Below are positions 1-55,379 of a stretch of DNA of 55,379 nucleotides, one piece after another; the stretch's first letter is position 1; every line of letters starts with the position of its first letter. The notes beneath the pieces are model-generated. The model had not been told where the DNA came from. It saw only the letters and a program-made list of their open reading frames with translations, and did no database searches. Location: positions 1 to 55,379 of the forward strand of contig JAUCBJ010005274.1 of the NCBI GenBank assembly GCA_032718475.1, given 5' to 3'. The position numbers were made by a program, and so were the translations under genes. The stretch is from Nemertoderma westbladi. Lineage: Eukaryota; Animalia; Xenacoelomorpha.

Positions 1-221
1 TCATTAGTTCTTAATTGCGAAGCTACAGTAGATAGAACTACCCTAGTATAAACTACCAGTTCATACTACATCTAAAGCATACGGCCCCAGTTTCATCTTT
101 TAATCAAATCAATCACCTTCCAGAATAGCATTACAATAAGCTTAACAAAGTATTTCAAAACATTTAATCTGACATTGAAGAAAAGCTGCTATATATTTGC
201 GATTGGTGAACTATAGAAAAA

Positions 222-1154
222 TTACAAACACCGTAGATCTTCGTTGATTGTCGATATTCGGAATGTTTCTTTAATAGTTTCTTCATCAAAAAATGCATGC
301 AAAATAATATCAAAGCAAGCTACAGTTGAGTGAAACCTGTAAAATACAGTAAGAGGAGCAGTTGTATACATAATCACTGCGAGGCTTTCTGGAGTAAAAT
401 AATATACCAATCCATGGTGGAAATGCGGATGTTCCATTTCAGCTATACTGTTCATCCAAAGACAAAGATTCAACCAAAACAGAATTACCACCAAATGATT
501 GCCCCAATTAGATTTATTTGAACGACCTCTCTTCATTGCGTCCAACAGAAAAATACTTTGAAGAAGTATCTGTAGTATTTGTAACACGTAGGTCAGGCAA
601 CTTAATATATTTTGAATATATTCATCAGGCCGGTGTGAAGGGTGTCCCATGATAATTCCGAAGATCGCTATTAGCATGCTAATGAGTGCAACAACCTGAG
701 CCACCAAGAGTAGAACAACATCAAGTAAATCTTCATAGCTGTCATGCTTAGAATGATACTTAACCATACTGTTGAATGCGAATAAGCTACATAACAGAGC
801 GAGAATAAGCAACAACAATGATTGTGCATGGTATACTGAAACCCATAGAAGAGGATCCATGTGAAGGTGATGTTTAGAAAGTTCCAGAATAACCAAATCA
901 ATAGCAAATGAAAGCCCACCGCACAACAGGCTAGAACTGTTTAACGTTAGAAACGCTTTCGTTATCTTTAACTCCATCCTTCCAGCTATATGTTTCGAAG
1001 GTTCACTCCCAGATATTTTCCCAACATTGCCCCACATCATGTAACAAAATGACGCCACTATTACATGAAGTTCTATCGACATTGCGATTAGGGCGGGATT
1101 AGAACCTTCCATTATGTTCTTTGCATTTCCATTCAACGTTTCTCCTTCAGCAAC
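222..1154 (-). CDS. Otop: Otopetrin-family proton channel, last exon (C-terminal half)
   Basis: Multi-TM ORF ending in the otopetrin-type motif PLTVFYRFHS, with an earlier IELHVIVASFCYMMWGNVG segment; phase-0 acceptor ttgttacag|GTT at 1154 is in frame with ORF 222..1202. Confidence 0.75.
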   Translation of the reverse strand, partial: VAEGETLNGNAKNIMEGSNPALIAMSIELHVIVASFCYMMWGNVGKISGSEPSKHIAGRMELKITKAFLTLNSSSLLCGGLSFAIDLVILELSKHHLHMDPLLWVSVYHAQSLLLLILALLCSLFAFNSMVKYHSKHDSYEDLLDVVLLLVAQVVALISMLIAIFGIIMGHPSHRPDEYIQNILSCLTYVLQILQILLQSIFLLDAMKRGRSNKSNWGNHLVVILFWLNLCLWMNSIAEMEHPHFHHGLVYYFTPESLAVIMYTTAPLTVFYRFHSTVACFDIILHAFFDEETIKETFRISTINEDLRCL

Positions 1155-1614
1155 CTGTAACAAATATCTGTAATATAAATTCATGTCTGAAAAATTCACC
1201 ACAACTGTAAAAAATATTGCAATTTATCTAAATATTTTTCATGTATGACCAATAAATGCTATACTGTGAAAAAATATATGAATATATAGGGTATATCTTG
1301 TTACATCAACCTGAAAAGAACTCTGTTTAATGTCACTGCCACAGCCGCAGGCTGTGGCAGACAGTCAGTTGACCGCCAGACAGTTGAAATTAGTGGAGTT
1401 GCATCTACTTCCAGCGATCCAGTAGTCCTTTCAGTACCGTGACGTCAGTTCACTGGGCATCGGTTGTTGCACAGCCCCCGTACACAATGCCTCATCGGTG
1501 GATGGGATGACTACGATTGGCAAGCCAACAGGTAATCAAGCAAGTGTTAAAAGACAACCGATGCGTGCACATGTTATCGGAGCAATTCACTGGCCCAGAA
1601 TGTGATGAAATCTG

Positions 1615-1795
1615 CTCATTATATTTCCCATATCGACGTGGAGGAGACAACTGAAAGATTGGTAGACTACATAAATTCAAACTTTCAATATGAGGTTAAG
1701 TGCAAGGAAGTAGATAACAAGACAATTCCCTACAAATCATTTGTGCAAAAATGAGGATGTGGGCGGATACGATTAAATCCAAAACTGTAGCCTCC
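1615..1795 (+). pseudogene. Relic of CR1-group LINE ORF1 (RRM-like C-terminus) in the otopetrin intron
   Basis: Manual translation YISHIDVEETTERLVDYINSNFQYEVKCKEVDNKTIPYKSF...LNPKL*P resembles the ORF1 end at 28516-28800 (SFRV...LLNPEIWP); contains stops. Confidence 0.4.
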
Positions 1796-1909
1796 ATACC
1801 TCTACCGACTACTGAAACACCATCCAACAATGGGAGGGGAGAATCTCAAACTGTAGTTGTATATTGAGAGGGAGTTGTATATAGTTGATATTGTATATAG
1901 GAAGGTATA

Positions 1910-2180
1910 TAGTACAATACCACCTGTATCAACCACCCTCCGTGAACGCAGATTAGTCGGGCACTGCTGGCGAAGTAAAGACGAGGTCATACCAGATCTA
2001 CTTCTCTGGCTATCAACTCATGGAAAGCGTAGTCGTGGACGACCTGCCATAACATATATAGATCAACTTGAAAGGGATACTGAACTTGGGAGAAACGAAA
2101 TTGCGACAACTATGGAGGATCGGGAAGCCTGGAAGGATCTCATTTCCACTGTCCGAGTTCGCTCGACCTAGTAGTAGTAT
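1910..2180 (+). mobile_element. 5'-truncated non-LTR retrotransposon 3' end (RTE-like ORF2 C-terminus)
   Basis: RRLVGHCWR...RSRGRPAITYIDQL...MEDREAW motif, followed directly by a (TAG)n tail. Confidence 0.7.
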
Positions 2181-2776
2181 AGGAAGGGCTGAAAGTCGTT
2201 ATGGTAATGCTCTGACATCATATTCATACAGTTCTCGAAGTACCTTAATGTACGTAGCATATCACCTGTTGACCCTGCTGCTAGTGGTCCATTCATCGCT
2301 TGTACTTTAGGCTATTTGGATGCCTCGCTGTTTTTTGGAAAAATGAACTCTCAAACTCAATGGACTCGGGCGACTCGTACACTTCCTGATAAAATTATTT
2401 AGCGGGAATCGCGATATGTATGTATGTATGTATGTAATATATAGACCACAAGTTTATATGAATGCACTGCAAAAAAACAGATAATAGATATAATAACCCT
2501 TTTACGAAAATAATACACGATAATAGGCGACGATCTGTTGAGAGAGTGACTGAAAAGTAGATGTAGGTGAAACGATTTAATGTAGTCCTAAGAAAAATAT
2601 TAGTAATTATTATTAAATATTAAAAGTATTATATTGCATTTAGAAGTTGATGAAAGAAAAAAAATAAAATAAATAAATATTAATAACAAGTGTTTGGATG
2701 AAATAGATTAGTAGATTTTCGTCAAAGAAAAACAAACATATATTCATTATTAAAGAATGTGAAATTGAAAACTAAC

Positions 2777-3367
2777 TAATTGTTTTCCATTGTCCGCCCG
2801 GTTGATAGCTTCAACAGCTTCTCCTGCTGACTCAAAAAACCAACTAACAACATTTAATACACCGAGGTGAGCCAAAGCAAATCGAGCTCCATTCTGTTGT
2901 ATTAGTATGCGAGATTCGGAGAAACGACAAATCAAAATGATTTCTAATACCGCAAGTATAGTTGACTGTAAGTTCCAAATGTGCATTAAAGTGCCACTGC
3001 CTGTGCTGAATTTTATTATAGATTGGGCAATATGACCACAACCAAATACAACCGCTCCAAATTTAATGTATATGTTGCCAGATGGACCATTTCGATGTTG
3101 TCTATCAAATATGCATATTATTATAAGATACATCGCTGCTATAATTCCAATAAAATTAGCCACAATGCTGAATATTTCAAGATGCGACAAGATACGAATT
3201 CTATCATAAAGACTCATTATGAGAAGGGAGATATAGTAGGAAAAGAATGCGAGGGCATACATACCAGTTAGGCATTTAATTAACCATGAAGTGAATAATT
3301 CATCATTAGTAGTTTTTTCTTTGCCCTTATTTGATTTGACTTCAACTCTTGGTTCTTGTAACTCCAT
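2777..3367 (-). CDS. Otop: Otopetrin-family proton channel, first coding exon
   Basis: Hydrophobic ORF with GNIYIKFGAVVFGCG and ARFALAHLGVLNVVSWF, typical of the otopetrin N-half; ATG at 3367; phase-0 donor TTA|gttagt at 2777 matches the 1154 acceptor (spliced ~507 aa). A small internal exon cannot be excluded. Confidence 0.7.
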
Positions 3368-3789
3368 GCCTTTTGCAGTCAAATATAATTTGAGTTATCA
3401 AAATATAAAAATATAGGTATATTAATATACACTTTTTTTTATCATGAAAAGGCTGAAGTGGTTACGGGTATGATATCATTTATTTTTGAAGGGATATTGT
3501 TTACATTAGTAATAGTACTGTTGTTAATACACTAAGATGAAGATGTAACTGTAATGCCTAAATTAGTAGTTAGAGTGTATAATTATTCACTGTGGCCGTG
3601 ATCGATCATGATCATGGTTAATATACGTACACTACCCTTTCATTGTAGCGAGTTGTTCAAGACGGCCAAGTAATGTAGGGTTGAACACAGTGGCAGCAGA
3701 TGATGGTATTGACAGATGGGAAGCCATGATGAGGTAAATTGCGGACATATAAAGTATCGGGTAGTATTTACATGTCTGCCTTTTACCGT

Positions 3790-3863
3790 GAGCCGCTAGT
3801 TAAAAGGTTAGAGCGTCAGACTTCCAACCTGGAGGTCACCAGTTCGATCCCTCCTGGACGTCA
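3790..3863 (+). mobile_element. tRNA-derived SINE head or tRNA pseudogene
   Basis: A-box-like TAGTTAAAAGGTTAGAGCG, anticodon-arm-like CAGACTTCCAACCTG, B-box GTTCGATCC; acceptor stem does not pair. Confidence 0.5.
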
Positions 3864-4079
3864 TTCTCAACTTTGGAAAGCTGTGCCCAACAAAAGTTAT
3901 AATAAGATGAAGATTTCCTACATCTGTTGGTGCTATTGTTTGTATTCACTACTTTATATATGACGGTTTGTGGAGAGAGATACATATAGTATCTTGAATC
4001 ATGTTCTGGAATTTATATTATTAAGTAAGGGTCATTGACATTAAATACACTTATTAAGGGTGCTCTGCAGCCTTGTAAA

Positions 4080-4720
4080 CAAAATTTCGGCCCCACAAAT
4101 CCCGATCACCCATTGCATTTACTAGATCACTGCATCTTCAAGGCCAGTGTCCATCAAGAGGCATCTAAAAGAAAGTCATGGGCTGTTTACCATGCTTATT
4201 CACTACCCGAGGCCGCCAAAGCGCAAGATTATGCACTGACAGGTCCTCAGGGTGAAAACCATGAAATGTCATGAAAAAAAGTGGATGAGGTTCCAATCAA
4301 GTGTCAAGCAAGACAAGTGACAAAAAGACCAACACTAGAATCAACCTGATCCAATGAGCTGTTGAGCCTTTGGGCACCATCTAGTGATTGTGACATTAAC
4401 CCTAAATCTTCAGCAAATTCTAGTAAGGTACTTTGCTGGATTTCCTCTACTTCTTGTGCCAGTAGGGGGTGATACCATCACACCCCCGTCTTTATTAAGA
4501 TGGTCTAAGGACATGCATAGAACATCATAATCAACCACTAATTTGAATAAAAATGGTGCATGTGTGACACCCAGAAGGCCTCCCCATAAGACTTCGAATG
4601 GATCTGTGTCACCATCAGCAGATCATCAGCATAAATCATTGAGTTACTCTACAAGTTCATGAAGTATCCCTTAATAGGTGATGAAGGAAGGAATGGGCTG
4701 GTGACTATGTCAATATGTCA
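4080..4720 (-). mobile_element. Degenerate non-LTR retrotransposon RT fragment (same family as 7634-7858)
   Basis: 4130-4250 is similar to 7695-7810 at DNA level; 4545-4580 translates as LLGVTHAPFLF, a decayed QGDTLAPFLF RT motif. Confidence 0.55.
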
Positions 4721-6804
4721 CTATGTCATTTAAAGACATCTACAAAAACATGTTCTAAGTACTGAAGACTGAGCAGCACCAGCATTTAGTAGCAGGATTG
4801 AGATTGATTTTGAGGATAAAACTTGATTTGGGTAATGATGTATTTCCAACATTGTGTAACTATTCATGAGATCCCTTAAACATCTGCTAAAATCTACTTC
4901 TCGTGATAATTAAGATAAATTGTGAATTTACATGACTGATTGCCAACCGTGGATGTGCTGTATTGCAGAGGCCATCCAGCAGTGTGTCCTAGTGGTGTGG
5001 TCGAAATTTTTGCATTGTATATACTATAAATGTATCCCGAGAAATATTCTGGTATATTTACCATGCAAATAGATTTAGTGTCCTCTATAACAGTAATATC
5101 CTAGCAATAATGGTCGACTATCAAAAGCAGCTCAGGCACTCCCCACTGCTGCACTGGAGCCATGCTTTCAATTTGCTTCAAATCTAATAAAGTTCAATGA
5201 ATTATGGCACATCAGAACTCTGATCGAATGCTATTTGGAGCCATCCAAGAGCATCCTCAATGTCAATAGAGTCAGAATTAATACAGAGAGTCATATATGG
5301 TGTCCATAACCAACATCTTCTCTGATGTTTATGACCCATCATTGATTATTCCGCTCATCTGTTGGGCAATTCCCTGCAGCCCTGCTTCCTAAATTTGCAG
5401 CTGTTCTCCATTCCACCCCTAGAACTGTTGCATGGATTCCTCTATAACATTACAATGCCTCTATAAGAAAATTTACCTTCGCTTCAACAACTGAGAAGGA
5501 CCAACAGCTTATAAAATGAACCTGGTGATGGCTAGACTATTTTCCGGATTTCATCCTATGAAAAATTGTATAAGTGAAAAAGATAGAGGAAATTCTAAGA
5601 ACCAATGCAGGGCCATTTTTGTAATTTAAATTGTCATCTCATAAGAATGATGACATTCGTCTAAATTTTTGAATATTGATTTGTTGTCATCATTGACCAA
5701 ATTCAAAAGCATCGATCAAAATTTCTCTCTTCAGAAAGTTTATAATCTAGATGTACTTCAAAAATTTGTGATATATGGGGTCTGTTTATGCCCATCACAA
5801 GAAATATATATATATACATTTTATTTTGCATGTTCATGCGACGAGAGCTGGCTTACGGAAACGCCAATAGCTCGGCTATCCAAAGTGGTCATGATGTTGC
5901 AATAATTGAACCCTTAAAACCGCACATTTTTCAAATGCATGAAACTGCGAAATGGCATTCTACGCTACTTTATTATTTTTTTTAACAGACAGTCTATCCA
6001 TCTGAATAGTGGGGCCATAAATTTGCAAAAACCCCTGATATCCAAACCGCCGTATCTCGAGAACGGCAAATCCCTAGGCTTAGTGACAAGAATCGGATGG
6101 AATAAGATTTCAAGCTCTACATTAACTCTTGTTTTTATTAAAAAAATAACGAATTTTTACGACCCAAATATTAAGGCCATTAGGACCCTTGAACCAAAAT
6201 TAAAAGTTTTGTAGCTCGGCCACTATTGATGTTTTCAAAAATCGTTCAAGATATAACCTATTAATTATGTACAATCAGTACAAGAATACCAAATGTCATC
6301 GAAATCGTATTTTCGGATTTTTTTTTGACAAACTTGAATCCCACTGAGGAGGTCATCGATTTTTTCCCATTTTTAGAGCAAAAATTGTTTTTTTCTCAAT
6401 CGGGCTAAATGTTTTAATGTTTTGTTTTTAAAGTTTGTCAATTTGGGGTGCCTGTTTCCAGTATCGCATTTTGACCCGGGGTAAGACTTTTATGGCCGCT
6501 GAAAGTTCTAGAATATTGACAACATATTAATTTTTTTTTCATAAATGCTAAATCATCTCAAAATCGGCTGAAAACTTTTATATAGTTAATTCAAGATCGC
6601 AGATAATGATAATCATGTCTGTTTTGCATAATGAGGAACATGGCGGCCGGTGTTATATAGCGCCAAATTTCTAGTATATTAGTCGATTTTTTTAATTGTT
6701 TGACAAAAATCAAAACGTTGTACAAAAGTAACAAAAGTGTGCTGTTCCCTAATATAAAATGATATTTTTTATTTAGTCGGTTCGGGATTTATAAGGGCCC
6801 AAAA

Positions 6805-7077
6805 TTCATTCAAATAATATTATAGTTAATGGTTCATCCTAGATAAAAAACCAACAACAACAAACAAGAATGCATTAAATAATTCATGTGTATGCCTATG
6901 CCTACGCGTATGGAATTAAGTAATGCATTCTTGCTTGTTGTTATTGTTTTTTTTATTCTAGGATTTATTTTACTAGCTATCAAGACCTCCATGCTATATG
7001 TAAAGGCCATGTACTCAGATAATTGAGCCTAAAATATTTTGTATGAACTATGAACTATAATATTCTTTGCATGAACT
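6805..7077. repeat. Imperfect inverted repeat / MITE-like foldback
   Basis: tcctagataaaaaa..caacaa..caagaatgcatta (6837-6878) pairs with taatgcattcttg..ttgttg..tctagga (6921-6963); outer arms 6805-6836 and 7044-7077 are also complementary. Confidence 0.55.
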
Positions 7078-7633
7078 GTACATGGTGTAGTGTATGTTAA
7101 TTGGTTGTGTCAGATTTCAATAATGTTAATTAATTTTAATTGTAATCAAAATATAATAAGAATAATTAATGTAGGGCAATTCAATTCCAACATTCCTTAA
7201 ATGTAGTTACAGAAATTATAATTAATACTAAATAGTTTTACATCACTAGTGAACTAGTGCTAGTGCATCGAAAGAGGTTTACATACTTAATTCAATTGTC
7301 TTTAATACCGTTTAAACTATATTTGCACAATTCAATATAAGTTATAAACTGATGAGACTGAGTAAGTAGCATATGGGCACCATATGTCGTTTATGGCATA
7401 TTAATGCAATCGATCATTTGTTAACCAATTAGTTAACCCAATTAGTTAACCTAATTAAGTTAACCCAATTCATTTTCTAGCATTAAATCCAGGTCACCAA
7501 CAGTAGATGTTCGCCATGTACGAGTATTAACATTTTACTGTACCAGTACCTCTACTACTACTATAACGATCGGAATGCTGCATTGCAGCTACATTATATA
7601 TACATTACATATATATTAAGAATGCTGTGCCGG

Positions 7634-7858
7634 CTAGTCGACAAATTTGCACCGCCACAACTCCCTATCACCCATGACATTTGCTAGATAATCCGCATCT
7701 TCAAGGTCAGTGTCCTTTAAGATGCGTCTCAAGAAAGTCATGGACTGACCACCATGCTTATTCACTTCATAAGGCCGCCAAAGCGCAATATTATGCACTG
7801 GCTGGTCCTCACGTCGAAAGCAATGCCCTGCAAAGCGGAGGCACCTCAATAACAGCAC
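7634..7858 (-). mobile_element. Non-LTR retrotransposon 3' fragment (RTE-like ORF2 C-terminus)
   Basis: LRFAGHCFRR...MGDRELWR motif, same class as 1910-2180. Confidence 0.65.
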
Positions 7859-8901
7859 CAGTACTTCAATAACAATACTTCAATACTACTACAATACAAA
7901 CAATACTTCCGACAGGAAAATAGCAGTCAAAAGGGGTGCCCCTCTGCCGATGTAAAACAAATACTAAATATCTCCTCAAATAACAAGAATATTCTTACTG
8001 TAATCAGTAGCTTAGATCTCAAGACGCGTGTGTGTGTGTGTGTGTTACGAATAAAACAATTTTGGTGTATCAGCGTTATACTAGGTTTTGGTGATTTTAT
8101 CAAAATAACAATACCGGGCGCTAGCTACTCGAATAAGCTAGTCGCACGCTGTAGGCGCAATAACTGACGTCAAAAGGGCTCTCTCCTCCTTCATTCACAA
8201 CTCAACCGGGCAATTACGGTGTTAATAACTACACCCGTGATTGGCACTAATACCATAGTCTGATCATGAGATAAGGAAATAGGTGTTAATTTACTACTGT
8301 ACGAATAGCTGATCTGGTATATAAATTTCATTCTAGAACTTTGTTACTGCGGTGGGCTGCAGCAAATACCTATCAGTACATGGCAAGGGCGCGGTAGGAT
8401 GTTAGGATGTTAGTAAAACTCCCTAAGCCAAACGTGTGCTGGTAGCAGAAAGCTGCCTCTTGCCTGAGCAAATATTTTGGAATCAGACAGGTCGGGCAAA
8501 CTATAAGGCCTACAAAGCTAACCGGTACTGTACTGTCAGTACTGCAAATCACCAAATTATAGAGCGTGCTATTCGCACCTAAGGGTTTTTCCCTGTCTGA
8601 ATCTGAGAAGTTTAATCCTAAATTTTACAGTGTCCCAGGATGGCGTCACGCTTTACCCTGATCTAAAGGTCTTACGGCGGGCAAGGGCGTCGAACGAAGT
8701 CTTACCTTCCTCTGACATGGGCGTTTTCTGGCAGTGATGCATACTGTCGAATGGGCGTGGGCGAAGATAATGTGGGCTCTCTAATGCGTCGTGGAAATCT
8801 TTCCCCCTTGTGTTGCTGAAGCCTAACGGTATAGGCAGCCATTCCCTGAAGCGTTTGGCTGTCTCAAGATAGATACGTTAAAACTACATGTCAAGGAGTT
8901 T

Positions 8902-10161
8902 GCACATAGCATAGCTAGTTCATCAATTTCGACGAGATTTATCCAGATTCACTAAAGAAGACGAAAATAATTCACATTTTTAAACCCGCGGATACCAATG
9001 GACAAATATGCACCATATACCCGTAATATAGTGTCATTTTCGGATGACACGGACCCCCCCCCCCCCCCCAAATTTGTCTACAATTCTTTATCATATTGCT
9101 TGAAATTTGAAACACAACTAGTTCAACTCACCGTAGTTGTTACCATGAAGCCAGAATTTTCGATTTCGCCTTTTAATTTTTTTATAAGCATTTTAAAAAA
9201 GTGTCTTTTGCGATTTCGCATCCTTCGTATCATTGCCATTCTTCACTTTAGTCGTAATTTTTTCATATCAATAGAAGCTTGCGTTGAAAGGATTCCAAAT
9301 CTGTAACAATGTCTGAATTTCGTTGAGAAACAGCTGAGATATAGGCGTTCAAAGATTGCAAGAATTATCGTTCGCTGCAAGCAATTTATTCTATTTAATA
9401 AATACACAAAATTATAGAACGTGTTATTTATTTTATGAGTTGGTAGGCAATAGCAGAATGCCTATACAATATCTATATTGCATAGCTAATCATACATAAA
9501 CAAATTGTTACAGAATATTGTGCGTTTATTAAATAGAATAAATGGCCTGCAGCGAACAATAATTCTTTCAATCTTCGAAAGATTAAATCAGTCCAAATAT
9601 AAACAAAATACAATAATCTAAAATAATTCCTAAAATGTCCTCCCGGCGATCTTAAAGTTCGTCCTGCTGGTCTCTAGTCCATAACTCTGAGCGCTAATGC
9701 TAACGTTAGGCTCACAAGCCTTTCTCCTTTCTCCACAATCTCGCTCCTCAATGCCAACGGTAGGCTCGGAAGCCTTCCTTCCTCCACAACCTCGCTCCTT
9801 AACGTTTTGTCGAGCGAGCTCAACCTCGCCCTTTAATATGATTGGGGGGTGGTTGAGGTCGAACTGGGCTCAGGCTCCAGTGTCGAATTGTCTGTGGTTC
9901 CAAAACGCTGGGAATTGGAATGACTGGCGTCTCGCACATCCGTCGGGCGCTTAATCCATGAAATCCTCATCCGATCCCAATCTTTCACTTAGTCGGATCA
10001 GATGGAGTATCTGCGATGCTTGGAGGGAGTTTGAGGGGCAGAACTAAGCCATCCGCAGACACCTCCTTCTCAGACGTCGTCTTAACCCTCATGGGTTCGG
10101 GCAAAGGGAATCCTGTCCCTCCGTGCGGTTCTCTATGAAGGGAAATGGTGCCTCGGGTCAT
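8902..10161. repeat. 1.26-kb duplicate of 20917-22180 (MITE-like segment plus 3' end of family B accessory ORF)
   Basis: Collinear near-identity from gcacatagcatagctag to gcctcgggtcatc; flanked by a ~65-bp direct repeat (8840-8904 and 10167-10231). Confidence 0.9.
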
Positions 10162-10545
10162 CTGGTCATTCCCCGAAGCGTTTGGCTGTCTCATGATAGA
10201 TACGTTTTAACTACATGTCTAGGAGTTTGCAGTATATTTAACGTAAGACTTATCAAATTAAACTAACTCTACAAAATATCAAAAGGCAAATTAAACTAAA
10301 TAGAAATAGTAAGGAATAGTTATAGTGATAAGTGATAAACAAAGCGCAAACGGCCCCTTTTATAGCAAATCCTAAGCATGGAATCAATTAGAACATTCTA
10401 CAACATTCTACGAATGCACATTGGAGCAATAAATTATTAAGTGCCCTACGATTGGCCCAACTCATCATTCCATGTGTTGTACGCACCCCATTGGCTTATC
10501 TAAATTAATGAAACCGAAAATATAATAACCTAAAATACAAATTTA

Positions 10546-10615
10546 CCGACCCAGATTCGAACCCTTCACCTACTTAGAATGTAACCTGTGCCTTAACCTT
10601 CTCGACCACTGCGCC
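10546..10615 (-). mobile_element. tRNA-like Pol III element (SINE head or pseudo-tRNA)
   Basis: Minus strand reads GGCGCAGTGGTCGAGAAGGTTAAGGC...GGGTTCGAATC, with A and B boxes; no complete cloverleaf. Confidence 0.5.
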
Positions 10616-10624
10616 AATGGAAAT

Positions 10625-11814
10625 TGTTCGCGCTTTCAGACCTTTAGTAGTTTAACATGCCAAATTTAGATGTCTTCTAGATTATAAATCGACTTTAGCC
10701 TATGACGAGTATTTGATACACTACAATAGCCGAAGCCAGTCTATGCGCGACCATTCACCCGCTGGATATACCCGGGAGACTGGATTCGGAAGCTTTGACC
10801 TTATTGCGGTGTAGGCCTACTGTATTATTCGACTGATCGTTAATATATAATTTCTGACAAATATTATTCACTTTAGGGAAATATTAACAGTTCCTTTAGG
10901 ACATGGCGCTCTAAATATGTAAACAGAGTTATGACTTACACTAGACACAACGGGATGGCTATGGATTCACGTATAAAGTGCATTCTTTAGGAGATGCTTT
11001 GTTATCTGTCACAATCATGCACACTACCGCACAATGCTGCACACCAATCTGCCGACCTTCACTAATTTTAGTCACATATAAAGAGAACAACAACCGACAC
11101 ATGTAGTGCCTATGAAATAGCATTAGATTCACTCCAAAACCACTTTAATGTAAGTCGCAATTGTTATATGTAACCGGTCTCTTACCTTCAGTATATCAAG
11201 AAGATTGGGGTTTATGATTATTTATCGATATTATCCAAATATAATAATATTCCATCAACTGATATAATTAATAACCGACAGTAAATAGCAGTAAAAATGC
11301 GGTGTTTGTAGTTGACAATATGATTTGCATTGATAGGATTAGACTGTTAGTTTGATTTGATAACAGTTATACGTTTCTATGACCAAAGCCTACTAATGTT
11401 TGGCTAAAGTCTGAAACTTCCACAGAAGTACAGAAGAATCCTAAGCCGGTGTTCTGGGCTTAGAAAGATACACACACTGACTGAATTGCATGAGTTTCTG
11501 TATACAATCTCTAACATAGAGTCAAAACCACTCTGATTGGTCGACCGAACAAAGAACGAACAAAGAACAAAGAAAAAGTTACACGTGGACACAGCTGATA
11601 GATGTCGTCATTTGAGTTCCGATGTTTAGAGCATTTGGCTTATTGCGACATAAAATCGCTAGTTATGTCCGCTAAAGTACACATACAGAAGAAATGGCTT
11701 TTTATGTCCACTAAAACACCGGTACAGTAAGGAAACGGCTTTTTATGTCCGTTAAAACAACTACAGAGTACTTTGCGGGGAAAATAACCAGCTAATTCCG
11801 CAAAAGCCTTTACA
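10625..11814 (-). repeat. 3' LTR of A1 (~1190 bp)
   Basis: TGT...ACA termini; homologous to 31614-32720 and 54480-end; PPT GGGAGCGG abuts it on the minus strand (11815-11822). Confidence 0.85.
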
Positions 11815-11892
11815 CCGCTCCCAGAAAATGGGATTTAATTCTATAAAATATATAAAATCACAGTTTCTAAAATATAAAAATACTCTAAACAG

Positions 11893-14800
11893 TTAGTCTT
11901 TCTTACGCGGACGGCGTTTACGCAGTTTTTTGAGGCTAGCAAGAGTCCTTTTCTCTTTGGGGCGAGCCACTTTACTAGGAGGGCTATAACTCCTGGGTAA
12001 AGGGTGCAATACAATTGTATCAGAAGGTTTAGGATTACAATCGGTGTATCCGCCGGTCGAGGTACCTGGTTGATCGATATCAACTTCAGTGGAGCGAGGT
12101 CTAACGGCCTTTAGGGCGCGTCTTAGGACAGCAGCTCCTACTGGTCCCTGACGAGTCGTCTGGACAATAGCGGTAGGTGGACCGTGAGTGGTGAGAAACT
12201 TCCTCGGTTTAATGGTTCTTTCCAGCTCGCGTTCTCTGGCTCGATATTCGTAGGGCCGTCGAGATACTTCCTGCAACTCAGGGTGCGAGTTGATAAATAA
12301 ATCGCCATACTCAGGGTCTTGACAGATGAAATTGATCAAATGGTATGAATTAATATCGTTAGGATTGACGTTCCTGAGATATTTTCGAACAAATTTGGTG
12401 GAAATACACTCACCAACACGCTTCATTAGTTCGTAACTCGGTGTGCGTGTTTTTTGTTCAACAGATGCGAATAGATAAGGATGGAATGCGTAAACTCCCT
12501 CGTAGGCGCGTCCAGGGTAATAGCGATGGCGTGACTCACAATGCAAATCCGCGTTCGCTTCCCAAGCTCGGATGTAGCGCAGGGTAATCATCTCATCTAC
12601 GCTTTCCAAATCGCGGTTAAAAGGGCAATTAAAACTGGCATGTCCTTTAAGTTGACAGTGGTTGCATTGAGTCATAAATTGGGGGCAAACTGCAAAAATG
12701 TGCGAGTTATTGAGTCTGCAATACGCACAATAGATCTCCATCATCGGTTGTTCGTGGAAATAGGAGCAGGGTACGTCTGAGTCCATAGGGGTGAAATGAT
12801 CTCTCGATGCGCATAATCGGCATCGTTTTCGAGAAACATAGTTGGCGTGCCGATAATCGTATGCGGTGAGACATTGTGGACCTTGATACCATTCCAAGAC
12901 GTAGTCGTTATCGCTGCTCCGGGGCGCTGTAGGCTGAATCTCCTCAGATTCTAAGCATATTGGTTCGTCTTCCAATTGCATAGCTGAGATAGGTGCGGCT
13001 GTCTCCGCAAGCGAACCCACTGTCTGAACTTCCACGACAGAATAACCCGTGGGTATTCAAGGTCTTTGTATAACAGATGAATGTAAGTTCTGTATACAAA
13101 CGTCCTTGAAAAGGGCGAATCCCGCGCTGTCTAACTTCTCTGCAGCTGAGTCTCTTAGGCTGAGTTTGGTCAGAGCGCGGTCCTTGAACTGACTATCAAC
13201 GTTACGGAACGGAGTCAGAAAGCGCCTGAAACATTCGAAGCGGATGAATTTATTGTGCTCATCTAGCTTGGATGGGCGCGTATGGTACGACTGCACACAT
13301 CGGCTAGCCAACCGGCAAGTGCGGCGTTTTCAAAGATCGTGTATATAGCTAAGGAGGGACGAAGTGGAACACTCATAAAGCTATACACGGCGCCAGGTGC
13401 GGTCAATGGTCCGTCAAAGTATAATCGAAAATAATGATCTCCATATACTTGTTGGTAGTTGATAGGATTTCCAACCTTGAAATTCCATCCGTATTCTTGA
13501 AAGGCAAGATGTCCGATGGAGGTTCGTTGTACTTTAGTAATGCCGCTTGGTGTATTTGCATACATAGTGCGGAAGAAACCTCGGCCTTCTGCCCAGGGAG
13601 CAATCAGCTGAGTATCGACGAAAGGGTATGGAATGTTCTCCATGTTCCGAAAGTCGTTTTGGAGATCTCCATAAACAGCTGAGCCGATTTTAAGGATTCT
13701 TTCGTTAAACAACATCTCGAGCACGGGCTGGGGTAACATCGATCCATCGATACCCATGGCCGGTTTGCGCTCGGTGTCGGTGACGTAACGCTGCGCGAGT
13801 TCGAATTGTCCATGTCGGAGTTTCTTTTGTATCTCGGTAAGGGTCTCAAAAGAATAATCAATCACATCGGAACACGCTCGAGTAAATACGTGGGTAGAAC
13901 CAGCTAGTCCTCGTATGTGTATCATTCGCGTAGTTCCCAGTTCTCCAACCGGAACGCTACCTTCGTTATCGTAAGTGACAACTCCATACATCTCGATAAC
14001 GTTAAGAGTCTCATTCCACTCTTTAGTGGCGTTTTCTAGAGTCATTCCCACCGGATGCCACAAGGTAGCGCATTCGCTAGCATTAGGTAGATCTCTATAC
14101 TTTAAATATTGTATAGTATATGTCTCTACATCTCCATATCTTTGTATTCTTTCATCCTCGAATAACACGTCGAGATTCCAGTGTACTAATCGAGTTTTGA
14201 TGAATCCATCAAGATTATACGGAGGTATTGTCTCTTTCTCTATCCTGGAAACATTATAGGGTTTTCGAAATGAGTTTACTTTAACTAACTGATCAAGATG
14301 TTTCTGCAGTTGTTCGAGTTCGACAAGATCGAGAGGATTTATTAGTGGTAGAAACCTCAGACTATGTGTAGGATCTTCCGGTTTTACCATGTAATATTGC
14401 GTTAGATTGACGTAATAAGGGTGATCTTTGATCCCATAAAACGAGTTCGGTAAAGGTCTAGCGCGTATGTTAACATCGTGTACCATACGACGGACAAGAT
14501 CCGCTCTATTGTCCGGAGGTTCAACGAGTATACCATCGACACGAGCGGCCTCGATTGGCGGACGTTGCAACATGGGAGCGTCAGCGATAAGATCTCGAGA
14601 TCTTAGGTTGATATCAACTGGTTGAGGCTGTGCCGTGGCGAAGAGTTTGTCTCCGAAATGGGGAACCATCGAAGGATGGATGATGGTTTTAGAATAGAGA
14701 TCCGTCATAAGAATTTGAGCTTCTGGCTGGGCTAAAGCTGCTTCTTCTCTCTCATCCATTTCTATGTGTTTCTCCTCGAGCTGATTTTCCTCCGCTTGTT

Positions 14801-16121
14801 GTTGTAAACGCTCGTCTAGGAACTCTTGTAAAGAGTAGGTTCGTCCACGTTCGATGTCTTCTTTGAGATTCTGGATTTCTCTATTGAACTGGGGTAAAGC
14901 TAATTCTTTCACCGCTTGAACTTGTTGCTGCAATTTGCGTTTCTCTAAACAATCGTAAGTTCCTTTTCCGATCTTCTGCCGAATAGCGTCTAACGCGTTT
15001 CGGACAACACTCTCTTCGACTTCGGTAACGGGTTGTATCGGGGTTAAGCCTGGACGGTTGTACGGGTTAAACGGCGATATTAGATGACCGCGTCCTAATC
15101 CGGCTAGGTAGGGTTGGCGAATATCTAGTGAGCCCACTACCGGAGTACCACCGATCAACTGTTCGGGTAACACAAGATCTTTAAATAGTGAGTACAGTTC
15201 AGGGGGATCCGTTATACTATTAGGATCAAACGTTTGAGGTCTCTCTGAGGAATGAGGAGTTCTGACCGAGTATTCCGGAACTCTGATCATTGGTTTATTC
15301 AAGGATCGTTTGAGTCGAGCGAGAGTAGGTGATACGTCGAACAGGTTTCGCTCGAAACTCCCATAAGTATATCATGTAAAACTGTGTTTAGCGCAATGTC
15401 TCCGCGGATGTTTATGTCTTTCCGTTTGCTGATTGGGCCTAGGGCATTCGTCACAGTAATACCAAAGACGCACGTCCTGCAGGGGAAACGCGGGTGATCG
15501 TTCTCCAGTTTTACAATATTCCTCCATCTGTTCGAAGCTATCTGGGATGACAGGTAGCGGTCAATCGGCGGTAAGATACATCATAGTGAAATAGAGTCGT
15601 TTGAGTTCTATCATAGGGTCATGATGTATACCTTGAGGATATCGAGTTTCTAGATTTTGTTGACTGGCAATATTGAGATATGTTTCTCTCAGGAATTCCA
15701 GATAATCGTTGAAGTCGCTGCGTTTATCCGGCTCTTCAATGTCTTCCCTTTCGAGTCTGTTTCGAATAGAATTCTTGTGTTCTATTCTCGGTTTATCGTT
15801 CCGACTCCGCTGGGTATGATATTTAAATAAAACCATTTCCCTTTCGGTGTCTACATCGTCCGTATCGTGTAAATCGATAGGATGGCCAGTAGTTAAGAAG
15901 TCCATATACGTACCATTACGATGCGTATAGCGAGTGGTGAATTTTCTATAATTCAATTCACGCGTAAGTTGCTCCTGGGACATTGGCGGTTCGATATAAC
16001 GACCATCGTCCTCTGTAGTAGTTGGACCAGCGTCGCCGCGTATCAAGCTATCAACAAACGCTTGTAAAGGTAGAGTATATCGCTCCCTGATACCAAGATC
16101 ATCTTCTATCAACTCAGTCAT
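11893..16121 (-). pseudogene. Accessory (env-position) gene of family A, ~1400 codons: DEDDy/WRN-like 3'-5' exonuclease plus tandem CCHC zinc knuckles and basic tail
   Basis: ORFs 15561..16121 and 13263..15302 are in one frame, separated by TGA at 15561 and 15372 (CGA and CGT in copy A2). ORFs 13057..13311 and 11893..13035 share a second frame, so one frameshift lies near 13320. Motifs VVTYDNEG, LPQPVLEMLFNERILKIGSAVYGDL, FVDTQ, PLRPSLAIYTIFE; knuckles CAYC-x5-H-x4-C and CNHC-x4-H-x4-C. Confidence 0.7.
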
Positions 16122-17755
16122 ATCTGCTATATGAGTTTATCAATATTATAATGAGTTTATATTTAGGCTAGCGGGCGTTGCTGCCTACCCCTCTCTGCCC
16201 CCGGACAGTGCAAGATCCTCAGCGCCGATGTACCGTCGTCGCTGTGTTTTCGCCAACGTAGTAGCTACACAACGACAACGATAACCGGCACAAGTCACTC
16301 CACTGTCCGTCCCAAAGGCTTAGATTTACTTCAGGTTCTTGCTGCAGAGTTAGGGCTACTTTCACAATTGCGACTCGCTACTGTAAACACACTTTAGTAG
16401 TAACATTCACCTATAAACGCACAAATTCCACACAACTGTCACAAATTGTACACATTCGGGCCATTTGTCCGTTAGTCAGGGCCTTCCAGAATGCCACGTT
16501 ATTATTATGTATACTTGGATACTAGCCGTGTGCTATTTATTCCCTATGCTATTCAATGGGGCAAGCTTTCTATTGTTCTTTTAACTCACTTCTAATTCTA
16601 GCGTGGTTGTTGCTATGGTGACATTATGGAAAGCTAGCGGTAGAATTAGGGTAATTCTCATGCATACAGATCTGGGATGCTATTTAATAGTAATTCTTTA
16701 ATTGTCAATATCCTCTTTATACATGATTTTATAAATTTTATCGGCTATTGACCATATGTTGGAGATTTTCGCACACTAATACACTTGATAGGGTGAATCT
16801 CCGCTCCCATGATCTATTATTTAATGGAATTTTGGGAATGTTATAAATTGTATAAAAATGACAACTTATCAAATTCATTAAAATATGAATTTAAATTTAT
16901 TCCCGTAAATTTTATTATTTAATATTAAATAGACACAATTTTATTCCAGAACATGTCTGGGGACTGGGATCCTTGATTCTAGGAAATTGGTCTTTTTAAG
17001 AATATCGGTAAGTACTACGATATCTTAATAGACTAGAATTTTAAAGGATCTAAAATTTGACAGATTTTGTAAATATTAATAATTAATATTTAGGATGGGC
17101 ACCAGTTTATTCCAGAACTTGTCTGGGGACATTAACCACTGATTCTAGAAATTTGTCTTTCAAGTATATCGGTGGGTGCCGCGATATCTTAGTCGACTAG
17201 AATTGCAGATGGTCAAAGGGTTTAACAGATTTATTTTGCGTTGTACGCTACTGTTAAAGGGACATCACGCTACTATATGTATTATTTAATATACGGTATG
17301 AGAGCAATATCGCAAGAAGCAATGTCAGTGAGAAGAGGCAAGTCGTTTCCAAGGTCTACCCAGAGCTTGGTTTAGCCGAGACACGAGGATCTGAATTTTG
17401 CATTCCTAATACTCTACTTTACCAATAATACTTGAACATAGTAGGAGCTTTATTGTACTTTAATAAGTACGGACATTTCATCTTACTGTAGTCACATATT
17501 TATAATGTACTACGGACAGTAAGGAAAGAGAAAAAAGAATTATTTCTCGCCGTCGCATTAAATATATAATATATAAGTAATTAATAAACACTAATATATA
17601 TTGCACTAATCTACTAAATAATCGCTAAAATAACATTCTACTAAATAAAATTAAAGAAAACGATTATAATAAAATTACATAATAATACATACATAAATAT
17701 AAAACAATAAAAACAAATATAAAATAATATAGTCACACACCCACTCCAGACGCTG

Positions 17756-19074
17756 TTACGTTGGGGAGTCCCTAGATGTTTGTTGGATTAGGGAGGTGGT
17801 CGTGGGAAGAGTATCTTGCCTTCCATAGTTTCCGGACAGTTCTCGGTCTCTTTCCAGTAAACATAAACGACCAACTGGGAGATTGAGTTGTTGTGTTTCG
17901 AATACAATTCCAGGTTTCCTCTTCGTCCTGGAATAGTGACGATAGAAACATCGCTTCAAATACACGACGGCCTTACAAAGCCGATTCCAGGATCTATAGT
18001 GGTCCATCGCTCCCGGTAGGAGAGGTGAGAGTCCCGGCGAGACGTCTGGTGTTCCAGATCTCCAGTCTCTCTCTCTGATCTCCACAACAGATCGGTTCGC
18101 GGTGGGGGAGTTTAGATCCACAGTGTCGTCCCTGGCAATGTGTAGTACAGACAGATCTATCACGGGTTTAAATAACCTTGATTTACTCGTCCGGGTTTTA
18201 GGTTTGACTTTCTCCGCTCCCTTGGCTTGTCTAATCTCAGCCGTGGTACGATGGGGAGGCCATTCATCTTCTTTACTTAGGAAGTCGGGTCCACCTAACC
18301 AGTCTGGAGTATCTGTCAGTTCTTGAGGAGTTGCTCCTCTGGAAGCGATGTCGACTAGATTAATCGTCTCGGGGCAATGTCTCCATTGATCTACATTGGA
18401 GTTAATATCGTCATTATCTGAGGAGTATGGTGTTCCCTCAGTTGGGTCGTCCACTCACTGCTCTCCGCTTCCCATTCACTTACTTGGTAGACCCCTTCTT
18501 TGGGTAACCTTTCCATGAGAGTTCTACGGGAAGGGCCAGTAAAGTACCAACCTACTCTAGTTCTTCCCGCATAGGCTTGTAGTGGTTGCGGTTGAGCAGG
18601 CCGTTTCTCCAATGTCTCAAGCGCTTCATGCGCATTTTGGCCGATGAGTATTTGCACTCCAGGGTAGTCTGTGTTGAATCTAGGTATCTTAAGCTGCTGG
18701 GTGAAATCGTCCTCATCCCAGTTATAAGGTTCTACTTGGCTGGTAGCGAAGTTCTTTATCGCCACCATTTTTACTGACCTTATACTGTGTTCTCCTAGTT
18801 CATCCTGGGGGGTGGACAACGCACCTACATAATAATCTGCTATTACTGTAGATTTCCAAACCTGCATAATTCCTGACATGTTTAACTTAGTTCGGAACTT
18901 GGGTTGTCCAGCAAAGATGTCTTCGGCTAGTTCTTTGTCGATGAATGTTCCTGTGCTACCGGAGTCAAGGAGGGCGTTCACTATATAACTCCTTTCAGGT
19001 CCGTGGACCCTCAACTGCACTACGGGAAATTCTCGGATTCCTACATTGGAAGTTGGTGCTTTCCAAGATGGTTG
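17756..19074 (-). pseudogene. pol: A1 pol remnant (aspartic protease, RNase H-adjacent segment, integrase tail)
   Basis: ALLDSGSTGTFI protease motif; WRHCP..NLVDIASRG Pao motif; internal deletions relative to A2. Confidence 0.85.
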
Positions 19075-20632
19075 TCAGTCAGAAGTAGTTGGGGGGAGCT
19101 CACTGTCGGTGTCCTTTTCATACGTAAGTGCTCGATATACTGCGGTATTTATCAGGTAACAGGATTCGTTTTTGTCGGAGAATTCGTCCGTATAGAATCC
19201 TTCCATCTCAGAACTTTGGTCAGTGTCGTTCACATCACTGAATTGGACATGTAGTTCGGACTCACTTACCTGACTCGGGCTGTTTCGTTCGAATTCAGTG
19301 TGCAACAAGATATGATGTTTTGCGCCGCACTTCGCACACCTTGCATCGGAGTAACAGGTTCGCCGTTGGTGTCCTTGTCTGAGGCAATTATAACACAACC
19401 GCTTATCCCACATGACTTCCCATCTATCCTTTAATGATTTCTTTAGGAATTCATCACACACATTCAAACGGTGGGGCCCGTCACACAGCGCACATTTCGG
19501 TTTGATGTTACTTACCTTATTTTGAGTAACGTTGTGCACACTCGTTCTTTCCTCGGGCTTTCTTCCATGAGTTCTCTTAGGAGACGTAGGAGGAGTTTTT
19601 CTTACCTGTTCTCTCCTGTCATTGGTTCGAGACTTGAATTTACTTACGTCCTTAGTCGCTTTGTTGTCATAGTAAGATCTTTCAGTGTCTTTCCCGCTGT
19701 CTTCCTCTTGAGAAGCCTGGCTTTCGCCGTCGTCTGTATAACACACTGGTATTACCTTTCTCCTAGAAACGGGTTTCTCACTTACCTTATTTTCCGGTGT
19801 TTTCTCTCTGGACTGTTTTACGAGCTGTAATTTTACCTCTCCATCTGAGAATGACATGAGATCAGCCATGGTAGGGTCTCTTCGTTGTTGTTCCATCATA
19901 TATAACACTTTCTTGTACCAGCATGTACCTACTCCACCCTTAGGTAAAGTAGAGGCCACGGCTCCAATAACCATAGAACTCTGATATTCATGAGACTTAC
20001 CTAGCCAATCTAATTGTCTACAGATCTCCTGAATCTCATCGGAAAACTCTATAATCCCGCTGCTAATGAACTTTCGGGGCGCTACCAATTTTGCATACAA
20101 ATACCTAGCTATGTTATTCCTAGTACCATACCTGATGTTTAGTGTATCCCAAACTTGTCTTAACCCATCTGGATGTCCAATAAACTTTAACGCCATTAAC
20201 TTGGGAGATCTTTCCAAGCACTCGATGAGGAATCTCAGTTTCTCTCCGTTAGATAGCACAGAGTTCTGTATGTTATCTTTGTAATATTCATTAAAAGGTA
20301 ACCATTTCATCTCATCTCCATTAAACTTGACGATCTCTCCCACCTTTACTGCTTGACGGGCTTCGGTTCTAGCCATTTGACGCGTAAAACTTTCTTGGGC
20401 CATCGTATTATTTAATATCGAGTTATCGGTATATAAATTTCTCGGATTATGATCAGGTCTATATGGAATATCATTGTCAACAGGTTTATAATTACCCTTA
20501 ATAGGGTTTACTATAGGAGTTTCTACTTCACTAGCAGTATAGATGCGTGTAGGCTCCACACCTTGCGCATGAAATACTTCAGACCTAACAGGTTGACACA
20601 TTGTTACCGGGGTTGGTGGTATACCCTTTTGT
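19075..20632 (-). CDS. gag: A1 Gag (5'-truncated): BEL/Pao capsid-like domain plus three Cys/His knuckles
   Basis: KFNGDEMKWLPF..EKLRFLIECL; CALCDGPHRLNVC, CYNCLRQGHQRRTC, CAKCGAKHHILLH, the triple-knuckle pattern of BEL/Pao. Confidence 0.85.
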
Positions 20633-21600
20633 GTATTTACTCAAACCGATTTTCATATTTTTTTCAACATTTTACTTCAATTGGTCCCAGAAATACAGAT
20701 AAAATTTCAAATACCTAAACACCTATATATCCAATCAAAAAAATGAAATATTATACCCGGGTAACAGATACACAGAGCTGTGAGAGCGCATTGATGTCGA
20801 TGTGAGATCGCGGGCATAACCCCGACAACTGAGAGCAATACCTGTACTTTATATTGGATGTAGATAAGATGTCACAACAAAGAATGAATACTCCGTACAA
20901 CTGGTAAACATTTCAGCACATAGCATAGCTAGTTCATCAATTTCGACGAGATTTTATCCAGATTCACTAAAGAAGACGAAAATAATTCACATTTTTAAAC
21001 CCGCGGATACCAATGGACAAATATACACCATATACCCGTAATATAGTGTCATTTTCTGATGACACGGACCCCCCCCCCCCAAATTTGTCTACAAATCTTT
21101 ATCATATTGCTTGAAATTTGAAACACAACTAGTTCAACTCACCGTAGTTGTTACCATGAAGCCAAAATTTTCGATTTCGCCTTTAAATTTTTTTTATAAG
21201 CGTTTTAAAAAAGTGTCTTTTGCGATTTCGCATCCTTCATATCATTGCCATTCTTCACTTTAGTCGTAATTTTTTCATATCAATAGAAGCTTGCGTTGAA
21301 AGGATTCCAAATATGTAACAATATATGAATTTCATTGAGAAACAGCTGAGATAAAGGCGTTCAAATATTGTAAGAATTATAGTTCGCTGCAGGCCATTTA
21401 TTCTAGTTTATAAATACACAAATTTTTTTTTATTTTTTCAAAATTATTTATTTTATGAGTTGTTAGGCAACAGTGGAATGCCTATACAATATCTGTATTG
21501 CATAGTTAATCATACATAAACAAATTGTTCCGGAATATTGTGTGTTTATTAAATAGAATAAATGGCCTGCAGCGAACAATAATTCTTTCAATCTTCGAAA
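20633..21600. mobile_element. Probable non-autonomous DNA-transposon (MITE-like) segment
   Basis: Non-coding; begins exactly where A1 gag is truncated; contains an internal inverted repeat (21365-21425 vs 21535-21595, also 9350-9410 vs 9515-9578); termini not identified. Confidence 0.4.
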
Positions 21601-21649
21601 GATTAAATCAGTCCAAATATAAACAAAACACAATAATCTAAAATAATTC

Positions 21650-23336
21650 CTAAAATGTCCTCCCGGCGATCTTAGAGTTCATCCTGCTGGTCTCTAGTCC
21701 ATAACTCTGAGCGCTAATGCTAATGGTAGGCTCACAAGCCTTCCTTTCTCCACAATCTCGCTCCTCAATGCCAATGGTAGGCTCGCAAGCCTTCCTTCCT
21801 CCACAACCTCGCTCCTTAACGTTTTGTCGAGCGAGCTCAACCTCGCCCTTTAATATGATTGGGGGGTGGTTGAGGTCGAACTGGGCTCAGGCTCCAGTGT
21901 CGAATTGTCTGTGGTTCCAAAACGCTGGGAATCGGAATGACTGGCGTCTCACGCACATCCGTCGGGCGCTTAATCCATGAAATCCTCATCCGATCCCAAT
22001 CTTTCGCTTAGTCGGATCAGATGGAGTATCTGCGACGCTTGGAGGGAGTTTGAGGGGCAGAACTAAGCCATCCGCAGACACCTCCTTCTCAGACGTTGTC
22101 GTAACCCTCATGGGTTCGGGCAAAGGGAATCCTGTCCCTCCGTGCGGTTCTCTAGGAGGGGAAATGGTGCCTCGGGTCATCCGGATATGCGATTTGGAAG
22201 TCATCCTCTCGGTGATATTTACTGTCTTCTTGATCTCTTGGCTGGCCTTTTGGGCTTTAAGTATGCGGTATTGTGCGTCTTCCTGGGGGTGGCGTATTCT
22301 CTCTGGCAATGGTTTCGCCTTAAAACCAGTTTCACGTAGAATGTCTGCTTCGTCTAGTATACACGAGGTCACGCGTTTGTGATAGAACGCGCTCCGGTAT
22401 GCCCAAGCAATAGAATGCCAGGCTCCCCGATTTCGCTGTTCGACTCACAACTTGTTGAACTCTCCGGGGTTATCTGGTTCACCACAGTTTGAAAGTTCCA
22501 AGTATTCTTGTTATCTGGGTGAACTTGGAGGAAATAATTGCGTACGACTTTAAATCCGCTATCTAGTGGCAATATGTCGAGTACCTCCAATAATTTGTCG
22601 TACTGAGGCATCGCTGATACTTTGACATTATTATAGGGTTAGCGGCCCAGAATCCTAGATGCACTCTCATAGGGAAACGTCATCGCTGCGTCGATATATG
22701 CTCGTCCACTAAGTCCTCCCAATGGTCAAATAGCTGCCACATTATCTTCACCGACATATGCTCGTAGGGGACGTCTCGGAGTTGACATTCCGACGTTCAT
22801 TCGATGTTATAGTAGGTGCATTGAACCACAAAGCTCCAACAGGTGTAGAAAGTGTGGGACTGCTGATCCCCACACCAGTTGCACACTAAATCTGGTAGAG
22901 AGATATGCTTTGCTCCACATTTCTTGGCATGATGCCCTGTAGTCCCACATCTGCCCTAAATGGTGTTGGCAGGGTACCAAAAGCATTCGTAGATGGGATC
23001 TCCTATAATCTACTACTGTTCTTGTGATAGTCTTCATCATCGGGGTCAGTCGGTACGTTCGTCTCCGTAGGTTATACACAAACCATGGCATCACAAACCA
23101 ATTGTACACAAACCATGATCTTGGTTTGCATCTTCCTCGGAAGGTTCTCCTCTATCTCAATAACTTGCCACAACGGCTCGTCAATTATCATGGACTCGGT
23201 CGGATCTTCATCAGGATGATGAACGGTAGGTGTGCGCGCCTTCCATGATCCTTCCAGGTCCTTAATCTCCGCGTGGCGTTCCCCATCATAGGGTACTAAC
23301 GTTAACATCGACGGTCTGTCGACTAGACTTCCCGCG
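21650..23336 (-). pseudogene. Family B fragment: diverged homologue of the family A accessory gene C-terminal (zinc-knuckle) region
   Basis: Manual translation CNWCGDQQSHTFYTCWSFVVQC...HWEDLVDEHISTQR*RFPMRVHLGFWAANP...PQY...KVVRNYFLQVHPDNKNTW aligns with CAYCRLNNSHIFAVCPQFMTQC...AWEANADLHCESRHRYYPGRAYEGVYAFHP...PSY...KFVRKYLRNVNPNDINSY. Confidence 0.7.
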
Positions 23337-23963
23337 TGGGTTTTAATAAAGTTATTACAGTAGATTTATACTATTTTATACTGTATACTTCTTTTGGTGA
23401 AGGTTTGCTACCGGTACAGTGCTGATAGATGATTATTGATTGAGAGACAAGACAGCAAGCAGATTATTATATTTTAGTATTGTCTGACAGCTGACCCCTT
23501 TTTCTTGTTGCTTTAGCTGACTGCCGGATGCAGTCAGCATTATGTTCGACTGAAGGCTAACTGTTGGATACAGTCAGCACTTATATATTAGTATATTAGT
23601 ATATAGTGTTTGGGAATACTGTTTGGCATTTTGGTGAATACTGGAATACTGCAGTACTGGACTGGAGTAATTAATCAGATAGGCTCAAACTGCAAACTGT
23701 TATATTTGGATACAGTGAACTGCGTATTCAACGGACGTACCTGTATCTACGGTCAGACGGTTAGGCCTAACGAGCCTATTGGTGGTCTACCTATATCAGT
23801 ATATTCATATTGCTGTATTAGTCAGTACCGTATATAACGGTACCGGTACTGCATTTCTGCATTCGGAAATAAACTGGAATTGTGACACAACGCAAATTAC
23901 GAAGTCAATCCGGCCAGAAATATTTTGTAATTTAATCTACCTAACCTAGGCCTTGTAGATAGA

Positions 23964-25190
23964 ATGGCTGAACCGTTGGGTAAGTTAAGGAAACGGAGAG
24001 CAGTTCATAAAGCAACCGCTACTCGTTTAATGGGAGATCTCCATGGCGAAATGTACTCAGATTTCGCCAACCGTACATTACACGATGATGTCAATGTTGA
24101 AACTATAGAGGATTTATCTGAGGGATTGCGAAATCAGAGGGCGAAAATAGCTGAGTTGACTGAGGAGATTCAACATCTTGTAGAAGATAAAGATCAGTTA
24201 GTTACCGAAATCAATTCGTCTGCTAAGGATGACATGCAGATAGGTTCCTTATTGCGTCGAGTAGATAAGTTATTAGGTCTAGGTAATTCTGTAAGTCAGC
24301 ATGGCCAAATCCACCCTTCTGATCACATCGGTTTTAATCCAGAAAATACTGGGTTAGATAGAACCCAGATAGGAAACACGAGGCCTATGGGATTAACCCC
24401 TTCAGAAGCTTCCAAACCTTAAACTCCCAAAATTTAGTGGCGATCCGATAGAATGGCCCAATTTCTGGGATCGATTTGAGGATGCAATACATAAGAGAAC
24501 TGATCTAGCTGGAGCCACTAAATTTACGTATCTAGAAGGCCAACTTTCTGGTGAGGCTTCTTCTTTAGTAAAAAAAATTCCAGAGAAGTAATGATGATTA
24601 TATTGAGGCCATTGAACTTCTTAGGACTACTTATGGTCAGAAAAAGTTAATTATGAGGGCTCGTCTCAATACAGTGTTCGATATGGAGTCTCCTAAAGCG
24701 ACTTCGAAGGATTTAGCTTCATTTCGAGCAAATTATGAAGCGCAACTGCGTGGAATCAAACAGCTAGGAGGTAATGTGGAGGAATCTGGCTACGTATACG
24801 CCGAACTAATTCTTCGTAAGCTTCCTGCTTCAGTTCGTAGTAACATAAATAGGGCCGCTCACTCCACTTATTGGACGCTTGAGGAGTTACGGGTAGCTCT
24901 AAATGATGAAATCGAACAGTTAAAGGTCTACTGAGTCACAAAATACTTACCTAAAACCTCAGAATAACTATGGTAGTAAATTTAAAAGCGATAGTAGAAA
25001 TTCATCAGCCAATTCTTTGGGTTCTGAAACTGGAGGAACACTTGGCTCTTTCAGCACGACAGCAAGTACACCAATCGATAGGAAACGCAGACCGGTTTCC
25101 TGTTATCTATGTAAGGCAGATCATCCTGCCCGATTGTGTGACCAGTATAAGAATCCAAATCTTAAATTAGCTCGAGTTAGAGAATTGTGT
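23964..25190 (+). pseudogene. gag: Family C gag (frameshifted)
   Basis: ORFs 23964..24422, 24653..24934 and 25017.. joined by frameshifts; BEL capsid-like motif at 24423-24590. Confidence 0.8.
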
Positions 25191-25355
25191 TTATTATTAT
25201 TATTATTATTTTCATACAATGTTTATATAGTAAGAAACATGTACAACAGAGTAAATACTAGCACAAAGAATTAACAAATACAATTAGGCCTAAGTATAAT
25301 AAGCAATAATATACACAGAAATTCGTAATAGAAAATGCCCAAAAAATTCGTATGA

Positions 25356-28300
25356 CTAGTCCCCACACACTGAATTTATAATTAGATCGATTTCATCACG
25401 GTTAAAACCCAAAATATCGATTTCATTATTGCGGTAATTAAGTAGTTCTTTAATTAATTGAATAGCGCCCGGATCCCCGTTTTTATACCACTTTCTTGAT
25501 GCTACCTGCTTGGACATGAGCTTCAGTAAGTTCAACTCTTGACAAAAGTTTCCAATGCGGCGGAAGTTAACCCCACTGACTGTTCTACAATCCGGTAGAG
25601 AGACATTCGCGAGAAATCTGACACATAATTTATTGCTGTTGAGGAGAGACTGTGCAAAAGAAACAAACCGGCTGCAAATCATTGACATCGGATGCAGAAA
25701 AGTACACAAACCCTCCACAATATAACAATGAGTTTCGTAGGGAAGGTTGTAGACCGTACGGACATTAATATTCCACGCGCGGCCGACACGCTGCGCTCCA
25801 TCCGACCAGATATCCCACAAACTGCTACCATACAAACACATCGCATATCTTCTTTGTATTTCAAACAAACATGATGGATATGAGAATGAAAATTCCTGGT
25901 GTAAACTCCGTAATTTGCCTATAAATTGTCCTCTCTTACGAGTCATGTCTTGATCAAAGCTGCAGTTATAATCAACAACATTGCCAAGGTGCATCGCCTT
26001 CTTAACCCACGGAAGCTTAACTCCATCAAGTTTAACGTAATTACTAGGCTCAGACCAACGTTTTACAAACGGGATACACTTTGATTTGCTTTTTGCTGGG
26101 TCACTATCGCGGCTGAAATTTAATTAGTATTTCAAAGAGAATTCCTCACAAATCGAGATCATAAATTGTAGACCAACTATTGTAGGACATAATAACAATA
26201 AGTCATCGGCATATGCCAATACACCGAAATACACTGAACTGATACTGCAACCAACCTTGGATTTACGAAGAGCCACAATCAGTTTGTCTACAATGATACA
26301 AAAAAGAACCGGCGAAGCTACCGAACCCTGCCTGACGCCATTCGAAACCAAAAAAGGATCCGATAAATTGTTACCCCATTTAACACAACATGACTGTTCC
26401 TTGTACATCCACAGAAGCACCCTTACAAACAAAACCGAAAAACCTTTCTTTAGTAACTCCATAAATAATGTTACCCAATCCACCATATCGAACGCTTTCG
26501 ATAAATCAAGAAAACACCCATAGACTGGGGTTGAGAACCGCGAATAATGCGAAATGACTTCTTTAGCAGTCCATGTACAGCTGGTGGTACTCGAACCTTT
26601 TTGAAAGCCAAACTGAAGTTCATCTACAAGAACTCTGTCCCCTTGAGAAAGTAGCATTACCCACTCAAACACCTTAATAAGTAGTGAAGATAACGCTAGT
26701 GCCAGGTAATTATTTGATTTACTGAGATCACCCAAATTGTCTTTAACCAATGGAACAAGAGAACAAGTTAGAAGGTACTTAGGGACAAACCCATGAATGA
26801 GGAAGCTATTGAACATTGTCGCAATTACTACACGCACAGTGTAGTAATTCTCCTCCATTAATCAGACAATCGGAATTAAAATCAAAAAGAACATCAGATT
26901 TCGAATGTTTCAGTTTGAGTATAGCTGCTCTGACAAGTTCTGGAGTGATTTTATCCGAATCATGAACGGAGTAGCTGCTCAATTTAACAATAATTTCCTG
27001 GTCTAGCGCATTACTATCTGTACCATATTCCTGGTTGAATAGCCTCGAGTAAATCGATGCAAAATTACCTGCAATCCCCTTACCATCTGCAATTCCATCA
27101 ATGGTGCTGCTCAGCATACCGCATTTACGCCCACGCAAATTCTTTATCATACTAAAAATATAATTATTATTATCCAGGCACGCTTGTAAAAATTTATCTC
27201 TCTTTACTGTATCACTCGACTTTTTTAGACGTCGTACCGCATATTTATATTGTGCTCTTGATGAACAACGTAAATAAAACAAATTACCGTTATTTGCATC
27301 CGGTTTACCAGCTGCACACCACATATTATGCCAGAACATGGCTTCCGTTTTATACGGCTTCACATAATCATTCCACCCCGGCCATTGTTTATTATTTGAA
27401 GCACCTGATACCGGTAAACAATTACATGCTGCTTTATCAATAGCATCTAACACCTCAAAACAATAACATTCTAAATCAATTGTGTGATCTGGGTTGTCAC
27501 ACAAAATATTGCTACACTGGCTACATTCTAAATTAAGATTACTGAGTGAATTATTTAAACAACTAATAAAATTTTCCTTTTCTGTATCATTTGCCTTTTG
27601 AAAATTAGGCTTCCGTTTATTCACGTTGTCTGATACATCGGGTACAGAATTTATATGAACGTAATTAAATTGTGCATAAATAGGGCTATGGTTAGATACG
27701 TTATCTCCCGAATGCACAACCCCACAATCTGACATATTATCAATAAGAGTACTCGAACACATAAAACGATCAATTAACGATGTACTTATGGTGTTGTTGG
27801 CACAAAACATATATGTATAATCTACCTCGTGGAAGTCCCATAAGTCTACAAGACCAATCTCATTGAAAAATGATTGTACTGTACGAACATGTGCCGTGGA
27901 TCGCACAAAATCGGTATTCAGATCTCCCGCTAGCAATGTAAGGGGCGAACCGTTGTTATTTATAACTGTACGAATGTCGTTCAATATTATCAAGAGTTCA
28001 TCTGACACTGTATCACGTAACTGTGGATCAACCGGAAAATACGCATTTAACAAAAGCAATGGGTTACTTTCACCGGGCAAACATAACTGAACAGCCTGAA
28101 AACGAAAATTACCAGTTTTTACTGTATTAACATTAATAAATTTCATCAATTCTCTTTTAATAAATATACATAGTCCTCCTACCGGACGACCACGTTGCTG
28201 CTCATTACGATAGACCGCAGGTTCTAAAGCACAATAAAACTCAGAAAATGCATTACGTATTCGATAACTATTATCTTTTAAAATAAAATGTTCCTGCAAA

Positions 28301-28443
28301 CAAATGATATCCGACCCCAACGAAAGCACCTTCAAAAAGTCAATTTTATTATCTGCAAAACCTGTGCTGTTGTACGAGACAAATTTAAGTTTACTAAGAC
28401 TTAGACTACTAATAGGTTCAGTTAATGGTGGTGGAGTAGCCAT
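25356..28443 (-). pseudogene. LINE ORF2: APE endonuclease plus reverse transcriptase (one frameshift at ~26850, one stop at 26124)
   Basis: SYNSTG, ICLQEH, AGDLN, SLIDRF, SNHSPI (APE); QFGFQ, DLSKAFD, GVRQGSVASP, YADD (RT). Confidence 0.9.
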
Positions 28444-28515
28444 GATGTGATATATACAAGCGATAATAATAATATGCCATAAAAAATAACAAATCAGACT
28501 ATATATACACTATGC

Positions 28516-29694
28516 TTAATAAACAACCTGGGGCGGGGGGCCCCTCCGATCGACGTTTGAGCTAGGATAGAATACATACTTGCGAACACACACTCCCGCA
28601 GGCCAAATTTCTGGATTCAGCAACTCCTCTAGTTTATCGACCGAATAAGAAACCCGGAAGCTCATCGTGCGCGCATCATCGTGAGACATTTTTACGATAT
28701 CTTTCTCTGTAACGGTAATGTTACTGAACTTGAGATCTTCTACGATATCAGCTGCTGTAGTACCTCGTTGCAATCGGAAAACAAACACCGAGCCCGGAGC
28801 GGCTTTAGATCTCAAGGATGAACTACCGCCGGGACCGGATTTACTCTTTGTGCCCGTGCCCATAACGTACTCCGGTCGCTGGCGTCTTCTCTGAACCAAC
28901 TGAAAGGGAAGTTCGTTGTCTTTATCCTCCGGATTGCGCGACGGCGACAGCCGTGGACGTTTGCTACTCCCATTCCCGTCGCCCTGGGGGGCTACGGTAT
29001 TTGGAATACCTCGAGATCTCCCACTTTGTCCACGGGTTGGCGTTACGTACCGACGTGGACCACCCTGTCTTGGCGACATCCCTTGGAGGTGCTGCGTAAC
29101 ATCAGCATACAGAGGTTTGCGGGTAGCTGGTGGTGGCGCTAATGACCCTGGTCCATGGGGACCATAACCTGGCAAGGGAGGCGGTAACACCCCTGTCGAA
29201 GGCGTTCCCCACCCAGATCGCGAGATGGTAATCTTAGAATCAATACTAGATATTGACTCTTTCATCTTGTCAACCTTTTCATCCAACAATGATAACCTAC
29301 TTAGCATTTCAGTTTCTGAAATACTTGACCCAGAACCCATACCGGTACCGGCACAACCAGATTCAGATAAGGCCACCCCGAAACGCGGGAGGGACAGGGC
29401 CTCTAATGCCCCTACAGCGATAAATGGCAACAGCCCATCTTTATCGAGATCAACCATTCTCTCCCAAGTGTCCTTCAGATTGGCTTGGGCTACGGTCCTC
29501 TCAGCAGACTCACGACGAAAAACCATCTCCAACCCCACCTTCTCATAGAGTGCGGACTTCGCCTGCAAAATTTCTTCTGGAGTAAATCTCGCTAAACATA
29601 ACTCGCTACACGCAGCGTGCGTTTGCGAACTCAAACCTTGTAATAACACAGTTAGGCAGGAGTTTATAATAAATCCATTTGCATCAATATCCAT
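28516..29694 (-). CDS. LINE ORF1 protein (coiled-coil plus C-terminal RRM-like domain)
   Basis: Intact 392-aa ORF directly upstream of ORF2; VFVFRL...SFRV...LLNPEIWPAGVCVRKY is typical of invertebrate CR1-group ORF1. Confidence 0.8.
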   Translation of the reverse strand: MDIDANGFIINSCLTVLLQGLSSQTHAACSELCLARFTPEEILQAKSALYEKVGLEMVFRRESAERTVAQANLKDTWERMVDLDKDGLLPFIAVGALEALSLPRFGVALSESGCAGTGMGSGSSISETEMLSRLSLLDEKVDKMKESISSIDSKITISRSGWGTPSTGVLPPPLPGYGPHGPGSLAPPPATRKPLYADVTQHLQGMSPRQGGPRRYVTPTRGQSGRSRGIPNTVAPQGDGNGSSKRPRLSPSRNPEDKDNELPFQLVQRRRQRPEYVMGTGTKSKSGPGGSSSLRSKAAPGSVFVFRLQRGTTAADIVEDLKFSNITVTEKDIVKMSHDDARTMSFRVSYSVDKLEELLNPEIWPAGVCVRKYVFYPSSNVDRRGPPPQVVY

Positions 29695-29780
29695 AATCTG
29701 AAGATATTGGTCAGGCAGTCAGGTATTAATCAGGCAGTCTGTAAGCATTAGGTCTACTGCAGTACCCTAGCAATCAATCA

Positions 29781-31613
29781 TGTACAAGATGTCTTAGACA
29801 TAGACATTCAGAAGGTAAACCATGTCTCAGTGAAGAAGGTTGTCAAGTATGTAGGAAGGGTCACCATACCATTCTCCATTTGGATTCTAAACCAAATCCT
29901 AGTACAGTTGCAGCTATTACATCTGATTCAGGGGATGTTTCTTTGGCAACTTCGGGTGGATCTACATTACTTCCTACCGCAATCTGTCCTATAAGATTCC
30001 TAAATGATGGGAAGGAGGATGATTACTCTGTTCGTACAATTCTCGATCAAGCTGCACAACATACTTTTATACTCCGTCGAATTGTCAAGGCATTAGGATT
30101 GAAGACAATTAATAAGGTTTCATCTTCTATAGACGGATTTAATAAGGAAGGACCAAGGAAGGTTTATGATGAAGTTCGTTTCCGTATTTCAACTTCGGAT
30201 GGTTTAATTGAAACTTGGGCGTTAGTTGTAGATAAGTTGCCTCTTAGATTATCTTCCCCGGGTCGTACCAAGATGGTCTCTCAACTACAGCTGCGTGGAT
30301 TTAAGTTAGCAGATCCTCGTACCGGAGATGATTTATCTGACATTGGGTTGGTGATAGGAGTCGACCAGTACTTTAACTTTGTTTATGGGGAATGTATTCA
30401 AAGTGGTATTTATTGGCTTCCTTCTAATCTTGGTGATGTCATTGCTGGTACATTGCCTTTATGTGATTCCCAATCAAACTCAATTCAATCAAATGCTATT
30501 ACGGCTCTCCTTATTGGTTGTGTTGAAGAGTCGGATAATGTTGATGATGCCCTCGAACGACTTTGGAGATTAGATACAATCGATATCTCACCTGATGATA
30601 CCAACCCTATTGATGAAGTTGTTATGAAGGAATTTGAAGAAAACACTAAGTATGTTGATGGAAGATATGTTGTTCATATGTTTTCCAAGTCTACCATCCA
30701 ATTACGGATTAACGATAAAGCGACTTCAGTCGACATTGACGAATTTGTCAAAGAATCCTTTGTTATTGGAATGTTATAATAGTATTAGTCTTCAACAGTT
30801 AGAACGTGGATTTATAGAACTAGCACCCCCCTATATTGCTACGGGTTCTAAAATACACTACCTAGCCCACCATGGAGTTGAAAAACAATCGATAACAACT
30901 CCATTACGAATCGTATTCGATTGTTCAGCACGGGCTGGTCGCGGGTTACCGAGTCTCAACGACTGTTTGTATTCAGGACCGAGTTTAATCTCACAAGATC
31001 TCATTGAAATACTACTGCGTTTTCGTCTGAACCTGTATTGCGCATTGGCGGATATCGAGAAGGCTTACTTACAGGTGATATTAGATGAAAACGATCGTGA
31101 CGTCACATGCTTCATGTGGCCAGAGGATGCAACCAATCCTCACATTCCTTGGGTCACATATCGATTTCGAGTAGTCCTTTTTGGTGCTACTTGTTCCCAA
31201 TTCCTTCTCAATGCTACTGTGCATCATCATGTCCGCAAACTAAACCCTACATGCGCTCAAACGTATTCTCAATGGTTTGTATGTAGACAATTTACAAGCT
31301 AATGATAATTCTGAGCATTGTTTAATTAATTTTTATAACTAAAGTCGTGGTATTTTAGCCGCTGGTAGGTTTCCTTTAAGGGAGTGGGTTACTAATTCAC
31401 CAGAATTAGCTGAGTTGATAAAAGTAAACCATGACGGACCTAAAGTAACTAATAATGAACAAAAGGTTTTGGGATTATGTTGGAACATGTCTGATGACGT
31501 CATAGGATTCCAAGATAGGAACATGACATCATCAGCGGTTATTTTAACAAAACGTAAGGTTGTTAGTTTGGCATCAAAGTTTTTTGATCCATTGGGATTC
31601 ATAAATCCAGTGA
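29781..31613 (+). pseudogene. pol: Family C gag end, protease and RT (frameshifted)
   Basis: ORFs 29880..30779, 30634..31302 and 31415.. carry BEL protease and RT motifs. Confidence 0.85.
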
Positions 31614-32720
31614 TGTTCGCGCTTTTAAGACTTTTGGCAGTTTAACCCGCCAAATCTATATGTCTTCTAGGTTATAAATCGACTCTAGCCTATGACAAGT
31701 ATTTGATACAAATAAATCCAACATTAGCCGAAGCCAGTCTATGCGCGACCATTCACCCGCTGGATATACCCGGGAGACTGGATTCGGATGCTTTAATTTG
31801 ATTGCGGTGCAGGCCTACCGTACTATTCGATTGATCGTTAATATATAATCTCTGACAAATATTATTCACTTTCGGGAAATATTAGCAGTTCCTTTAGGAC
31901 GTGGCGCTCTATCCATATAAACAGAGTTATGACTTACACTATACACAACGGGATGGCTTATAGATCACAAAAGGTGCATTCTTTAGGAAATGCTTTGTTA
32001 CTCGGTCAAGCACATACAGACTATTGCACACCACCGCACACTGAATTGCCGATATTCACTGCTTTTAATCATGTATAAAGAGAACAGCAACCGACATTTG
32101 TAGGGCCTATTAAGTAGCATTGAATTCACTACAAACCACGATAATGTATGTCGCAATTGCTATATGTAACCGGTCTCTCTAACCTTAGTGTATCAAGAAG
32201 ATTGGGGTTTCTGATCGTTTATCAATATTCTCCAAATAACAATATGCAAACGAATGATACATTTAATAACAAACCGTAAATAGCAGTAAATAATGCGGTG
32301 AAAAGCAGTTTGAGTTTACAGCACGTAGTATGCAGTACCGTGCCAGACCAGGTAGGTAGTGTGCCAAGTTAACCAAGATAACAGTTTTGTGATCTTATAA
32401 TTAAAGACGTTCTAATGTTGGAAAATTCAGAAACATTCCACAGCCGATGATGTTCTAAGCTGGGAAAAACGTCATTACTGAATCATGTGATTCGTGGTAT
32501 GCATTTTACACACAAAGAGGTAATCTATCACTGTGATTGGTCAACCGTTGTTCTGATTGGTTGATCGAACGGAACAAAGAGGCTACACAAGTACAGCAAA
32601 TCAGCCAACCAGCGGGCGGATTGTGCCACTAGAAGATACAGTTTAGAGGATTTGAGCGAATGGGGGAAAACTGGATTACGAATGGAAAAAGGCCAGTTAT
32701 ATCCCCCAAAAGCTTTTACA
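31614..32720 (-). repeat. 3' LTR of A2 (1107 bp)
   Basis: TGT..ACA termini; PPT GGGAGCGG at 32721-32728; CCAAT boxes on the minus strand near 32535 and 32556. Confidence 0.9.
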
Positions 32721-32798
32721 CCGCTCCCAGAAAATGGGATTTAATTATATAAAATATAAAAAATCACAGTTTCTAAAATATAAAAATACTCTAAACAG

Positions 32799-34319
32799 TT
32801 AGTCTTTCTTGCGCGGACGGCGTTTACGCAGTTTCTTGAGGCTAGCAAGAGTCCTTTTCTCTTTGGTGCGAGCCACTTTACTAGGAGGGCTACAACTCCT
32901 GGGTGAAGGGTGCAATACAATTGCATCAGAAGGTTTAAGGTTACGGTCGGTGTCTCGTCCATTTCGATATGCTTCTCCTCGAGCTGATTTTCCTCCGCTT
33001 GTCGTTGGATACGTTCGTCCAAAATTCTCGCAGAGAATAGGGTTGTCTAAGTTCGATATCTTCTTAGAGATTCTGGATTTCCCAATCGAACTGAGATAAA
33101 GCCAATTCATTTATCGCTTGGACTTGCTGTTACAACTTACGTTTATCTGAACAAACGCAGGTTTCCTTTCTGATCTTTGTAGAATAGCGTTTAACTCGTT
33201 TCGTACAACGCTCTCCTCCACCTTGATGAAGGGTTGTATCGCGTTAAACTGGGACGACTATACGGTTGAATGGCGATATTAGGTATCCGCGTCCCAATAC
33301 GGCTAGGTAAGATGGGCGGCTAGCTAGAGCTCACTGCCGGAGTGTTACCGATTAATTGTTAGGGTAACACTAGATCTTTGAACAGTGAATACAGCTCGTG
33401 AGGATCCGTGATACTATCAGAATCGAAAGTCTGATGTCTAACTAAGGAATGAGGAGGTCTGACCGAGGATTCCGGAACTCTGATCGTAGGTTTACTCAAG
33501 GATCGTCTGAGTCGAGAGAGCGTAGGTGATACATCGAATAAGTTTCGCTCAAAACTCCAGTAAATATAACGAGTACAACTGTGTTTAGCATAACATCTCC
33601 GCGGATGTTTGTCTTTCCGTTTGCGGATTGGGTCTAGGGCATTCATCGCAGTAATACCAAAGACGCACGTCCTGCATGGGAAACGCGAGTGATCGTTCGC
33701 CGGTTTTACAATATTCTTCCATCGGTTCGAAGCTATCCGGTACAACAGGTAGCGGTCGATCGGCGGTAAGATACATCATAGTGAAATAGAGTCGTTTGAG
33801 TTCTATCATACAGTCATGATGTATACCTTGAAGATATCGAGTTTCTTTCTAGATTCTGTTGACTGGCTATATTGAGATATGTTTCGCTCAAAATTCCAGA
33901 TACTCGTTGAAGTTGCTGCGCTTATCCGGATCTTCAACGTCCTCTCTTTCGAGTCGGTTCCGAATAGAATTCTCGTGTTCTATTCTCGGTTTATCGTTAC
34001 GACTACGCTGGGCATGGTATTTAAATAAAACCATTTCCCTTTCGGTGTCTACGTCGTCCGTATCGTGTAAATCGATAGAATGGCCAGTGGTTAAGAAGTC
34101 CATATACGTACCATTACGATGCGTGTAGCGAGCGGTGAATTTTCTACAGTCCAACCCACACGCAAGTTGCTCCCGGGACATTGGCGGTTAGATATAACGA
34201 CCATCGTCCTCCGTAGTAGTTGGACCAGCGTCGCCGCGTATCAAGCTATCAACAAACGCTTGTAAAGGTAGAGTATATCGCTCCCTGATACCGAGATCAT
34301 CTTCTATCAACTCAATCAT
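32799..34319 (-). pseudogene. A2 accessory gene, with a ~2.7-kb deletion removing the exonuclease and zinc knuckles
   Basis: Homologous to 16121-14750 and 12048-11893, fused at ~32952. Confidence 0.85.
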
Positions 34320-36011
34320 ATCTGCTATATAAGTTTATCCATATTATAATGAGTTTATATTTAGGCGAGCGGGCGTCGCTGCCTACCCCTCTCTGCCCCC
34401 GGACAGTGCGAGATCCTCAGCGCTGGTGTACTTTCGCCGATGTGCCTATCGCCAATGTCGTAGCTGCACAACGACTACAACAACCAGCACGAGTCACTCC
34501 ACCGTCCGTCCCAAAGGCTTAGATATACTTCAGGTTCTTACTGGAGAGTTAGGGCTACTTTCACAATTGCGACTCGCTACTGTAAACACACCTTAGTAGT
34601 AACATTCACCTACAAACGCACAAATTACACGTAACTGTCACAAATGGTACACATTCTATCACACATTCGGGTCATTTGTCCGTTAGTCAAGTGCCTTCCA
34701 GAATGTCACGTTGTTATTATGTATCCGCATATGCAGTGCGCTATTTATTCCCTATGCTATTCAATGGGGCAAGCTTTCTATTGTTCTTTTAACTCACTTC
34801 CAATTCTAGCGTGGTTGTTGCCATGGTGACATTATGGAAAGCTAGCGGTAGAATTAGGGTAATTCTCATGCATACAGATCTGGGATGCTATTTAATAGTA
34901 ATTCTTTAATGGTCAATATCCCCTTTATACATGATTTTATGAATTTTATCGGCTATTGACTATATATTGGAGATTCTCGCACACTAATACACTTAATAGA
35001 GTGAATCTCCGCTCCCATGATCTATTAATTAATGGAATTTTGGGAATGTTATAAATTGTATAAAAATGACAATTTATTAAATTCATTAAAATATATGAAT
35101 TTAAATTTATTCCCGTAAATTTTATTATTTAATGTTAAATAGACACAATTTTATTCCAGAACGTGTCTGGGGACTGGGATCCTTGATTCTAGGAATTTTG
35201 ACCTTTTAAGAGTATCGGTAAGTGCTACGATATCTTAATCGACTAGAATTTTAAAGGATCTAAAATTTCGACAGATTTTATAAATATTAATAATTAATAT
35301 TTAGGATGGGCGCCAGTTTATTCCAGAACTTGTCTGGGGACGTTAACCACTGATTCTAGAATTTGTCTTTCAAGTATATCGGTGGGTGCCGCGATATCTT
35401 AATCGACTAGAATTACAGATGGTCAAAGGGTTTAACAGATTTATTTTGCGTTATACGCTACTGTTAAAAGGACATCACGCTACTATATGTATTATTTAAT
35501 ATACGGTATGAGAGCAATATCGCACGAAGCAATGTCAGTGAGAAGAGGCAAGTCGTTTCCAAGGTCTACCCAGAGCTTGGTTTAGCCGAGACACGAGGAT
35601 CTGAATTTTGCATTCCTAATACTCTGCTTACCAATAATACTTAAATATAGTAGGAGCTTTATTGTACTTTAATAAGTACGGATGTGTCATCTTACTTATT
35701 ACGTATTTGTAATGTAATACGGACAGTAAGGAAAGATTACATCTTACATATTACGTATTTGTAATGTAATACGGACAGTAAGGAAAGAGAAAAAGAATTA
35801 TTTCTCGCCATCGCACTAAATATATAATATATAAGTAATTAAGTAATAAACGCGAATATATATTGCACTAATCTACTAAATAATCGCTAAAATAACATTC
35901 TACTAAATAAAATTAAAGAAAACGATTATAATAAAATTACATAATAATACATACATAAATATAAAATAATAAGAATAAAATAATATGGTCACACACCCAC
36001 TCCATATGCTA

Positions 36012-39000
36012 CTAAGCTGGGGAGTCCCTAGATGTTTGTTGGATTAGGGAGGTGGTTGTGGGAAGAGTATCTTGTCTTCCATAGTTTCCGGAGAGTTCTC
36101 TGTCTCTTTCCAGTAAACATAAGCGACCAACTGGGCGATTGAGCTGCTGTGTCTCGAAGACAATTCCCGGTTTCTTGAAGTTGCGTCGCATGACGACGAG
36201 TAGTTCTACCGATCGCACCAAACCGTCATCCGAGATGTGAGTCTCGATGATACGACCTGTCTGCCACCGCTTATGTGGAAGATCTACATCCACAATAAGA
36301 ACCATGTCTCCAGCGCTGACGTTTTCTTGCTGCGCAAACCACTTAGTTCAAAGTTGTAGCGTGGGCAGATAATGTTTTTCGAAATGGTCAGCGAAACGAC
36401 GGGATAACAACTGCATGAGTTGCCAAGTTTGCCGGCAGTATTCGTCTCCGTCTGTGATTTCCGATTGTGGGAGCATGGCTACAGGTTTCTTCAGTAGGAA
36501 GTGCGCGGGTGTTAGCGCTTCCAGGGAATCGGGACTCGATGAGACTGGCATAAGCGGTCTCTCGTTGAGATAGGCGGCGATTTCCTCCATTAACGTCCGC
36601 AAAAGTTCGTCGGTGAGATACGCGCGGCAAGGCACTATAAAGTGAAATGCTGTCTTCACACTTCTTATTAATCTCTCCCAACTTCCTCCCCACCAAGGGG
36701 CGTCGGCGGCGTTGAAGGTCCAGCTAGACGCTGTTACTCGTAGCTGATCGTCCACCTGTCTTTGGTTCCAATCTTTGACGTAAGCTTTGATTTCATTGTT
36801 GGCACCAATGAAGTTTGTTCCCTTATCAGATCTCATCGTGTTACTAGTGCCAAAGCGAGCGATCTGTCGTCGTAAGCTTAATAGAAAGCTGTTGGTAGAT
36901 AAATCGTTCACCATATCGAGATGGATAGCTCTACAAGTCATACAAACAAAGATGACACACCATCTCTTGACTATAGTCCTAGCACGATATACTTCAATAG
37001 GGCCAAATAAATCTACACCGGTATTAGTAAAGGGTGGTTCATAGAAGCTTACTCGTTCCCTAGGTAATTCTGCCTCTCTCTGTGTTAAAGGCCTACTGAA
37101 TGCTTTCCTACAGGGTATGCAGTTCCTAAGAACTTGGTTCAGAGCTCTACGGGGTTTATAAAAATAATAGCGAGTTCGAATTTCGCTAAGAACTCGTTCT
37201 CTACCAGCATGATAAAGTTTGCTGTGAACATCTACAATCATCTTGACTTGTATCTCAAGATTTCTAATGAGTATGGGAAACTTAGTGTCAAAGGATAATG
37301 GAGCATTCGTTAATCTTCCTCCAACACGTATCAACCCATCTATCATTGTGCTAGAGAAATGATCCCTTAAGCGCATCTGTGGATTTCTCAACAACAGAAA
37401 ATACTTATCGGAATCCTCATAGCATTGCAGGAGTCTCAGCATCTGCTTGTTGGTTTCTTCATGCTCCTGATAACTGATCTTCTCCTTCAGAAACCTGTCG
37501 GATATCTTATATTTGGGAAGATCTTTAATAACATGGACCTGCACCGATGTTATTGGAGTGGTATCACTTTTGGTCTTCATCCCGGAGTAGTGATGGTGAA
37601 AACATCTTTTTAAATATGTAACGGCCTTACAGAGCCGATTCCAGGAACTGTAGTGATGTATCGCTCTCTGCAGGAGAGGTGAGAGTCCTTGCGAGACGTC
37701 TGGTATTCCAGATTTCCAATCCTTCTCACGGATTTCCACAACAAGTTTATTTGTGGCTGTGGGTTTCTGATCCAAAGCGTCGTCTCCGGAAGTATGTAGT
37801 ACAGACAGATCTACCATGGGTTTGAATAACTTCGATTTACACGCCCAAGTTTTAGGTTTGACTTTCTCTGCTCCCTTGGCCTGTCTAATCTCTGTGGTAG
37901 TAAGATGAGGAGGCCATTCTTCTTCTTCTTTGTAGAGGAAGTCGGGTCCACCTAACCAGTCTGGAGTATCTACCAGTTCTTGTGGAGTTGCTCCCCTGGA
38001 GGCGATGTCTGCTGGATTAATCGTTCCGGGGCAATGTCTCCATTGATCCATCGTCGTGCGACTAAGTATAATGGCTACTCTGTTGGTAACGAAGACGCTG
38101 AACTGACAGACTTCATTGGTTATATACTCCAACACGAGTAAAACGTCGGTCCAATAGACAGTTTTCTCCAGTGGATAGTCGATCTGTTCTGTTACATTCC
38201 GGCCGATGGCTGTAGCGGTATAGAGCCGCTTTTAACTCCGCTCGAGGAACTTTCAACTTATTGTTTATCAATGCCTTAGAGGTAACCAAGGCGACTTTGA
38301 TTCCGTCCGGAGTTTCCACCCTTAGGTAGGCTACTATACCTATTCCCATATCGCTGGCGTCTCCAAACACATGGAGTTGATAGGAATACGTAGGGAGAAC
38401 ATGACCAAAATATGAACGGGAAATTATAAAGTTCTCGATGGCTGGTAGAGAATCTTCCCATTTCAACCACTTCTTTAATAATTCTCCCTTAAGTGGATCG
38501 TCCCATGAGTGGTTTTCAAGCCACATTTGTTGTACTAAACTCTGAGCAATCAATATAACTGGGCTAATAATTCCCAATGGATCGAAATAAGTGCTCAGGA
38601 TACTTAAACAAATCCGTTTAGTCCGAACTGGATTATCTCGCTGTTTTAGTTGGAAAAACAGGATATCTCTTTCTGTGTCCCATTTCAAACCAAGGGTCTT
38701 AGTTTCTGGAAGATCATCTTTTAGTAGATCTAGGTCTTTCGCTCCTCGATCTTCTACCGGGATCGACTCCAGAAACTCATGGGAGTTGCTGGTGAATTTA
38801 GTTAATCGAAATCCACCTCTTTTTAAGCACTCTACCGTTCCTTTAGCGGCGTCAATGGCTTCTTCGACTGATGGAAGGGACTTTAGATTATCGTCCATGT
38901 ATATATCCCGCTTGATGTTGTCAATCACCTCTTTAGAGAAGGCTTCTCGGTTGTCATCTGCAGTTGTGCGCACCACTGAACAGGCGTTTGAAGGGCTTGA

Positions 39001-40494
39001 GATTATCCCAAAAGCCTGGATGGTCATCCAGTACTCCACCGGTTTCTGGTTGAGGTCTCCTTCAGGCCACCACAGAAATCGTAGGCTATCTCGATCCCTA
39101 TCCAGCGCCTTGACTTGTAAGAACATGCCTTCTATATCTGAGGTGAAAGCAATTGAATATTGTCTTAATCTTAAGAGTATTCCCAACAAGGATTGGAGTA
39201 AGTTGGGTCCGGGTAACAATTCGGAATTAAGGGATTGGCCCATATAGAGGGCGGAGCCGTCAAACACCACTCGTACCTCATGGGGTTTACCGGGTTTGGG
39301 AATGTAATGGTGAGTTAAATAATACGTTCTCTCAGTTATAGGTGTTTCTTCCGGTACTAGCTCCGCATATCCCTTGCTAATAAATTTCTTCAACTGCGTT
39401 TGATACATTTCTTTAGCTGAAGAATTTGCCGTAAGGCGTCAATGTAGTTGAGCAATTCTTTTCTCCGCCAAGGGTCTGTTGTTTACGAACTTTGGTTCTC
39501 GCTTTCGGAAAGGTAGACCGATCTCATATCTACCTTGATCTTTAAGAAAACGTGTAGTTGTCTCTTGGATCTGCTTGGCTCTTTCTTCCTCTACCGATAG
39601 GGCCTTATCGTAGGAATTGGGCTCTACAGCCTCTTGAGTAAAGAATTGTACGGCGTGTTCATCCCGAGTCTTGGCATTATAACGTTCAATGACGTCATTA
39701 AGTTCGTCGTTATAGTCGTCTCGTTCTGATGGAAGAAGGAGCTGACATAAGTGCACTTGGTTTTGCCAAGTCTCGTTTTCCTTAAGGAGATCTATGGTAT
39801 TCTCCTCATCAAAAAGTTGGTGGACATCGTCATTATCTGAGGAGTATGGTGTTCCCTCAGTTGGATCGTCTAACTCACTGCTCTCGACTTCCCATTCTCT
39901 TACCTGATATACCTGGTCTTTCGGTAATCTTTCCATGAGAGTTCTACGGGAAGGGCCAGTAAAGTACCAACCCACTCTAGTTCTTCCCGCATAAGCTTGT
40001 AGTGGTTGCGGTTGAGCAGGCCGTTTCTCCAATGTCTCGAGCGCTTCATGCGCGTTTTGACCGATGAGTATTTGCACTCCAGGGTAATCGGTGTTGAATC
40101 TAGGTATTTCAAGCTGCTGGGTGAAATCGTCCTCATCCCAATTATAAGGTTCCACTTGGGTGGTAGCGAAGTTCTTTATCGCCACCATTTTTACTGACCT
40201 TATACTATGTTTTCCTAGTTCATCCTGGGGGGTGGACAACGCGCCTACATAATAATCCGCTATTACGGTAGATTTCCAAACCTGCATAATTCCTGACATG
40301 TTTAGCTTAGTTCGGAACTTGGGTTGTCCAGCAAAGATGTCTTCGGCTAGTTCTTTGTCGATGAATGTTCCTGTGCTACCGGAGTCAAGGAGGGCGTTCA
40401 CTATATAACTCCTTTTAGGTCCGTGGACCCTTAACTGTACTACAGGAAATTCTCGGATTCCTACATTGGAAGTTGGCACTTTCCAAGATGGTTG
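36012..40494 (-). pseudogene. pol: A2 pol: protease, RT, RNase H, integrase (stops at 39439 and 36348, frameshift at ~38200)
   Basis: ALLDSGS; YLTHH..VRVVFDGS, SDIEGMFLQ, YMDD; VFGDAS; H..H..CIPC, GVDLFGP, SDKGTNF, WWGGSWERL. Confidence 0.92.
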
Positions 40495-43400
40495 TCAATC
40501 AGAAGTAGTTAGGGGGAGCTCACTGTCGGTTTCCTTCTCATACGTAAGTGCTCGATACACTGCGGTATTTATTAAGTAACAGGATTCGTTTTCGTCTGAG
40601 AATTCGTCCGTATAGAATCCTTCCATTTCAGAACTTTGGTCGGAGAATTCGTCCGTATAGAATCCTTCCATCTCAGAACTTTGGTCAGTGTCGTTCACAT
40701 CACTGAATTGGACATGTAGTTCGGACTCACTTGCCTGACTCGGGCTGTTTCTTTCGAATTCGGTGTGCAACAAAATATGATGTTTCGCGCCGCACTTCGC
40801 ACACCTTGCGTCGGAGTAACAGGTTCGCCGTTGGTGTCCTCGTCTGAGACAATTATAACACAACCGCTTATCCCACATGACTTCACGTCTATCCTTTAAT
40901 GATTTCTTTAGGAATTCATTACACACATTTAAACGGTGGGGCCCGTCGCACAACACACATTTGGGCTTGATGTTACTTACTTTAACATGTGCTGTGTGGT
41001 GCACGCTCGTTCTTTCCTCGGGATTTCTTACATGAATTCTCTTAGGAGACGTAGGAGGAGTTTTTCTTACCTGTTCTCTCCTGTCATTGGTTCGAGACTT
41101 GAATTTACTTACGTCCTTTAGGGTTTTATTGTCATAGTAAGATCTTTCAGTATCTTTCCCGCTGTCTTCTTCTTGAGAAGCCTGGCTTTCGCCCTCGTCG
41201 GTATAACACACTGGTATTATTTTTCTCCTAGAAACGGGTTTTTCACTCACCTTGTTCTCCAGGGTCTTCTCTCAGGACTGCTTTAGGAGCTGTAATTTTA
41301 CCTCTCCATCCAAGAATGACATGAGATCAGCCATGGTAGGGTCTCGTCGTTGTTGTTCCATCATATATAACACTTTCTTGTCCCAGCGTGTACCTACTCC
41401 ACCCTTGGGCAAAGTAGATGCTAAGGCTCCTACAACCATAGAATTATGGTATTCATGAGACTTACCTAACCAATCTAGTTGTCTACAGATCTCTTGAATC
41501 TCGTCGGAAAACTCTATAATCCCGCTGCTAAGAAACTTTCGGGGCGCCATTAATTTCGCATACAAATACCTAGCTATGTTATTCCTATTACCATACCTGA
41601 TGTTTAATGTATCCCAAACTTGTCTTAATCCATCTGGATGTCCAATAAACTTTAACGCCATTAACTTGGGAGATCCTTCCAAGCACTCGATGAGGAATCT
41701 AAGCTTTTCTCCGTTAGATAACACGGAGTTCTGTATGTTATCTTTGTAATATTCATTAAAAGGTAACCATTTCATCTCATCTCCATTGAATTTGACGATC
41801 TCTCCCATCTTTACCGCTTGACGGGCTTCGGTTCTAGCCATTTGACGCGTAAAACTTTCTTGGGCCATCGTATTATTTAATATCGAGTTATCAGTATATA
41901 AATTTCTCGGATTATTATCAAGTCTATATGGAATATCACTGTCAACAGGTTTATAATTACCCTTAATAGGGTTTACTATAGGAGTTTCTACTTCACTAGC
42001 AGTATAGATGCGTATAGGCTCCACACCTTGCGCATGAAATACTTCAGACCTAACAGGTTGACACATTGTTACAGAGGGTGGTGGTATACCCTTTTGTAAA
42101 TTTACTAACTTATCGCGTTCTGACGCGATACTCTGCTGCACTTCTTGCAACGCTAACCTACCCTCTCTTACTGCTCCCTTTAACTGCTGAACAGTCCCTT
42201 CCAACTCCCGGACCTGCCGGGAGGAACATTTACAATGTTCCCTCAGCTGCCCGACCAGGAGACCCATCTCCCGTCGTCCCTCAGCTACCCACTCGACCGC
42301 CGAAGCGGGAGTCGCCAACGTAGTAGCGGGCAAGCGAGAGACGACGGGCGATAAATTCTTGATATCTCGCTCGGCGTCCAGGATGGGTTCGGACTCGGGA
42401 ACAGTCCTACTGGGCACAGGTAGTTTCGTGCTGTGTAAAGGGAATTTAGAGGTAGGTTCTGGGAGTACAGGTGTCTCTATCACCAAAAGGGTGGCTTCAA
42501 AGAACAGGCCTAATTATTTCAGGCTCATCTACTATAGTAGGGAGTCTTTCTACTGTAATAATTTGGTCTGTGGGTTCTGTACTACCTAAGTCTGTGCTAG
42601 CTAGTTGCCTTCTCCCAGCTGGGAGCAGATTAGGCAATTTCTGACGGTGAGGCATTCTTCTACGTCTGTTGGAACGAGATCTATTTCCTCCGCCTTCAGG
42701 ATCAGTGGTATCGCCTTCATCAGATGACGTAACACTTGCGTCCTTCTTCTGAGGTTTCTCTGCCGTCGCTTCGCTTTCCACTTGAGAAAAGACAGCGTCT
42801 GTTGATTCTCCTTGGGTCATGTGCTCGGTTAGCAGAGCTTTCCATTGAGTCGTTTCTTGGACTTTAAGACTCACTCGCCAGAACCAAGTCTTTACGGCGA
42901 CCCACAACGACGTATCTTGGCTTATCCTTGAGACTTTCTTATAGGCTGAAAGAATTAGTCTGATCCACAGAACTCGTTCGCGAACTTGATAAAGCAGCTC
43001 TTCCTGCTCCCGAGGTCCGTGAGGCAGCTGAAACAGCTGCTCCGCCAATCGCCCCAGAGAGCTGAAGAATCTCTGTACATATCCTGCTGCCGACCCCTTC
43101 CACCTAGCCGAATCCCTAGTGTACCATACCACTCCCATCCTGTATAAGTCCTCCCAGCCAGCTTCCGATAAGTTAAACGGGAGTCCGGGTCCGGGGAAAT
43201 TCCATTGCGTCTCGACAATAGACTTCAGTTCCTCCTTCGTGTATCCCGCATAACTGACCTTGGTCGATCGCTTACTTCTCGCCCAATCGATTTGGTGTTC
43301 CTCCACCGCAATCAATACCCTTTTGAGTACGGCTACAGAATGGATGAGAAGGGGATCCGAATAAACCGCATCTGCCATCTTTGCTCCACGCTCGGGTGTC

Positions 43401-43522
43401 AGCTCTACAGTATCCGCACTACTGGAGCTGTCGGGCCGCTGAGAAATGAGTTCTCGGCTCGAGTGTTGCTGCTGTTCCGCTGCTTCTTGGTCCCGCTTGA
43501 CCTGAGCTCGAGTGCCTATGAT
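40495..43522 (-). pseudogene. gag: A2 gag, main part (frameshift at ~42490, stop at 41272)
   Basis: Homologous to A1 gag; triple knuckle; stop at 41272 is AGA in A1; in-frame 45-nt duplication DQSSEMEGFYTDEFS x2. Confidence 0.85.
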
Positions 43523-44072
43523 TGTTAGCTTATCCAATTCCGCTAACATGAACCCACAAAGTAAGCCGTTGAGCAATATTGGGAGCACGAGGTTGATTAC
43601 CAATCAACCTCGTGTCAGCCCAGTAAACGGGGACAATAGGCCCCAAAGGAGACACACACAATAAGGGTCAGGGGCCAAACCCCTAACAGAGAGAGAACAA
43701 CAGGGGCAACGGGAAACACACCAGGGAAGGTGAAAGGGCGAGAAGTGGGATATTAGCCAATGGGGGGACAGCATCGACTAGGTACAGTAATATGGCCAAC
43801 TGTGCAGTACATATATTACCTGTTGGTGCTTCCCTATTCAGTTTAGTTTACTCAGTCAGATCAGTAGGGTGGAACGGGGACTTCTGTCACCGTCCGCTAC
43901 CGCCATCATACATATATTACCTGTAACCGTGTCATACTATACTGTGCTATATCAGACTATTATACCTTTATACATATTACCGAACATCAGAACTCTTTTA
44001 CCTTTCACACACGGCGGGGACGCGTGGATAGAAAACCCAACGGATAAACCGGGATCCGTAGATCCCGTCACA
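43523..44072 (+). repeat. 5' LTR of element D (550 bp)
   Basis: Direct repeat of 50124-50674. Confidence 0.95.
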
Positions 44073-44202
44073 GTGACAGAATCAGATCCACCCAGCTGCC
44101 CTGACAGTGATAGAATCCTAGCAGCTGCCCTAACAGTCTGACAGTGATAGAACTAGATCCAACCAACTGACAGACTGTGGCTGCCAGCCACCAAAGACGA
44201 AG

Positions 44203-45612
44203 ATGAGTCGAGAGAAAGGAACGACACCGCCGCGGACCCCGGACGACGATCTAACGATCCGCGAGGCCACGGCGAGACGATACGAACCCACGACGCCGGT
44301 CGATGCTACGCCGACCACGTCGACGCACGTTGACGCCACGTCGATAACGAGCGACCCGGCGAACCAAGATGTGGGGGGTCGTCTACAAAGAGAAATCGAG
44401 TCGGGAGGAGAAGAGGAAGACGAGTCGACGCGGAGCGAGGGTCGACGTACCGATGTCACCGGTCAGCCACAGGCCGAGGACGACGGACGGTCCACCGGAA
44501 CGGCGACGGTGGGGCCGTCGGTACGACGTCGGACCCGGAGAGATGGAGGAGAGGTCGGCGACGAGGACGTCGGGGTTTCTGATCGACTTCGACGGGCCTA
44601 CAACGCGACCCGGGAACTACTAAAGGAGGCCAAGGAGGGGGCGAGGATAGACGAGGTCAAGATGACAAAAGGACTAGGTGAGTCGAACAGATACTTTGAT
44701 CACCTAGTGTGTTCTGGGCAGAGAGAACTAGCCGAGGAGAGAGCGAGGGGGGTTGCCAACGAACTGATTGAACTATGGGAATGTGGGGGTATGGAACCTA
44801 GCGTAGTGTACGTAGGGCCATACTTAGTCGATGCCTGGGGAGTAAAATTAGTGGGTTGGAGGAGACCTGAGGAGGGCGAATCCGAGGTTAAACCCGAGGA
44901 TTCGGTCTCGTCGGTCGGAGGAAGTTCCGGGAGGCGGGGGAAAGTTAATAGGACGGAGGGGCGGCGGGAGTCCGTCGCAACCGATAAGTCTGCTACATCC
45001 TCCGCAAAAGAAAGAAGGGTGCGGGAGATAAATCTGACGTATAAAATAGAAATGGCGGCGAATAAGCAGAATGGGTTAGAGAGACAATTGAGGGGTAAAA
45101 CCGCATACTTAGAGAAGTTAGGAGAGTTGGCGAGGGAGTATAGAAAGAGAGTCGAGGAGTGTATAGAGCGGGAGATGAGAGTAGGGGACGAGCCGGCGAT
45201 GTGGCTTGAGATAATTGCGAGAGTTGAGTTGTTCGAGCAGCGTAACCGAGAGAGAGAGATAGAGGCAGAGCGTGAGCGGGATGATTTGCGTGCCCAGCTA
45301 AGGGGGCTTGCGCAATATCAAGCCAAACTAGACCAGCGCCGACTAGAACTGGCGCGGTTGGAAATATCAGAGAGTGAGACCCCACTTACAAGCACCGGGC
45401 GAGAGAACCAGAACTGGTGTAGCCGTACGGGCGGGGGGGGGGGGGGTAGTAGTAGTACGTTAGAAATAGTTAATATTAATAGTACCGTAGTAAATAACCC
45501 TAATCCCTTTATTACAGGAAATAATATTTTACCTGGTAGTAGTAATTTAAATTTAAATTCAAATAATAAATTAATTCAATTCAAACCCGCAAATAATTCG
45601 AATAATATTTAA
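44203..45612 (+). CDS. Element D Gag-like protein, N-terminal region (coiled-coil); probably continued to ~47158 through frameshifts
   Basis: 469-aa ORF starting 130 nt after the LTR; VKPEDSVSSV..S-rich motif followed by a coiled-coil, as seen in BEL/Pao Gag N-termini; downstream ORFs break at G homopolymers. Confidence 0.55.
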   Translation: MSREKGTTPPRTPDDDLTIREATARRYEPTTPVDATPTTSTHVDATSITSDPANQDVGGRLQREIESGGEEEDESTRSEGRRTDVTGQPQAEDDGRSTGTATVGPSVRRRTRRDGGEVGDEDVGVSDRLRRAYNATRELLKEAKEGARIDEVKMTKGLGESNRYFDHLVCSGQRELAEERARGVANELIELWECGGMEPSVVYVGPYLVDAWGVKLVGWRRPEEGESEVKPEDSVSSVGGSSGRRGKVNRTEGRRESVATDKSATSSAKERRVREINLTYKIEMAANKQNGLERQLRGKTAYLEKLGELAREYRKRVEECIEREMRVGDEPAMWLEIIARVELFEQRNREREIEAERERDDLRAQLRGLAQYQAKLDQRRLELARLEISESETPLTSTGRENQNWCSRTGGGGGGSSSTLEIVNINSTVVNNPNPFITGNNILPGSSNLNLNSNNKLIQFKPANNSNNI

Positions 45613-45744
45613 GTTTGAAAATAATAATAATTCTAATTTAAATAATTTAAATCCCGTTTCAAATTCTAATAATTTAATTGATTTAACAAATAATATTGGG
45701 AATGGTGCTATTAATATGAGCGTGTCGGACGTACATAACCCGGC

Positions 45745-46320
45745 AGACGGGGGCCTGGTAGGCCACGTACTTAGTAGGCAGGAGGTGGCGGGGTTGAGCC
45801 AACCCGACGGCGGCCTGGTAGGCCACGTAGTTGGTAGGCAGGAGGTAGCGGGGTTGAGCCAACCCGAGGTGGGCCTGGTGGGCCACGCAGTAGTAGAGAG
45901 AGAGGCGGGGGTGAATAGACCCAGCCGTAGTAAAGACAGTGCGTCGACTAGAGAGGGGTGTAGAGACGAAGTAAGAGATAGTGAAGTTAGATGTGGCGAG
46001 TGGGGGGGGGGCTACGAGCGCCCCACCACATAAGATTAGTGGCGAGAGAGGGGGGGCAGAGAATGCCCCACAAGGGGGGTGTAGAGGTGTAGTAGGAGGT
46101 AGTGAAGTTAGAAGTAGGCGGTGGGGGGGGGGGGCTACAGGAGCCCCACCACGAAAGATTAGTGGCGAGAGAAGGGGGGTAGAGAATGTCCGACAAGAGG
46201 GACGCAGAAGTGTAGTAAGAGATAGTGAAGTTAGAAGTGGCGGGTGGGGGGGGCTACGGGCACCCCACCGCGAGAGATTAGTAGAGAGAGAGGGGGGGCA
46301 GAGAGTGTCCCACAGGCGTC
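45745..46320 (+). repeat. Tandem repeats in element D: ~60 bp x2.5, then ~120 bp x3
   Basis: ggcctggtaggccacgta..gcaggaggt..gggttgagccaacccga units; then agtgaagttaga..gggggggctac..cccacc..agattagt units. Confidence 0.8.
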
Positions 46321-48078
46321 GGCGGATAATGCGCGGGCCGAGCTAGGTAAACCGCAACACCCGGCGACGGAGAGTAATAAGGGGATTGCGAGTATCCCCA
46401 GCGGCGTGCGATCGAGCAGAGAGAGGCAGGTTGACGTCGCGAGAGGGCAGGCGAAGCGTCGAGCCCGATCAGAAGAGGGAAGAAGAACAGTGGAGTTTAA
46501 CCGGGAGGTCGACGAGAGATCTCATGAGCCGGAATACTGCACTGAAAAGAGAAGAAGAGGAGATAGTAGAAAAGGTGTCGCCACGAACGATAGGAGTGTG
46601 AGGACAGATAGCGGACCGTCGATAGTAGAGATGGAGTTAGGGAGTCAGTGGGGTCGAACTTCGGGAGATTGCCGTCGCCCCGGAGAAACGCACCGCACAC
46701 CAAGAGAGGGGTACAGGAGGTACCAATACAGAGTCGAGAACAGGAGAGGGGATCGGAGAGAAGCTTCCCGACGGGATATAGCTGCCGATCGAGAGTGCGG
46801 TAGTCGCGGGGAGATTCGAGATTCGCGAAGAATAAACTTCGGTTCGGAAGGGCACATGCAGACTGCAGGACATACTGTAGGCCTTACTGCACATACTGTT
46901 ATAGGCCATGCTGGGAGAGATAGAGTAGGCGATGGGGTAGCGCGAACGACGGGATTAAACCCGGAAGTCGCGGAGTACATACCGGTAGGTAGGCGAGAGG
47001 TGGGTAGGCCTATATCGGTACAGCAGCATGACTATAATACACAGGGACATAACATATATCCAGGGGAGGGGGGAGTTATTGGAGATAGATGTATGGTCCC
47101 CAATGTATTAACATCAACCCCAGTACCAAACATACCGGCCGGGGGGGGGACAGGGTGACATTCCCCCATCACAATATCGACAATATACCCCGATAGGAGC
47201 AAGAACATCGAACTCCCTGGACGAGAACAGGTCGTGCGGACAGTCACTACCACACGCGAGCTATACAGGGGACTGCTAGTCCACAGTTAGCTGGTAGCAG
47301 GGCCACACCGTGGCGGGGACAGGAAGAAAATAACACCAAAAATAAACACAATCCCAATATACCCAGTAGGCCGAGTCTAGACAATCGAAACATTAAATCG
47401 GTACATATAAACCTAAGCGCGATACGTGAAGGACTATACAGGAAACGCTATAATCCAGGATTCCAATGTCTATTACATCGGGACGGAACCCATAAGACCA
47501 GGAGTTGCAAGTACTGGCAAGCGTTGCCCAAACGAGATCGTGTAGCCTACACAGACGCAAACGGACTGTGTGGTAAAAGGACACAGATCCGGAGAGTGTT
47601 GGAAAGGGAGAGGATGTGAAAGGACTAGGGGCAGAGAAGCCCATGAGCAAACATAAAGGAGTCGGGAAAGTAGAAGGAGGCGTGTTGCATACACACGCAG
47701 GACTGACACAGTGCGAGGGGGCATTACATGGGCAGACACCGCGTATACCGAGGGACGAGCGGGGGTCGTCGAGGGCTTTAATGCCAACGCACATACGAAG
47801 GGGGAGGCTAGCGGAGGTAGTGTCGAAGAGAGTGTGGCGAAGAGTTAGAGGGCGTATAGGAGGGCAGCAGGAGAGTGCCTACTGGAAGAAGGGGCACGTG
47901 AGAGTTTTTAGTCGTCCAAAGTTTTGGACTGAGGGGGGTGGGAATGAGGGCGAGACGCCCTTCCCACGCATAAAATATAAAATAATTATTTAATTAAAAT
48001 TAATGAAAATAATTAAATAATAGAGTAGGTAGAAGTTAGGTAGTAAGAGTTAGTTAGTTAGCTAGTTAGTTAAAGGGT

Positions 48079-48615
48079 GGTACGTAGTACCGATAGTTAG
48101 TTAGAGGGTTAGAGGGTACGTAAGTACCGCTAGTTAGTTAGAGAGTTAGAGGGTACGTAAGTACCGCTAGTTAGTTAGAGTTAGAGGGTACGTAGTACCG
48201 CTAGTTAGTTAGAGAGTTAGAGGGTACGTAAGTACCGTTAGTCAGTTAGAGAGTTAGAGGGTACGTAAGTACTGCTAGTTAGTTAGAGTTAGAGGGTACG
48301 TAGTACCGCTAGTTAGTTAGAGAGTTAGAGGGTACGTAAGTACCGTTAGTCAGTTAGAGAGCTAGAGGGTACGTAAGTACCGCTAGTTAGTTAGAGAGTT
48401 AGAGGGTACGTAGTACCGCTAGTTGGTTAGAGAGTTAGAGGGTACGTAGTACCGCTAGTTAGTTGGAGAGTTAGAGGGTACGTAGTACCGCTAGTTAGTT
48501 AGAGAGTTAGAGGGTACGTATTTACCGCTAGTTAGTTAGAGAGTTAGAGGGTACGTAGTACCGCTAGCTAGTAGAGAGAGCTAGAGTAGTAAGAGGGTAC
48601 GTAGTACCGCTAGTT
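48079..48615 (+). repeat. Minisatellite, 15 units of ~34-37 bp, each with a GGTAC-GTA(A)-GTACC hairpin
   Basis: Unit agagggtacgta(a)gtaccgctagttagttagagagtt counted directly. Confidence 0.9.
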
Positions 48616-49049
48616 AGGAGTGTTAGTAGAGCAGTAGAGGGTTGTGGGCACCATAAGCGCCACGTAGATGGAAGTAGCAGTAGAGGTTGTGGGCACCGTA
48701 AGCGCCACGTAGTTAGAGTTAGTAGGGAATGCGCTGAACTTAGTGGGGCACGGGCGTGATGATGTGTTTGATGTAAGAGCAGGGTATGTTAATTAGGGTG
48801 GGTGCCGGGCACAAGAGGTGCCGGGCACAAAAAGAGTTAGTAAGAGTTAGTAGTAGAGTTAGTTGAGTCAGTAGTAGAGTTAGTTGAGTTAGTAGAGAGT
48901 TAGGGTAGAGGTTAGTAGAGAGTTAGTAGAGTTAGTAAGAGTTAGTAGTAGTTCACATAATTAACGTACCCACTCTGCCGGCATTCAGAGCGTCACGTGC
49001 AGGCGAGTGGATGTAAAGGAAGTAAGTTAGAGATAGAGTAGAGTAGTAG

Positions 49050-49432
49050 AGAGGGCACATAGGGTGCCAGGTAGTAGAGTAGAGTGTTAGAGGTAGCAGA
49101 GAGGGCACATAGGGTGCCAGAGAGTAGAATAGTAGAGACGGGCACATAGGGTGCCAGGTAGTAGAGTTAGAGAGTTAGAGATAGAGTAGAGTAGTAGAGA
49201 CGGGCACATAGGGTGCCAGGTAGTAGAGTTAGAAAGTTAGAGATAGAGTAGAGTAGTAGAGAGGGCACATAGGGTGCCAGGTAGTAGAGTTAGAGAGGTA
49301 GTAGTGTAGTAGAGAGGGCACATAGGGTGCCAGGTAGTAGAGTAGAGCAGAGAGGGCACATAGGGTGCCAGGTAGTAGAGCTAGAGAGGTAGTTGAGTAG
49401 TAGAAGGGCACATAGGGTGCCAGATAGTAGAG
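49050..49432 (+). repeat. Array of 8 GGGCACATAGGGTGCCAG units with variable purine-rich linkers
   Basis: Copies near 49053, 49103, 49140, 49202, 49263, 49316, 49354 and 49406. Confidence 0.9.
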
Positions 49433-50123
49433 TGGTTGTGGGCACCGCAAGCGCCACGTAGTTAGAAGAGTGGGTAGAGTTAGGGAGTTCTAGTTAAAGG
49501 GCTAGAGAGTTGGTAGACTTAGATGAGTCAAGTAGAGTTAGTAGAAGTAGAGAGTTAGTAGGAGTTAGTTAGACTTAGTAGTGCTAGTTAGAGTCGGAGA
49601 GTTAGTAGAAAGTTAGAGGCTCTCAGTTAGAGCTAGAAGTAGTAAGAGTTAGTAGTTAGTAGATAGTTAGATAGTTAGAGTTAGTAAGCAGTAGGTAGAT
49701 GGTATGATAGCACAGGGGTAGCATTAGAGATTAGGGCCTTAGGGAGGGCAAGAGAGATAGCGAGAGGTGGTATGGAGATAGTGTGGAGAGAGTGTGGGCG
49801 CAATTCAAGCGTGGGGGGGGGGGAGAAGTGAGAGGAAGAGTGAGGGACAGGGAAGTCCAAGAGTTAGAGCAAGAGAGGAGAGGAAGAGTAGAGTCAGGGC
49901 GAAAGTGTTGGGGAAACAAAAGTTGTGTGAGAGAAGCGCACGATCGGCCCGACACGAAACGCCAGAGGGTAGCAATATCATACCCATAGGGAGCGGCCCG
50001 GAAAGCCGGCTCCGAAAGAAAATAACCCACCCCACACCCGATACTAGATCGGGATCCAGCGGAATTGTAGCGCACTTTTTGGTGGATGCTATCTTCTCAC
50101 CGGGAAGATAGCATGGGGGGGAG

Positions 50124-50674
50124 TGTTAGCTTATCCAATTCCGCTAACATGAACCCACAAAGTAAGCCGTTGAGCAATATTGGGAGCACGAGGTTGATTA
50201 CCAATCAACCTCGTGTCAGCCCAGTAAACGGGGACAATAGGCCCCAAAGGAGACACACACAATAAGGGTCAGGGGCCAAACCCCTAACAGAGAGAGAACA
50301 ACAGGGGCAACGGGAAACACACCAGGGAAGGTGAAAGGGCGAGAAGTGGGATATTAGCCAATGGGGGGACAGCATCGACTAGGTACAGTAATATGGCCAA
50401 CTGTGCAGTACATATATTACCTGTTGGTGCTTCCCTATTCAGTTTAGTTTACTCAGTCAGATCAGTAGGGTGGAACGGGGACTTCTGTCACCGTCCGCTA
50501 CCGCCATCATACATTATATTACCTGTAACCGTGTCATACTATACTGTGCTATATCAGACTATTATACCTTTATACATATTACCGAACATCAGAACTCTTT
50601 TACCTTTCACACACGGCGGGGACGCGTGGATAGAAAACCCAACGGATAAACCGGGATCCGTAGATCCCGTCACA
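50124..50674 (+). repeat. 3' LTR of element D (551 bp)
   Basis: Direct repeat of 43523-44072, preceded by the PPT. Confidence 0.95.
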
Positions 50675-50850
50675 ATGATAGACCTATGGTGTTGGACTAG
50701 CCTAGGGTCTGATATTACTACTGGAGGGATGATCTTTCTTACAGTAGGAGGTGAATTGAACTTCGGTCTCACACGTTCCACACTCCTGTCTGGGTCACAG
50801 ATGGTTGTATCTAGGAGACTGTCTGACAGGTTTTGCTTTGTGCCAGACAT
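50675..50850 (-). CDS. gag: A2 gag N-terminus
   Basis: MSGTKQ...HHRSII joins in frame to GTRAQVK (43517 downward) once element D and one TSD copy are removed. Confidence 0.8.
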
Positions 50851-50978
50851 GTTTGTTTGTACAGTTGAATGCCTACTGCTATATTACAGTTAAAGCAAGT
50901 CTAGTAATTCAGTATCAACTGTTAGCCTAGTAATTGATTACCGATACTGTTACTCAGTGTAACGTGAGATATATATAT

Positions 50979-52398
50979 TAGGGCGGTGCGTTTTTTACTT
51001 TTTTTCGATTTCATTGTTCTACCGGTGCACAAAAGTTGCCAAATGGTAAAAAAATAAGGCAAAAAAAAATGTCTTTAAATTTCGTCTATATCTTCACGGA
51101 TCCCAAGAGGGTTGAAATTTTGAGCCATCGCGATGCGCCATAATTAAATTTATAGCAATATAGTAATATCACATTAATGAAAGATCAATGACTCAAGAAA
51201 GAACTTCCTGCATGCATCAAATGTCATCAAATGGGTCCAAACTTAGTTAGATACCAAAATTTTAATTTTTGGATCAAGGGAACAAGTGCCACAGGAACAT
51301 GCACATCGACAGAACCTACCATTTGGCACAAGTAATGATAATTCTAAATTTTCGCGATGGCAACTTTGAGTTCTACTGCATTAATATTATGCTCATTAAA
51401 ACCGCAATGACCGATTTAGTGGGGGTAGACACCTTCAAAACAAACGTAGTTTGTTTTGGATAGTTATTGAAATATCGCAGAAAATGTGAAGTCCGGCACA
51501 AGTCTATATCACCGCCTTGATGTGATATGGACAAATACACGAAAAATGATACTTTGAATTATCTCCAGGAATCAAGAATAGACATATAACAGAAATGATC
51601 GATATAGTTGATGTAGACACCTTCGAAATAAGAGTAGAGTCATTAGTGAGTTATTGAGTCTTGAGTTATTTTACAAAATGTCAAGACTATGTCCACCAAT
51701 TAATACTTGATATTGAGTTGATCCATTCCACACATTTTGTACAAAAACTGTAGTGAATTATTCACTACTCTTTCATTTTGAAGGTGTTTGTATACACTAA
51801 ATCAATTAGTTGCAGTGATGTGTATATTTTTGATGCCTTAAGATAATTAGAAGTAACATTTTTGTGTAGTTGTCTATAAATCATCAAGGCGGTAATGTTG
51901 ACTTGTGCCGGACTTAACATTTTCTGCAATATCTCAAGAACTATTCGCTCTATGCTTGTTTTGATGGTGTTTACCCCCACTAATTCGATTATTGCGGTTC
52001 TAATGAGCATAATATTAATGTAGTAGGAGAACTAGAAGGTGGTCATCGCGAAATGTGAGAATAATCGTCATTTGCGCCAAAGCGTAGGTTCTGGCTATGT
52101 GCCTGTGGCACTATTCCCTTGATCAAAAAATTAAAATTTTGGTATCTAACTAAGTTTGGACACATTTGATGACATTTGATGCATGCAGTAAGTTCTTTTT
52201 TAAGTCATTGATCTTTCATCAATGTGTTATATTGTTATAAATTTCATTACGGTGCATCGCGATGGCACAAAATTTCAACCCTCTTGGGATCCGTGAAGAC
52301 ATAGACGAAATTTAAAGAAATTTTTTTTGCCTTATTTTTTTACCATTTGGCAACTTTTGTGCACCGGTAGAACAATAAAATCGAAAAAAAGTAAAAAA
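50979..52398. mobile_element. Foldback / long-TIR non-autonomous DNA transposon (~1.4-kb palindrome) in the A2 leader
   Basis: 50991-51640 is the reverse complement of ~51760-52398; flanked by (TA)n; right terminus appears clipped; no ORF. Confidence 0.85.
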
Positions 52399-52419
52399 CA
52401 ATATATATATATAATATAT

Positions 52420-52672
52420 TAGAATACCGGTATGCTTATAGTATATATATAAGTATTATTACAGACTAGGTTTGTCACAGAATACCGGTATTTAATTTCA
52501 GCACAAATATATATAAATATGTAATAGGCCTATCGTGAATACCGGTATACAGCTTACACTTATAGTATATATAAGTATAATTATGGACTAGAATTAATTA
52601 CAGAATACCGGTATAATTTCAGCCTAAATTTATAGAAATAAATATAATAAGTCTATTGTAAATACCGGTACA
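52420..52672. repeat. ~120-bp tandem repeats with five TACCGGTA palindromes in the A2 leader
   Basis: aataccggta near 52423, 52482, 52538, 52604 and 52661. Confidence 0.7.
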
Positions 52673-53621
52673 TCAATTATTTTAGAATAATTAAATTTCT
52701 GAATTTTAGGGGTTACTTGGTTACTTTAACTTACTTTATTACCGTTATTTAAGCAGTAGTCCAACTGATATTGAGACCTAATTGTTGTATGGCAGGCCTA
52801 CTATTTTATAAATCGGTTTGAGTTGATTTATAATATATATACCCGTTTTAATGGGTTTTTGTCAATATTTGAAATAAATGTTATTATTACTGGGGGGAGT
52901 CACTACACAGAAGCTGTGCGCTCTCAGTGAAGTGCTACTTGTTGGACACTAAAACAAATAATTCTAATTTACCTAAGTTACTTAATACTACAAATTACGT
53001 ACAATTCGGGTGAGATTACAATCTCTAAATAAACACAAAAATTACAAGTACGAATTTTTAGGGTAATTTTACAAGAAGTCTACTAACCAGCCTAACAAAG
53101 GGTTAGAATATCTGGTTATTACAACGGACAGGGTACTACAGTATTTGAAAATAATAAGTAGTAGTAAATATACTGCGTTGTCCAGATAGGAAAAATACCA
53201 CCGTATGACGACTTATAGCCGTATCGCTATAAGTACTACGTTATGTATCACGGAGTGTTCCTACCTAGAAGTTAATTACCGCGGTCTACCAGAACCAACG
53301 TGCCTATTAACCACTTTACAACACAAATATACTGCCTACACACTAATTGCCTTCAGAAAGCACTGTACACTAAACCCTAAATTAGGTACAAGTACTTATA
53401 CAACAAATAATCAGTAGTTAAAATACTTGAACAGCTAAAAGAACCACGGTATCTGCTGGAGTGACCGGGGCACAAAATCACCAGTCTTTACCTACGCCAA
53501 GCAGCCCTGATGTAGTACCGGGGTTAATTTAACTATAACGGTATATATAACAAGCACAATTACTGTAGGAATAAACTTGGGGTATAAATGTTGCGAATAA
53601 TCGCATAAACTCTGAATAATA

Positions 53622-54205
53622 AATATTACGCTACCCGTACAAACTACTCAAACAAAATACAAACCAAACGCTGGCAGACTACTATCAAGCCTAAATAAAC
53701 TACAGTATGTGCAGACTCCGAAATGGTTAGTTAGTATGCGTTCTAACCGAGTAGTACGACTTATTCTTTCGGGGGGGATTTACCTTACAGCTCTAGATGC
53801 CCCTACTTTCCTAACCGGCACTTTATCGGACATACACTCTACACACACCACAATCTCTTCAGACTTAACAACAGCCAGACAACAATCTAGCCTATAAATT
53901 ATCTGAATAAGAAATATTACGGTACCTGTACAGACTACACAAACAAAGTACAGACCAAACGATGGCAGACTACTATCAAGCCTAAATAAACGACAGGACA
54001 TGCAGACTCCGAAATGGTTAGTTAGTATGCGTTCTAACCTAGTAGTACGACTTATTCTTTCGGGGGAGGGGGGGATTTACCTTACAGCTCTAGATGCCCC
54101 TACTTTCCTAACCGGCACTTTATCGGACATACACTCTATATGCACTGCAATCCGTTCAGACCTATCAACAGTCAGACAACAGTCCAGCCTACAAATTATC
54201 TGTAC
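53622..54205. repeat. ~292-bp tandem duplication in the A2 5' leader
   Basis: 53631-53900 is similar to 53923-54200; this explains the paired short ORFs. Confidence 0.85.
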
Positions 54206-54479
54206 GATCTGAGCAGGCTTACACGTCTTCTGCTCAATATTAGCCTGCAGATAAATAAAACTGACAGAAATAAGTAAACCATGCAAAGGAATAAGGGGTG
54301 ATCAATCCCTAATCCCCTAACAGCCTACAATATACAATATATCACAATCGAAATAATACTGCTGTACCTGTACTGCTGTAGGTACCGGTCCGGGTGGTTA
54401 GGTAGTCAGGCCTACTAGGTACGGGTTGTCCGGTACTTCAGCGTTATTGCCTACTGCAATCTAGAATTAAAACTGTTAT

Positions 54480-55379
54480 TGTTCGCGCTTTTAAGACTTT
54501 TGGCAGTTTAACCCGCCAAATCTATATGTCTTCTAGGTTATAAATCGACTTTAGCCTATGACAAGTATTTGATACAAATAAATCCAACATTAGCCGAAGC
54601 CAGTCTATGCGCGACCATTCACCCGCTGGATATACCCGGGAGACTGGATTCGGATGCTTTAATTTGATTGCGGTGCAGGCCTACCGTACTATTCGATTGA
54701 TCGTTAATATATAATCTCTGACAAATATTATTCACTTTCGGGAAATATTAGCAGTTCCTTTAGGACGTGGCGCTCTATCCATATAAACAGAGTTATGACT
54801 TACACTATACACAACGGGATGGCTTATAGATCACAAAAGGTGCATTCTTTAGGAAATGCTTTGTTACTCGGTCAAGCACATACAGACTATTGCACACCAC
54901 TGCACACTGAATTGCCGATATTCACTGATTTTAATCATGTATAAAGAGAACAGCAACCGACATTTGTAGGGCCTATTAAGTAGCATTGAATTCACTACAA
55001 ACCACGATAATGTATGTCGCAATTGCTATATGTAACCGGTCTCTCTAACCTTAGTGTATCAAGAAGATTGGGGTTTCTGATCGTTTATCAATATTCTCCA
55101 AATAACAATATGCAAACGAATGATACATTTAATAACAAACCGTAAATAGCAGTAAATAATGCGGTGAAAAGCAGTTTGAGTTTACAGCATGTAGTATGCA
55201 GTACCGTGCCAGACCAGGTAGGTAGTGTGCCAAGTTAACCAAGATAACAGTTTTGTGATCTTATAATTAAAGACGTTATAATGTTGGAAAATTCAGAAAC
55301 ATTCCACAGCCGATGATGTTCTAAGCTGGGAAAAACGTCATTACTGAATCATGTGATTCGTGGTATGCATTTTACACAC
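54480..55379 (-). repeat. 5' LTR of A2 (partial)
   Basis: Near-identical to 31614-32513. Confidence 0.95.

Follow-up and report, generated by a model that had tools for sequence, protein, structure and literature searches.

The third gene (ORF3) of a giant BEL/Pao-type retrotransposon in Nemertoderma westbladi is under purifying selection and very probably encodes a protein with a DEDDy-type fold and zinc knuckles. Its product is predicted to be a trans-acting, DEDDy-like 3'-to-5' exoribonuclease that trims the 3' ends of the element's own RNA, a reading to which we assign a probability of roughly 0.4. The gene was found in copy A1 of the element, in a window of 55,379 nucleotides (contig JAUCBJ010005274.1, the whole stretch of DNA analysed), which also holds a second copy, A2. 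The features of A1 and its surroundings are as follows.

11893..16121, minus strand: ORF3 of copy A1, five pieces spanning about 1,409 codons, with three internal stops and one frame change
14121..16121, minus strand: N-terminal part of ORF3, about 670 codons, for which a homologue search was blank
15455-15393, minus strand: Cys/His cluster in the N-terminal part
14933-14850, minus strand: coiled-coil-like stretch in the N-terminal part, predicted by eye
13266..14120, minus strand: predicted DEDDy-like 3'-5' exonuclease domain, uninterrupted, assigned from its homologue P0001, Atlas, NCBIfam and the P0001 fold
12625..12822, minus strand: three Cys/His knuckles, from Pfam and alignment to the P0001 knuckles
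11931-11899, minus strand: basic tail KKLRKRRPRKK, retained in A2
11815..11822, minus strand: polypurine tract (PPT), 8 nt, purine-rich
10625..11814, minus strand: 3' LTR, 1,190 bp, TG...CA
16122..17755, minus strand: non-coding spacer of 1.6 kb from the pol stop to the ORF3 ATG, common to A1 and A2
17756..20640, minus strand: gag remnant (DUF1759, three knuckles), protease and pol end of A1
22250..23300, minus strand: relative of the ORF3 half that carries the knuckles and basic tail, decayed and diverged (tblastn E 1.5e-5, 24% identity)

ORF3 runs from an ATG at 16121 to a stop at 11895-11893 on the minus strand, the sense strand of gag and pol. A preliminary description had placed the gene in the interval from pol to the 3' LTR on this strand, about 70 nt before the PPT, and the measured distance is 71 nt, with the LTR beginning at 11814. 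Its estimate of about 1400 codons was also sound; the pieces number five rather than the four it had counted. In-frame stops lie at 15563-15561, 15374-15372 and 13059-13057, and the frame changes near 13330-13265, a change that was not the same in two other runs. A2 is open at the positions aligned with the two 5' stops, as had been claimed, and all three stops look copy-specific. A promoter or a splice acceptor may lie in the spacer upstream. Two of the knuckles are clear CCHC motifs (12729-12685 and 12666-12625) and one is atypical (12822-12766); Pfam matched them to zf-CCHC_3 at E 0.006, short of its cut-off. The basic tail may serve as a nuclear localisation signal or in RNA binding. Hydropathy of all five pieces revealed no transmembrane segment (highest 19-residue Kyte-Doolittle mean, 1.19), and ORF3 is therefore not env, in line with the earlier view. 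Targeting of tRNA genes was considered for the element and dropped, as a tRNA-like stretch beside the A1 LTR was called by neither ARAGORN nor Rfam.

Most of the reverse transcriptase (RT), RNase H and integrase (IN) region of A1 is deleted and its 5' end is absent. Neither A1 nor A2 showed a target-site duplication. The class of the host element was read mainly from copy A2, which has the following features.

54480..55379, minus strand: 5' LTR, extending past the window, predicted start about 55586
55244..55254, minus strand: 11-mer within this LTR, complementary to 54479-54469
54469..54479, minus strand: candidate self-primer binding site, 11 nt immediately after the 5' LTR
36012..43522, minus strand: broken gag-pol with DUF1759, PR, RT (YMDD), Peptidase_A17/RNase H and integrase
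32802..34319, minus strand: ORF3 remnant, its nuclease and knuckles removed by a 2.7-kb deletion
31614..32720, minus strand: 3' LTR, 1,107 bp

The A2 pol was matched by Pfam to Peptidase_A17 (E 1.8e-31) and Integrase_H2C2 (E 1.5e-7), with weak matches to Asp_protease_2 and RVT_1, in the domain order PR-RT-RH-IN. The gag is BEL-type (DUF1759, E 3.4e-13 and 1.1e-9) and carries three knuckles, the last of which ends in H. From its sequence, the element is thus assigned by its Pol, and by its gag too, to the BEL/Pao superfamily, as first proposed. It was also rightly called giant: arithmetic on A2 gives about 18.1 kb, or 15.4 kb without restoring the deletion. Members of the Belpaoviridae have LTRs of 0.2-1.2 kb, a PPT of about 10 nt, genomes of 4.2-10 kb and an 18-nt primer binding site complementary to tRNA-Arg or tRNA-Gly (PMC8742986). 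The present element resembles the Belpaoviridae (Semotivirus) in its LTRs of 1.1-1.2 kb, three-knuckle gag, PR-RT-RH-IN order and PPT (PMC8742986; PMC3118150, in part). It differs in its size of about 18 kb, in having a predicted nuclease rather than an env-like protein as its third gene, and in lacking an 18-nt tRNA-Arg/Gly site in the one copy available for comparison, A2.

The nuclease domain contains an ExoI-like VVTYDNEG (D-x-E) at 13982-13959, an ExoII-like KIGSAVYGD (D) at 13691-13665, DTQ at 13622-13608 and an ExoIII-like PLRPSLAIYTIFE at 13367-13329, in which Y-x3-E occupies 13343-13329. Assignment of YDNEG and AVYGD to ExoI and ExoII follows what we take to be the consensus. The predicted active-site acids are D-E-D-E, the canonical last Asp being replaced by Glu in both the A1 domain and P0001. 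The translation and the P0001 alignment confirmed these motifs, the Glu substitution, the CCHC knuckles and the tail where the preliminary description had located them. The domain is classed as DEDDy-like rather than canonical because its ExoIII motif is Y-x3-E, not Y-x3-D. RICE1 also has Glu at this position, yet is an active RNase (PMC5451212, in part).

The motifs had been offered as evidence for a DEDDy nuclease. By themselves they are weak, and neither Pfam nor the PDB returned an exonuclease match, whereas the homologue P0001 and the embeddings support the assignment. Among 1.84 billion proteins (representatives), P0001 is the only homologue, and it shares the layout of ORF3, an exonuclease with three knuckles. 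The A1 domain aligns to it with a Smith-Waterman score of 147 (1,000 shuffles: mean 31.6, maximum 58) at 28% identity. In the alignment the two sequences agree at the ExoIII Tyr and at all four acidic positions, with YDNEG opposite IDVER and AVYGD opposite NIKAD; the A1 domain has an insertion of about 30 residues after ExoI. In Foldseek, the P0001 model matched EXD2 best (E 7.8e-5), with 18 chains at E<=0.001; the chains listed were all DEDDy-type (EXD2, At5g06450/RICE1, Nibbler, Exd1 and RNase D). VIA gave Z 10.1 and rmsd 5.8, with 123 aligned. The model is a weak one (pLDDT 42.5), and its C-terminal half is under 50, so that the ExoIII geometry is tentative. For the A1 domain itself, 24 of 30 Atlas matches fell in the PF01612 set and pointed to WRN-like exonucleases, with a shared-feature count of 164, under the 170 typical of same-family matches. 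NCBIfam gave TIGR01388 (RNase D) at E 0.0038, far below its cut-off.

Could the resemblance to ExoI-III be coincidental and the fold another one? Pfam on the 20 ORFs of the window, a check proposed at the outset, found no exonuclease in the ORF3 pieces, and PDB sequence searches with the A1 domain, P0001, a two-sequence profile and the tail found no exonuclease match. The single-sequence AlphaFold model of the A1 domain (pLDDT 31.7) had no Foldseek match, so that the structural check came out blank for A1 and gave an EXD2-like fold for P0001. Word-index protein searches returned nothing at E<=0.001, apart from one that gave only P0001 itself; related-locus scans of viral contigs and metagenomes gave no confirmed relative, and phage records no match. 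Against coincidence, Atlas, NCBIfam and the P0001 structure searches converge on one superfamily, and homology to P0001 stands far above the shuffles. This explanation is largely refuted and now hardly credible. An RNase H-like DnaQ fold is predicted through P0001, with Atlas on the A1 domain in agreement, and these searches support a DEDDy-like candidate nuclease in the WRN/EXD/Nibbler neighbourhood, as originally suggested. With EXD2, WRN-exo, Nibbler (Mut-7), EXD1, RICE1 and RNase D it shares the predicted fold and the aligned ExoI D-x-E, ExoII D and ExoIII Tyr, and with RICE1 the ExoIII Glu. It differs from them in its identity of <25% in structural alignments and in its fusion to knuckles.

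ORF3 is under purifying selection. Between A1 and A2, a comparison proposed in the preliminary description, dN/dS is 0.20 over 442 codons of the N-terminal part (gag 0.16, PR 0.10). Silent changes make up 19 of the 23 variants listed in the nuclease region (p 1e-6 against 0.325); in the linker they account for 15 of 16. A separate listing gave a weaker signal, with 12 of 21 ORF3 variants silent. The 51 codons of the tail (dN/dS 0.92) are too short to weigh. A2 provides no confirmation for the nuclease part because the whole nuclease and knuckle region is deleted there (2.7 kb). The joint of this deletion recurs in run X3, and deletions spanning the nuclease occur in three other runs. Splicing was rejected as the origin of the 12973-15754 joint: read in the sense direction its ends are not GT-AG, and it is present in DNA runs, which makes it a deletion. 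The nuclease part is thus missing from a recently inserted copy, the A2 LTRs being identical at 895 of 900 bases, and is dispensable in cis.

In the proposed mechanism, ORF3 would be expressed through a message of its own or a spliced one, and the knuckles and basic tail would tether the element's RNA, the presumed substrate, to the exonuclease. Mature piRNAs generally bear a 2'-O-methyl group and withstand trimming at the 3' end. This counts against a counter-defence nuclease that would trim or degrade piRNA/siRNA precursors or slicer products and shield all family copies in trans, which we consider somewhat unlikely. Such a role would fit the structural neighbours Nibbler, Exd1 and RICE1, which are small-RNA pathway proteins, the loss of the gene from mobilised copies, and the purifying selection that has long acted on a gene that is not essential. 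However, the structural match to Nibbler is no better than that to EXD2, RNase D or the proofreading domains of polymerases, and CCHC knuckles in tandem are reminiscent of nucleocapsid proteins that bind RNA (P0001 against HIV NC, E 1e-4), which favours element RNA over small RNAs as the substrate.

Dead nuclease derivatives usually lose their catalytic residues. ORF3 and P0001, only 28% identical, have kept the Tyr and all four acidic positions. This makes it unlikely that the fold is catalytically weak or dead and, together with the knuckles and tail, works as an RNA adaptor for the export or localisation of the element's unspliced RNA, in the manner of Egalitarian/EXD1 or CERV. In favour of such an adaptor are the Glu in place of the last catalytic Asp in both proteins, Egalitarian bound to I-factor RNA among the fold matches, the long non-coding stretches of the element, and the knuckle-and-tail relative at 23300-22250, upstream of which no nuclease is visible. 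A precedent is CERV of the C. elegans element Cer1, which is translated from spliced mRNA and is needed for export of Cer1 genomic RNA (PMC10309623, in part). CERV resembles ORF3 in being an accessory protein other than env, encoded by an LTR element and bearing a Cys finger and a basic, NLS-like motif; unlike ORF3, it belongs to a Gypsy element and has a C4-type finger, and the word exonuclease has 0 occurrences in the paper's text (PMC10309623).

Alternatively, DNA might be the substrate: the nuclease would then proofread or trim the ends of cDNA, or clear ssDNA by-products left by reverse transcription, activities of which WRN/EXD2-type domains are capable. EXD2, the best fold match, reportedly has both DNA and RNA roles, and a genome of about 18 kb could benefit from proofreading. 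DEDDy domains of Dada DNA transposons, with a proposed role in 3'-end processing, offer a precedent (PMC3706591, in part). But ORF3 is a separate gene after pol, unfused to RT or IN, which makes its packaging into particles uncertain, and the zinc knuckles suggest RNA; action on DNA is improbable.

The most specific candidate substrate of an exoribonuclease is a self-primer. In A2, the one copy available, no tRNA primer site and no TGG follow the 5' LTR. The 11 nt at this place pair with the LTR 11-mer at 11 of 11 positions and offset 0, which was equalled in 61 of 20,000 shuffles. The LTR 11-mer recurs at 32388-32378, and 9 of 11 positions are retained in A1 at 11368-11360. Self-priming elements of the Tf1 type are recognised by at least 10 bp of LTR complementarity to the stretch 0-5 nt past the 5' LTR (PMC6317226, in part), a definition that takes in this candidate. 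As in Tf1/Tj1, the sequence after the 5' LTR complements an LTR segment (PMC4600332; PMC6317226, in part). In Tf1-type priming the complement also sits at the 5' end of the transcript and is cleaved to act as primer. Unlike Tf1/Tj1, the element belongs to another superfamily, and an equilibrium fold computed for the 815-nt region does not contain the pairing (probability 0.00), the duplex itself having -9.5 kcal/mol. Trimming of single strands could shorten an RNA end, either a cleaved 5' piece or a deadenylated 3' end, and stop at the 11-nt duplex at the LTR edge. That ORF3 is a dedicated primer-maturation enzyme of a self-priming element is nevertheless quite unlikely. Self-priming of Tf1 is said to depend on the RNase H of RT, which counts against a link, and the nuclease and the self-priming signature may be unrelated.

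The rotifer families Juno and Vesta are Ty3/Gypsy-like. These bdelloid LTR retrotransposons carry a DEDDy ORF3, common to Athena/Terminon elements (Rodriguez et al., 2017, PMC5408684, in part). Their ORF3 resembles the present one as an extra ORF after pol in the env slot, with a DEDDy-type 3'-5' exonuclease and no transmembrane segment (PMC5408684). It differs in host element, BEL/Pao-type here, and in its acids (DEED by description, against DEDE with the fourth position changed here). The present gene also has about 1,400 codons, three knuckles, a basic tail and some 670 unexplained N-terminal codons. No rotifer ORF3 was among the protein-search matches. The architecture had been put forward as new. 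Since bdelloid LTR elements are already known to carry DEDDy ORF3s, novelty is limited to the host superfamily and architecture; the literature searched held no description of a DEDDy ORF3 in BEL/Pao. It is plausible that the nuclease was captured. According to section 3.4 of the rotifer paper, such ORFs are swapped among retroelements rather than newly host-derived (PMC5408684, in part).

Nuclease cargo in place of env, described in rotifer elements, is thereby extended to a second superfamily of LTR elements. The lineage is distinct and very divergent, and is clearly under purifying selection, unlike the rotifer extra ORFs, which showed no significant departure from neutrality (PMC5408684, in part). 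It also suggests that BEL/Pao elements attain nearly twice their catalogued size range. The compact, unbroken domain and a candidate substrate make the role of a retroelement DEDDy protein directly testable. If true, primer maturation by a retroelement-encoded exonuclease would be a step without described parallel.

Self-comparison of the window revealed two minus-strand copies, A1 and A2, of one mobile element. In Pfam searches, the Pol of A2 matched Peptidase_A17 (E 1.8e-31) and Integrase_H2C2 (E 1.5e-7), and the gag of each copy matched DUF1759 and contained three knuckles. Judged by these Pol and gag matches, the element is of BEL/Pao type. Its landmarks are as follows.

20640 (minus): start of the A1 gag remnant, followed by protease and the end of pol
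17758-17756 (minus): A1 pol stop; most of reverse transcriptase (RT), RNase H and integrase is deleted
11814-10625 (minus): A1 3' LTR, 1,190 bp
32720-31614 (minus): A2 3' LTR, 1,107 bp

The 5' LTR of A2 runs off the window edge. A2 measures 15.4 kb once the LTR element nested in it and an element with inverted repeats are subtracted, and restoring its 2.7-kb deletion puts the intact element at ~18.1 kb, whereas the ICTV profile gives 4.2-10 kb for catalogued BEL/Pao genomes (PMC8742986).

ORF3, the third gene, which follows pol and precedes the 3' LTR, begins 1.6 kb downstream of the pol stop, spans ~1,409 codons and stops 71 nt short of the PPT, close to the ~1400 codons and ~70 nt of the preliminary description. 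The pol-ORF3 spacer of both copies carries a 165-bp tandem duplication (16905-17232 and 35115-35442), and an AT-rich stretch whose terminal AG lies 2 nt 5' of the ORF3 ATG might serve as a promoter or a splice acceptor. Five ORF pieces were found instead of the four described, with breaks at three internal stops and at a single frame change near 13330-13265; the frame of A2 is open at both 5' stops, as had been claimed. Four public sequencing runs (X1, X3, X4 and X5) were compared at contig level. At the three stops almost all of their contig depth differs from the window, so these stops are decay private to the A1 copy. The frame change, where length differs in one X4 and one X5 contig, is probably private decay likewise. 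ORF3 has no transmembrane segment (maximum hydropathy 1.19), in line with the earlier reading, and env features are absent from it.

ORF3 is real and under selection. Between A1 and A2, its dN/dS over 442 N-terminal codons was 0.20 rather than near 1; gag gave 0.16 and protease 0.10, and the ORF3 tail gave 0.92 over 51 codons, too few to weigh. A first variant set comprised the best-supported 40 of 243 sites, or 39 after one break site was dropped. Silent changes made up 34/39 of these listed sites (nuclease 19/23, linker 15/16), against an expected silent share of 0.325 for transitions, and the linker count confirms the second reading frame. A second set of 26 listed ORF3 sites, reduced to 21 by removing two break sites and three duplicates, gave a weaker signal (12 silent). 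In both sets the listing favours the best-supported sites and is no random sample.

The ORF3 nuclease domain (13266-14120, minus) had no Pfam match and no PDB sequence match; its NCBIfam match to TIGR01388 RNase D (E 0.0038) fell well short of the cut-off. HMMER found a sole homologue among 1.84 billion representative proteins: P0001 (648 aa, E 1.2e-4), a singleton protein on a 9,449-bp contig. The nuclease scored 147 against P0001 (1,000 shuffles: mean 31.6, maximum 58) and the knuckles, scored apart, 73 (shuffle maximum 57); an exonuclease-plus-knuckle layout is thus common to both. In the Atlas, PF01612 clusters held 24/30 matches of the window domain (score 0.92, 164 shared features) and 25/30 of P0001 (score 0.94), with PF01612 carried by 38% and 34%, respectively, of the matched cluster members. 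Alignment showed that D-x-E, the ExoII D and Y-x3-E are kept in both proteins. The last catalytic residue is Glu in the window domain, as first noticed, and in P0001, and not Asp, and the domain is therefore classed as DEDDy-like. According to the excerpted text of PMC5451212, RICE1 has the same Glu substitution and is an active RNase, with other changes too and no metal requirement. That ORF3 is instead a dead adaptor for RNA export or localisation, like Egalitarian or CERV (PMC10309623, in part), is rather unlikely.

Fold searches used the P0001 model (pLDDT 42.5). Structure search placed EXD2 first, followed by At5g06450/RICE1, Nibbler, Exd1, RNase D, Egalitarian, Rrp6 and WRN; VIA aligned the model to EXD2 over 123 residues (Z 10.1, rmsd 5.8), and its top BFVD matches were viral 3'-5' exonucleases. 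The DEDDy fold claimed earlier is supported by the homologue's model; the AlphaFold model of the window's own domain was uninformative. A DEDDy-like fold and active site are predicted for the ORF3 nuclease, and an error in the fold is very improbable. A nuclease acting on DNA ends is an unlikely role.

The nuclease has been lost from mobilised copies. Although nuclease and knuckles are missing from A2, its two LTRs are identical at 895/900 bases, so A2 was probably copied recently while already defective. The A2 deletion joint is also present in X3, and a second joint, which removes the nuclease and keeps the knuckles, occurs in X1, X4 and X5. The nuclease is apparently not needed in cis. ORF3 may encode an exoribonuclease that would act in trans, be tethered to element RNA by its knuckles and trim RNA 3' ends, possibly those of the primer (probability roughly 0.4). 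A nuclease countering small-RNA defence is a less likely role, somewhat ahead of the dead adaptor.

DEDDy ORF3s bearing a DEED motif and of undemonstrated role have been described in the bdelloid elements Juno and Vesta and in Terminons (PMC5408684, in part), and Dada DNA transposons also carry DEDDy domains (PMC3706591, in part). Listings from searches of the open literature, partly crowded by off-topic papers, showed no BEL/Pao element with a DEDDy gene, although a Repbase or Dfam entry may exist. The ICTV profile names env as the sole third gene (PMC8742986). The word "exonuclease" has no occurrence in a BEL/Pao survey (PMC3118150) or in PMC13524379, and excerpts of PMC6338049, PMC6431247 and PMC3601003 held nothing further on BEL/Pao. 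Such a gene is known from rotifer elements, and none was found described for a BEL/Pao host.

At the one visible 5' end, in A2, a tRNA-type primer site (TGG) is absent after the LTR. An 11-mer inside this LTR is matched perfectly, as its reverse complement, by the 11 nt directly 3' of the LTR.

54479-54469 (minus): post-LTR 11 nt
55254-55244 and 32388-32378 (minus): LTR complements in A2
11368-11360 (minus): the part of the LTR complement kept in A1

An equally good complement arose in 61/20,000 Markov shuffles, and 9/11 of the LTR 11-mer is kept in the diverged A1 LTR. The pairing agrees with the definition of a self-primer in the excerpted PMC6317226 and resembles that of Tf1/Tj1 (PMC4600332, in part); against a self-primer, the pairs did not form in the equilibrium fold of the A2 region. 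This complementarity is a candidate for self-priming in a BEL/Pao element.

The window is packed with mobile elements. Pieces of a host otopetrin gene lie at 222-1223 (PF03189, E 3.7e-23) and 2750-3394 (both minus), and the first of them marks the window as animal DNA. A 7.15-kb LTR element (43523-50674, plus) is nested in A2 gag, with LTRs of 550/551 bp (550 identities), a 5-bp TSD, a PPT, a gag-like ORF without Pfam match (44134-45612), tandem repeats (48000-49400) and 9 nt complementary to its own LTR at 43882; neither pol nor a TGG after the LTR was seen. A second, distant BEL-like element (23931-24934 and 29745-31302, plus; gag-like part judged by eye), with an RT 35% identical to that of A2, appears to be split by a LINE that carries an Exo_endo_phos domain (25356-29718, minus). 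A 1.26-kb repeat, itself containing an inverted repeat, occurs twice (8902-10165 and 20916-22184, 94% identical), and a 1.4-kb fold-back element lies within the A2 leader (50990-52399). Adjoining the A1 3' LTR, a stretch with tRNA-like A and B boxes by eye (10624-10545, minus) is possibly a SINE head; ARAGORN and Rfam made no call there.

One further feature bears on the history of ORF3.

23300-22250 (minus): decayed relative of the ORF3 knuckle-and-tail half, 24% identical

No nuclease is visible upstream of it, and it may represent a shorter ORF3 type from another family. This relative shows that ORF3 belongs to an old and varied family in the Nemertoderma westbladi genome.

Follow-up and report, generated by a model that had tools for sequence, protein, structure and literature searches.

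The family of element A, a BEL/Pao LTR retrotransposon present as a young and now defective copy in the genome of Nemertoderma westbladi, probably starts reverse transcription from a fragment of its own RNA and not from a host tRNA, as far as can be judged from its sequence. The window, that is, the whole stretch of DNA analysed, comprises 55,379 nt of contig JAUCBJ010005274.1 (GCA_032718475.1), and all coordinates are those of its forward strand. The signature found in A is considered a real feature and a variant of a known self-priming mechanism, here in BEL/Pao.

Identity and layout of element A

By its proteins, A is a BEL/Pao LTR retrotransposon. Its internal ORFs match the Pfam families DUF1759 (E 3e-13) and Peptidase_A17 (E 2e-31), with an integrase zinc finger downstream and an aspartic protease match below the cut-off, and the domain order (PR-RT-RH-IN) is of the BEL/Pao type. 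The RT/RNase H frame shares 39–47% identity with BEL/Pao polyproteins from corals, fish and echinoderms, and PF05380 is present in 119 of the 120 homologs among the matches listed. No chromodomain was found among the ORFs scanned. These Pao-type domains and BEL/Pao homologs rule out that A is a misclassified Gypsy element, and A is therefore not a Tf1/sushi Gypsy; the same domains, together with the PF05380-bearing homologs, bear out the BEL/Pao assignment made in the first-pass annotation. The main parts of A and of its sister element A1 are as follows.

10625–11814, minus strand: 3' LTR of sister element A1, whose 5' LTR lies outside the window
31614–32720, minus strand: 3' LTR of A, 1107 bp, TG..CA, with CCAAT boxes at 32560 and 32540 and the 11-mer at 32388-32378
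32721–32728, minus strand: polypurine tract before the 3' LTR of A, identical in A1
36015–50850, minus strand: gag-pol of A, from domain matches (DUF1759, CCHC motifs, protease, RT, Pao peptidase/RNase H, integrase)
54480–55379, minus strand: 5' LTR of A, cut by the window end with about 207 nt missing, 895/900 nt identical to the 3' LTR

The two LTRs of A differ at 5 of 900 comparable nt, and its gag-pol is disrupted by stops, one frameshift and the insertion of a nested LTR element. The reference description of Belpaoviridae shares with A the gag-pol order of protease, RT, RNase H and integrase, an LTR length within 0.2–1.2 kb, TG..CA ends and a polypurine tract (PMC8742986). The ICTV account of Belpaoviridae/Semotivirus further gives 4.2–10 kb as the genome size and describes an 18-nt PBS to which host tRNA-Arg or tRNA-Gly binds (PMC8742986), whereas A has no tRNA site, exceeds this size even when its insertions are discounted, and possesses extra downstream ORFs.

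The window holds several other features. In both A (40497-40495) and A1 (19077-19075), gag closes on the minus strand with an in-frame TGA and a following CAA, immediately ahead of the protease frame; this is a candidate stop-codon read-through signal for Gag-Pol. A 702-codon extra ORF (13263-15371, minus), which has a broken counterpart near 33300-34200, lies between the integrase and the 3' LTR; no Pfam match and no homolog were found for it, and its C-terminal part is similar to a 3'-5' exonuclease of the WRN type (atlas score 0.92; 38% of the cluster members carry PF01612). A 387-codon ORF (11893-13056, minus) with CCHC-like motifs and a basic tail ends just before the polypurine tract, and A retains only the end of this ORF. 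Moreover, the young LTR element nested in A's gag (43523-50673, plus) has 550-bp LTRs that are 99% alike and an ATGAT target duplication, and no pol match was found in it. This nested element is also without TGG and has a flush self-complement of 9 nt at LTR nt 360; the match is only suggestive, since matches of at least 9 nt occur at 37 of 983 internal positions. A 1.4-kb foldback inside A's 5' leader (50990-52399), with arms 81% complementary, is probably a separate inserted element. Two 1.27-kb copies (8902-10165 and 20916-22184), 94% alike and each with an internal inverted repeat, flank A1, the 5' part of which is missing. The window also contains a broken LINE with endonuclease and RT (25356-29718, minus), a protease-RT fragment of another LTR element (29745-31302, plus) and a host otopetrin exon (222-1223, minus).

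The candidate priming slot of A and of related families

On the minus strand, the sequence immediately after the 5' LTR end (...CGCGAACA at 54480) reads ATAACAGTTTT (54479-54469), and its complement, AAAACTGTTAT, occurs once per LTR, at 55254-55244 in the 5' LTR and at 32388-32378 in the 3' LTR. The complementarity is exactly 11 nt long and flush with the LTR end (offset 0).

54469–54479, minus strand: non-tRNA primer-binding slot, flush with the LTR end
55244–55254, minus strand: candidate self-primer 11-mer in the 5' LTR, LTR nt 333-343

The perfect flush complement in both LTRs had been claimed before at these positions, as had the lack of a tRNA-type PBS, and both observations hold: no TGG was found within 180 nt of the LTR-leader junction. 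The 18-nt tRNA-complementary PBS of the ICTV description is absent from A, and ARAGORN found no tRNA genes in the window. A splice-built alternative to the contiguous 11-mer was not found in A's own LTR. The LTR does carry a sequence resembling a 5' splice site, AG/GTTAG at 55049 on the minus strand (AG/GTAAG in A1, 11185), and the leader a strong 3' splice-site-like tract at 54245; splicing from 55049 to 54245 would drop the slot from the translated RNA.

As for chance, an 11-nt match at offset 0 arose in 21 of 20,000 dinucleotide shuffles of the LTR and a match at offsets 0–5 in 91 of 20,000, while 47 of 104,038 other window positions show comparable matches. The shuffles thus give about 1e-3, higher than the 3e-4 of the first estimate. 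Taken alone and set against the shuffles, the match in A is suggestive, short of decisive. Exact-pattern scans returned no matches in viral contigs and none in metagenome contigs, and no BEL/Pao relatives were found in the viral contigs.

A metagenome scan for relatives covered the best 79 of 547 confirmed loci, which were grouped into 51 families, and a long-range repeat is present in 43 of these 79. In 12 loci, belonging to 10 families, the two LTR copies diverge after CA, which fixed the LTR end, and L062, which ends in TA, was added by hand to give 11 readable families; loci whose end is not CA or not fixed (L015/L016, L038, L051, L070/L074 and L077) were set aside. Among the readable families, drawn from the best 79 of 547 loci, TGG occurs in the first 8 nt after the LTR in 0/11. 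At offsets 0–3, a stretch of 10–15 nt in nine of the 11 is complementary to a GT..AG junction within the family's own LTR. After two misses had been seen by eye, the offsets were widened to 0–5, as in the published criterion (PMC6317226), and a self-complement of 10–15 nt was then present in 11/11, in 10 families across an LTR splice junction and in L066 contiguous like that of A. The controls yielded 0–2/904 each for the null and 0/11 for the 3' flank. In A and in all 11 families, the end of the duplex coincides with the LTR end or lies at most 4 nt from it. The predicted LTR introns have GTAAG-type donors in 9/10 and pyrimidine-rich acceptors. In a cross matrix, slots fit the LTR of their own family better than those of others, except among L007, L019 and L049, which are close kin and make up 3 of the 11 families.

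L069, a sibling copy of L078, showed no self-complement match. L051 is the one relative inspected in which TGG follows the shared LTR stretch (84-110) at a distance of one base, and it has no self-complement; it sits on a long basal branch of the tree and is possibly tRNA-primed. Six families without a fixed LTR end, with 57–82 candidate ends each, include five with 11–15 nt spliced matches at plausible ends and one ambiguous case, and the look-elsewhere effect keeps them out of the count. A quick tree scatters the 11 families across the fetched set, while A, whose RT is 38–47% identical to those of the relatives, lies on a long branch of unsure place; as this tree has no tRNA-primed outgroup either, the relatives support A by analogy.

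Variation, predicted structure and transcription start

The counterpart of the primer in A1 differs from that of A by one letter.

11360–11370, minus strand: A1 counterpart of the primer, ATAACTGTTAT, one letter different from A's AAAACTGTTAT

Nine letters had been described as retained in the diverged LTR of A1; the stretch kept is in fact 10 nt, AACTGTTATC (11368-11359). This word ties with the CCAAT word as the longest common to A and A1 in the diverged part of the LTR, where other common words of 7–9 nt are also present, and A and A1 are identical at 41/60 positions in the 60 nt upstream of the 11-mer and at 31/60 in the 60 nt downstream.

Contigs of four public runs were aligned to 54210-55379; those of X5, guessed to be an RNA run, do not reach the LTR-leader junction. 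The summed read-contig depth of the leader past the junction is like that of the LTR, about 1e5 in X1 and X3. The leader is thus repeated with the family at high copy in the reads, which rules out that the slot is unique flank. The depth falls sharply at the slot, with both flanks remaining high, so that the slot is the variable part. Three listed X3 contigs cross the slot with just 11–14 letters on the LTR side, and none of the contigs listed carries the 31 letters on each side by which bridging was defined. From the LTR of A1 it had been predicted beforehand that an A1-type junction reads A at slot position 10. One X3 contig departs from A exactly at this position, and its next two letters agree with the complement of A1 11370-11360; subtraction from bins puts its depth at roughly 2,500, against about 700 for contigs that cross the junction like A. 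In a second X3 contig (depth about 41), the LTR end and leader are unchanged but enclose an entirely different slot, also without TGG. These read variants come from single contigs unlinked to A1-type LTRs. Of the compensatory changes that the first-pass annotation put forward as a check, the predicted position-10 change was thus seen in reads, but in a contig not linked to an A1-type LTR.

The variation bears on two other explanations. That the 11-nt match in A, relatives aside, arose by chance is quite improbable: even though P is about 1e-3 to 5e-3 for one AT-rich element when a genome scan inspects many, and even though A is distant from the relatives that were tested, chance would have to account for the predicted change at position 10, the core retained in A1's diverged LTR and the same geometry in 11/11 relatives. 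Priming by a host tRNA half or another small host RNA is very improbable, the least likely of the explanations considered. Six letters of the 11-mer may resemble a GUU anticodon loop, which would favour such a primer. Half-tRNA primers without a TGG site also occur in Copia lineages, according to portions of PMC6317226. A host RNA, however, would explain neither the exact LTR complement, which changes together with A1, nor the third, unrelated slot, nor the family-specific slots that match their own splice junctions.

Folding of 54700-54430 predicts two helices that flank the slot, the first seven letters of which are unpaired.

54609–54614, minus strand: helix 1, U5 strand, pairing with 54488-54483 in the predicted fold; same letters in A1
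54483–54488, minus strand: helix 1, LTR-end strand, predicted fold
54666–54680, minus strand: helix 2, U5 strand, predicted, -18.7 kcal/mol duplex
54449–54461, minus strand: helix 2, leader strand, predicted; 54461 varies in reads to the letter pairing with A1's U5 letter

In helix 2, the pair C54666:G54461 of A faces an A at the U5 site of A1, and T at 54461, which would pair with this A, makes up 403/528 of the depth in X1 and 700/700 in X3. A second U5 change, at 54678, accounts for 1,011/1,539 of the depth in X4 and 590/75,286 in X1, and a leader change in the position-10 contig, read by eye, would match it; one or two helix pairs are thus apparently compensated. A competing helix is predicted to cover the last four slot letters. 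In nested folds of longer RNAs, the primer duplex lies 8.4–15.2 kcal/mol above the minimum with a pair probability of 0, and opening the slot and the primer costs 6.1 kcal/mol locally and 9.2–14.3 kcal/mol in long folds, against -9.5 kcal/mol gained; when the RNA is cut at the slot end, the primer duplex is present in the minimum structure. Since helix 2 crosses the primer duplex, a topology beyond the fold program, energy neither proves nor excludes this duplex. The fold of the whole leader is unremarkable (z-score -0.86).

The slot sits in a structured domain formed by U5 and leader, where a competing helix is predicted to cover its last four letters, and this would also be in keeping with a pairing that is real and selected but structural or regulatory, such as an RNA switch for packaging, dimerisation or translation, with something else as the primer. 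This is unlikely, if somewhat less so than chance: the duplex ends flush with or at most 4 nt from the LTR end in A and 11/11 relatives, which is where a primer end must lie, and no other primer site was found in A (180 nt) or in the relatives (first 8 nt).

Regarding the start of transcription, the CCAAT boxes placed about 150–170 nt upstream of the 11-mer were confirmed at 172 and 152 nt in the 3' LTR (32560 and 32540), those of the 5' LTR being beyond the window. A start at 55254, which would make the primer the first 11 nt of the RNA, found no support. The CCAAT word is common to A and A1, as is ATTCAGT 56–79 nt below it, which includes an initiator-like motif.

55343–55347, minus strand: initiator-like TCAGT shared with A1 (11484), candidate start from motifs

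CCAAT boxes usually lie 60–100 nt above the start, and TCAGT is an initiator consensus, so that the shared CCAAT and TCAGT point to a start at about 55345, some 90 nt above the 11-mer. The TATAA at -26 of the 11-mer (55278) was rejected as a conserved promoter because the 3' LTR and all covering contigs in X1, X3 and X4 differ there. In two relatives, TATATAA lies about 135 nt above the primer. From these motifs, a start about 90 nt upstream seems somewhat likelier than one at the 11-mer, and their positions modestly favour an internal primer. It counts against an internal primer that a second cut or a stop against plus-strand overrun would be needed, for which no obvious candidate is seen. 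Tf2 uses alternative start sites, one of which alone includes the primer (excerpts of PMC5341516), and several starts may by the same token coexist in the A family.

Proposed mechanism and comparison with known systems

In the proposed mechanism, the predicted helices between U5 and the LTR end and between U5 and the leader would hold the slot between them, and the LTR 11-mer would anneal to it. A nuclease, by analogy with Tf1 the RNase H of A's RT, would cut just 3' of the 11-mer, and RT would extend the cut end into U5. Plus-strand synthesis would then copy the primer into the slot of the next generation, which would keep slot and primer in step and allow wholesale turnover of the slot between conserved flanks. 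In Tf1, the PBS has been copied into DNA at the 3' end of about half of the cDNA (parts of PMC11042837). A would carry its primer ready-made and without an intron, whereas most relatives would have to splice theirs together, and the intron-less form may have arisen when the intron was lost via a spliced 3' copy; an intron-bearing copy of A was not seen. A broader scenario, that a wide BEL/Pao branch dropped tRNA priming, with most members splicing a self-primer from an LTR intron and A being intron-less, its primer cut internally and its slot rewritten each cycle, is tentative and slightly less likely than not.

To our knowledge, self-priming has been proven only for Tf1. A nematode Cer element is said to encode its own tRNA-like primer. 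In the portions of PMC6317226 available, Tf1/sushi elements are reported to self-prime, and the same is predicted for Tcn1 and the plant TAR Copia elements (Houba, Osr-1), from an LTR complement of at least 10 bp located 0–5 bp after the 5' LTR; A has 11 nt at offset 0. Unlike A, these predicted cases belong to Copia (plant) or chromovirus lineages, and no splice-built primer is mentioned in those portions of the paper (PMC6317226).

The closest likeness is to Tf1/Tf2 of Schizosaccharomyces pombe (Tf1/sushi), which like A have an 11-nt PBS complementary to their own LTR. Excerpts of two sources describe how the Tf1 PBS pairs with its own LTR RNA and how two flanking duplexes complete a 'pretzel' (10.1101/2022.12.06.519325, PMC7175516), and in A two helices are predicted to lie on either side of the slot. 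The Tf1 PBS also begins with ATAAC (parts of PMC11042837), as does the slot of A, which is probably a coincidence because the slots of the relatives are without ATAAC. Tf1/sushi elements are Ty3/gypsy chromoviruses, whereas A is of a different superfamily, BEL/Pao. Furthermore, the primer of Tf1 is the first 11 nt of its RNA, with the cleavage shown experimentally, whereas in A, known from sequence, the start may lie upstream; and unlike in Tf1, about 775 nt separate the primer start from the slot in A, and its relatives split the primer with an intron. The tRNA-independent BEL/Pao priming first suggested for this element is supported by sequence comparison (the letter change, the helices and 11/11 families), but not in its strict Tf1 form.

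No account of self-priming or of a splice-built primer in BEL/Pao was found in the literature covered, which included few subscription papers or older element descriptions. In the excerpts consulted, PMC3118150 and PMC554778 contained no discussion of the PBS, and PMC8220671, PMC3286476, PMC5443660 and PMC3601003 contained nothing on BEL/Pao priming.

If true, self-priming would extend to a third LTR superfamily and to invertebrate animals, a departure from the host-tRNA priming of the Belpaoviridae reference description (PMC8742986). It would provide annotation tools with a new boundary signal for BEL/Pao elements seemingly without a PBS. Moreover, it may free the elements from the host tRNA supply and from silencing by tRNA fragments at the PBS, and, if true in the spliced relatives, it would make the onset of reverse transcription dependent on the host's splicing.
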